Both the position numbers and the translations under genes were made by a program. Positions 1-21,150 of a DNA stretch of 21,150 nucleotides are shown here, piece by piece. The stretch comes from a virus. Its lineage: Duplodnaviria; Heunggongvirae; Uroviricota; Caudoviricetes. The notes below the pieces were generated by a model, which made no database searches, had not been told where the DNA came from, and saw only the letters and a list, made by a program, of their open reading frames with translations. The stretch is from the IMG/VR virus record IMGVR_UViG_2778261446_000001; one strand, written 5' to 3'. Each line of letters begins with the position of its first letter. The stretch's first letter is position 1.

Positions 1-414
1 AGATGGAAATGCAGACATATCTGGTATCTGATTTTCCCCTGTTCCCACATTCCGTTTTGCCGCTTCTCCCAAACCAAGGTTTTCGAGAGCTGTTTTCACC
101 GTGCCATCCGATTTGATATCGCCAAACGGATTTTGGCGGCTCAGGTATTCAACAGCAAACCCCGATCCCAGCAATTCAACAAAACCGGGCAGATCACCAT
201 TATCAAGCACATCCAGTTGCGTTTTGTCACTTACAAACTGGGCCAGAGCTGCAGCAATAAAGCTGGCCTGCCGAATAACCTTATTGACTTGCGCACTGGA
301 TGCTTTACCTGCTGTAAATCCGGATAAAAGCGCAGGCAACGCTTCCCATTCCTCCTGCGACATAACATTGGCATTTAGATCCGTTGCAAACGCTTTAAAG
401 TCATTTTTCGCCAT
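1..414 (-). CDS. Tail fiber protein, N-terminal part (gene continues beyond window start)
   Basis: Open minus-strand frame starting at ATG 414..412 ([33 protein letters not shown]...) that overlaps the TGA stop of the upstream gene (TGATG) and runs off the window with no stop. Position directly after the gpJ-like and gpI-like genes matches the P2/Mu order V-W-J-I-fiber. Not in the ORF track because the stop lies outside the window; translated by hand. Confidence 0.5.
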
Positions 415-1094
415 CAGAGTAATACTCCCCATGCCCCTACATCAAAACCACTGATGAATTCGTTATCCATATCAAAACCAAAAAATTTTGAACCTTCCGA
501 TGGGGTTTCCACCGAAGGTGTTTCAATGCCACCCGCCCACACACCGGCGGCTTTTACTGTGAGATATCCCTGTTTAATTGCAGCAATTAACTCACGCGAT
601 ACATCTGAAATATCAGTATCAGGAAAGACCCAGACCGATATCGTCATGTCCTGGTTATCGACTATCTGCATTCGCAGTCCGGATCCTGCTGTCGCCGCGT
701 CAAGAATTGCCGGAAGCGAATCATTCCGTCCATCCCAGTTATTAATCGCAATCTTCGCTTTAAGGATGACACGATAAGTTTCATCGCTGAGGTACATGTA
801 TCCGGAATCAGGATCGTATGGCCCCTGCCATACACCCTGATCATATCCAAGCCCGTCGGTATCCCAGCTGAAATAGACACCTGAGATAGGCTGGCTGACA
901 ACACGGCTACGTCCGATCCACAATCCAAGAATGTCAAGTTGCACACCAACCGCAGAGTCAATATCAAATGCAGTAATCAGCCCTCTGGTGGCAGCCGCAA
1001 CATCAATAAGCGGCCGGGTCATCAGATCAACATGTGCAAGAAATTTAGGTTTGGTGACGTGGTAGTTCGTGATTAGTTCGGTGTATTTGCTCAT
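414..1094 (-). CDS. Putative baseplate wedge protein (gpI-like)
   Basis: 226-aa ORF with ATG start at 1094 overlapping the stop of the upstream gene (ATGA). Lies between the baseplate J-like gene and the tail fiber gene. Assignment is by synteny and size only. Confidence 0.45.
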
Positions 1095-2290
1095 GACTCC
1101 ACCGTTATAACGATATTTTCCGGGGTACAGGACGCAGATTCGTTGTATCTGATATCAATGTTTGATGACGACAAAGCCCCCGGGGATTTCCCAATCGTCA
1201 GTTCCTGAATATCGTAATAGCGTGCATTCCCGCCACTCACCACGCCAAGATTCGCCGGTGAGTAAATGCGACTCAAAAGGACCGAATCACCAATCGTCAG
1301 ACTATTGATATAGTCGGAAATAGCCTGCTGGATCTGCTGCCCTATCTGTGAGGTATAACCAGTAAAAACTTTTAATTTAATCCGGGCATAAACAGGTACA
1401 TCACTGGAACGCGAGAATTTGATTACATGGGGATTGCCGTATTTATCCGGAACCGTAACGGATGTTGTACCGTGAGTGGCTGTCCCCTGGCCTTTATTCC
1501 CTCTGATAGCCTGAGCAATATCCGTCACATCACCGCCATCCACAATTACAGCAACAGAGTGTGGCGGTAACCCGTTACCGTCCTCCGAACCAGTATCGTT
1601 TTCATAGAGTTTGTGGCGGGTTACACCGGTAACATTAGAAACAGCACCATCCAGTGCTTCAAATGGGGTTATTGATGGCAACGCAACACTTTGCGACTGG
1701 CGGATACGTAACTCAGCATCAGTTTCTGCCGGAGAGCCAACAGTAGCCGCAGCAGGATTAGTTACCGAAACCCAGCCACGGGTTGGCGTATTAATTTCAG
1801 TGATAGTTCCAGCCAGCGCCGCCACTGCACCACTGACGGAACATTTTGCGGTCGCCATCACTGTACCATCCACGCCGACCACCACTGAAGCAGGCAAACG
1901 CCATATCACATTATTACTGTCTTTCACGCTGCCATTAATGATGGTTGTTCCGGCAGTTCCTGTAAGAAGCAAATCAACCGTAGAGTTCGTCGCGCCTTTA
2001 CGTGAAATACCATTTATTTTCACGTTGCTGGTCAGTGCAGCCCCATAGCCGGTTGCCGGTGAAAAACAGTTGTAGACAGTTATCGCCATATTATTGGCAT
2101 CATGAATCGCCAGCGCCATCAAAGCCACCATCTGGCCGTCTTTGCTGTCCGGTTCGAGGTAGGCATCACTGCCATAAATCTGCTGAAAATAGCTAATCAG
2201 GGTGCTGAGTATCGTCTGATAATCAGGCGCACTGATCCCCTCTGCGGTTACCTTTGCAGATAAACCAAGAGAATCAAGGTTCAGAGCCAT
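1091..2290 (-). CDS. Baseplate J-like protein (gpJ / Mu gp47-like)
   Basis: 399-aa ORF with ATG at 2290 overlapping the upstream stop (TAATG). Size and position (after the gpW-like gene, before the gpI-like gene and fiber) are typical of baseplate J-family proteins. Confidence 0.55.
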   Translation of the reverse strand: MALNLDSLGLSAKVTAEGISAPDYQTILSTLISYFQQIYGSDAYLEPDSKDGQMVALMALAIHDANNMAITVYNCFSPATGYGAALTSNVKINGISRKGATNSTVDLLLTGTAGTTIINGSVKDSNNVIWRLPASVVVGVDGTVMATAKCSVSGAVAALAGTITEINTPTRGWVSVTNPAAATVGSPAETDAELRIRQSQSVALPSITPFEALDGAVSNVTGVTRHKLYENDTGSEDGNGLPPHSVAVIVDGGDVTDIAQAIRGNKGQGTATHGTTSVTVPDKYGNPHVIKFSRSSDVPVYARIKLKVFTGYTSQIGQQIQQAISDYINSLTIGDSVLLSRIYSPANLGVVSGGNARYYDIQELTIGKSPGALSSSNIDIRYNESASCTPENIVITVES

Positions 2291-2643
2291 TACGCCTCCG
2301 ATGTAACAGTCGTTATTCCATAAAGAGTGTCGATTTCAGCGGAAAACATGACACGTCGGGTCGTGGTATCCACCGTCGTATTGAAAGAGAGGATTGATTT
2401 AACGCCCCGCGTTTCGAGGATGCGCTTACGGATCGCCAGGTTGTAGGTTTCCGGCTTCTGCTTACCGAGTACGGACTGGATCCACGGAGTCCCTTCGGTG
2501 GTATCGAGAAACCATTGCCCATACCACAATTCGAATCGCGTTTTTACCGCCTGCGCCACGGCCTCCGGTGAGTTAATCAGCCAGGTGTCATCACCGCTGC
2601 CAAAGGTATAATCGCCATCGGCGTCTTCACGTCTGTATCGCAT
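2290..2643 (-). CDS. Putative small baseplate wedge protein (gpW / gp25-like)
   Basis: 117-aa ORF with ATG at 2643 overlapping the spike gene stop (ATGA). Its size and its place between the spike and gpJ-like genes match gpW/gp25-like proteins. Assignment is by synteny. Confidence 0.4.
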   Translation of the reverse strand: MRYRREDADGDYTFGSGDDTWLINSPEAVAQAVKTRFELWYGQWFLDTTEGTPWIQSVLGKQKPETYNLAIRKRILETRGVKSILSFNTTVDTTTRRVMFSAEIDTLYGITTVTSEA

Positions 2644-3398
2644 CAGTTAGGCGCTCCTGTGTTACCGCCGCCGGTCTGTACTCCGCCGTGCGTGTGCGTC
2701 ATCAGGCTCTTACCACCAGCTTTTACATCGTTAGTCACCGTGACAGGGCCAAGCATCGTCGCGGTGCCGCCGCTTTCGCCCATCCCCTGAGAGAGATTCC
2801 CGTTTATTGTCACGTTGCCGTTTAGCGTGATGGTGGGTGATGTGATCGTGGTTCCTCCTTCTGCTGTCGCCGTCAACGCGCCGGGAGTTTTAACCGTGAT
2901 ATTATGGCCTGCGGCCACTTCCACAAACGCAGCGCCATCATCAGTACGCAGCTGCGCGCCACTGGTGCTTATTCCGCTTATTTTCTGCGCCTGAGACTGC
3001 GGCCCGACGATACAGAAAGCATCCGATAAATCATGCACCCGGTCGTCGACAGGCTCCTGCACCCCGCCGTTCTGCCACCAGAAATCGATGCAGCGGTCGG
3101 CGAAAATCACCAGGCATTCATCCCCGGCTTTAACCGGAAAAGTCAACGTACAGCCTCCACCGCGCGGAAATACCACTGGCACATCCACCAGCAACGGGTA
3201 ATTTTTGGTAATGCGGTTACCGTCGTTATCCTTTTCAACCGAACGGATAGCTGGCTGCACAACCGCCGTCACCGCGTCGGGATCGAATGACTGAACAATG
3301 CCAGGCAAGGCGACACGGATCTGGTTCTTTGTTGTTTCCCGTTCAGATTTGAATGTTTCGGCAAGGTCGCCGCTGCGGGTCTGGTCAGATACTGCCAT
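2643..3398 (-). CDS. Baseplate central spike protein (gpV / gp138-like)
   Basis: 251-aa ORF with ATG at 3398 and a GGAG about 10 nt upstream. The C-terminal half is Gly/Thr-rich and repetitive (NITVKTPGALTATAEGGTTITSPTITLNGNVTINGN), consistent with a beta-helix, and ends in THTHGG, an HxH motif like the metal-binding apex of phage spikes. Precedes the gpW-like gene as in P2 (V-W-J-I). Confidence 0.55.
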   Translation of the reverse strand: MAVSDQTRSGDLAETFKSERETTKNQIRVALPGIVQSFDPDAVTAVVQPAIRSVEKDNDGNRITKNYPLLVDVPVVFPRGGGCTLTFPVKAGDECLVIFADRCIDFWWQNGGVQEPVDDRVHDLSDAFCIVGPQSQAQKISGISTSGAQLRTDDGAAFVEVAAGHNITVKTPGALTATAEGGTTITSPTITLNGNVTINGNLSQGMGESGGTATMLGPVTVTNDVKAGGKSLMTHTHGGVQTGGGNTGAPN

Positions 3399-3413
3399 TT
3401 AGTAGGCTCCAGA

Positions 3414-3441
3414 AAGCAAAAAACCCGCCGGGTGGCGGGTT
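3414..3441 (-). terminator. Rho-independent terminator closing the AT-rich moron
   Basis: An 8-bp stem (3422-3429 pairing with 3434-3441, mostly G/C) with a 4-nt loop is followed on the minus strand by UUUUUUGCUUU. It sits 17 nt downstream of the membrane-protein stop codon and just upstream of the spike gene ribosome-binding site. Confidence 0.6.
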
Positions 3442-3457
3442 CATTATTGAAGTTTCA

Positions 3458-3697
3458 TTACTGCTTGTTTGCTTCTAACGCTTCAGCTATTCGGCGAAGA
3501 TACTCATTGTTTTTAAATGAAACCATGATGCACTCAAAAAATATTCGGCAAAATACAGCACATAACAAAAGCACTAAAGCGCCAGCAGCCTTCCCATTAA
3601 CAAACGTTATAATGGCGGCAACAACCAGAAGTAACATTGTGATGCCATACAGAACGTTGATGATTTTTGGAGTTATTAATTTATCAAATCCGAACAT
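3458..3697 (-). CDS. Small two-helix inner-membrane protein (moron gene, function unknown; DUF4282-like from memory)
   Basis: 79-aa ORF with ATG at 3697 and AAGGA about 9 nt upstream. It has two hydrophobic helices (IINVLYGITMLLLVVAAIITFV and AAGALVLLLCAVFCRIFFECIMVSF) and a charged C-terminal tail. Local GC is about 38% against about 55% in the flanking tail genes. It has its own promoter-like element upstream and a terminator downstream. Confidence 0.6.
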   Translation of the reverse strand: MFGFDKLITPKIINVLYGITMLLLVVAAIITFVNGKAAGALVLLLCAVFCRIFFECIMVSFKNNEYLRRIAEALEANKQ

Positions 3698-3733
3698 GCG
3701 ACAAATTCCTTATCGTGAAAGTAGAAGTATCAC

Positions 3734-3761
3734 ATTATAATTACGAGTGATTAATCAACAA
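3734..3761 (-). promoter_or_regulatory. Candidate sigma70 promoter for the membrane-protein gene
   Basis: On the minus strand there is a perfect -10 TATAAT (plus coordinates 3739..3734) with TTGTTG 16 nt upstream (3761..3756), about 35 nt upstream of the ATG at 3697. Called by consensus matching only. Confidence 0.4.
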
Positions 3762-4083
3762 TCTTTTTGCATGGAAAGGAACCGATGATTTTCGGCGCAT
3801 CCATGCTGTTCTGCAGCAGTTGGACATTCAGGAAAGCTTTTCCGTTACGTTTCACAAACTCAAAGCCGTAATTGTTACCATCACGGGAAGGCATCAGGCC
3901 CATGTCCATTTTTATGTTTGAATAGTCACCATCTTTTCCCAGAAATTTTATCTTCTGTGATGTGACAGTTTCACCGTTAATAACAGTCATTCCGTCACCG
4001 GTCATCGTGTAGTTGCCGCACTGAATTGCAGCCATCGCCGGAGCAGTAACCATCATAACTAACGCCAAACATAACCGTTTCAT
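3751..4083 (-). CDS. Small secreted/periplasmic protein with signal peptide (moron gene, function unknown)
   Basis: The ORF track gives 3751..4161, but that start overlaps the upstream gene. The likely start is ATG at 4083, overlapping the hub-gene stop (TAATG), giving 110 aa: MKRLCLALVMMVTAPAMA|AIQCGNY... with a typical Sec signal peptide and AxA cleavage site. The mature protein of about 92 aa has two Cys residues (one near each end), suggesting a disulfide. GC is about 43%. The layout is reminiscent of MliC/PliC-type lysozyme inhibitors, from memory only. Confidence 0.55.
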   Translation of the reverse strand: MKRLCLALVMMVTAPAMAAIQCGNYTMTGDGMTVINGETVTSQKIKFLGKDGDYSNIKMDMGLMPSRDGNNYGFEFVKRNGKAFLNVQLLQNSMDAPKIIGSFPCKKIVD

Positions 4084-5147
4084 TAAAGCCCTCTTTCCCT
4101 CGCTGATGAGGAAACAAGATCCGCCGCGCCACGCGCTTCGCACATCATATCCATGTACCACGCCTGGCCCCTTGTATCGCCAGTGTACATAATCCCGCGC
4201 ACAATATAAACGCCATCCGTTGCGATGCTGGCAGGTTGTGCTGTGGTGCCGCTTAGCGTGATATTTCCGTCCGTGTTCTGGTCGGTGATCTGCCCACCAG
4301 CCATCGCAATATCGTTGTTCGACAACGCGGTGCGATATACGGAAGCCTGATCCAGTTGAATGAGCCCATTAACCCGGATGTTCGGATTAATAAGCGCGCG
4401 GACGTTTACGCCGTTGCCGATAGTCTGCTGCGGCATGCCGATAAGCCCGGTGGCGCTGTTGAGCACAATCGCTTCATGAACATATTCGTTATTCGCCACC
4501 ATCTGGCGTTGACCGTCCACGAATTGCCATGTTGCGCCACATTGCCCGGCTACGTTATCCATAAGATGCCGCGTCATGCCAAAGAGCACCCGCCCCCGGG
4601 GGAATACAGTAGCAGGCATTTCAGGCGTCAGGCCTTCGGTCGCGCCTTTGGCTTCGAAGTCTTTCATCAGCGCACGGTTCACATCAGCGACCGTGTAACC
4701 GGCAGCCAGCGTCTGTGAGGTTATACTGGTGGCAAATGCCAGATCCGTATCTGCTGCCTGAATCAGGACATAGGAATCAATAGGGCTGTCTTTTCCTGTG
4801 ACCGAGTAGCGAATTTCTCCGCTGAAAATCAGCCCGTAGTTGCGGCCATCACTCTGGCCCACATCTGCCGCGTCGACTTCGCGCACGGTCCCGACGTCGC
4901 TTGCCGCCACCTCCGGCGCGATACCGTCGTAACCGGCAATCAGCCGCACTTTCGAAAATTCCTTCCCGGTGATTCGGTTCACAGTATCTGCCAAGAGGTT
5001 ATAAATTTTGATAGTCCCTACCCGGGACGCGCTGCTGATGTTGAACCAGTCGATCGTAAAGGTGACTTTGAAATCACTTAGCTCAATTCCCTGACCGTTC
5101 CCGTCCACAAGCTGCAGCTCGAAATGTCTCATCCAGTTCTGTGACAT
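4083..5147 (-). CDS. Putative baseplate hub protein (gpD / gp27-like)
   Basis: 354-aa ORF with ATG at 5147 and GGAG 7 nt upstream. Located downstream of the tape measure and upstream of the central spike, as hub proteins are in Mu/P2/PBSX-like tail modules. Assignment is by synteny and size. Confidence 0.45.
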   Translation of the reverse strand: MSQNWMRHFELQLVDGNGQGIELSDFKVTFTIDWFNISSASRVGTIKIYNLLADTVNRITGKEFSKVRLIAGYDGIAPEVAASDVGTVREVDAADVGQSDGRNYGLIFSGEIRYSVTGKDSPIDSYVLIQAADTDLAFATSITSQTLAAGYTVADVNRALMKDFEAKGATEGLTPEMPATVFPRGRVLFGMTRHLMDNVAGQCGATWQFVDGQRQMVANNEYVHEAIVLNSATGLIGMPQQTIGNGVNVRALINPNIRVNGLIQLDQASVYRTALSNNDIAMAGGQITDQNTDGNITLSGTTAQPASIATDGVYIVRGIMYTGDTRGQAWYMDMMCEARGAADLVSSSARERGL

Positions 5148-5149
5148 GC

Positions 5150-5452
5150 TTACTCCGTTGATACCAGTAAATGACTGCGGCCACCCAGATCAGTTTTCGA
5201 GGGATAATCCTGTGTGTTGTCATCGCAGACCACCACCAGCTTAAAACCAAGCCCCATACAGGCGTACTGCGCCAGCAGATCAGCGCCAGTGACGAGAGGA
5301 ATACCGGAGATTACCGGCTCCCCTCTGTCGTTCTGCAGGTCCATAATCCAGTAAGGATCGCGCCATATGATGCTAATCTGCCAAGTGACACCACCCAGGA
5401 CGATGCTGAACTGCTGGTTGTCCGCTGTCAGCGGAATTTCCTGAATAGTCAT
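5150..5452 (-). CDS. Small tail/baseplate protein, uncharacterised
   Basis: 100-aa ORF with ATG at 5452 overlapping the upstream stop (TAATG). Lies between the tape measure and the hub gene. Confidence 0.35.
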   Translation of the reverse strand: MTIQEIPLTADNQQFSIVLGGVTWQISIIWRDPYWIMDLQNDRGEPVISGIPLVTGADLLAQYACMGLGFKLVVVCDDNTQDYPSKTDLGGRSHLLVSTE

Positions 5453-6039
5453 TAGCCGCCTCCCAGTAATGACGCCACGTTACCAGTGATGCTTTTCAGC
5501 AGTGAAGTATCTGGAGGCTTTGTGGTTTTGTTGCCGCTGTTCTGTAGCGCCGACGTGCTGGCCCCTTCCTTCATGTTGGTTTTATCCGCGACGGTGATCT
5601 GCTGTGTCCGGGAGATAAGGACCTCCCTCAGGGTGAGGACGGCGGACAGGACGTTTTCGGTTGTCTTGTCCGTCGTCACTTCCAGCGCCCGGATCAACAT
5701 GTTGCTGTACAGTCGTTTACCGGTTACCACATCGAAGGGGATACGGCTTTCCTGCAGATCCAGTAGCTCCTGATACGTCTGCTGAGGACTCAGGCCGAGC
5801 AGGCTGGTAGCCGTCAGATTACTGGCAAAATCCAGCAATGCGCCGCCACCGGCGAAACCAACCTCCATCACCACTTCTGACGGTTTTTTATAGGCATGAT
5901 CAGCGACAGCGGCCCCGACCTCTACCGGATGCTCTGTTATTTCAAGCATATCTGTATGCTTCTCTGAAATAACAACACTGGGAACAATCATTCCTATTTT
6001 TCTGCTCTGCTGATGAAAAAGTGTAGAGAGAATATCCAC
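5452..6039 (-). CDS. Tail/baseplate protein downstream of tape measure, uncharacterised
   Basis: 195-aa ORF starting at GTG 6039, which overlaps the tape measure TAG stop (TAGTG), with a GAGGG-rich Shine-Dalgarno upstream. An alternative internal ATG at 5991 has poor Shine-Dalgarno spacing. Confidence 0.4.
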   Translation of the reverse strand: MDILSTLFHQQSRKIGMIVPSVVISEKHTDMLEITEHPVEVGAAVADHAYKKPSEVVMEVGFAGGGALLDFASNLTATSLLGLSPQQTYQELLDLQESRIPFDVVTGKRLYSNMLIRALEVTTDKTTENVLSAVLTLREVLISRTQQITVADKTNMKEGASTSALQNSGNKTTKPPDTSLLKSITGNVASLLGGG

Positions 6040-8027
6040 TAACTCACCCTCACCTGATTACTTCGCATGACCTGAGCATTTGCAGACTGTTGCCGACGTG
6101 CAACCTCATTACCGACAGCGTGCGGATCTCCGCCACCGTAAATGTGGTAAGTATTTTGCTGGTTAACCTCTGTCATTTTGCCACTAATTCCCGCCACGGC
6201 AGCCTTATTAATCAGCTCTCGAGAATAGATATTTCTTCCATTTTCATGCTGGATAATGCTGCTCATCAATGCTGACATGGTTTGCGGATCGCTCATATTC
6301 AGGGCAGCCCGGGGATCCACTCCCAGTCGTTGCGATACAGCCCTGATATACGCAGTTGTGTTGTTATTATCAGACGCAGGTGCCCAGGTAGAGATAATTT
6401 TCTCCACACTGTTTATTCCCCGTCCGGCGTACAGCATTAACTGACGAGCAAGAGCCCGTAATCCATCAAAAGCAGTTTCAAATCTGGCAAATCGCCCGCC
6501 CGGGCGTTCAAGAGAAGCCCCTGCCTGACCAGCAAAATTAAGGTTTCCCGGATTGTTATTCCGTTCTCCTCGTTTCGTAGCCTGTGCATATTGTTCCGGC
6601 TCATCATCACTAAACCAGCCGCGTACCGTCCGGCCCACACTGCGGGGATCGAATCCCCAGTGCTCTTTAATCCAGTCGGCAGTACTGTTAGCGCTGTCTG
6701 TAACCATCGGCATCGCTGACGGATTTTCGCTGCCCTGATTAAGTATCTGTTTGCCGATGCTGACGGCATCAGCCCAGCGGCCATCTTTGATAGCGTTGAG
6801 CAGGTCGGCGATCATGTTCAGCATTTTGCTGAATTCGCCCATCTGGTCGATGAAGTTGCTGAAATCCCACTTCAGGGACCATGATTTGGGGTCAATATTG
6901 AGCAGTTTCGCCAGCGCTTTCGCCAGTTCATTAACAGACCCTTTCAGGTCACGAACCATCTTCAGCGCGGCATCGACCTCCGGCTTCCACTTGCCCCAGT
7001 CAATCAGGCTGTCGCCGCCTTCCTTCCAGGTCTGATAGTCCTCCCACAGAAGGGCAATCCCCGCCGCCAGCGCGGTAATGAGGCCAATCGGCGACATCCA
7101 GAACGTACTGTTCAGAATGCGCAGCGCAATCGTCAGCGCGCCAAACAGCGAGATGAGCTCCCGCGTTTGCTTATCCAGCGATTGCCACCAGGTGATGAGG
7201 CCTGATGTTCCTTCAATCAGTCTGAAGAACAGCCGCCCGATAATATCCCCGAGCGCCAGAATGCCTTTTATGGCTTTCGTCAGGGTCTGCTCGATACGCG
7301 GGAAGTTGTCCAGGATATGGCGGCGCAGAGTGTCCAGCGAACCCGCAAGCCCACCCGCAAGATTAGAGCCGATTTTGTCACGGGCCATGCCTGCCATCGC
7401 GCCAAACTCACGCAGGGAGGTCATAAATTTGTTGGAGCTTCTGGCCGCCTCGTCAGCATTGAAGCCGATAGCTTTCGCCATTGCGCTGTACTGCCCGGAG
7501 AAACCACCCACACCCCGGCGCATAGCCATCAGGGTATTTTCGTCAATGCCCAGCATCTGCGCATACTGGTTAGCCCGGTAATACGGCATGCTGCTGAGTT
7601 TCTGTCCAACGCCCGTAAAGATAGCAGCCATGTCACGCATGTTACCGCTGGCATCACGGGTCTGTACGCCCAGGCGATTCAGAAAGCCTTCTGCTCCGGG
7701 ATTGTTACGAATAAACCGGGAGAGGCTTTCCAGAGAAGATCGCACAGCGTCCACACTGCCGCCAACCTGCGAAACCGCATAGCCAATAGACTGAATTCCC
7801 TGGACCGTCGCGCCGGTGCGCTGTGACGCCCAGTAAAGATTATCCAGGCCGGAGGCGATCTTAGCCGTGAAGGCCACCACGGACAGCGCAGCTCCTTCAA
7901 CAGCCAGCCCCATTTTGATGACATTTGCAGTTGTACCGGCGAGGACAGAACCGAACTTTTTCGCTCCTGCATCATCCACACTGAAGCCAAGCGAGACGAG
8001 GAAATCTTTAATAGTTTCAGCGTTCAT
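6039..8027 (-). CDS. Tail tape measure protein
   Basis: Long ORF (track 6039..8048 starts at a TTG). The preferred start is ATG at 8027, preceded by GGAGAGAGG. The protein is Ala/Gly/Leu-rich and helical, with a central hydrophobic segment (LITALAAGIALLW). It follows the chaperone and its frameshift extension, the canonical arrangement. Confidence 0.8.
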   Translation of the reverse strand: MNAETIKDFLVSLGFSVDDAGAKKFGSVLAGTTANVIKMGLAVEGAALSVVAFTAKIASGLDNLYWASQRTGATVQGIQSIGYAVSQVGGSVDAVRSSLESLSRFIRNNPGAEGFLNRLGVQTRDASGNMRDMAAIFTGVGQKLSSMPYYRANQYAQMLGIDENTLMAMRRGVGGFSGQYSAMAKAIGFNADEAARSSNKFMTSLREFGAMAGMARDKIGSNLAGGLAGSLDTLRRHILDNFPRIEQTLTKAIKGILALGDIIGRLFFRLIEGTSGLITWWQSLDKQTRELISLFGALTIALRILNSTFWMSPIGLITALAAGIALLWEDYQTWKEGGDSLIDWGKWKPEVDAALKMVRDLKGSVNELAKALAKLLNIDPKSWSLKWDFSNFIDQMGEFSKMLNMIADLLNAIKDGRWADAVSIGKQILNQGSENPSAMPMVTDSANSTADWIKEHWGFDPRSVGRTVRGWFSDDEPEQYAQATKRGERNNNPGNLNFAGQAGASLERPGGRFARFETAFDGLRALARQLMLYAGRGINSVEKIISTWAPASDNNNTTAYIRAVSQRLGVDPRAALNMSDPQTMSALMSSIIQHENGRNIYSRELINKAAVAGISGKMTEVNQQNTYHIYGGGDPHAVGNEVARRQQSANAQVMRSNQVRVS

Positions 8028-8657
8028 TATCCTCTCTCCATTTCTCAATGCGCCGCTGGTTATCCGCTTTTACCGCCAGGTGGTCATTCAAGAGAGCAAT
8101 GTCGTACAAATCGACAGAGCCATCTTTAAGTGCTGTATAAGGAATTAACCCGGCGTCAACCGGATTGAGAAGGTAGGACAGCCCGTCCGGCAGGCTGTTA
8201 AACGTCAGCCCTGTTGCAGGCTCTGCGTCGTGCTGGTAAGGGGTGTAGGCAAAAAATTTCCCAGCGAATCGGCGACCACCCGCGCCACCAGATGCAGCAT
8301 GACCAGCAAGTCAATATCATCAAACATCAGTTCGCCCTGGGTAAATACCGGAACCCATCCGTCCATATGACGCCGCGATACCACCGCAAGACAGGGATGA
8401 ATAATCGCACTGGTGTCATCTTCGGTCAGGGAAGACAGTTCCTCAGCGATACGCGGGAGCATGGTTTCAAACACCGGTTTTAACTGCTCGAATTTCACGG
8501 TGTCGATTTTGCCATCAGCAGGCAAACGGGAGCGAATGCTCCCGAAATCTGACATCATTCCTGCCAGCACCGGCAGAAGTTTGCGGGTCACTTTCAGCTG
8601 ATCAAAAACGCTGAGTTTTGCCGCGCGATATTTCACGCCTTTGATTTCGAATTCCAT
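8017..8657 (-). CDS. Tail assembly chaperone, -1 frameshifted long form (gpGT-like fusion)
   Basis: The zero frame ends at 8205. The -1 frame is open from the slippery tract (minus-strand A-AAT-TTT-TTG, plus coordinates 8250-8259) for 86 codons to a TGA at 8019..8017, just inside the tape measure start. Translated by hand (...FFAYTPYQHDAEPATGLTFNSLPDGLSY...IEKWREDNER*). There is no start codon in this frame, which is why it is missing from the ORF track. Confidence 0.5.
8205..8657 (-). CDS. Tail assembly chaperone (short form)
   Basis: 150-aa ORF with ATG at 8657 and GGGGAG about 10 nt upstream. Sits between the tube and tape measure genes, and is acidic, as tail chaperones typically are. 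Confidence 0.6.
   Translation of the reverse strand: MEFEIKGVKYRAAKLSVFDQLKVTRKLLPVLAGMMSDFGSIRSRLPADGKIDTVKFEQLKPVFETMLPRIAEELSSLTEDDTSAIIHPCLAVVSRRHMDGWVPVFTQGELMFDDIDLLVMLHLVARVVADSLGNFLPTPLTSTTQSLQQG
8250..8259 (-). other. Candidate -1 ribosomal slippery site in the chaperone gene
   Basis: Minus-strand sequence gga-aat-ttt-ttg contains the overlapping heptamers A_AAT_TTT and T_TTT_TTG. The -1 frame downstream of it is open to the tape measure start. Confidence 0.45.
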
Positions 8658-8660
8658 GTA

Positions 8661-9101
8661 TTAAAACTCCCCGAGAACCTGGTCAATCTTGCCGCAGTCA
8701 AACACCCACGGCATCGTATTACCGGTTTTAGCGTTGGCATTATCCGGTTGTTTCTGGAACGCAACACTACGTGCCGTGATGATGTCGCCGCTGACCTTGT
8801 TTCGGATCACAATAACGTTATTCCCCCATGTGGCAGAAGACTGGCTCTGTGCGTTATACGCCAGCGACAATTTTTTATTTGTCGGTGATGTCTTCAGAAG
8901 GTTAACGGTAATCGTCCCGCTTTTATCTGCATGGAGACTGTGCATCACTTCGCCATCAGAACCGATGGTCATGGTGTTTTTAGGACCGCCCATCGCAACC
9001 ACAATCCCCTCTTCAGAACTTGCAGAACCGTACCCGAGGTCAATCGAACCGGTCGGCCCGGTCAGCGTCGCAGTGACATCCATAAAAGAATAGGTAGACA
9101 T
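8661..9101 (-). CDS. Tail tube protein
   Basis: 146-aa ORF with ATG at 9101 and AAGGGGAAG upstream. Immediately downstream of the sheath gene and upstream of the chaperone; size is typical of myovirus tube proteins. Confidence 0.6.
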   Translation of the reverse strand: MSTYSFMDVTATLTGPTGSIDLGYGSASSEEGIVVAMGGPKNTMTIGSDGEVMHSLHADKSGTITVNLLKTSPTNKKLSLAYNAQSQSSATWGNNVIVIRNKVSGDIITARSVAFQKQPDNANAKTGNTMPWVFDCGKIDQVLGEF

Positions 9102-9111
9102 TCACTTCCCC

Positions 9112-10257
9112 TTAGCGAACAACGTTAATCTGTACGTCAGCGTAATGAACCGCGCCTGCAAGTTTTATTGCAGCCTGAATCACCGGAGCCTTACGGGCTT
9201 CACGTTCTGATTGTGCCTGTTCATCCAGCGGCTGGGCGTATACGTAATAACCTTTGGGCAGTGTGTCACCTGATGACAACTGACCAAGGTCGCCCCCGTT
9301 CCATACGCCCGGAGCAATCAGTCCATTCTGAACGGCCTGATCCAGTGATTTTTCAACATTTGATAACAGTCGGGTAATACCGGCTTCAGTCTGGGGAACT
9401 TTCGTGGTGCTGGTATAAAGCAGGTTATAGAGGTTGGTCTGCACATAATTCTGTAACCAGTCCAGGCCGTGGCGTTCATCAAAGAAATCGCCGTTAGCCA
9501 TCACTCCCTGCTGGAGGATAGCTGTATCATTCTGGTAGTACACGAACACATTGCAGTTTTTTGCATCAAGTGCCGATGCCTGGCTGACTGTCAGTGTTTC
9601 ATACCCGACACCCGGCTCCTGCTTAAACTTGAGCGTAATCGCGGTATTACTGCCATTGAAATTAACCGTGAATGCCCGGCCAAATGCAGATAACGCAGCG
9701 TATTTATTACCCGATGAATATTGAATAAAACTGCGTGAATATCCGGCGGTTTTCAGTTTTGATGCCAAATCATCGCTGGATGCAGTCTGCAGGCATTTCT
9801 CATCGCTTGTCGTAATCGCCAGAATACGGCTTACAGAAGAGGATTCGATCGCCGCAGCCACTTTCAGCCAGTCTGCATCCGGAATATCTTCATCGTCTGC
9901 AATCCCCAGCCCATACCATGAAGTATAATCGAGCATGGCATTCACAGCCTGCTCCAGCGTCTCAGGCGTGGCCTGTTCGCTGTCTCCCTTCGTTTTCACC
10001 CAACGACCAACAAAAACCTCCTGAGGTTTCGGTGATTGAGAGAAAAACACCTGCGCAGCCTTATATTCTGGTGATTCCACGCCAAAATCTTTTCCAATAT
10101 CTTCCGCGGCAGAATAACGGCGAATGCGCTCACTTACCGGAATGATTGTGGACGGGCCGAGAATGAGTAATGCACCAAAATTTCGCCCTGATGCTGCACG
10201 CGGCGACATGATCACATCAACATTAACAACGTTTGATACAGGCAAGCCCTGTGCCAT
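9112..10257 (-). CDS. Contractile tail sheath protein (DUF3383-like from memory)
   Basis: 381-aa ORF with ATG at 10257 and GGAG about 10 nt upstream. It is the first gene of the sheath-tube-chaperone-tape measure block; size and order are typical of short sheath proteins. Confidence 0.7.
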
Positions 10258-10260
10258 AGC

Positions 10261-10824
10261 TTAATCTCCGAAAAAGATGACTGGTGCTTCCACCAGCGAT
10301 TTAATACCGTACTCGCGCACAATCTTCCGGCGCAGACGCACCGTCATATCGTAGCGGCGGACCCATTGCTGATTAATAAGTTCAGGGAAGGGAGTCAGAC
10401 CTGTGTAATCGCCAAGAGACAGCCCCAGCGCATTCAGTGCTGCGTTGTTCTGCGGTACAGATATACCGTCACGAAACCGGGACGCATACACCATCCCCGC
10501 CGGACCATAAAACGAAGCCATACACTCAATCGTTTCATGCCGCCAGAGCTGAGAGCCATCATCGGTCTGTCTGGTGAATGCCGGACTGTCATCACCTGAC
10601 CATCCGATAACCCCAAACGCACACCAGTTCGTTTCAGCCGGTAGCAGTGGCGGTTGCTCTTTCTGCCAGCGCGGACGAACCATCCCGGCAGACAGACCGG
10701 AAACGTTACGCATCCACTGGCTTAACAGCCTGTCGAGCGCTTCGTCATAATCCGGATCGCCACTGGTTGGTATTAACCATCCGCGCTCTGTACTGGTGTT
10801 ATTGCTCAACCGGAGTTCCCCCAT
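10261..10824 (-). CDS. Hypothetical virion protein (possible tail terminator / neck)
   Basis: The track ORF starts at TTG 10827; an ATG follows at 10824. Lies between the head-completion genes and the sheath gene and overlaps the upstream gene by about 26 nt. No recognisable family. Confidence 0.35.
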   Translation of the reverse strand: MGELRLSNNTSTERGWLIPTSGDPDYDEALDRLLSQWMRNVSGLSAGMVRPRWQKEQPPLLPAETNWCAFGVIGWSGDDSPAFTRQTDDGSQLWRHETIECMASFYGPAGMVYASRFRDGISVPQNNAALNALGLSLGDYTGLTPFPELINQQWVRRYDMTVRLRRKIVREYGIKSLVEAPVIFFGD

Positions 10825-11188
10825 CAAACGGCATCAACTCACAATGCGCCTGAACGAATCCGGCCCCATAAGCTGTATACGGGTCGACGAAGGTCACACG
10901 ATAATCACGGCCCTGATACGTCACGATATCGGCATCACGCCCAGTCTGTCCCTGCGTCAGTCGCTCAGTCGTCACAATCAGAATTGCACCGCTGATTACC
11001 TGCCCTGCCTGCATACGGCGGTTTTCCAGAGAGCGATCAACAGTTACGACTCCGGCAAACTGCTTTTTAACTTCACTGTCGCTACCGATCCCGTCCTCAT
11101 CCACCGTTTGCACACGCCGTGTTACCCACAAATTGAAGTCGCAAAAATCGGGGTCAAAAAGCACATCTGTTACATCAAGAGTCGGCAT
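10799..11188 (-). CDS. Hypothetical virion protein (possible tail completion)
   Basis: 129-aa ORF with ATG at 11188 and GAGGA 8 nt upstream. Located in the head-tail joining region. Confidence 0.4.
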   Translation of the reverse strand: MPTLDVTDVLFDPDFCDFNLWVTRRVQTVDEDGIGSDSEVKKQFAGVVTVDRSLENRRMQAGQVISGAILIVTTERLTQGQTGRDADIVTYQGRDYRVTFVDPYTAYGAGFVQAHCELMPFDGGTPVEQ

Positions 11189-11729
11189 CTTTATTCCTCA
11201 CAACATGGGTAATGGCTCTGCGATATTGCCCGGTGTCGATTAGCGGTTTCACCAGATCGGTTCCGGGGGACTCGCCAGCAGCGCGTCGGGCAAGCTCCGC
11301 TTTCGCCCCTTTACGCCCTCGACGCGCGCGGGCTTCAACGGTGCTATCAGCAAGCGGTGTAAAGCCGGTAATAGTCATGTAACGCCTGACGCCATTAGCG
11401 GCCAGCGTTCCGGCACGGTTGAGCGCTCTTTCCGCACCCGCCGCATTACCATCAAGCGCAGCCTGCGCCGCTGCTTTGAGCTGCGGCACTGTCTGTTCTT
11501 CTACCGATTTAACGCCGGGGACCAGGTGAGGTCGTAGCGGGATGTTTTGCGCCGGTGAGCCGTATTCGTTGAGGTAACCGATCCCGGCATTACCAAACGG
11601 AACATCCTCACGCTCGCTGTCTGCTTCCGGGATACCCACCAGCACTTCTTTTTTATTGATGGATTTGAGCGCATCCAGAATGGCCTGAGCGTTATCCACC
11701 CTCGTTGTTACACCGCTTTTGAAACTCAT
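11175..11729 (-). CDS. Putative head closure / neck protein
   Basis: 184-aa ORF with ATG at 11729 overlapping the upstream stop (ATGA). Position is in the connector gene block after the capsid gene. Confidence 0.4.
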
Positions 11730-12133
11730 AGCTGGCGACCACCTGCACCGAACATCGTGATCAACTGATAAAATTCAGCGCCATATCGGGTGTTATTCCA
11801 GAAGCCTGCGTCAGGGTTTAGCGTCGCGCTGGTGTCATAGCTGACGCTTACCTTGTCAACGGACTTGGAGGATTGAACACCATTGGTTGAACCGCCCGGG
11901 CCGCCAACCAGCATTGCCCGACTATCTGCCGCCCATAGCGTCATGTAGTGAGCCACGAACAACTCGGCAAAGTACGGAAACAACTTTTTTCCGGTGACGT
12001 TTTCGCTCAGCAGTTCATCGGCCAGATTCAGACGAAACTGGATTTGCGCTTCGGGATATTTGGCAGGGTCAGCAAACTGCGGGAAGTCGCGGCGAAAATC
12101 ACTTACCGCTGGCAGACTTTGATTCTTTGGCAT
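11726..12133 (-). CDS. Putative head-tail connector protein (DUF4054-like from memory)
   Basis: 135-aa ORF with ATG at 12133 and GAGG 8 nt upstream. Its start overlaps the 3' end of the preceding small gene by 35 nt. Confidence 0.45.
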
Positions 12134-12320
12134 TTTTTACCTCGTTACGCGCGTCTGTGGCTTTGCCAACGGATACCTCCGCGTGCGCACGAGTGAACCA
12201 GTGCGTGGCAACTTCTTCCTCCACAGCATGACGGCCTTTAACAAACTCGCGCCGTGAACCGTCGGGAAGCGTGAGCACAAACGGGGTATGTACGTGTATT
12301 ACTGCATTATTTTTTGCCAT
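12099..12320 (-). CDS. Small hypothetical protein downstream of major capsid gene
   Basis: 73-aa ORF with ATG at 12320 and AAGGA 8 nt upstream. Follows the hairpin after the capsid gene. Confidence 0.4.
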
Positions 12321-12333
12321 CGGGTCATCCTTA

Positions 12334-12355
12334 ATGGCCCCCGCCAGGGGGCCAT
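12334..12355 (-). promoter_or_regulatory. GC-rich hairpin immediately downstream of major capsid gene
   Basis: Perfect inverted repeat AATGGCCCCC-GCCA-GGGGGCCATT (9-bp stem, 4-nt loop) located 8 nt after the capsid stop codon. No U-tract follows on the coding strand, so it is not a canonical intrinsic terminator. Confidence 0.5.
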
Positions 12356-12362
12356 GTGGCTG

Positions 12363-13304
12363 TTAAATGCCATCAACGTACGAAATGGTTTCTTTGTACA
12401 CTGGCTCAACCGCACCCAGCTTGCCGTAGTAGGTCGCAATCTGATACAGACCACGATACTGGATAGGAACGCTCTGCAACGGCACCAGCGGATAGCGCAC
12501 GTATTTCTTGTCGTTGGTGTACGCAACCATGCGATCCTTATCCCCCACACCACGGCCTTTCAGCCATTTAACCGCGCGGATATTCAGCGGAACACCGTTC
12601 TGGTGATAGCTGATGGTGTTGGTCTGAAGATACGTCAACAGGGACTGGTTCCCCGCAGATGAAACGATGATGCTGGACAACAGAGCAAACTGCTCAGGCG
12701 GGATCAGCAAATCACGCGGAACCACAGAGTAACCAGAAGCGGCCCACGCATCAGACAGCACCTGGTTAATGCTTGCGCGGATTTCGTCCGGTGTTGAGGT
12801 TGCCCACGTTTTGGCAGCGTTGTTGACAGGAACACCGTTCAGGGTAACAAGACCTTTCAGGTTTAATGCGGAATCGCCAACATACACCTGTTCATCGTTA
12901 TCCATCTGCCATTTCAGTTGCATCCCGTCATACTTCTGCGTATCAATCGGGCGTCCGACCTGCTGAGCAGCCTGCAATTCTATGACCGTCCAGCCAAGCT
13001 CCATCCCCCACAGGTTCAGCGGGTTACCGGATTTGCCGATATCCACGTTTACGCCAGCAATAGCGGTTGAGTCTTTGCCTACCCAGTTTTTGCCATTCGG
13101 ATTTGCGCCAGTACCCGCAGCGGCGAAGCTGGTATTCGTCCAGCTGGAAATGTCATCTGCGATAGAGACATCTTCACGCAACTGAATATCGCGGGTCCAT
13201 GTGTACCCCACCAGTGGCAGGTTCAGAGTCTGGTCGAGTCGCTCCAGCTCTCCGATGAGAAAGGCACCAGAGCTGTCAACGGTTGCCTGATCAAAAGTAA
13301 TCAT
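12363..13304 (-). CDS. Major capsid protein (HK97-fold; DUF2184 / encapsulin-like from memory)
   Basis: 313-aa ORF with ATG at 13304 and AAGGA 9 nt upstream. It is the largest head gene after the scaffold-like gene and is followed by a strong hairpin, as expected for a highly expressed capsid gene. Confidence 0.65.
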   Translation of the reverse strand: MITFDQATVDSSGAFLIGELERLDQTLNLPLVGYTWTRDIQLREDVSIADDISSWTNTSFAAAGTGANPNGKNWVGKDSTAIAGVNVDIGKSGNPLNLWGMELGWTVIELQAAQQVGRPIDTQKYDGMQLKWQMDNDEQVYVGDSALNLKGLVTLNGVPVNNAAKTWATSTPDEIRASINQVLSDAWAASGYSVVPRDLLIPPEQFALLSSIIVSSAGNQSLLTYLQTNTISYHQNGVPLNIRAVKWLKGRGVGDKDRMVAYTNDKKYVRYPLVPLQSVPIQYRGLYQIATYYGKLGAVEPVYKETISYVDGI

Positions 13305-13315
13305 TCGTCTGTTCC

Positions 13316-13819
13316 TTAAATCTTCCAGGAAATTTCTGCATTGCCGTTAGCATCACCGGCACCTGTGAATTCAGCGTTGGTCAGCACCACGTTTTTGCCA
13401 CTGACTGACGTGGCCATGAATCCACCCAGCGGCACTTTGATGGATCCATCAGTGGAGACGACAACGTATACCGGGTCGCCTTTTTTGATGGTGCTGGCAT
13501 CAAAATCAGAACCGAGATTAACGGTCACGTAGCCACGCTTCATTGCGTCGCCCGGGAAGTTCTTGCCACTCCCCACCTGGCGAACCATGTCCGGCTGCGA
13601 TGTGGTCGGATAAGGGCGCACATAGATCCCCTTCACCTTGTCTGCGGTATCACCATCTGCCAGCGGTACGAAAAAACCGTCAGCATCGTATTTACCAGCC
13701 AGCCCATAGGCAGCAAAGGCGTTATCGGATTTAAGGACCACCGGTTCGACGGTTAAGTCCTGCGGGCGAGAGATAGCCCCGGCAATGCCAACAGGCATCC
13801 GGTACAGATATGCAGTCAT
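13316..13819 (-). CDS. Putative head accessory / decoration protein
   Basis: 167-aa ORF with ATG at 13819 and AAGGA 8 nt upstream. Lies between the scaffold-like gene and the major capsid gene. Function assigned from position only. Confidence 0.35.
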   Translation of the reverse strand: MTAYLYRMPVGIAGAISRPQDLTVEPVVLKSDNAFAAYGLAGKYDADGFFVPLADGDTADKVKGIYVRPYPTTSQPDMVRQVGSGKNFPGDAMKRGYVTVNLGSDFDASTIKKGDPVYVVVSTDGSIKVPLGGFMATSVSGKNVVLTNAEFTGAGDANGNAEISWKI

Positions 13820-13823
13820 TGGA

Positions 13824-15044
13824 TTATCCTTTGCGGTTAGACCAGAATTCGGCGTTTTGTTTGTTCAGGGAAGCGATGCTGGTCATGCCCATATTTTGGC
13901 GTTGTGCATCGCCCATGGTGGTACGGGTGTTTCGCCCTTTGGCAATCTCTGACACGGCATTAAACGCCATGTTGACCGATTGTTTCGGTAATTTGCGGAT
14001 ATCCGCATCACCGACTATCTGGCGAACCAGCGTTTTGTCAGCAGAAGCCAGAACCTCGCGTTTGAACGCGGTCGGTTTCATCTTACGGCTCAGATCGATA
14101 CCCGGAACGATAACTTCGGCACGCCAGGCTGAGTCACCAGTAATCGTGGTTTCCTCTTCATCGTCCTCGCCGTCACCGGTCGGATTATCGTCAGGCTTAT
14201 TGTCGTTATCGCCCGTCGCATTTCCTTCCAGCTTAGCCAGCAGGGCTTTCAGTAATGTTTTGAGGTCATCATCACTGTCGCCGGTTGGATCTCCACCCAT
14301 CTCTGGTGCTTTGTCCGGTAGTGGTTGCTGCGGGGACAGGTTGATGTTGAGATTAACGCCCTGCGGCAAATCCCCCTCATCTCCTGTAACCGATGCGGGA
14401 GCCGACTCCACCAGTTCGTTCATGGTGTCGGCATCTCCTGTCTTGATGGCTGCACGCATGCGGTTCCACCAGTTTTTCTTTTGATTTGCCATTGTGTCTC
14501 TGTCTCCAATTGCACAACGATTTCCGGCTCTGCCTTTGGGGACAAGAGCCACATGGTTTCCGGTAATATCGACCTGCTCGGCTTTACCTGGCTCGGTCTG
14601 CTCGTACTCCGCGTCATAGCCGCACGACACTTCACGCAGGCCATCTTCGATAAGCTGAATGGCGTTTTCGTCTTTGACGATAAGGTCAGCCAGCATCAAA
14701 TCAGACTGCTCACCCGTCCCGCGCCGGACATTCTGGAGGTGCCCGACAGCAAGCTCTTTCCAGTTCTCGGGATTTACCAGCCGCACATTCCCGTTTTCAT
14801 CTTCAGGATGCAGGATCGTGATGCTCATCCCTTCGAATGAGGCGAGCGTGGCCGGATGGAATACCTGCTCAGGAGAACGCGTTACGACTATCTCACCGAG
14901 CTTGTCGGGTTTGAGGTTTGGCAGATCGGCAGCGCCGTAGAGCTGCTTACCCGTTCGACCTATCGGCACGTCTTTGCACAGCAGCGAGCCGTCAGCCAGC
15001 TGATAGCGGGTTTCCCCCAGCCTGGTATTGAAAAAATATTTCAT
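13824..15044 (-). CDS. Putative head scaffolding / prohead maturation protein (DUF2213-like from memory)
   Basis: 406-aa ORF with ATG at 15044. Contains a long acidic low-complexity tract (GDSDDD...GDNDNKPDDNPTGDGEDDEEETT), typical of scaffold proteins. Located between the MuF-like gene and the capsid genes. Confidence 0.5.
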   Translation of the reverse strand: MKYFFNTRLGETRYQLADGSLLCKDVPIGRTGKQLYGAADLPNLKPDKLGEIVVTRSPEQVFHPATLASFEGMSITILHPEDENGNVRLVNPENWKELAVGHLQNVRRGTGEQSDLMLADLIVKDENAIQLIEDGLREVSCGYDAEYEQTEPGKAEQVDITGNHVALVPKGRAGNRCAIGDRDTMANQKKNWWNRMRAAIKTGDADTMNELVESAPASVTGDEGDLPQGVNLNINLSPQQPLPDKAPEMGGDPTGDSDDDLKTLLKALLAKLEGNATGDNDNKPDDNPTGDGEDDEEETTITGDSAWRAEVIVPGIDLSRKMKPTAFKREVLASADKTLVRQIVGDADIRKLPKQSVNMAFNAVSEIAKGRNTRTTMGDAQRQNMGMTSIASLNKQNAEFWSNRKG

Positions 15045-15058
15045 GGTTTACCTGCGAT

Positions 15059-15832
15059 TCAGGCGAGATAAGAATGAGGGTTGGGAAAAACGATTTCTTT
15101 ATAACAGCGACAATTCGGGAGCTCGCCAGCGTGACCGGTCATGCCATCAAGCGTTGGAGGTTTGCCCCATTCGACAAACTTACCTTCCATCTCCCGATGA
15201 GAATGCCGGACGTCGCCATCTTCGGCTGTACGCCAGATATAACCATTCGAGCCGATTGACAGCGCACGCGCCTGATCCAGCGCGCCGGTTGCACGTCCAA
15301 GCTCGGTACGGGCGATAAGGTTCGCTCGTGAGCGTGACACGTCACCGGACGCTGCTATCTCTTTCGCGAATGGTTCAGCGCGGCCACCAGACACAACGGC
15401 CTCGATGGCCTTGTTCTGAATGTCATACACCCGATCGGCGGCCTCAAGAGGCAGTGACTTGATGTACTTAATTTGCTCGGCGACGATGGATTTCATCACC
15501 TGGCCTACCGGGGCGCGGTCGACCATGTTGCGCAGCTCTGAACTGATGTTCCGGCTGTGTTGACGCCACTGCTTTTCATTCTGGCGCGCTATGTCTGCGG
15601 TGAAGTTCTCAGCTACCTTCGTCGCCCAGGGGGTGATGATTTCACTGTAGCGTTCCAGCGCCTCAATAATTTCCGTGATACTGTCATTTGAACCATCGTA
15701 GCGACCATTTACGATGTCCCCGACCGCCCGCGCTATCTGCCGTAGGCTCGTTCGATATCGGATCTCCGCCTGGCGACTCTGGCGGTTTGTCGCCAAGTTC
15801 GCCGATGCCTGGCGGCGCTTCGTCTTCGGCAT
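15059..15832 (-). CDS. Head morphogenesis protein (Mu F / SPP1 gp7-like)
   Basis: 257-aa ORF with ATG at 15832 and GAGGA 10 nt upstream. Position directly after the portal gene is characteristic. The start overlaps the portal 3' end by 149 nt, so the true start is uncertain. Confidence 0.6.
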   Translation of the reverse strand: MPKTKRRQASANLATNRQSRQAEIRYRTSLRQIARAVGDIVNGRYDGSNDSITEIIEALERYSEIITPWATKVAENFTADIARQNEKQWRQHSRNISSELRNMVDRAPVGQVMKSIVAEQIKYIKSLPLEAADRVYDIQNKAIEAVVSGGRAEPFAKEIAASGDVSRSRANLIARTELGRATGALDQARALSIGSNGYIWRTAEDGDVRHSHREMEGKFVEWGKPPTLDGMTGHAGELPNCRCYKEIVFPNPHSYLA

Positions 15833-17150
15833 TCTCTATGTCCTCGTCGGTAATGGATGCCCCGATGCCGGTTACGTCAGAATTTTCGCGCAAATCGGTC
15901 ATAGCGGCTTTCAGTGTCATCAGACCATCACCCAGCGCCGTACTGATTGCGTTGGTGGTGTTTACGGCCACCGTTGAGCGGTCAACGTCAGACATTTGCC
16001 ATAGGGGGTTAAACTCAAACGTGAAATCGTCCGGCAGCGGCTTACCGAGTTCCGAGCGGTGCATAATGTCCAGTATCCGGCGTATCGGCAGCCGTAAGCG
16101 GCGCTCCTGCAATGAGCTCACCCGGTCGTAATAGTTGGCGAGGTCTGCGTCACCAGTAGAGAAGCCTTTCGGGGATTGACCGAACAGTCGCACCAGCGGG
16201 ATACCAACGGCACCGCTGATCTGCTCAGCGAACTGCGAAAGAATGTCATCCAGACCGCTGAAGCTGTACTGGTGGGTTTCGAACTTATCCCGCGAGTCCA
16301 TGAGCGTCATGCCTTCATTGCTCTGGAACTGGCGGATCAGGTCGATGTTCTTCAGCAGCGCCTCGAACGCCGGGCCGCCAAGCGCGATAAGCTCGCGCAG
16401 CTTCTCCACGCTGTAGGTACGCAGATGTGCTTTGTAGACCAGCTGCGCCGCGCCGACAGTGGCGCTGTCGAACGCAGTAAGCCGATCCCAGATACGCTCT
16501 ACAACCGACATTCCCCATTCGTTTTCGGTCATCTTCTGCTGGAATGGCAGCGTCACCCCGTCGAAGCGAATCAGGCGACTGTGATGGATGCGCCAGGCTG
16601 GAATGCCCGTGGCAGTGGTCACCACATCGTAAAACTCAGGTTTGCCGAGATCTGGCCCCATCTCTTTAATGCGGCGGGTCAGCACCGGGTTAATCATCCA
16701 GCGGTCGAGCGGGAGAATGCCCTTAAACTTGCCTTCTCCAATGGTTTCGAGCCGCAGCGGGGTCATTGGTGCCTGCCCCTCAATCATGATGAAGCCAACC
16801 GCACCGCCATAGAGACGCGACCATTTCAGCACGTCATTCAGCGCATCCCAGATTTGCAACTCATCCAGTTGTGATTCGAGAATGCCGCGATCTTTTGCAT
16901 CAATTTCCGAAGTGATGCGAATGCCTTTGCGGGTCATATCATCCGGGATAGCGTCGACCGCTTCTCCGATAATCCAGGACGAACGATAGGACCATTCCAC
17001 CAGCATGCGGTTACGACTGGTGAAATTAGCCCGATAGGTGGATGCTGAGTGCTGGTTAGGTGTCTGCATCCCCACGCGGGCAACAAAGTTCTCATAGCCA
17101 TCAGCGGTGGCCTGTGCCGTTCGCCGCGTGGCTTGTTTGTTTCGTGCCAT
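15684..17150 (-). CDS. Portal protein (DUF1073-like from memory)
   Basis: 488-aa ORF with ATG at 17150 overlapping the large-terminase stop (ATGA). Directly downstream of the large terminase. The C-terminus is acidic and low-complexity. Confidence 0.75.
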   Translation of the reverse strand: MARNKQATRRTAQATADGYENFVARVGMQTPNQHSASTYRANFTSRNRMLVEWSYRSSWIIGEAVDAIPDDMTRKGIRITSEIDAKDRGILESQLDELQIWDALNDVLKWSRLYGGAVGFIMIEGQAPMTPLRLETIGEGKFKGILPLDRWMINPVLTRRIKEMGPDLGKPEFYDVVTTATGIPAWRIHHSRLIRFDGVTLPFQQKMTENEWGMSVVERIWDRLTAFDSATVGAAQLVYKAHLRTYSVEKLRELIALGGPAFEALLKNIDLIRQFQSNEGMTLMDSRDKFETHQYSFSGLDDILSQFAEQISGAVGIPLVRLFGQSPKGFSTGDADLANYYDRVSSLQERRLRLPIRRILDIMHRSELGKPLPDDFTFEFNPLWQMSDVDRSTVAVNTTNAISTALGDGLMTLKAAMTDLRENSDVTGIGASITDEDIENAEDEAPPGIGELGDKPPESPGGDPISNEPTADSAGGRGHRKWSLRWFK

Positions 17151-18772
17151 CAGGCCTGTCTCCCTAGCAGCTCCCAGATGTTCAGGGCTGAATTCATTGG
17201 CGCGTAGCTGATCATCACCGAGTCGGCAAGGTTTGGCGACCGGGTTCCATCAGGCTGTTTATCAATAACGATTTTTCCCACACCATTAATGGAATAGGTC
17301 GGCTGCGAAAGCTCGATGATGAGTTTATCTTTGAGTGCCATGCTACTGCTGATTGAGATGATTTCGTCCGGGTTGTAATCCATACCTTCAACCACGGCGC
17401 GCCAGGTATTCTGAAAAAGTTTACGTAACCGCCACCAGCTCTGGGCTTTGGCGTTAGCGAAGAAGTCCTTGTTCAGGCGGGCGGCTTGCCCGTTGTCCCC
17501 GCGAACAGCTTCATCATCCGGATCAAATACCGCGCCACTACCTCGAAACGGTGTGGCGAGTATTGACGGTCGGCGCGCAGCGTTACGCAGTTCGTTGATA
17601 GCGCGTGCATCGCCGCGAACGCCAGCGCCCAGCCCGTCCTCGTCAAAGCGAAACTCTTCGAGGTTGTCCTGTTCGCAAAAACCGAAGACCTTCTCGACGG
17701 ACTGATAAATGTCGCTGCCCACACCAGACCATTCCCGCACATTTTCCAGGAGGAAGCCATGACGGGTGGAAAAGGCATTTTTGTCCCTGCCTTCATCAGC
17801 GACATCCATCGCGCCAAGTCGTTTGCCTGTTGGCTGGATACCCAGTCTGATATGCGCATCAACGGCAGCCTGTACCCATTCGGATGGAATCAGGACGCCT
17901 TCCGCTGATGCGCTGTAGTTCAGATCAAGTTCCTGTGCCACCACCACCGGATTATCGATTTTCTCGCATTCCCTGCGATACCACTCTTCATCCTTGCGAG
18001 GATCATCCCGCCAGTGGAATGTGAATACCGGTATCTTCCCGCCATGACGCTTCTGAGCGAACGGGTTAGCCATGCCGTTAACTGAACTCAGGTCGATACG
18101 GCAACGCGTCGTTTGTGACAACGCCGCATCAATCAGCAGAGGACGCTGAAGGAATGCAGCCTCATCAACCAGATAAAGCGTGGTACGGTCACCACGACCA
18201 ATATTATCGCCAGCCTCGCCTTTGATAACGGCACCAGTTTCAGGAAACTCAACACGCATATATGGCGCGTGCTTCTTCTCGCTCCACGAACCGCGAAACT
18301 CTACAGGTAGTGTTTCCACGAACTTGCGCGCCTTCCAGAACAATGCTTTCGGGTCACCGGTGCTGTCGACGTATTCCTCTTTACGGGAGCCGAAACCGAT
18401 AACCATTTCTTTGTTGAAGAGACAAAGCGAGCATGCCAGCCCGATCGCGGTCCAACTGAGCCCCATTTCACGGGATTTTTCGGTAATACCATTCTCCCGA
18501 TTACCCCAGCGTTCCATAATCCAGTGGATCCACTCCTCCTGCTTAGGGAAGAGTAAAAACGGAATGGTCACCGGCAGGCCATAATCAATATTACGCGGGT
18601 CCGTTGTCATGCCCCAGTCGATGATGAACTGAGCCGGATTGGTTCGGTAAAACTGTTTTAGTGCAGGCAATATTTCAGGATTCTGGCGAATGCGCTGTAG
18701 GCGTTCCATCCGCCATTCAAAAACTATCTGGTAATCAGGATGTTTAAAATCGAAGGGGAATGGTAACGGCAT
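17150..18772 (-). CDS. Terminase large subunit
   Basis: 540-aa ORF with ATG at 18772, 5 nt after the small-terminase stop. Size and position between the small terminase and portal support the call. Confidence 0.8.
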
Positions 18773-18774
18773 AC

Positions 18775-19329
18775 TTAGCCCATCATTTTTCTATACGCCT
18801 CTGCAGCCTGCTCCGGCGTTAAGTTGGTAATTTCTGTTCTGACTGGTCCTCCGTCAGCACCAGTCACTTCATTTTTGACATTGTCTTTAAACGCCTGAAC
18901 AGAAACATGACGCCCGAGCAACTCAAGGTTTTTAACCTTATCAGGCCATTTGATTTTCTTCAGGAGAGCAGCACTATCTGCTGATGCCATCTCGACGACA
19001 TCCATTCCTGATAGCGTTGTACGCCACACCTTAGGCCAGTCTTTAATCGGCTTCAGTTCGCCATTGGCAAGCAGAATGTCAAGCACGTCCATCTGATCGA
19101 TTTCAGTCAGCCGTCGCAATACATAGGCAGCGTCTATACCTACCTCTTCATTGCGTTCAGCCTTTAGCTCAGCAATGCGATCTGCTATGTCAGGTTTTGA
19201 CAGGTTCTCGCTACCAGTGGCGCGAGCAGTTTTCTCGCTGTAACCCGCCCTGATAGCTGCCTGAGTGGCGTTTAAATCTTTCAGGTACTCACGGGCAAAC
19301 AGCTCTTGTTTGTCGGTGAGCTTTGCCAT
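18775..19329 (-). CDS. Terminase small subunit (Terminase_2-type)
   Basis: 184-aa ORF with ATG at 19329 and GGAG about 10 nt upstream. The N-terminus [16 protein letters not shown]...[11 protein letters not shown] matches the conserved small-terminase helix-turn-helix motif. Confidence 0.75.
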
Positions 19330-19356
19330 TATTTGTGCTCCGTTTATCCGTTAAAA

Positions 19357-19423
19357 GGGATATCAGTTAAGTTATCCCGTGTAGGGTATAAGCCATTGTC
19401 GAGACCACTCATTGAATGGTCTC
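19357..19423. repeat. Two hairpin-forming inverted repeats in the terminase leader
   Basis: GGGATA-(10 nt)-TATCCC at 19357-19378 and GAGACCA-(9 nt)-TGGTCTC at 19401-19423, both inside the ~300 bp non-coding gap upstream of the small terminase gene. Confidence 0.5.
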
Positions 19424-19631
19424 TGCAATAACCGATGTCTTTCCATCAGTCCGCCACCACAAAGAATCTTTTTTGCCATAAGGCAGGAGGTTCATCTTTC
19501 AGTGGCTGCCAGTGTTATTTCCCCACTTACTGGCTTGGGTTGTTTCGCTGTACTGCCGTTAATTAGTGACCAGAAATTAACTCCGGTTTCATTATCAAGC
19601 CCACCCGTAGATAGGCTTTGTAATGACATCT

Positions 19632-20156
19632 TCAATTAATCAGCAGTTCAGGCTGTGTCACCTGCAAGATGTATTCATGCTCGACAGCCAGGACACGCTT
19701 CTCTTTCTTCCGTTCGTTCATTAACCGACTGCCGATCGTACCTTTCAGCTTTGAGCGTGTTTCTTTGATGGCGTAGCGGTGCTGCATTTCTTCGCCAATT
19801 GCCATGCGGCGGCTCAGTTGCTCTGCCATCCAGTTGAATGCCGCGATATAGCTCTCCTTGATTGCCGCAGCAGCTTTCCCGGTGAACCCCATCACAACCA
19901 TGATCCAGCCATCTTTCGTCAGGCTGTACATCGGGCGAACCTTGCCCTGCTCATCGATATAATCAGCCGACGCAAAATTGCGTTGGCTAAACTCACGCGA
20001 GCAATCAGCCTTAACCTGCTCGATTTTCCTGAGAACATCACCGTGTCGCTTGCCGAAGTACTTGGCAATTTTTCTGGATGTGGTAACGACCTCTCCGTTT
20101 TTGGCTTGCACCATTTCTCGGAAGTCGAAGGCTGGAATAACTGAATGATTATTCAT
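19632..20156 (-). CDS. rha: Rha-family phage regulatory protein
   Basis: The track ORF begins at GTG 20192; the preferred start is ATG 20156 (MNNHSVIP...) with AAGG upstream. Contains the motifs TTSRKIAKYFGKRHGDVLRKIE and YSLTKDGWIMVVMGFTGKAAAAIKESYIAAFNWM, characteristic of the Phage_pRha family. Confidence 0.75.
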   Translation of the reverse strand: MNNHSVIPAFDFREMVQAKNGEVVTTSRKIAKYFGKRHGDVLRKIEQVKADCSREFSQRNFASADYIDEQGKVRPMYSLTKDGWIMVVMGFTGKAAAAIKESYIAAFNWMAEQLSRRMAIGEEMQHRYAIKETRSKLKGTIGSRLMNERKKEKRVLAVEHEYILQVTQPELLIN

Positions 20157-20298
20157 AGCGTCTTTACCTTTTAGAAAGTGAGCCTGTCTCACAGAAAAGC
20201 CGCCCGAGAGAGGTCGCCACCTATAACGGCATTTCTCAGGCTCGCTTACTGAAAGGCTCTCGTTAATATGCGCGTGAGATGCGCGTTTACTGCGGACA

Positions 20299-20325
20299 TA
20301 AAAAAGCCCCGCTTTTCGCGAGGCT
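20299..20325 (-). terminator. Rho-independent terminator downstream of the Rz/Rz1 lysis genes
   Basis: Minus-strand stem AGCCTCGC / GCGGGGCT (8 bp with one mismatch, 5-nt loop) followed by UUUUUU. It lies about 30 nt after the Rz stop codon. Confidence 0.55.
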
Positions 20326-20356
20326 CATTAAATGGACTTTGTGGTTTGCAAAAAAA

Positions 20357-20794
20357 TTATTTCAGGCACTGAGTCCTGATGTACTCCTGCAGGTAGTTAA
20401 CCTGCGCGGTTATCCTGTCGATTCCACTTCGGAGACGGTAATAATTGAGTTCAGCATCTGCTGTAAGTCTTGGGCTTTCTCCATCGCCCATGCTGCTGGC
20501 TCCGGTCGTTGACTTTGCACAGGTGGCGGCGACTTGCAGGCGCTTACGACCAGCAGAAACATCAGCACGGAGACTTTCGATAGTCGCGTTAGCATCAGCA
20601 AGCTCCTTTGTGTATCTGGCGTCGAGTTCTGCTACATCACGTTGACGCTTCTGCATGTCAGCGATGATGGATGTGGCTTTATCACGCTGATCTTTGTAGG
20701 CGATGGCGTTATCACGGTAATGATTAACAGCCCATGACAGACAGACGATGATGCAGATAACCAGAGCGGAGATAATCGCGGTGACTCTGCTCAT
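20357..20794 (-). CDS. Rz: Spanin, inner-membrane subunit (i-spanin Rz)
   Basis: 145-aa ORF. The N-terminus [31 protein letters not shown] is essentially identical to lambda Rz. Its ATG overlaps the R stop (ATGA), and it has an N-terminal transmembrane helix followed by a coiled-coil-like periplasmic domain. Confidence 0.9.
20410..20595 (-). CDS. Rz1: Spanin, outer-membrane lipoprotein subunit (o-spanin Rz1), embedded in Rz in the +1 frame
   Basis: The track ORF starts at TTG 20601; the ATG is at 20595. It has a signal peptide with lipobox (LLVVSAC) and a Pro-rich mature region ([16 protein letters not shown]), and lies entirely inside Rz, as in lambda. Confidence 0.75.
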
Positions 20795-21150
20795 ACCTCA
20801 ATCTCTCTGACCGTTCCGCCAGCCTCTTTGAATTTTGCAATCAGGCTGTCAGCCTTATGCTCGAACTGACCATAACCAGCGCCCGGCAGTGAAGCCCAGA
20901 TATTGCTGCAACGGTCAATTGCCTGACGAATATCACCACGATCAATCATCGGCAAAGCGCCACGCTCCTTAATCTGCTGCAATGCCACAGCGTCCTGGCT
21001 TTTCGGAGAGAAGTCTTTCAGGCCAAGCTGCTTACGGTAGGCATCCCACCAACGGGAAAGAAGCTGGTAGCGTCCGGCGGCTGTTGATTTGAGTTTGGGG
21101 TTTAGCGTGACAAGTTTGCGAGGGTGATCGGAGTAATCAGTGAATAGCTC
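20791..21150 (-). CDS. R: Endolysin R, lambda-type lytic transglycosylase (5' end outside window)
   Basis: The frame is open from the window edge: [119 protein letters not shown]. This is near-identical to the C-terminal ~119 residues of lambda R as I recall it. The track shows only the portion from an internal GTG at 20988. Confidence 0.9.

What the first reader, a model, noticed from the sequence alone, without database searches (positions are those of the whole stretch)
3458..3761. Independently transcribed 79-aa two-helix membrane protein
This small membrane protein (two hydrophobic helices plus a charged C-terminal tail) has a perfect -10 hexamer with a TTG-containing -35 at 16-nt spacing, a well-spaced AAGGA Shine-Dalgarno, and a canonical intrinsic terminator. 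It looks like an autonomous expression unit embedded in a late structural operon. Small prophage membrane proteins with this architecture often mediate superinfection exclusion or abortive infection.
Basis: partly seen in the sequence, partly recalled or inferred. Interest (0 to 1): 0.55.

Follow-up and report, generated by a model that had tools for sequence, protein, structure and literature searches.

The report
DUF4282 membrane-protein cargo gene in prophage
A small two-helix membrane protein gene of the uncharacterised DUF4282 family sits as swappable accessory cargo in a tail-gene hotspot of an E. coli lambdoid prophage; it is an ordinary "moron"-type insertion, but its recurring position next to tail genes makes it a reasonable untested candidate for blocking infection by other phages.

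Summary
Window 3458-3697 (minus strand) encodes a 79-aa protein that matches Pfam DUF4282 above the curated cut-off. It has two hydrophobic helices and a charged C-terminal helix, and it evolves under strong purifying selection.

A TTGTTG-16-TATAAT promoter-like site, an AAGGA ribosome-binding site and a strong hairpin plus T-run terminator are all present. G+C falls to 0.36 over the gene, against about 0.55 in the flanks.

Two corrections apply:
- **Terminator.** It is not the gene's own. The same terminator precedes the spike gene in 69 of 74 related phages whatever the cargo, including phages with empty slots.
- **Promoter.** Its own promoter is not a family trait. It is conserved in the E. 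coli-type cassette but absent where DUF4282 abuts a tape-measure gene.

The gene occupies a hypervariable slot between the baseplate hub (plus a conserved 110-aa secreted protein) and the spike. Elsewhere this slot carries PD-Lambda-1, an Mrr-like nuclease or a YafO toxin pair. DUF4282 homologues also lie directly after three unrelated tape-measure genes, and as conserved chromosomal genes.

Function is untested and no paper mentions the family. Superinfection exclusion at the inner membrane, by analogy with HK97 gp15, is the leading guess. It is a new member of a known kind, of moderate interest.

The parts
3458..3697 (-). DUF4282 gene: a 79-aa small inner-membrane protein with two transmembrane helices and a conserved C-terminal amphipathic helix
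   Evidence: ORF list. Pfam PF14110 at 42.2 bits against a cut-off of 27. phrog_12129 at E = 8e-48, function unknown. Invariant I8 T9 P10 I12 Y17 G35 R51 E55 F61 K62 E65 Y66 L67 R69 I70 across 32 homologues. dN/dS 0.03-0.06 against diverged cassettes. AlphaFold2 pLDDT 86.5.
3707..3711 (-). Shine-Dalgarno AAGGA, 9 nt upstream of the ATG
   Evidence: Read directly from the sequence. AAGGA is kept in cassettes L293 and L295.
3734..3761 (-). Promoter-like site: -35 TTGTTG (3761-3756), 16-nt spacer, -10 TATAAT (3739-3734). Predicted transcription start at about 3726-3729.
   Evidence: Both hexamers are identical in L293 and L295, although 4 of 16 spacer positions and much of the leader differ and coding dS exceeds 2.5. 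No transcript data are available.
3411..3442 (-). Intrinsic terminator (9-bp stem, ACCC loop, T-run) at the 3' edge of the cargo slot. It is a backbone element shared by relatives with other cargo or none.
   Evidence: for the structure. Searches show the same element before the spike gene in 69 of 74 relatives, including the empty slots L212, L215, L272 and L276.
3751..4083 (-). Conserved 110-aa signal-peptide protein (phrog_3443; named 'STY1065/STY2022 family' in RefSeq). It forms the 5' edge of the slot, and its start overlaps the hub stop codon (TAATG).
4083..5147 (-). Baseplate hub gene (weak match to E217_GP41)
   Evidence: Annotated as baseplate hub in SEN34 and YP3.
2643..3398 (-). Baseplate spike gene, immediately downstream of the terminator
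   Evidence: Pfam PF18352 (phage protein N-terminal domain), E = 1.4e-43, plus the GpV Apex motif. RefSeq names it a 'membrane-puncturing spike protein'.

Best explanation
**What it is.** The gene is accessory ('moron'-type) cargo inserted in a recombination hotspot of a lambdoid E. coli prophage. That prophage uses a Q antiterminator and carries an SEN34/Brunovirus-like contractile-tail module. The slot lies between the baseplate hub (plus a conserved 110-aa secreted protein) and the spike gene.

**Shown.**
- The cargo is a DUF4282-family protein of 79 aa.
- Its G+C is foreign to the flanks.
- It brings a sigma-70 promoter-like site and a ribosome-binding site.
- It sits upstream of a terminator that the phage backbone keeps at this junction regardless of cargo.

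**Inferred mechanism.**
1. In a lysogen, host RNA polymerase starts near 3727 and stops at the T-run (about 3411-3420). This gives a monocistronic mRNA of about 310 nt and leaves the spike and baseplate genes silent.
2. During lytic growth, Q-modified polymerase reads through the terminator, so the gene is also made late.
3. The protein inserts into the inner membrane as a hairpin with both termini in the cytoplasm (6 K/R inside against 1 in the loop). It probably oligomerises.
4. Its invariant intramembrane R51/E55 pair and its invariant juxtamembrane helix FKNNEYLRRI probably let it interfere with passage of a superinfecting phage's DNA across the inner membrane. This would be superinfection exclusion of the HK97 gp15 / P22 SieA kind.

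**Confidence by part.** Identity and cargo status: about 0.9. Expression from its own promoter in the lysogen: about 0.55. Exclusion function: about 0.3.
For: **Family and reality of the gene.**

**Cargo status.**
- G+C is 0.36-0.41 over the gene against 0.52-0.58 in the flanks.
- Phages 689R2, SEN34 and YP3 share the flanks but carry unrelated genes in the slot.
- In a census of 74 relatives the slot is 50-1450 nt long and holds more than 15 cargo types.
- Of 5426 complete E. coli genomes, 191 match part of the 401-nt cassette query and 83 hold the cassette itself.

**Promoter.** It is the only TTG-N19-TATAAT in the window. The hexamers are conserved at saturated dS.

**Terminator and read-through logic.**
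- Structure.
- The prophage that is 100% identical to the window is lambdoid, with N, CI-like repressor, Cro, CII and Q.
- The O145:H28 RM13514 copy has an intact Q antiterminator.
- The HK97 record annotates several terminators inside its tail operon.

**Defence-like neighbourhood.** The same slot carries PD-Lambda-1 (PADLOC E = 3.6e-84, 11 loci), an Mrr_cat nuclease and a YafO toxin pair.

**Recurrent tail-gene association.** DUF4282 lies directly after three unrelated tape-measure families:
- 30 unique class B regions with a gap of about 10 nt;
- 9 Klebsiella siphovirus-type regions;
- Edwardsiella phage GF-2 and its relatives.

It also lies in the hub-spike slot of E. coli, Pectobacterium, Hafnia and Erwinia.

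**Precedent.** HK97 gp15 is a moron next to the tape-measure gene. It is a small inner-membrane protein with chromosomal homologues in Enterobacteriaceae, and it blocks DNA entry in a tail-dependent way (PMC3594210). [quoted passage not shown]

**Oligomer hint.** Some proteins carry 5-6 tandem DUF4282 units.
Against: - No experiment or paper addresses DUF4282.
- There is no PADLOC or NCBIfam hit.
- There is no homology to HK97 gp15 (hhalign probability 0.5%).
- Conserved chromosomal homologues in Serratia, Yersinia, Enterobacter and others keep every invariant residue. The phage copy may therefore simply supply a cellular activity.
- The -35 is weak, at 3 of 6.
- Promoter-like sites of similar overall quality occur at near-chance rates in this region (4 found against 2.6 expected).
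- Most tape-measure-adjacent copies lack a promoter-like site. They look co-transcribed with late genes, which fits a lytic-cycle role as well as exclusion.
- Structure searches were uninformative.
Confidence: 0.4

Rival explanations
1. Lysogenic conversion of host physiology. The phage copy supplies an extra or differently regulated dose of a housekeeping small membrane protein, for example in envelope stress, ion or lipid homeostasis. Any benefit to the lysogen would be unrelated to phage defence.
For: Close homologues sit in conserved non-phage chromosomal neighbourhoods in Serratia, Yersinia, Enterobacter/Lelliottia/Leclercia and Franconibacter/Cronobacter. Phage and chromosomal copies share all 15 invariant positions, including R51, E55 and FKNNEYLRRI. 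This differs from gp15 and YebO, where the C-terminus diverged. The DUF4282 family is broad: 680 clusters at 50% identity.
Against: It does not explain the repeated placement next to tape-measure or hub genes in at least four tail modules. It also does not explain sharing a slot with known defence genes. The chromosomal neighbourhoods give no functional hint.
Confidence: 0.25
2. Abortive-infection or toxic membrane effector. The protein forms a pore, or depolarises the membrane, when triggered by an infecting phage, and so kills the cell before progeny are made.
For: The protein is a small two-helix membrane protein with conserved charged residues inside the second helix (R51, E55). Tandem 5-6-unit fusions suggest a multi-hairpin assembly. 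The slot also carries toxin-type cargo (YafO) and nucleases.
Against: There is no partner, sensor or antitoxin gene in the cassette. Widespread single-copy chromosomal homologues argue against a toxic product. There is no PADLOC match.
Confidence: 0.12
3. A lytic-cycle function of the phage itself, expressed with the late genes. Examples are modulating lysis timing in the manner of a holin or antiholin, protecting the infected cell or progeny from secondary injection, or assisting the tape-measure protein at the membrane.
For: The gene is always co-oriented with the tail operon. In class B it follows the tape-measure stop by about 10 nt, and only 3 of 30 loci have a promoter-like site. It is present in 22 of 28 phages of that lineage and has diverged into at least 14 clusters at 65% identity, suggesting long residence. 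Its architecture (two helices, termini predicted inside, charged C-terminus) resembles class II holins, which is my own knowledge. In a Pantoea prophage it lies just after the lysis cassette.
Against: It is dispensable. Relatives in both lineages replace it with unrelated genes or nothing. The prophage already has a lambda-family holin, endolysin and Rz. There is no holin family match. Only 3 of 50,697 isolated phage genomes carry a homologue.
Confidence: 0.15
4. The promoter-like site is fortuitous A+T-rich sequence. The gene would then be expressed only by read-through of the late operon, so it is cargo but not an autonomous unit.
For: The -35 matches 3 of 6 positions. The consensus scan found promoter-like sites at near-chance frequency and did not list this one. 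Promoter-like sites are missing from the Pectobacterium copy and weak in the Erwinia copy of the same slot. Some other cargo genes in the slot overlap the upstream gene.
Against: Both hexamers are 12 of 12 identical in L293 and L295, while the spacer, leader and synonymous sites have diverged. The exact pattern is unique in the window. Defence cargo in the same slot must be expressed in lysogens to be useful.
Confidence: 0.3

Closest known systems
HK97 gp15 moron (superinfection exclusion protein; YebO-related)
   Same: Both are small inner-membrane proteins encoded by accessory insertions inside a lambdoid phage tail operon. Both are co-oriented with it and followed by a CCCGC...GCGGG T-run terminator just before the next tail gene. 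Both have chromosomal homologues confined to Enterobacterales. DUF4282 relatives likewise sit beside the tape-measure gene.
   Different: There is no sequence relationship (hhalign probability 0.5%). gp15 has 62 aa and one hydrophobic helix, whereas this protein has 79 aa and two. gp15 diverged from YebO at its C-terminus, whereas phage and chromosomal DUF4282 copies keep the same invariant C-terminal motif. In this window the slot lies between hub and spike, not at the tape-measure gene. Exclusion has been shown for gp15 and is untested here.
[quoted passage not shown]
   Same: Both are prophage- or phage-encoded integral inner-membrane proteins proposed to act on the incoming DNA-delivery conduit (SieA: PMC10883804). 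From my own knowledge, T4 Imm is also a small protein of about 83 aa with two predicted membrane helices.
   Different: SieA has 162-164 aa and three predicted helices. No Pfam family other than DUF4282 passed its cut-off for the window protein, so there is no evidence of homology to either.
Phage accessory/defence hotspots (P2 and P4 hotspots; prophage-borne systems such as PD-Lambda-1)
   Same: All are fixed junctions in a conserved phage backbone where unrelated cargo alternates between relatives. Here the cargo includes PD-Lambda-1, an Mrr-type nuclease and a YafO pair. The comparison with P2 and P4 hotspots is from my own knowledge of Rousset et al. 2022 and Vassallo et al. 2022.
   Different: This hotspot lies inside the baseplate gene cluster of an SEN34-like tail module. 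It is bounded 3' by a conserved intrinsic terminator. I found no description of it in the held literature, although I did not search for one exhaustively.
Pfam DUF4282 (PF14110)
   Same: The protein is a full-length match above the curated cut-off. RefSeq already names this protein 'DUF4282 domain-containing protein'.
   Different: Nothing differs; it is a member. The family has no known function and no hit in the paper library.
Class II holins / pinholins (for example phage 21 S68)
   Same: Similar size, two membrane helices, predicted N-in/C-in topology and a charged C-terminal tail. The holin features are from my own knowledge.
   Different: There is no holin family match in Pfam or PHROGs. 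The gene is outside the lysis cassette, and the prophage has its own lambda-family holin. Conserved chromosomal homologues are not expected for holins.

Membership tests
Pfam DUF4282 (PF14110) | Whole-protein HMM score at or above the gathering cut-off (27 bits) | tested here: met
   42.2 bits, E = 1.2e-10, covering residues 2-71 and profile positions 2-85 of 86.
Pfam DUF4282 (PF14110) | Two-helix integral membrane architecture with the family motifs: N-terminal ITP, R..E in helix 2, and NE after helix 2 | tested here: met
   Hydropathy peaks at residues 12-33 and 37-60. AlphaFold2 helices at 10-33 and 37-78. The motifs are invariant in 32 homologues and recognisable in distant tandem-repeat members.
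Moron (Juhala/Hendrix sense, as summarised in PMC3594210) | Extra DNA present in some phages but absent from close relatives at the same junction | tested here: met
   689R2, SEN34 and YP3 carry other genes there. A census of 74 relatives shows more than 15 cargo types and 4 empty slots.
Moron (Juhala/Hendrix sense, as summarised in PMC3594210) | Nucleotide composition different from the surrounding genes | tested here: met
   G+C is 0.36-0.41 against 0.52-0.58.
Moron (Juhala/Hendrix sense, as summarised in PMC3594210) | Own promoter | tested here: inconclusive
   TTGTTG-16-TATAAT is unique in the window and conserved in L293 and L295 at saturated dS. However, the -35 matches only 3 of 6, there are no transcript data, and the site is absent from other DUF4282 contexts.
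Moron (Juhala/Hendrix sense, as summarised in PMC3594210) | Own terminator | tested here: not met
   A strong terminator follows the gene. It is a backbone element, found in 69 of 74 relatives with any cargo and in empty slots.
Moron (Juhala/Hendrix sense, as summarised in PMC3594210) | Expression from the repressed prophage | not testable with these tools
   This needs RNA 5'/3'-end mapping or a reporter in a lysogen.
HK97 gp15 / YebO exclusion proteins | Sequence homology to gp15 | tested here: not met
   hhalign of alignment A1 against gp15 gives probability 0.5% with one aligned column.
HK97 gp15 / YebO exclusion proteins | Blocks DNA entry of superinfecting phage in a tail-dependent way | not testable with these tools
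   This needs plating, adsorption and DNA-entry assays.
Known anti-phage defence systems (PADLOC-DB 2.0) | Match to any defence-system protein model | tested here: not met
   No family at E <= 0.01.
Holins (Pfam/PHROG holin families) | Match to a holin family and a position in the lysis cassette | tested here: not met
   Only DUF4282 and a sub-threshold YbhQ hit in Pfam. PHROG 12129 has 'unknown function'. The lysis genes are elsewhere.

The most novel reading that the evidence does not exclude
DUF4282 is a previously unrecognised, widespread family of phage-borne inner-membrane superinfection-exclusion proteins. Temperate phages would have captured them repeatedly from a chromosomal gene of Enterobacterales. 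They would act as oligomers, using the invariant intramembrane R/E pair and the FKNNEYLRRI helix, to block the tape-measure or ejection conduit of incoming phages. On this reading the hub-spike and tape-measure-Dit junctions of SEN34/E217-like tail modules are undescribed defence hotspots bounded by conserved terminators.
Probability: 0.25. Interest if true: 0.65.

Novelty: new member of a known kind. Interest (0 to 1): 0.4.

Why it matters
If DUF4282 does exclude phages, it gives a function to a protein family of about 680 clusters (at 50% identity) that no paper in the library mentions. It would also add a new type of injection blocker that is easy to test, being one 79-aa gene.

Whatever the function, the census shows two things.
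- A terminator next to a cargo gene need not have arrived with it. Here cargo is inserted just upstream of a terminator the backbone already had. This refines how 'moron' boundaries should be read.
- Two junctions in the tail module of a common group of enterobacterial prophages are exchange points. They carry known defence genes (PD-Lambda-1, an Mrr-type nuclease, a YafO pair) alongside many genes of unknown function. That makes them a useful place to look for new defence or conversion genes.

Tried and rejected
- **Structure searches.** Foldseek of the confident monomer model against PDB and BFVD gave nothing with E <= 0.001. A profile search of PDB sequences gave only chance hits. A helical hairpin is too generic to be informative.
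- **Modelling an oligomer.** I modelled a natural five-repeat DUF4282 protein (P0127) as a proxy. The single-sequence AlphaFold2 model had pLDDT 54 and is unusable.
- **Literature.** 'DUF4282' and 'PF14110' returned zero papers.
- **Rfam.** No RNA family reached its gathering score in the window.
- **NCBIfam and PADLOC.** Neither matched the protein.
- **Homology to HK97 gp15.** Rejected.
- **Terminator as part of the cassette.** Rejected after finding it in relatives with other cargo and in empty slots.
- **DUF4282 as a core tail-module gene of the lineage where it follows the tape measure.** Rejected because 5 of 28 relatives carry other genes there and one carries only a remnant.
- **The antisense 102-aa ORF (3432-3740, plus strand).** Dismissed as a shadow of the DUF4282 frame.
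- **Census caveat.** Regions were de-duplicated only by exact sequence. The 27 hub-spike regions are dominated by one nearly identical E. coli cassette, which has the same protein in 23 of them.
Full report

Yes. On the minus strand, window 3697-3458 is an ATG-initiated ORF of 79 aa: MFGFDKLITPKIINVLYGITMLLLVVAAIITFVNGKAAGALVLLLCAVFCRIFFECIMVSFKNNEYLRRIAEALEANKQ.

- Hydropathy shows two hydrophobic segments (about 12-33 and 37-60) followed by a charged tail.
- An AlphaFold2 model built on 32 homologues is confident (mean pLDDT 86.5). It shows a helical hairpin whose second helix runs on to residue 78.
- Lys and Arg counts are 6 in the two termini against 1 in the connecting loop. By the positive-inside rule this predicts that both termini are cytoplasmic (an inference).
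- Upstream lie AAGGA (3711-3707), 9 nt from the ATG, a perfect TATAAT (3739-3734) and TTGTTG (3761-3756) at 16-nt spacing.
- The combined pattern TTG-N19-TATAAT occurs once in the whole window on both strands, against 0.13 expected.
- The -35 matches only 3 of 6 positions. The consensus scan therefore did not list it, and that scan found promoter-like sites at near-chance frequency in the region (4 against 2.6 expected).
- Downstream, at 3442-3411, is a 9-bp G+C-rich hairpin with a T-run. It folds at -18.6 kcal/mol, z = -3.2.

**2. What is the protein?**

- Pfam PF14110 scores 42.2 bits against a cut-off of 27.
- PHROGs places the protein in phrog_12129, of unknown function.
- PADLOC and NCBIfam have no match.
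- RefSeq already annotates the identical protein as 'DUF4282 domain-containing protein'.
- A search of 5.8 billion proteins found 87 clusters. All sources that give a name call them DUF4282 or hypothetical, and almost all are from Enterobacterales.
- In an alignment of 32 of them, fifteen positions are invariant down to 48% identity. These include the N-terminal ITP motif, G35 in the loop, R51 and E55 one turn apart inside helix 2, and F61 K62 E65 Y66 L67 R69 I70 in the juxtamembrane helix.
- Against two diverged cassettes the coding sequence has saturated synonymous change (dS > 2.5) and dN/dS of 0.03-0.06. It is therefore a real gene under strong purifying selection.
- A profile search of 1.84 billion representatives found 680 clusters, mostly of 75-140 aa. 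Four proteins carry five or six tandem DUF4282 units. That is a hint, and no more, that the single-unit proteins work as oligomers.
- No paper in the library contains 'DUF4282' or 'PF14110'.

**3. Where does it sit?**

The window is 100% identical to a prophage in E. coli S163-2 and TUM9754.

- That prophage is lambdoid. It has N, a CI-like repressor, Cro, CII, nin genes, a Q antiterminator, a lambda-family holin, an endolysin and Rz, then terminase, head and a contractile tail. In S163-2, Q is split by IS1A.
- The O145:H28 RM13514 prophage carries the identical cassette and an intact Q.
- The tail module resembles Salmonella phage SEN34 (Brunovirus) and Escherichia phage vB_EcoM-689R2.
- Gene order on the minus strand is: tape measure, Dit-like, Pam3_gp18-like plug, hub, a 110-aa signal-peptide protein, DUF4282, spike, sheath-initiator-like, Baseplate_J.

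**4. It is cargo in a hotspot.**

- G+C drops to 0.36-0.41 over the gene, against 0.52-0.58 on either side.
- Phages 689R2, SEN34 and YP3 share the hub, the 110-aa gene and the spike. Between the last two they carry unrelated genes of 170, 138 and 266 aa.
- I fetched 80 viral contigs that encode the 110-aa protein, and 74 had both flanks. The space between that gene and the spike ranged from about 60 to 1450 nt and held more than 15 cargo types.
- Among the cargo are PD-Lambda-1 (PADLOC E = 3.6e-84, 11 loci), a membrane-anchored Mrr_cat nuclease, a YafO toxin with a partner gene, and several cassettes without any family.
- Of 5426 complete E. coli genomes, 191 match part of the 401-nt cassette query and 83 hold most of it, that is, the DUF4282 cassette itself.

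**5. The terminator is the backbone's, not the gene's.**

- The same hairpin (CCCGCC-loop-GGCGGG plus T-run, then GCTTTCTGGAGCC and the spike start codon) follows the unrelated cargo of 689R2 and SEN34.
- It is present in 69 of 74 census loci, with loop variants but a conserved stem.
- It is also present in four loci where the slot is empty (L212, L215, L272, L276).
- Cargo is therefore inserted between the stop codon of the 110-aa gene and a pre-existing terminator.
- The terminator is tolerated inside a late operon because late transcription in lambdoid phages is carried out by Q-modified, terminator-resistant polymerase (established knowledge of lambda Q). The Q gene is present in these prophages, and the HK97 record likewise annotates several terminators inside its tail operon.
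- In a lysogen the terminator would stop any transcript that starts in the slot before it reaches the spike gene (an inference).

**6. Is the gene independently transcribed?**

This is plausible but not shown.

The best evidence is a phylogenetic footprint. In cassettes L293 and L295 (proteins 87% and 84% identical, synonymous sites saturated), both hexamers and their immediate flanks (GTTGTTGATTAAT and AATTATAATGTG) are unchanged. Four of 16 spacer positions and much of the leader differ.

Against a general rule:
- In the same slot in Pectobacterium the gap is only 37 nt, with no good -35. Erwinia has at best an 8-of-12 match. Hafnia has TTGATG-16-TAAAAT.
- In other phage contexts promoter-like sites are rare (next section).

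**7. Where else is DUF4282?**

I fetched 160 further loci and looked up contigs for individual homologues. Among 144 unique regions the contexts were as follows.

| Context | Unique regions | Terminator-like site after the gene | Promoter-like site (>= 9 of 12) |
|---|---|---|---|
| Hub / 110-aa gene to spike slot | 27 | 27 | 25 |
| Directly after a tape-measure gene and before a Dit-like gene (median gap 10 nt) | 30 | 30 | 3 |
| After an unrelated TMP_3-type tape-measure gene in Klebsiella siphovirus-type prophages | 9 | 9 | 2 |
| Elsewhere | 78 | 42 | 33 |
| Other genes in the same loci (background) | 1120 | 125 | 64 |

- The hub-spike class is mostly one E. coli cassette, so its promoter count is not 25 independent observations.
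- In Edwardsiella phage GF-2 and its relatives the gene abuts a third tape-measure family and precedes an Arc/Ant module.
- In a Pantoea prophage it follows the lysis cassette.
- Sixty-one of the 'elsewhere' regions are chromosomal, with genus-specific conserved neighbours in Serratia, Yersinia, Enterobacter/Lelliottia/Leclercia and Franconibacter.
- The tape-measure-to-Dit junction is itself a variable slot with its own backbone terminator. Of 28 relatives, 22 carry DUF4282, one carries a remnant, and five carry other membrane-anchored or signal-peptide proteins.
- Only 3 of 50,697 isolated phage genomes encode a homologue. The family is mainly a prophage and chromosomal one.

**8. How it most likely works.**

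Shown:
- It is a conserved two-helix membrane protein gene.
- It is carried as exchangeable cargo and co-oriented with the tail genes.
- It has a promoter-like site and a ribosome-binding site, upstream of a backbone terminator.
- It sits in a Q-antiterminated prophage.
- It shares its slot with known defence genes.
- It recurs beside tape-measure, hub and spike genes in several unrelated tail modules.

Inferred:
- It is expressed from its own promoter in the lysogen and by read-through late in infection.
- It inserts into the inner membrane with both termini inside, and it oligomerises.
- It interferes with DNA entry of superinfecting phages.

The precedent is HK97 gp15. That is a moron beside the tape-measure gene, encoding a small inner-membrane protein with chromosomal homologues restricted to Enterobacteriaceae. 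It blocks genome entry in a way that depends on the incoming phage's tail (PMC3594210). P22 SieA similarly blocks the ejection-protein conduit from the inner membrane (PMC10883804).

This is analogy only. DUF4282 is not homologous to gp15, has two helices rather than one, and keeps the same invariant motifs in phage and chromosomal copies, unlike gp15 and YebO.

I put the exclusion function at about 0.3. The rivals are a host-physiology role, a toxic or abortive membrane effector, a lytic-cycle role and a fortuitous promoter. They are scored separately in this report.

**9. Novelty and verdict.**

The ORF and its family assignment are already in RefSeq. The arrangement is a textbook moron with one correction, namely that the terminator belongs to the backbone. 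The function of the family is entirely open.

Two things go beyond the finding and are useful leads: the two terminator-bounded hotspots, and the repeated juxtaposition of DUF4282 with tape-measure genes. I rate it a new member of a known kind, interest 0.4. The most novel reading still open is that DUF4282 is a new family of injection-blocking exclusion proteins. I give that about 0.25 probability, and it would deserve about 0.65 if true.

Noticed in passing
window 3751-4083 (-): A conserved 110-aa protein with a signal peptide (MKRLCLALVMMVTAPAMA|A...; phrog_3443; 'STY1065/STY2022 family' in RefSeq). Its start codon overlaps the hub stop codon (TAATG). It is kept in SEN34, 689R2, YP3 and 275 viral contigs. 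Its G+C is lower than that of the hub gene, and its function is unknown. SEN34's annotation appears to start it too late, giving 78 aa and missing the signal peptide.
   Followed up: partly
window 3411-3442 (-); L212, L215, L272, L276 and 65 other loci: A backbone intrinsic terminator lies immediately upstream of the spike gene in 69 of 74 related phages, including those with an empty slot. The stem CCCGCC/GGCGGG is conserved while the loop varies. L293 and L295 have a compensated variant (GGTCGCC/GGCGGCC). This suggests selection for a terminator inside the late operon.
   Followed up: yes
L262 3421-4650; L247 3439-4266; L277 4091-4507 with L282 3511-4089; L260 4187-4582 with L219 3427-4200: The same hub-spike slot in relatives carries PD-Lambda-1 (11 loci), a membrane-anchored Mrr_cat nuclease, a YafO toxin with an upstream partner, and frequent two-gene cassettes (257 or 243 aa plus 131 or 142 aa, about 26 loci) with no Pfam or PADLOC match.
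   Followed up: partly
L181-L208, around 2640-3000: There is a second hotspot, between the tape-measure and Dit-like genes of a related tail module. It has its own conserved terminator (AAAATCCCCTCCACGTAGGGGATTTTTTT). Its cargo is DUF4282 (22 of 28), a DUF4282 remnant (L188), 78-93-aa proteins with an N-terminal membrane anchor (L187, L207), or 245-260-aa signal-peptide proteins (L194, L204, L206).
   Followed up: partly
L210 18673-20073 (E. coli S163-2, the genome 100% identical to the window): The prophage's Q antitermination gene is split by an IS1A insertion. This copy of the prophage is therefore probably unable to express its late operon, and any expression of the DUF4282 gene there would have to come from a local promoter.
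   Followed up: no
P0127, P0132, P0135, P0192 (not in the window): These proteins of 341-632 aa are made of five or six tandem DUF4282 units. Two of them have C-terminal zinc-ribbon-like CxxC motifs. This is a possible clue to the oligomeric state of single-unit members. A single-sequence AlphaFold2 model of P0127 was too poor to use.
   Followed up: partly
L297 5001-5243 and 5408-7316 (Edwardsiella phage GF-2): DUF4282 (ORF-19) abuts the tape-measure or 'lytic tail protein' gene with no gap. It is followed by an Arc-like, Arc-like, Ant (immI-like) module inserted in the middle of the tail genes.
   Followed up: no
window 19632-20192 (-): A Rha-family regulatory protein gene lies between the Rz lysis gene and the small terminase gene. 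The O145:H28 RM13514 relative instead has a putative metallopeptidase and a DUF2280 gene there. This looks like another variable junction.
   Followed up: no
window 3432-3740 (+): A 102-aa ORF lies antisense to the DUF4282 gene. It is a shadow frame with no family support. It was also picked up as the 'longest ORF' in my automated census of loci L213 and L218.
   Followed up: yes
L058, L059, L061, L063, L077 (Escherichia spp.), L064, L072 (Pseudocitrobacter): More distant DUF4282 homologues (motif LMP instead of ITP, 84-87 aa) sit about 220 nt downstream of a conserved 319-aa gene. I did not characterise this further context.
   Followed up: no

Follow-up and report, generated by a model that had tools for sequence, protein, structure and literature searches.

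What does a small exported protein do when its gene lies between the hub and spike genes of a phage tail? The question is posed by the window analysed here, a 21,150-nucleotide stretch of DNA from a caudoviricete virus record (IMGVR_UViG_2778261446_000001), in which 3751-4083 on the minus strand is an ORF for a 110-aa protein. A first-pass annotation, made from the letters of the window, had proposed a periplasmic lysozyme inhibitor resembling MliC and PliC that would act on host-derived lysozyme. We describe the gene, its bond to the hub gene, the exchange of its alleles and the modelled structure of its product, and weigh the functions that these suggest.

The translation reads MKRLCLALVMMVTAPAMA up to the predicted cleavage site and continues AIQCGNY...SRDGNNYGFEF..VKRNGKAF...SFPCKKIVD to the stop codon, the two ends of the whole protein being MKRLCLALVMMVTAPAMAAIQCGNY and SFPCKKIVD. 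The features of the gene are these:

3751..4083, minus strand: small-protein gene, stop codon included (PHROG match at E 4.5e-53, NCBI name, dN/dS of 0.03-0.07)
4030..4083, minus strand: signal peptide, residues 1-18 (MKRLCLALVMMVTAPAMA), with predicted signal peptidase I cleavage after AMA (sequence and family-wide heuristic)
3754..4029, minus strand: mature 92-aa domain, modelled as an 8-stranded beta-barrel, with invariant Cys4 and Cys87 in mature numbering (structure model, alignments)
4081..4093, minus strand: translational coupling signal, composed of a GAGGG Shine-Dalgarno sequence at 4093-4089 and TAATG at 4085-4081 (read from the sequence)

A longer ORF with a GTG start, 3751-4161, was also listed by the ORF program. 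Three observations place the true start at the ATG at 4083: the GAGGG sequence lies five bases 5′ of it, it overlaps the hub stop codon (TAA and ATG have one base in common in TAATG), and homologues all begin there; on the same grounds the GTG-started ORF is ruled out as the gene. The public record of Salmonella phage SEN34 (L002 3582-3920) annotates the homologue from an internal Met as a 77-aa protein with no signal peptide, despite a tblastn alignment covering all 110 residues, and in phage GZ7 (H19) the gene is present and unannotated.

A basic start, a hydrophobic core and a predicted A-M-A cleavage site make up the N-terminus, the Sec-type layout that the first-pass annotation had described for this ORF. 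By a simple heuristic, a hydrophobic N-terminal core and a small -1/-3 site right before the first Cys recur in 229 of 238 full-length relatives. The predicted signal peptide thus marks the protein as exported to the periplasm by the Sec pathway. A lipobox at the conserved Cys is missing from all 238, which rules out lipoprotein status for the window protein. Exactly two Cys are present in the mature part of 226 of them, and the pair, correctly placed by the annotation near either end of the ~92-aa mature part, is invariant in alignments of close and distant relatives; a Cys4-Cys87 disulfide would close the barrel.

The window is a prophage. An E. coli genome is 99.9% identical to it over an 801-bp query (window 3400-4200), and the small protein there is 100% identical. 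On the matching chromosome, which is closely similar across the tail genes compared, the prophage is integrated beside a tRNA-Arg gene and intS, and combines lambdoid early genes with a contractile tail module. In the window the minus-strand order is tape-measure (6039-8048), Dit-like, plug (Pam3 gp18-like), hub (E217 gp41-like) and the small gene, followed by a 79-aa DUF4282 gene, a terminator-like hairpin, the spike (gpV-type), the sheath initiator and baseplate J. Immediately around the small gene these are:

4083..5147, minus strand: baseplate hub gene, 354 aa, E217 gp41-like (Pfam E217_GP41, NCBIfam, synteny)
3734..3761, minus strand: possible DUF4282 promoter, with a perfect -10 TATAAT at 3739-3734, a weak -35 TTGTTG at 3761-3756 and a 16-nt spacer (read directly)
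3458..3697, minus strand: DUF4282 protein gene, 79 aa, two predicted transmembrane segments (Pfam E 1.2e-10, hydropathy)
3421..3442, minus strand: intrinsic terminator-like hairpin of 9 pairs, 6 of them G-C, then a T run, closing the slot before the spike (scan)
2643..3398, minus strand: baseplate spike gene, 251 aa, gpV-type with apex motif, the downstream boundary of the slot (Pfam, NCBIfam phage_P2_V)

A crude consensus scan found no sigma-70-like promoter upstream of the small gene. The scan also missed the DUF4282 promoter, whose -35 has only three of six matches; this promoter, with most of the small gene upstream of it, does not serve that gene. With its own -10 box and terminator-like hairpin the DUF4282 gene is a classic moron inside the tail operon, and it is a rare partner of the small gene, found at 2 of 113 loci. 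At the right end of the window (~20300-21150, minus strand) lie the C-terminal part of an endolysin, cut by the window edge, and then Rz with an embedded Rz1 lipoprotein ORF. From the translation and the lambda sequences we take the partial endolysin to be lambda R-like, in agreement with the first reading, and the others to be Rz/Rz1. For two minus-strand ORFs listed in this region, 19632-20192 and 20357-20794 (the latter overlapping the Rz stretch), a PDB sequence search found no match.

The bond between the small gene and the hub gene was examined in 113 loci (33 species genomes and 80 viral contigs). At 107 of them less than 100 nt separates the hub stop codon from the start of the small gene; the remaining six were unscorable as hub-adjacent, three having degraded or missing hubs, two lying at contig ends and one (L042) having an intervening copy of the small gene. 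Where the junction was measured it is mostly tight (0-5 nt at 91 of 108 loci). Adjacency holds down to 35% small-protein identity, in Klebsiella prophages, and also for 289-aa versions with a lipobox. Nowhere in the loci and phage records examined was the small gene found away from a hub gene. The spike gene follows in 103 loci at more variable distance (2-4112 nt, median 1147 nt). Two loci, L016 (Elizabethkingia phage EKP1) and L021 (a Chryseobacterium sp. contig), have enterobacterial-type tail modules and attributed Flavobacteriia hosts, with hubs 47% and 94% identical to that of the window, respectively; their host assignment or assembly may be wrong.

The protein belongs to PHROG 3443 (phrog_3443; E 4.5e-53 over residues 3-109 of 110), whose function is given as unknown in PHROGs, and the identical protein in E. 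coli ECO3183 is named ‘STY1065/STY2022 family phage-derived protein’ at NCBI. No NCBIfam model in the release searched matched it, a literature search on STY1065/STY2022 found nothing relevant, and PADLOC gave no match, leaving membership of a known defence system unsupported. The family is thus already catalogued and uncharacterised. Relatives form 412 clusters, and 589 contigs encode the identical protein; when 1.84 billion representative proteins were searched exhaustively with a profile, only 63 clusters were found, with Enterobacterales as the named sources. Genera with family members include animal-, plant-, insect-, fish- and soil-associated ones. The prophage region was matched in 324 of 5426 complete E. 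coli genomes, most matches covering only part of the 801-bp query. The 16 matching plasmid records are non-mobilizable, 25-77 kb long and mostly of phage-genome size.

Against close alleles the small gene has a dN/dS of 0.03-0.07, as low as that of the hub gene; it is under strong purifying selection, far beyond what a chance ORF would show. Across the wider family only the two Cys and two Asn are invariant, a pattern that fits a fold scaffold with variable binding surfaces, and the lack of conserved catalytic-type residues argues for a binding protein rather than an enzyme.

Longer relatives occupy the same slot after the hub. The 289-aa versions consist of a lipobox, a ~190-aa N-terminal domain with no Pfam or PHROG match, and then the barrel domain; these lipoprotein fusions confirm an extracytoplasmic site of action. 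The same arrangement of lipobox, ~190-aa domain and C-terminal barrel is seen in Dickeya solani (L011 8001-8870) and in P0137, P0158 and P0231, at 265-292 aa. In Yersinia frederiksenii (L025 7333-7707) the small gene is directly followed by a gene for a second secreted protein, of 124 aa with a Cys near each end, which is probably a very divergent paralogue (hhalign 61%, 17% identity).

Is the protein part of the tail? In Providencia phage PSTCR3 hub and spike are directly adjacent and the small gene is absent. Hafnia phage yong1, whose hub is 77% identical, has only a 21-codon C-terminal remnant (L015 4023-4085, 76% identity), the gene being replaced by unrelated ORFs, and in phage EKP1 two other secreted proteins stand in its place. 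The published E217 virion structure builds the hub gp41 and the tip gp43 and never mentions gp42, encoded between them (PMC10329688). A structural tail component is ruled out by this structure together with the absence or replacement of the gene in close relatives, and the comparison of gene content shows the small gene to be accessory and probably dispensable for virion assembly.

It is instead the first and most constant occupant of a hub-spike slot in SEN34/E217-type temperate myophages of Enterobacterales. Elsewhere the cargo is varied, as seen in L018-L050: toxin-antitoxin pairs (YafO and Phd/Doc), a nuclease resembling Mrr that has transmembrane segments, membrane proteins with DUF2335 or DUF4282, and several secreted proteins, one of them with an OB-fold (tRNA_anti-like). 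The slot may be a hotspot for anti-phage cargo.

Alleles of the small gene have been exchanged at this position. At several loci the hub is 97% identical to that of the window and the small protein only 55-65% identical. For L027, L032 and L004 the hub dS is 0.36-0.47, whereas that of the small gene exceeds 1.8 or is saturated beyond computing; a difference of this size means that the gene was replaced by recombination. Where the small allele differs, the last 69 hub codons remain 88-96% identical, and the hub 3′ end looks like a homology arm for allele exchange. The same conservation rules out a hub C-terminal domain that co-varies with the small protein in the manner of toxin and immunity. 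Within an allele class selection is purifying, not diversifying.

Stacked arrays of four to seven alleles occur in two genomes. In Serratia aquatilis (L042 6458-11322) seven copies of the small gene, one of them split or truncated, lie with a transposase gene between hub and spike, several sharing a near-identical C-terminal part and having diverged N-terminal parts. In Pseudescherichia vulneris (L046 3-2849) four consecutive cassettes precede the spike. The hub gene itself, truncated by the start of the contig, is followed by the first of them; the other three each consist of a hub 3′ fragment (about aa 273/291-354) and a different allele, one of these alleles being truncated.

The AlphaFold model that included the signal peptide was mediocre, while that of the mature part, made with 63 sequences, is an all-beta barrel with pLDDT 90.5 and pTM 0.80, in which ~90 aa form eight antiparallel strands. 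Foldseek returned nothing at E<=0.001 for this model, and a PDB search with the family profile found no solved structure at E<=10. The structural matches are generic barrel similarities of 3-16% identity, among which avidin-like barrels are closer than MliC/PliC, and the top 60 held no other MliC/PliC chain. Avidin-type biotin binding is ruled out, since the mature protein has no Trp and the avidin Pfam HMM matched none of 63 family members.

The lysozyme-inhibitor proposal was based on layout, and as a layout it holds: export, the Cys pair, barrel class and size all resemble MliC/PliC. Membership of that family does not follow. PF09864 (MliC) at E<=10 matched neither the window protein, nor eight relatives, nor any of the 63 members of alignment A5, while all 120 listed MliC relatives, used as a positive control, carry it. 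With hhalign the family profile gave a probability of 3.1% against E. coli MliC and 2.1% against a 21-sequence MliC/PliC profile, over only 10-12 aligned columns (12 for the latter), and only the strand of the first Cys aligned; the same profile detects the 17%-identical Yersinia prophage paralogue at 61% (E 8e-5, 93 columns). The MliC invariants S69, S71, G72, Y75, Y80, W83, G86 and A89 have no counterpart in the small protein, and the lysozyme-binding loops S-x-S-G-A-x-Y and Y-x-x-W-x-K-G-x-x-A are absent from it. The segments SRDGNNYGFEF and VKRNGKAF, which had been likened to those loops, are conserved in the close subfamily but vary in alignments of the wider family.

The annotation had itself named profile searches and a comparison of models as checks, and a lack of profile or structural similarity as evidence against its proposal. 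The profile searches found no similarity to MliC/PliC; the AlphaFold comparison found a generic barrel resemblance and nothing beyond that. On these sequence and profile grounds the small protein is not a homologue of MliC/PliC. One relative, P0238 (62% identical), has the automatic UniRef name ‘C-type lysozyme inhibitor domain-containing protein’, which Pfam did not reproduce. The label, as used in that entry, is unsuited to this family.

A phage lysin is a conceivable partner. The tape-measure protein ends in an endolysin-like domain: its C-terminal ~200 residues match the solved endolysin 7q47 (E 8.7e-14) and also Gp29 of 9vvp. Tails of this type therefore bring a lysin to the periplasm. 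Phages that are otherwise alike differ in this domain, which has been swapped, and tblastn alignments break near residue 490. Co-variation was assessed by Spearman correlation of similarity to the window alleles across ~40 loci. The small-protein allele tracked neither the lysin domain (rho 0.22) nor the C-terminal half of the spike (rho -0.12), and a single small allele was seen with lysin domains whose scores were as far apart as 0.99 and 0.22. With several tail proteins the allele shows a moderate correlation, which is highest for the hub and the Dit-like protein (rho 0.55 each). Allele-specific pairing with the lysin domain or the spike tip is therefore unsupported, and a Spackle-like pairing with the phage's own lysin gains no support; the protein may still act on parts of other phages.

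We tentatively favour, at somewhat less than even odds, a role in superinfection exclusion for this protein: an exported barrel that is not a tail part, encoded by the hub-coupled first cassette of a cargo slot, with alleles that are swapped and stacked. The barrel would bind something on which an incoming contractile-tail phage depends after it punctures the outer membrane and before its DNA enters, either a part of the phage tail tip or a protein of the host envelope. A cell carrying or expressing the prophage would thereby be protected from superinfection, and different alleles would have different targets. What counted for this role is a slot with conflict-type cargo, the allele replacement and the stacked arrays. 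P1 Sim is a precedent for phage exclusion located in the envelope. Further ones are T4 Spackle (PMC7677548) and T5 Llp (PMC9586334). No homology to any characterised exclusion protein was found. The main weakness of the exclusion role is expression: the small gene seems to be transcribed as part of the late tail operon, being coupled to a late tail gene and having no promoter-like site upstream in the crude scan, and a protein made only late would be a poor match for classical protection of the lysogen. The lack of co-variation with the tape-measure lysin domain or the spike and the purifying selection within allele classes also speak against it.

Other functions would account for part of these findings. 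A protein of this size, location, barrel fold class and terminal Cys pair could be a non-homologous functional analogue of the periplasmic peptidoglycan-hydrolase inhibitors, directed at animal lysozyme or at an incoming tail-borne muralytic domain; the UniRef name of P0238, the endolysin-like domain that such tails deliver (7q47, E 8.7e-14) and the Spackle precedent (PMC7677548) point the same way. We consider this quite unlikely. Neither the sequence or profile similarity nor the inhibitory-loop motifs of MliC/PliC are there, avidin-like barrels are structurally closer, the label of P0238 was not reproduced by Pfam, and the allele is uncorrelated with the lysin type, the same allele occurring with scores of 0.99 and 0.22. 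For defence against animal lysozyme, confinement to one tail module and presence in plant-, insect- and soil-associated genera would be unexpected; a family tied to that module and present also in plant, insect, fish and soil Enterobacterales fits a phage-centred role better. A little less improbable, though still unlikely, is cargo that benefits the host apart from phage entry, as orphan immunity against type VI effectors or bacteriocins or as a small ligand-binding barrel. Stacked, diversified copies resemble orphan immunity arrays as generally known, and the slot carries varied cargo. Such a gene would be expected in many contexts, yet it was never found away from the hub in the loci and phage records examined; as to ligands, avidin-type biotin binding is excluded by the missing Trp and Pfam match, and the structural matches are only generic barrels of 3-16% identity.

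The same late coupling that troubles an exclusion role, and the lack of a detectable promoter of its own, would suit a periplasmic factor for the phage's own lytic cycle, which might set lysis timing or mask receptors against loss of progeny on debris. By the +2 rule the lipoprotein fusions among its relatives would be sorted to the outer membrane, as Llp is. T5 Llp offers a precedent (PMC9586334). Against such a factor stand the close relatives that lack the gene, the loss that a soluble protein of the periplasm would suffer when the cell lyses, the long distance to the lysis cassette (which lies at the right end of the window) and the stacking of alleles, for which a housekeeping lytic function hardly accounts. 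This is the least probable of the explanations, very unlikely in our judgement. Returning to superinfection exclusion, a bolder form of it is doubtful, and we offer it as such: the hub-linked barrel would be the specificity element of a new polymorphic periplasmic exclusion system, with cassettes exchanged through the hub 3′ end and displaced alleles stacked. Each lysogen would then be equipped with an exchangeable set of periplasmic proteins that block rival phages, or other tail-like weapons, as these puncture the envelope.

The hub-locked behaviour of the cassette is the interesting part of the story of this gene. If the exclusion role is true, the family adds a new fold and a new genetic layout, a cassette locked to a baseplate-hub gene, to the short list of periplasmic phage exclusion proteins, and the hub-spike junction of common Enterobacterales prophages becomes a place to look for anti-phage cargo.

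Among known systems, MliC/PliC (PF09864; PDB 2f09, 3f6z, 4mir) share with the small protein a ~90-aa mature part, periplasmic location, an 8-stranded antiparallel barrel and a Cys near each end. Avidin and streptavidin barrels offer a fold analogy only, at 7-14% identity and a Foldseek E of 0.7 at best, and without Trp their biotin pocket is impossible here. T4 Spackle is helical. It is also an early gene product with no homology to the small protein, whose alleles do not track lysin type. Spackle (gp61.3), the inhibitor of the tail-spike lysozyme gp5, is nonetheless alike in being a small phage-encoded periplasmic protein that acts on the incoming tail (PMC7677548), and the phage studied here likewise delivers a tail lysin domain.

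Envelope-located exclusion proteins encoded next to tail genes of the very phage against which they protect include Cor of phi80 and N15, a receptor-blocking lipoprotein, and Sim of P1. These and T5 Llp, which like Cor is a receptor-blocking lipoprotein, differ from the small protein in lacking homology to it, and the window protein has no lipobox. Llp has the same placement beside tail genes and location in the envelope (PMC9586334), and some relatives of the small protein are lipoprotein fusions.

Orphan toxin-immunity cassette arrays are known from CDI and Rhs loci. No toxin is involved here, and what is retained of the hub gene is the conserved homology arm rather than a variable toxin domain. 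The likeness is one of architecture only: in the Pseudescherichia array (L046), as in those loci, displaced cassettes keep a fragment of the upstream gene and a variable small gene, head to tail.

Follow-up and report, generated by a model that had tools for sequence, protein, structure and literature searches.

A probable programmed −1 frameshift joining a Phage_TAC_15 tail assembly chaperone to a DUF6889 domain in a myovirus-type prophage of E. coli

Does the tail assembly chaperone of this phage end at the stop codon of its open reading frame, or is a second, longer product made by reading on in the −1 frame towards the tape measure gene? The window, a stretch of 21,150 nucleotides (IMG/VR virus record IMGVR_UViG_2778261446_000001), comes from an E. 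coli myovirus-type prophage with a contractile tail (sheath plus tube). According to the ORF list and the Pfam and PHROG matches, all genes are located on the minus strand in the order sheath, tube, chaperone, −1 ORF and tape measure. The tail sheath gene (10257..9112; Pfam PF11863 (DUF3383), 5.9e-101; phrog_205 'tail sheath', 7e-136) is followed by the tail tube gene (9101..8661; PF11681, 6.8e-60), which lies directly upstream of the chaperone gene G (8657..8205). PF11681 is also named Phage_Tube_PhiTE; the Pfam family is named after the structural protein ORF10 of Pseudomonas phage KPP10. The tape measure gene (8027..6039, 662 aa; phrog_2276 'tail length tape measure protein', 2.5e-282) begins with an ATG at 8027..8025, a start that agrees with that in RefSeq. 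GGAGAGAGGA precedes this ATG, within the end of the −1 frame. The overlapping pair of G and −1 ORF sits between the tube and tape measure genes on the same strand, which is the location of a G/GT pair. G is read in the zero frame for 150 aa and terminates at TGA 8207..8205, the end point given in the original prediction; 177 nt, rather than the approximately 150 nt mentioned there, separate this stop from the tape measure ATG.

The identity of G as a tail assembly chaperone is indicated by its matches to Pfam Phage_TAC_15 (PF21822; 2.4e-30, 106.1 bits at a cutoff of 22) and to phrog_1688 'tail assembly chaperone' (1.7e-64). All 112 diverse G homologues likewise match Phage_TAC_15. An AF2 model of G (pLDDT 90.5) is folded over residues 1-132, and the tail beyond the slip site discussed below is of lower confidence. 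A Foldseek search of this model against the PDB did not give a significant match, and PDB profile searches with two profiles returned noise only.

The −1 frame is open on the minus strand from 8310 to 8017, i.e. for 97 codons plus the stop TGA 8019..8017. Its first 103 nt (8310..8208) coincide with the 3' end of G and its last 11 nt with the start of the tape measure gene; the TGA lies 8 nt into the tape measure gene, an overlap with its start that had been noticed before. The 86 codons originally counted have to be replaced by 80 sense codons from 8259 to the stop, 78 of which would be decoded after the shift (8253..8020, as derived from the sequence). Translation of the −1 frame gives a match to DUF6889 (PF21829; 8.9e-20, 70.6 bits at a cutoff of 23.9), which covers 8142..8026 or residues 173-211 of the fusion, and a match to phrog_4364 (1.4e-22). 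Its lack of a start codon was also borne out: ATG, GTG and TTG are absent from the opening of the frame to a conserved LPDG motif, and the first TTG of the −1 frame falls within the conserved domain. Joining G residues 1-135 to the 78 T residues would yield a fusion of 213 aa (about 23.5 kDa), slightly shorter than the roughly 220 aa proposed at first. A structure model of this fusion, built from a shallow alignment of close relatives, had a mean pLDDT of 43 and was unusable.

An open frame of this length is by itself only modestly unusual. When the region was shuffled with preservation of its dinucleotides, a 97-codon open frame was found in 74 of 5000 shuffles (1.5%), as might be expected if the frame were an accident of composition or the remnant of a formerly separate gene. 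With such a chance level in a single sequence, the window alone is inconclusive and the comparative evidence is decisive. The original prediction had suggested examining relatives for −1-frame stops and for the slippery heptamer, and here the arrangement is kept. In 60 enterobacterial loci from many genera, with G identities of 46-85%, the −1 frame extends 182-197 nt beyond the G stop in 57 cases; the three exceptions, the only loci with stops, are visibly decayed prophages. The frame was also open in all 40 phage records found (40/40), down to an identity of 31%. In 59 diverged relatives, substitutions fall preferentially on the third position of −1 codons, both past the G stop (diversity 0.29/0.24/0.56 for the three codon positions) and within the overlap with G (0.33/0.32/0.55). 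Over the ten codons past the slip site the −1 peptide has a mean identity of 60%, compared with 35% for the G tail. These alignments demonstrate coding in two frames, and purifying selection, as judged from the substitution pattern, acts on the −1 frame from the slip site onward. Together with the significant Pfam match and the loss of the frame solely in decayed prophages, they leave an accidental or relic frame a practically negligible probability. Two plus-strand ORFs in this region (7867..8148 and 8214..8483) were taken as antisense artefacts, since the codon periodicity fits the −1 frame of the minus strand.

A conserved −1 frame might still be translated on its own, as a small unfused protein starting at a non-canonical codon. 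This is how RefSeq treats it: the model has 54 aa and starts with CTG at 8181, in E. coli genomes that carry the prophage (315/5426) RefSeq/PGAP lists a 'DUF6889 family protein' as a CDS of its own, and there are 26 database clusters of stand-alone models of 43-132 aa. However, these gene models start at inconsistent positions, CTG among them, and the CTG is not conserved, most relatives having GAA or GAG instead (the Glu of 'PDGEDF'). In 52 of the 60 loci, the stretch from the slip site to the LPDG motif is free of ATG, GTG and TTG, and both conservation and periodicity of the −1 frame set in at the slip site, inside the G ORF and well upstream of the proposed starts. The gap between G and the tape measure gene also contains no promoter-like site; one terminator-like match there is at chance level. 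An independent small gene is thus a very improbable explanation. Termination-reinitiation at the G stop, where a CTG overlaps the TGA, was considered and rejected, because relatives have TTA or ATA at this position and the −1 conservation starts upstream of the stop.

We are left with translation of the −1 frame as an extension of G, and the question of where and how the reading frame is changed. The candidate site is the slippery tract G_GGA_AAU_UUU_UUG (8262..8250, minus strand), the register of which was checked against the G frame. The original prediction had recognised A-AAT-TTT-TTG at 8250-8259, correctly and in the X_XXY_YYZ register (zero-frame codons GGA AAT TTT TTG, 8261..8250). Due to the additional G at 8262, the tract comprises a third overlapping heptamer, so that G_GGA_AAU (8262..8256), A_AAU_UUU (8259..8253) and U_UUU_UUG (8256..8250) are all in frame. 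The T6 run at 8255..8250 is unchanged in 60/60 of the diverged enterobacterial loci, most of which also have GGGAAA, and U_UUU_UUG is the sole heptamer common to every one of them. In two loci (L052 and L057) a stop in the −1 frame abuts the T6 run on its 5' side, which pins the shift to this run. At the protein level, the slip site comes where the folded part of G ends in the AF2 model (residues 1-132), and Phe135 is at least 90% conserved among 112 diverse family members, with the consensus NLGxFF. An in-frame heptamer is thus conserved at the end of the G domain, as far as alignments and model can place it.

The heptamers differ in their expected properties. A_AAU_UUU belongs to the class H_HH.U_UU.Y that is efficient in E. 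coli, together with C_CCU_UUU and U_UUU_UUY, whereas U_UUU_UUG is outside this class (PMC4066793), a point against the frameshift model. They also differ in the junction peptide that they predict. A junction reading …SLGNFFAYTPYQ… would be expected from a shift on A_AAU_UUU or G_GGA_AAU, from slippage in the P site only, or from transcriptional slippage, while …SLGNFLAYTPYQ… (GNFLAYTP) could arise solely by tandem ribosomal slippage on U_UUU_UUG.

Transcriptional slippage, in which RNA polymerase would add one U at the T6 run (8255..8250) in some of the transcripts and these would then be translated normally, would give the same fusion with the junction GNFFAYTP. Precisely this junction occurs in a database entry for a protein whose contig carries a T7 variant, where the run of seven at the DNA level encodes an in-frame 213-aa fusion. 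Moreover, a shorter run is sufficient for A_AAU_UUU, yet the whole T6 is invariant in the 60 enterobacterial loci. This invariance, beyond the T4 that A_AAU_UUU needs, is not fully explained and leaves room for some transcriptional slippage. On the other hand, productive runs in bacteria have about 9 A or T according to a review (PMC5009743), and T6 is short by this measure; a long A/T run that is independent of register is not what is seen here.

The more distant phages speak to the same point. The two-frame layout also occurs in phages of Burkholderia, Bordetella, Acinetobacter, Ralstonia and Providencia with identities of 31-39%, and their heptamers are all in register and are found at the same position wherever the G tail with its LG-x-F motif aligns: C_CCU_UUU in Burkholderia phages Magia and BgManors32, G_GGA_AAU alone in Bordetella phage IFTN9, U_UUU_UUU in Providencia, G_GGU_UUU/U_UUU_UUC in Ralstonia and G_GGA_AAU/A_AAU_UUU in Acinetobacter. 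IFTN9 (GGGAAAT) and Magia/BgManors32 (CCCTTTT) keep an in-frame heptamer without a long homopolymer. Edwardsiella phage ZHS has the −1 ORF and lacks a canonical heptamer. Since the distant heptamers differ from each other yet remain in frame and in the same place, ribosomal slippage is favoured over transcriptional slippage, which we regard as improbable as the main route to the fusion. Taken with the gene order, the −1 domain match, the missing start and the conserved tract and frame, this supports the G/GT reading of the original prediction, and we consider it highly probable that a programmed −1 ribosomal frameshift of the G/GT type yields the predicted 213-aa GT fusion.

Signals that might stimulate such a shift were looked for on both sides of the tract. 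Downstream, the fold of the single sequence was not significant (z = -0.65), and a consensus fold of 36 diverged sequences reached -0.25 kcal/mol with two invariant pairs and zero covarying pairs, i.e. no structure. An Rfam search gave no match, and no conserved downstream hairpin or pseudoknot of the dnaX, IS3 or IS911 type was found. Upstream, the flanks were read by eye and no Shine-Dalgarno-like element common to all relatives was seen: the tract is preceded by GGGTGGT here, and by eye the same stretch is CGTGTAATCGGGGA or CAGGTTATCGGGGA in Photorhabdus and Izhakiella loci. With neither a conserved RNA structure nor a Shine-Dalgarno-like element kept throughout, the efficiency of the shift is not predictable.

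We infer the ribosomal nature of the slippage, its efficiency, the heptamer used and the roles of G and T as follows. Most ribosomes would follow the zero frame to TGA 8207..8205 and produce G (150 aa), and a minority would slip back by 1 nt on the tract at 8262..8250. The likeliest event would be slippage of tRNA-Asn and tRNA-Phe on A_AAU_UUU, and/or slippage one codon further on U_UUU_UUG. Shifted ribosomes would then read the −1 frame to TGA 8019..8017 and produce the 213-aa GT, the C-terminal 78 residues of which would hold DUF6889. By analogy with lambda gpG and gpGT, the G part may coat the tape measure protein and the rarer T part may bring in the tube subunit for polymerisation of the tube around the tape measure; on the same analogy, G and GT would both be missing from the finished virion.

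The G/GT-type tail assembly chaperone with its programmed −1 frameshift is reportedly the subject of work by Xu, Hendrix and Duda in 2004, and the lambda gpG/gpGT frameshift is said to have been studied by Levin, Hendrix and Casjens in 1993 and by Xu, Hendrix and Duda in 2004, 2013 and 2014. The slippery heptamer of lambda is G_GGA_AAG, and its frameshift is not known to have a stimulator. The present locus resembles lambda in its overlapping ORF pair between the tail or tube genes and the tape measure gene, in the start-less −1 ORF that ends at the tape measure start, in the in-frame heptamer near the 3' end of G and in that no downstream stimulatory structure was found. It differs from lambda in its family (Phage_TAC_15 plus DUF6889), for which no similarity in sequence to lambda G or T could be detected, in its contractile tail and in having three overlapping heptamers instead of one; the frameshift here is a prediction from sequence. 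A review of the mechanism and its wide conservation describes lambda G as binding the tape measure and T as binding the tail tube protein, with both needed for assembly and absent from virions (PMC5009743). The same review includes the contractile-tailed phage P2, whose E/E+E' pair, ahead of the tape measure gene, has a −1 frameshift of the G/GT type with an efficiency 2-3 fold above that of lambda (PMC5009743). By Pfam and PHROG assignment, the chaperone described here is unrelated in sequence to that of P2.

True homologues are found in Klebsiella phage Mulock (CPT_Mulock_014/015, MN098327; about 58% identity over G and T), which has the identical tract GGGAAATTTTTTG, and in Burkholderia phage Magia (CPT_Magia_015/016, MT701587; about 36% identity), with C_CCU_UUU at the homologous position. 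Both GenBank records contain the chaperone and a joined 'tape measure chaperone frameshift product', each of which is a database prediction; the publication on the Mulock genome is silent on the frameshift. The closest relatives, SEN34 (genus Brunovirus), YP3, vB_EcoM-606R2 and the RefSeq E. coli prophages, are annotated without a joined CDS. The lysogen E. coli S163-2 has 100% identity to this locus. A literature search for DUF6889 returned no papers, and one for SEN34 and frameshift returned nothing relevant. A parallel case was published in 2025 for the TAC-N/TAC-NC of Pseudomonas phage Adele and other Vandenendeviridae and Andersonviridae, in which a −1 frame is conserved and uninterrupted before the tape measure gene, TAC-N has an invariant T-rich GTTTTT near its 3' end, and the downstream ORF is routinely mis-annotated as hypothetical (PMC12846349). 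Compared by description, argument and result are the same as here, but phage families and hosts are different, and a T5 after G there corresponds to a T6 in a triple heptamer here.

A broader proposal can be put forward tentatively, and as a whole we think it unlikely to hold in full. The invariant 13-nt tract may be a structure-independent slip site offering multiple chances, in which the three heptamers (possibly with a small contribution of U insertion by RNA polymerase on T6) would sum to the G:GT ratio, and DUF6889 may be the sequence-conserved T domain in phages of Entero-, Beta- and Gammaproteobacteria. It would hence provide a general, sequence-defined handle on how T recognises PF11681 tube proteins.

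Mechanistically, the G/GT paradigm gains nothing from this locus, and the value of the finding lies chiefly in annotation. For the Phage_TAC_15 chaperones, DUF6889 can be assigned as the T domain that is probably encoded through the frameshift. Among complete E. coli genomes, about 6% contain a prophage of this type, and the stand-alone RefSeq CDSs in E. coli and Salmonella, which are named "DUF6889 family protein" or "NTP pyrophosphohydrolase" and start with CTG or other ad hoc codons, are almost certainly mis-modelled fragments of GT. In addition, the series of heptamers within the family (A_AAU_UUU, U_UUU_UUG, C_CCU_UUU and G_GGA_AAU) would constitute a natural test set for the rules that govern slip sites in bacteria.

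The genes of the window are all encoded on the minus strand and make up a myovirus-type late operon with terminase, portal, head, sheath, tube, chaperone, tape measure and baseplate genes. The chaperone gene G (8657..8205, -; 150 aa) is separated by 177 nt from the tape measure gene, which starts at ATG 8027..8025 (-) with a GGAGAGAGGA ribosome binding site in front. This interval contains no ORF of at least 40 aa with a canonical start. Relative to G, the -1 frame stays open for 97 codons, from 8310 to a TGA at 8019..8017 (-); it shares 103 nt with the 3' end of G and 11 nt with the 5' end of the tape measure gene. The zero-frame codons GGA AAT TTT TTG (8261..8250, -) are preceded by a G at 8262 and thus form three overlapping X_XXY_YYZ heptamers, all in the correct register. 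A -1 shift at this slip site is predicted to yield a fusion of 213 aa (135 + 78). The original prediction had described the slippery tract, the open -1 frame and the TGA overlapping the tape measure start correctly apart from small numbers: it gave a gap of about 150 nt, 86 codons from the slip tract (actually 78-80) and a fusion of about 220 aa.

Elsewhere in the operon, a head-morphogenesis ORF (phrog_324; 15059-15832, -) shares 149 nt with the end of the portal gene (15684-17150, -) if its earliest possible start is used; translation probably begins at a later start codon. The tape measure protein (6039-8027, -), named 'lytic transglycosylase' as a whole in RefSeq, matches endolysin and transglycosylase PHROGs at residues about 440-650 and appears to combine a tape measure with a muralytic region at its C-terminus.

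In this single sequence the open -1 frame is only modestly improbable, as 74 of 5000 dinucleotide shuffles equal it, but a chance origin is ruled out by the comparative data. The close phage relatives, Escherichia vB_EcoM-606R2 and its relatives (98% nucleotide identity), Yersinia YP3 (83%) and Salmonella SEN34 (genus Brunovirus; 75%), keep the open frame with GCTGGGAAATTTTTTGCC identical in all, and their records carry no frameshift annotation. A scan of species-representative genomes (Enterobacter, Citrobacter, Pantoea, Photorhabdus, Serratia, Erwinia, Arsenophonus and others) gave 61 loci with G identities of 46-85%, 60 of which were analysed; the one left out is a 28-residue fragment at a contig end. 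The -1 frame reaches 182-197 nt past the G stop in 57 of the 60. The exceptions (loci L012, L033 and L043) are broken by a frameshift within G, by an indel within T (the -1-frame extension) and by truncation or rearrangement of T; with these obvious indels or rearrangements they look like decayed prophages.

The T6 run of the slip tract is invariant in all 60 loci, and the GGGAAA before it varies in some. In two of them (L052 and L057) a -1-frame stop codon abuts the run, so a shift is possible there only on U_UUU_UUN. Among 80 close viral contigs, 79 share the complete GGGAAA-T6-G tract unchanged; the remaining one differs by one upstream base and retains T6. At the corresponding site of Logan contig SRR23924998_45326 (L154, 1892-1911; homologous to window 8250-8265), T7 replaces T6, which joins G and T in one frame as a 213-aa fusion (P0001, 16 member sequences), and in protein P0003 the frame changes in the other direction after GNF; these changes are homopolymer errors or else rare natural variants.

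G is assigned to Pfam Phage_TAC_15 (2.4e-30) and to phrog_1688 "tail assembly chaperone". The conceptual fusion also matches Pfam DUF6889 (8.9e-20, residues 173-211) and phrog_4364 (1.4e-22), both wholly within its -1-frame part. Across 59 aligned unique sequences of diverged relatives, pairwise diversity averages 0.29/0.24/0.56 at -1-frame codon positions 1/2/3 downstream of the G stop. Inside the G overlap it is 0.33/0.32/0.55, and even here selection is mainly on the -1 frame. Over the ten codons past the slip site, mean identity is 60% for the -1 peptide (consensus ARTPRQRD) versus 35% for the C-terminal tail of G. The AF2 model of G is confident (pLDDT 90.5), with a fold that ends at residue 132, directly before the slip site (codons 133-136). 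The 15 G residues beyond (8205-8249, -) are poorly conserved and modelled with lower confidence; selection on this segment is carried by the -1 frame that overlaps it rather than by the G frame.

RefSeq/PGAP instead calls a separate 54-aa 'DUF6889 family protein' (8017-8181, -) starting at CTG 8181, and other database models of this ORF, named 'NTP pyrophosphohydrolase', are 43-78 aa long with differing ad hoc starts. An independently initiated small gene is contradicted by the lack of conservation of the CTG, by these inconsistent starts and by conservation of the -1 frame from the slip site onward; 52 of the 60 loci have no ATG, GTG or TTG between that site and the conserved LPDG motif. The separate gene model and the pyrophosphohydrolase name look spurious. 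Judged from sequence, DUF6889 is the T domain of Phage_TAC_15 chaperones; a literature search gave no paper that names DUF6889.

When 50,697 phage records were searched by tblastn with the fusion as query, 40 matched, each as two pieces, G and T, and T was in the -1 frame in all seven distant records examined. Their heptamers differ but stay in register: C_CCU_UUU in Burkholderia Magia and BgManors32, G_GGA_AAU only in Bordetella IFTN9, U_UUU_UUU in Providencia PSTCR3, G_GGU_UUU / U_UUU_UUC in Ralstonia PY059YO380 and G_GGA_AAU / A_AAU_UUU in Acinetobacter AbTJ. Five of these six phages have the heptamer on a motif of the form LG-x-F or LG-x-T, the G tails of Providencia and Ralstonia being unaligned there. 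Edwardsiella vB_EpM_ZHS (395-1074) keeps the T ORF, but its G tail reads …NLGDFMKE…, which leaves no more than a short run of T at the codon for Phe; its downstream gene at the tape measure position is annotated 'portal protein'. The original prediction had proposed checking relatives for the open frame and the heptamer. The frame is kept as described; the heptamer is kept as T6 and, in register, in the distant phages, but ZHS alone has no canonical one. An exhaustive search gave 1270 cluster representatives, and Phe135 is at least 90% conserved among 112 diverse family members (consensus NLGxFF). What the family conserves is an in-register X_XXY_YYZ close to the end of the G gene, on the LG-x-F motif wherever this is recognisable, rather than a particular sequence or long homopolymer.

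Such a pattern is the signature of tandem tRNA slippage on the ribosome. The efficient E. coli class H_HH.U_UU.Y (Sharma et al. 2014, PMC4066793) takes in A_AAU_UUU, C_CCU_UUU and U_UUU_UUY, whereas U_UUU_UUG is efficient in a eukaryotic assay only (PMC4066793). The likeliest event in the window would therefore be slippage of Asn-tRNA and Phe-tRNA on A_AAU_UUU (8259..8253, -), giving …SLGNF-FAYTP…, with a second chance one codon later on U_UUU_UUG (…SLGNFL-AYTP…). Transcriptional slippage on the T6 run is a possible minor contributor: the full run is invariant, and the DNA-level T7 variant gives exactly the fusion. However, productive bacterial cases are described at runs of about nine A or T (PMC5009743), as opposed to six here, and a long run is absent from the Bordetella and Burkholderia homologues. 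For ribosomal slippage no conserved stimulatory element was found: the downstream fold in the window was not significant, the consensus fold of 36 sequences was empty, Rfam gave no match, and in flanks read by eye the upstream GGGTGGT is not kept in Photorhabdus or Izhakiella. Lambda G/GT likewise has no known stimulator, and its frameshifting amounts to a few percent.

The locus is of a well-known kind, the G/GT frameshift. It shows every sequence-level characteristic of the lambda gpG/gpGT class and would work in the same way, and the G/GT reading of the original prediction stands. The two-frame arrangement is real, and a -1 frameshift with a predicted GT product is supported on comparative grounds. 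By analogy with lambda (PMC5009743), G, alone or as part of GT, would bind the tape measure protein, and T, represented here by DUF6889, would bring in the tube protein. Klebsiella phage Mulock (about 58% identity, identical slip tract) and Magia are true homologues whose GenBank records already contain a joined "tape measure chaperone frameshift product" CDS, and Pakpunavirus and Andersonviridae phages have a T-rich motif in their chaperone locus for which a paper of 2025 argues likewise (PMC12846349). The value of the finding is annotational: a joined CDS should replace the separate RefSeq "DUF6889 family protein" and "NTP pyrophosphohydrolase" genes and fill the empty gaps in related phage records.

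Follow-up and report, generated by a model that had tools for sequence, protein, structure and literature searches.

Organization of the window

The window analyzed here, i.e., the whole stretch of 21,150 nt, encodes all of its genes on the minus strand, and near-identical annotated relatives are known for every protein of the analyzed region. Read in the coding direction, it opens with the 3' part of an endolysin gene and a pair of overlapping spanin genes, continues through a terminator-like hairpin, a Rha-family gene and a conserved spacer, and passes into a small terminase gene followed by a long module of predicted packaging, head and contractile-tail genes (Table 1).

Table 1. Features identified in the window, listed in coding order.
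Feature	Position	Strand	Basis or remark
R 3' part, lambda R-type endolysin gene	20791..21150	-	Truncated by the window end; 119 aa present
Rz, inner-membrane spanin subunit, 145 aa, HK97/P22 allele type	20357..20794	-	Pfam Phage_lysis, E = 2.6e-36
bsq7 counterpart in Rz, codons ~24-39	20678..20725	-	Aligns with Sf6 misc_feature
Rz1, outer-membrane lipoprotein spanin subunit, 61 aa	20410..20595	-	Pfam Rz1, E = 2.2e-20
Terminator-like hairpin 3' of Rz	20304..20326	-	Pattern scan
Rha-family regulator gene, 174 aa from ATG	19632..20156	-	Pfam Phage_pRha, E = 2.2e-28
Conserved spacer, from cassette slot to first packaging gene	19338..19631	-	Predicted hairpin chain
Small terminase (TerS; Terminase_2), hybrid, 184 residues	18775..19329	-	Pfam, E = 5e-40
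Packaging/head/contractile-tail module	63..18772	-	TerL, DUF1073 portal, protease/scaffold, major capsid, sheath, probable tube, tape measure, baseplate

Lysis genes

The N-terminal 39 residues of R lie beyond the window, and the stop codon of R overlaps the start of Rz (ATGA). A Pfam search with the 119-aa R fragment returned no match, and the identity of R was therefore judged by direct comparison with lambda R, with which the part inside the window shares 117 of 119 residues; R of mEpX2 and R of HK97 are each identical to it over all 119. On this criterion the gene can be assigned as a lambda R-type endolysin (annotated in RefSeq as glycoside hydrolase family 24) with predicted lytic transglycosylase activity.

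Rz1 is nested wholly within Rz in the +1 frame, and its mature part is preceded by ...LLVVSAC.... The membrane anchor and Phage_lysis domain of Rz, the nested +1 o-spanin frame, and the lipoprotein signal with its Cys are together the hallmarks of an embedded two-component spanin, as which Rz/Rz1 can be classed. Rz1 is identical to that of mEpX2 (61/61) and nearly so to that of P22 (58/61), and shares 24 of 58 residues (41%) with that of lambda. The "HK97" o-spanin family lists mEpX2, HK97, P22, and Sf6 (Kongari et al., 2018; PMC6139136), and Rz1 of the window is a member of this family rather than of the lambda Rz1 type.

The identity step within Rz

Alignment with lambda (NC_001416) gave 96.7% nucleotide identity over window positions 21150-20692 and 58.5% over the remainder of Rz from ~20691 onward. 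The maximum chi-square procedure placed the breakpoint at 20691 (chi2 = 175, a value reached in 0 of 2000 permutations), with the drop from ~97% to ~58% completed in about 15 nt and a 21-nt indel at the step. In the protein, residues 1-32 of Rz match lambda at 31 of 32 positions and residues 33 to the end at 58 of 112, such that the periplasmic domain (52% aa), like Rz1, is of a different allele from that of lambda. The preliminary description had noted this near-identity of R and of the first ~30 residues of Rz to lambda, and the divergence of the rest of Rz and of Rz1, and both observations hold; the pattern is far beyond chance, and only the wording "lambda-identical" slightly overstates an identity of 96.7%.

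A sharp break of this kind is seen against lambda and phiv205-1, and none against HK97 or mEpX2. Across R, Rz, and Rz1, identity is uniform to HK97 (97.1%) and to mEpX2 (98.7%), and the maximum chi-square test is not significant for either phage. Rz shares 142 of 145 residues with mEpX2, from which the window differs by 0 nt over 21150-20745; 8 of the 10 mismatches to this phage are concentrated in 20744-20681. The right-hand Rz/Rz1 allele recurs in 177 phage records, among them those of P22, Sf6, HK97, and Stx phages, with 161 of the 177 covering at least 80% of the query, and the right half of Rz is 96-99% identical across many phages. About 350 phage records in total match the R-Rz region. 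These comparisons show that the R-Rz-Rz1 block is a lysis cassette of the HK97/mEpX2 type, rather than lambda sequence joined to new DNA, and that the joint in Rz is old and widespread, neither recent nor particular to this prophage. Thus, the recombination point proposed earlier exists relative to lambda, and not as a recent or element-specific event: divergence from lambda is non-uniform, as that proposal anticipated, whereas identity to HK97 and mEpX2 is uniform.

The position of the step coincides with the 3' edge of a patch of Rz that aligns with a feature annotated in the RefSeq record of Shigella phage Sf6 (NC_005344, 37312-37359) as "bsq7; boundary sequence" (91.7% identical). The Sf6 feature occupies the same position in Rz, its flanks likewise switch on either side in different phages, and we found no substantive difference between it and the patch in the window. 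The boundary-sequence concept reportedly originated with the work of Clark et al. in 2001 on phage HK620. The patch is conserved in all six phages compared (87.5-97.9% identity), and exists in two variants, with the window resembling phiv205-1 and HK97, and mEpX2 resembling lambda. Its flanks behave differently: lambda and phiv205-1 diverge to the right of it (52-54% identity, with phiv205-1, which has the lambda-type distal half of Rz, at 52%), whereas P22 diverges to the left, where its R is unrelated (40% identity in the final 60 nt) and its Rz is 73% identical at the 5' end, yet is 96% identical to the right. We therefore regard the patch as a lambdoid boundary sequence by its position and flanking pattern, with a putative role in promoting recombination, in keeping with the general idea of such sequences (PMC3029335). 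Its conservation could also stem simply from constraint on the part of Rz just past the membrane anchor, without the patch serving as a recombination site.

Differences in evolutionary rate, with a constrained R and Rz anchor adjoining a rapidly evolving distal Rz and Rz1 whose surfaces co-evolve, might in principle give a similar contrast with lambda in a gene that had never recombined; the Rz/Rz1 families are very diverse (PMC6139136), and the conserved part codes for the transmembrane segment. However, rate differences cannot account for the step given that the pattern is reversed in P22, and neither the abruptness of the drop, with an indel at its edge, nor the near-identity of the right half of Rz among many phages is consistent with rapid evolution. 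We consider this explanation extremely unlikely.

Terminator and Rha cassette

The terminator-like hairpin lies inside a stretch of ~75 nt (20325-20251) that is common to sequences of the HK97/mEpX2 type and of the phiv205-1 type. The match to HK97 and mEpX2 (from the window end, terminator region included; 96-97.6% nucleotide identity in the segment map, 97-98.7% in the comparison of the cassettes) stops at 20251, and that to phiv205-1 begins at 20325; this stretch can be taken as the left edge of a variable cassette slot. The slot is occupied by the Rha gene in this element and by a KilA-N gene in HK97 and mEpX2, and lambda has no Rha gene. The Rha protein scores 99.1 bits against PF09669 (gathering cut-off 29.9), from which its function as a regulator is predicted. 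A sigma-70 scan for a promoter of its own returned none on the coding strand, with a total below the shuffled expectation. From 20325 to 19321, covering terminator, Rha, and spacer, the window is 98.2% identical to phiv205-1 (Lederbergvirus), the virion genes of which are those of a P22-like podovirus.

Small terminase and the boundary of the virion module

The small terminase (137.8 bits against PF03592, cut-off 26.1) contains one joint and adjoins another. The first falls within ~10 nt of its start (19338-19329), where lambdoid identity stops between the GGAG ribosome-binding site and the ATG; a relative in IMG/VR (L057) combines this TerS start with the other RBS-spacer variant. The second lies inside the gene, at ~18965, where the nucleotide match to vB_EcoM-611R5 begins (98.5%). 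Consistent with this, residues 1-120 share 64 of 120 positions with TerS of 611R5 (53% aa) and residues 121-184 share 62 of 64. The matches to SEN34 and Omnitron start at ~18813 and ~18828, respectively, and these phages have only the last ~30 residues of TerS in common with the window. The best match of the N-terminal part (76%) is Erwinia phage Midgardsormr38. Residues 1 to ~120 are of one origin, and residues ~121-184 belong to the type of module found in 611R5 and SEN34. Inverted repeats are located at 18808-18905, within the gene.

It follows from these positions that the border between lambdoid sequence and virion module falls at the TerS start codon, with a further joint inside TerS, instead of in Rz, which had been proposed as the junction between lambda lysis genes and a myovirus module. 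A recent fusion of lambda lysis genes to foreign DNA, specific to this prophage and with the Rz crossover as the lambda/myovirus-type border, would account for the sharp step against lambda at ~20691 and for the non-lambda virion genes downstream. However, beyond the joint in Rz the sequence remains typically lambdoid for another ~1.35 kb (terminator, Rha cassette, spacer), HK97 and mEpX2 carry the same three lysis genes at 97-98.7% without a step, the right half recurs in the many phage records given above, and the joint itself is the annotated Sf6 boundary sequence; such a fusion is very unlikely.

Packaging and contractile-tail module

Downstream of TerS, family matches include Phage_portal_3, tape measure, and Baseplate_J; a DUF3383 protein matches the PHROG tail sheath family (7e-136), and a protein of the KPP10_Orf10/DUF3277 family occupies the position of the tail tube gene. 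Thus, as the preliminary description had stated, the lysis genes are followed by Rha, a Terminase_2 small terminase, and a contractile-tail structural module, here seen to have sheath, tube and baseplate genes, and the region is mosaic with a virion module of a non-lambda, contractile-tail type as judged from its genes. The closest virion modules, matching window positions 63-18965, are those of the Escherichia phages vB_EcoM-611R5, -683R1, -606R2, and -689R2; the module is collinear with 611R5 at 94-97% identity (one piece at 88%), and a collinear match at 72-88% is found in SEN34, a temperate lambda-like phage of Salmonella. This virion module was thus already known from lambda-like phages, and SEN34 particles have myovirus morphology with contractile tails by electron microscopy (PMC5261728). 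We infer a contractile tail for this element from homology to SEN34 and from the sheath and baseplate families, the particles having been seen for SEN34 and the window providing the genes. Of 5426 complete E. coli genomes, 390 contain the TerL-portal region.

HK97 and mEpX2 (Hendrixvirinae) are siphoviruses, and have an ORF80-like gene and an HNH endonuclease where this element has TerS; lambda has a cos-type Nu1/A terminase and a siphovirus tail. Members of the 611R5 group have an R that is only 85% identical, a different Rz, a different N-terminal TerS domain, and neither Rha nor the spacer. In SEN34, too, the small terminase is immediately preceded by Q, holin, endolysin, and Rz, but the lysis genes differ and the Rha cassette is absent.

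Host prophage and distribution

Two E. coli genomes, those of S163-2 and TUM9754, contain prophages that match the window at 100% identity. Along these prophages the genes run torI, abc, ssb, rad52, kil, ral, N, cI, cro, cII, rep, toprim, nin, Q, followed by S, R, Rz, Rha, TerS, and the later genes as far as intS; the N-cI-cro-cII early order and the Q-S-R-Rz late order are as in lambda. By gene order and layout, and by the RefSeq annotation of the identical prophage of S163-2, the prophage can be placed among the lambdoid phages (lambda supercluster). Its Q and S genes are also 97-98% identical to those of HK97 and mEpX2. No tRNA was detected in scans of the window or of the intS-proximal end of the prophage. 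An IS1 element interrupts Q in each of the two genomes, and this copy may therefore no longer express late genes at all.

The whole-prophage comparison that had been suggested earlier bore out the lambdoid early and late order; of the early half, 61% is shared with the podovirus vB_EcoP-720R6 (at 97.2% identity) and 47% with Sf101 and mEp043. In Sf101, mEp043, HK633, and mEpX2, 9-15 pieces match the early region at 93.9-97.5% identity. By contrast, of its 16.4 kb only 71 bases align with SEN34 and 98 with 611R5: the early region of SEN34 is unrelated at the nucleotide level, and that of the 611R5 group, which has genes for a DNA polymerase and a helicase, is not of the P22/lambda kind. In ICTV practice, a genus corresponds to ~70% nucleotide similarity over the full length. 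With similarity to SEN34 (Brunovirus SEN34) confined to the virion half (72-88%), the prophage falls outside the genus Brunovirus.

E. coli genomes with lambdoid lysis genes have them at a median of 2 places, which can confuse assemblers, although nothing specific in the data points to a chimera of reads from two prophages. Two independent complete genomes, one from China and one from Japan, carry the stretch of 2451 nt at 100% identity, five others match it at 92-94% over 84-93% of its length, and the same gene order is found in IMG/VR contigs, making an assembly artifact vanishingly unlikely. The full combination was found in only 9 E. coli genomes, in 2 of them in identical form.

A patchwork handover from lysis to virion genes

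Very probably, the window records the handover from lysis to virion genes in the single late operon of a lambdoid prophage, with the break in Rz being the inherited bsq7 joint. It is a patchwork in which five or more segments can be told apart, the closest relatives of each being found in different known phages. The first segment, the HK97/mEpX2-type cassette, combines a lambda-type R and Rz transmembrane segment with a P22/HK97-type Rz periplasmic domain and Rz1; the second comprises the terminator, Rha cassette, and ~300-nt spacer as in phiv205-1; the third, the N-terminal two thirds of the small terminase, of different origin; and the fourth and fifth, the TerS C-terminal tail and the whole packaging/head/contractile-tail module of the SEN34/vB_EcoM-611R5 type.

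The map of segments, the joints and their distribution among phages are shown by the comparisons above, whereas the recombination mechanism and the functional reasoning that follow are inferred. Homologous recombination at bsq7 would reassort the left side (R type, Rz anchor) with the right side (Rz periplasmic domain, Rz1). Because the joint lies upstream of Rz1, which is entirely to its right, the interacting parts of the spanin would always travel together. The joint inside TerS would keep the TerL-binding tail with its own TerL while the remainder of TerS is swapped. Illegitimate recombination followed by selection would likewise put joints at gene and domain borders, and static sequence hides the mechanism.

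Exchange joints thus occur at a conserved intragenic sequence, a start codon, and a domain border. The element adds to the documented examples in which lambdoid control and lysis genes work together with any one of the three tail types; it is a patchwork E. coli prophage of an ordinary kind, and of little importance except for the catalogue. The comparison does carry a caution, in that an identity break against lambda alone can mimic a fresh event though the joint is old and widespread.

The conserved spacer before the packaging genes

The spacer is common to lambdoid phages of the sipho-, podo- and myovirus types (89-100% identity over the best matching stretch) and is present in 207 phage records, with P22 and HK97 among its carriers; it is identical to that of phiv205-1 at 304 of 304 nt, and the match to HK97 and mEpX2 (19633-19321) is at 94.6-95.4%. 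It has an unusually stable predicted fold (MFE z = -5.9), stronger on the sense strand. An Rfam 15 scan of 18700-21150, with E up to 1, returned no covariance-model match. In a covariation analysis of the hairpins on 97 sequences, which are too alike for a decisive outcome, 99.7% of cells were paired, with no significant excess over shuffle controls and no pair altered on both sides. It is a tentative and rather doubtful suggestion that the spacer may act in the late transcripts of lambdoid phages as a structured RNA element not described before. Such an element could serve in processing or stability, or as a translational leader for the next packaging gene, and its hairpin units may also mark places of module exchange; if functional, it would add modestly to what is known of late genes in lambdoid phages.

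Two minor observations concern the same region. Of the hairpins A-G, A alone has diverged copies, in Omnitron and SEN34, in which changes on both sides were seen in a comparison by eye of three sequences. PGAP annotated no gene in the spacer of this element, and in phiv205-1 a 45-aa hypothetical protein is annotated there.

Lysis genes and the identity break in Rz

The preliminary description had R (endolysin) and the start of Rz (inner-membrane spanin subunit) near-identical to lambda, with the distal part of Rz and Rz1 (outer-membrane spanin subunit) diverged, and this is borne out. In a global alignment with lambda (NC_001416), positions 21150-20692 are 96.7% identical and the remainder of Rz 58.5% identical, with a 21-nt indel at the identity step; protein identity is 117/119 for R and 31/32 for Rz residues 1-32, versus 58/112 from Rz residue 33 to the end and 24/58 for Rz1. 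Divergence across R-Rz is not uniform: the maximum chi-square breakpoint versus lambda is 20691 (175; reached by 0 of 2000 permutations). However, the proposal that lambda lysis genes were joined to new sequence inside Rz stands only for the comparison with lambda. R-Rz is 97.1% identical to coliphage HK97 and 98.7% to coliphage mEpX2 at the nucleotide level, and a breakpoint scan of R-Rz against these two phages gave no significant statistic and no break; protein identity to mEpX2 is 119/119 (R), 142/145 (Rz), and 61/61 (Rz1). The block is therefore an HK97/mEpX2-type lysis cassette, and a fusion of lambda to something new is rejected for it. The identity break in Rz is real and was correctly observed, yet it is ordinary. 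The right-hand Rz allele (20690-20357) occurs in 177 phage records, including P22, Sf6, HK97, HK75, BTP1, and Stx phages; 161 of these match over 80% or more of the query, and 154 are at 95-99% identity.

In the RefSeq record of Sf6, Rz contains a misc_feature ("bsq7; boundary sequence") that aligns to 20725-20678, and the step versus lambda coincides with its 3' edge. Identity of bsq7 to the window is 87.5-97.9% in all six phages compared. To its left P22 differs (unrelated endolysin, Rz 5' end 73% identical), whereas to its right it is lambda and phiv205-1 (a P22-like podovirus) that differ (52-54% identity); this three-way pattern, with divergence on opposite sides, excludes simple rate differences as the source of the break. 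The bsq7 patch also shows micro-mosaicism, with eight of the ten R-Rz mismatches to mEpX2 lying within 20744-20681, mEpX2 carrying the lambda variant at seven of these eight sites, and the 406 nt upstream containing 0 mismatches. Boundary sequences were reportedly first described by Clark et al. in 2001. Homologous exchange in lambdoid phages via such short conserved sequences is an established idea (summarized in PMC3029335; Clark et al. is reference 38 of PMC5261728), and the Rz joint is a previously catalogued lambdoid boundary. Rz1 starts downstream of the joint, so it would have been exchanged together with the periplasmic domain of Rz as a single unit, which fits the existence of separate "HK97" and "Lambda" o-spanin families within one i-spanin family (PMC6139136).

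Features of the window; every gene lies on the minus strand
Feature	Position	Strand	Remark
R, last 119 codons	from 21150 downward	-	stop codon overlaps Rz ATG
Rz	20794-20357	-	
Rz1	20595-20410	-	embedded in Rz
Terminator-like hairpin	20326-20304	-	
Rha-family gene	20156-19632	-	
Spacer between Rha gene and small terminase, ~300 nt	19338-19631		no genes annotated by PGAP
Small terminase (TerS, Terminase_2)	19329-18775	-	
TerL (large terminase)	18772-17150	-	
Portal, protease/scaffold, major capsid, tail sheath, chaperone, tape measure, baseplate J, related genes			after TerL
KPP10_Orf10/DUF3277 protein			tube position
Inverted repeat, 13-nt arms	18808-18820 / 18890-18902		
Inverted repeat, 11-nt arms	18840-18850 / 18856-18866		
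Inverted repeat, 9-nt arms	18831-18839 / 18897-18905		

Edge of the lambdoid sequence in the small-terminase gene

Segment-by-segment BLAST found 21150-20251 to be HK97/mEpX2-like and 20325-19321, spanning the terminator, Rha, and the spacer, to be 98.2% identical to phiv205-1; the match to HK97 and mEpX2, which have a KilA-N gene in the slot held here by Rha, resumes at 19633-19321 (94-95%). Identity to all three phages ends between the GGAG ribosome-binding site and the TerS ATG, where an ORF80-like gene begins in those phages with ATGGCAGAG, whereas the window has ATGGCAAAG. An IMG/VR relative combines the other RBS-spacer variant with the window-type TerS start. The nucleotide match to vB_EcoM-611R5 (611R5) begins at 18965; TerS is 53% identical to its 611R5 counterpart over residues 1-120 and matches it at 62/64 over residues 121-184, while the TerS of Salmonella phage SEN34 and of Omnitron have only the last ~30 residues in common with that of the window. 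The best match to the N-terminal part is from an Erwinia phage, at no more than 76% identity. The small terminase is thus a hybrid gene, and the module junction, which had been placed in Rz, lies at and within it; the region is mosaic, as had been claimed, but lambdoid-shared sequence runs as far as the TerS start.

Nested inverted repeats (18808-18905) lie inside the 3' end of the gene, where its sequence is conserved with 611R5, SEN34, and Omnitron. The folding z is -4.26 for 18790-18960 (171 nt, sense strand) and similar on both strands for the 150-nt window 18800-18949 (-4.67 and -4.34). These repeats could be linked to packaging-site recognition or to TerL translational coupling.

Virion module and whole prophage

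The Rha gene, Terminase_2 small terminase, and contractile-tail-type genes (tail sheath, tube-position protein, baseplate J) noted earlier do follow the lysis genes. Collinearity with window 18965-63 extends to 611R5 at 94-97% (one piece 88%) and to SEN34 at 72-88%. Of 5426 complete E. coli genomes, 390 contain the TerL-portal region. SEN34, with myovirus morphology by electron microscopy, has been described as a relative of lambda-like phages and as the prototype for a new cluster of lambda type (PMC5261728); a lambdoid element with myovirus morphology is therefore of a known kind.

Two stretches without a 611R5 match, in the tape-measure/transglycosylase gene (6606-6980) and the spike gene (2704-2934), have flanks 94-97% identical and are local replacements within structural genes. 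Between baseplate genes, in a low-GC stretch (3441-3764; 38% in 3501-4000), sits a small DUF4282 gene (3458-3697) that the 611R5 module, collinear in other respects, lacks and that SEN34 matches only in part; it looks like an accessory gene inserted into the tail module. The portal gene (15684-17150; Pfam Phage_portal_3, 7.7e-105; DUF1073 in RefSeq) has truncated homologues, 96.6% identical, in E. coli B strains (REL606, BL21), which shows that their defective prophage has a virion module of this type. RefSeq labels the B-strain match "anti-CBASS protein Acb1 family protein", probably an annotation inconsistency.

A 2451-nt stretch around the joints recurs at 100% identity in E. coli S163-2 (pangolin, China) and TUM9754 (Japan), where the prophage reads torI, abc, ssb, rad52, kil, ral, N, cI, cro, cII, replication genes, nin, Q, S, R, Rz, Rha, TerS, tail genes, acyltransferase, dinI, intS. 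The whole-prophage comparison matches the early half, a typical lambdoid mosaic, to podovirus vB_EcoP-720R6 (61% coverage, 97.2% identity) and to Sf101 and mEp043 (47% coverage), in 13-15 pieces each, and the virion half to 611R5 and SEN34. The similarity of the early half to the early regions of SEN34 and 611R5 is near zero, with 71 and 98 bases, respectively, aligned out of 16.4 kb. Only nine complete E. coli genomes hold the full combination with at least 80% of the query covered. By the whole-genome criterion the prophage falls outside genus Brunovirus. It reassorts known parts in a different way and joins a known group, that of lambdoid prophages whose contractile-tail virion genes are of the SEN34 type.

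Outside the window, upstream of S, Q is split by IS1A at the same place in both genomes (L004 17743-19143; L013 3743-5143), so this prophage copy is probably defective in late gene expression; common descent, or transfer that came after the insertion, probably accounts for its presence in both strains.

Proposed late operon and routes of exchange

The gene order is that of one late operon. From what is known of lambda and P22, a late promoter under Q antitermination would read S, R, and Rz/Rz1, then the terminator after Rz, and read-through would continue into the cassette slot, the spacer, and the packaging and assembly genes. Lysis genes target the host envelope independently of virion type, so every virion module can follow any lysis cassette. 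The joints are seen directly in the alignments; we infer that homologous exchange acted where sequence is conserved (bsq7, the terminator region, and the spacer), and that illegitimate or microhomology events followed by selection produced those at the start codon and the TerS domain border.

Predicted structure of the spacer

The spacer (minus strand) is predicted to fold into a chain of stable hairpins, with an MFE of -99.1 kcal/mol versus -71.3 +/- 4.7 in shuffled sequences (z = -5.9). Scanned in 150-nt windows, the sense strand scores z values of -5 to -6 and the opposite strand -1.4 to -4.7, with the coding neighbours mostly at ~0 to -2. It occurs in 207 phage records and has no Rfam match. 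When the window is aligned with 96 unique homologues, 99.7% of stem cells are paired, each of the 19 additional pair types is one-sided (one pair, for example, is G-U 35, A-U 25, G-C 1), and covariation did not exceed shuffle controls and is thus unproven. Hairpin A (19626-19589) has a UACG loop, and its diverged copies in Omnitron and SEN34 have a UUCG loop with some pairs changed on both sides. Homologues break off at recurring points between predicted hairpins. We record the spacer structure as a lead rather than as established.

At alignment columns 55-82 (~19586-19560), the window carries a version that lacks the GNRA hairpin, and many homologues carry an alternative with a CUGG-GNRA-CCAG hairpin that overlaps an alternative CCGGAAU/AUUCUGG hairpin; the GNRA loop is always GCAA, GUAA, or GAAA.
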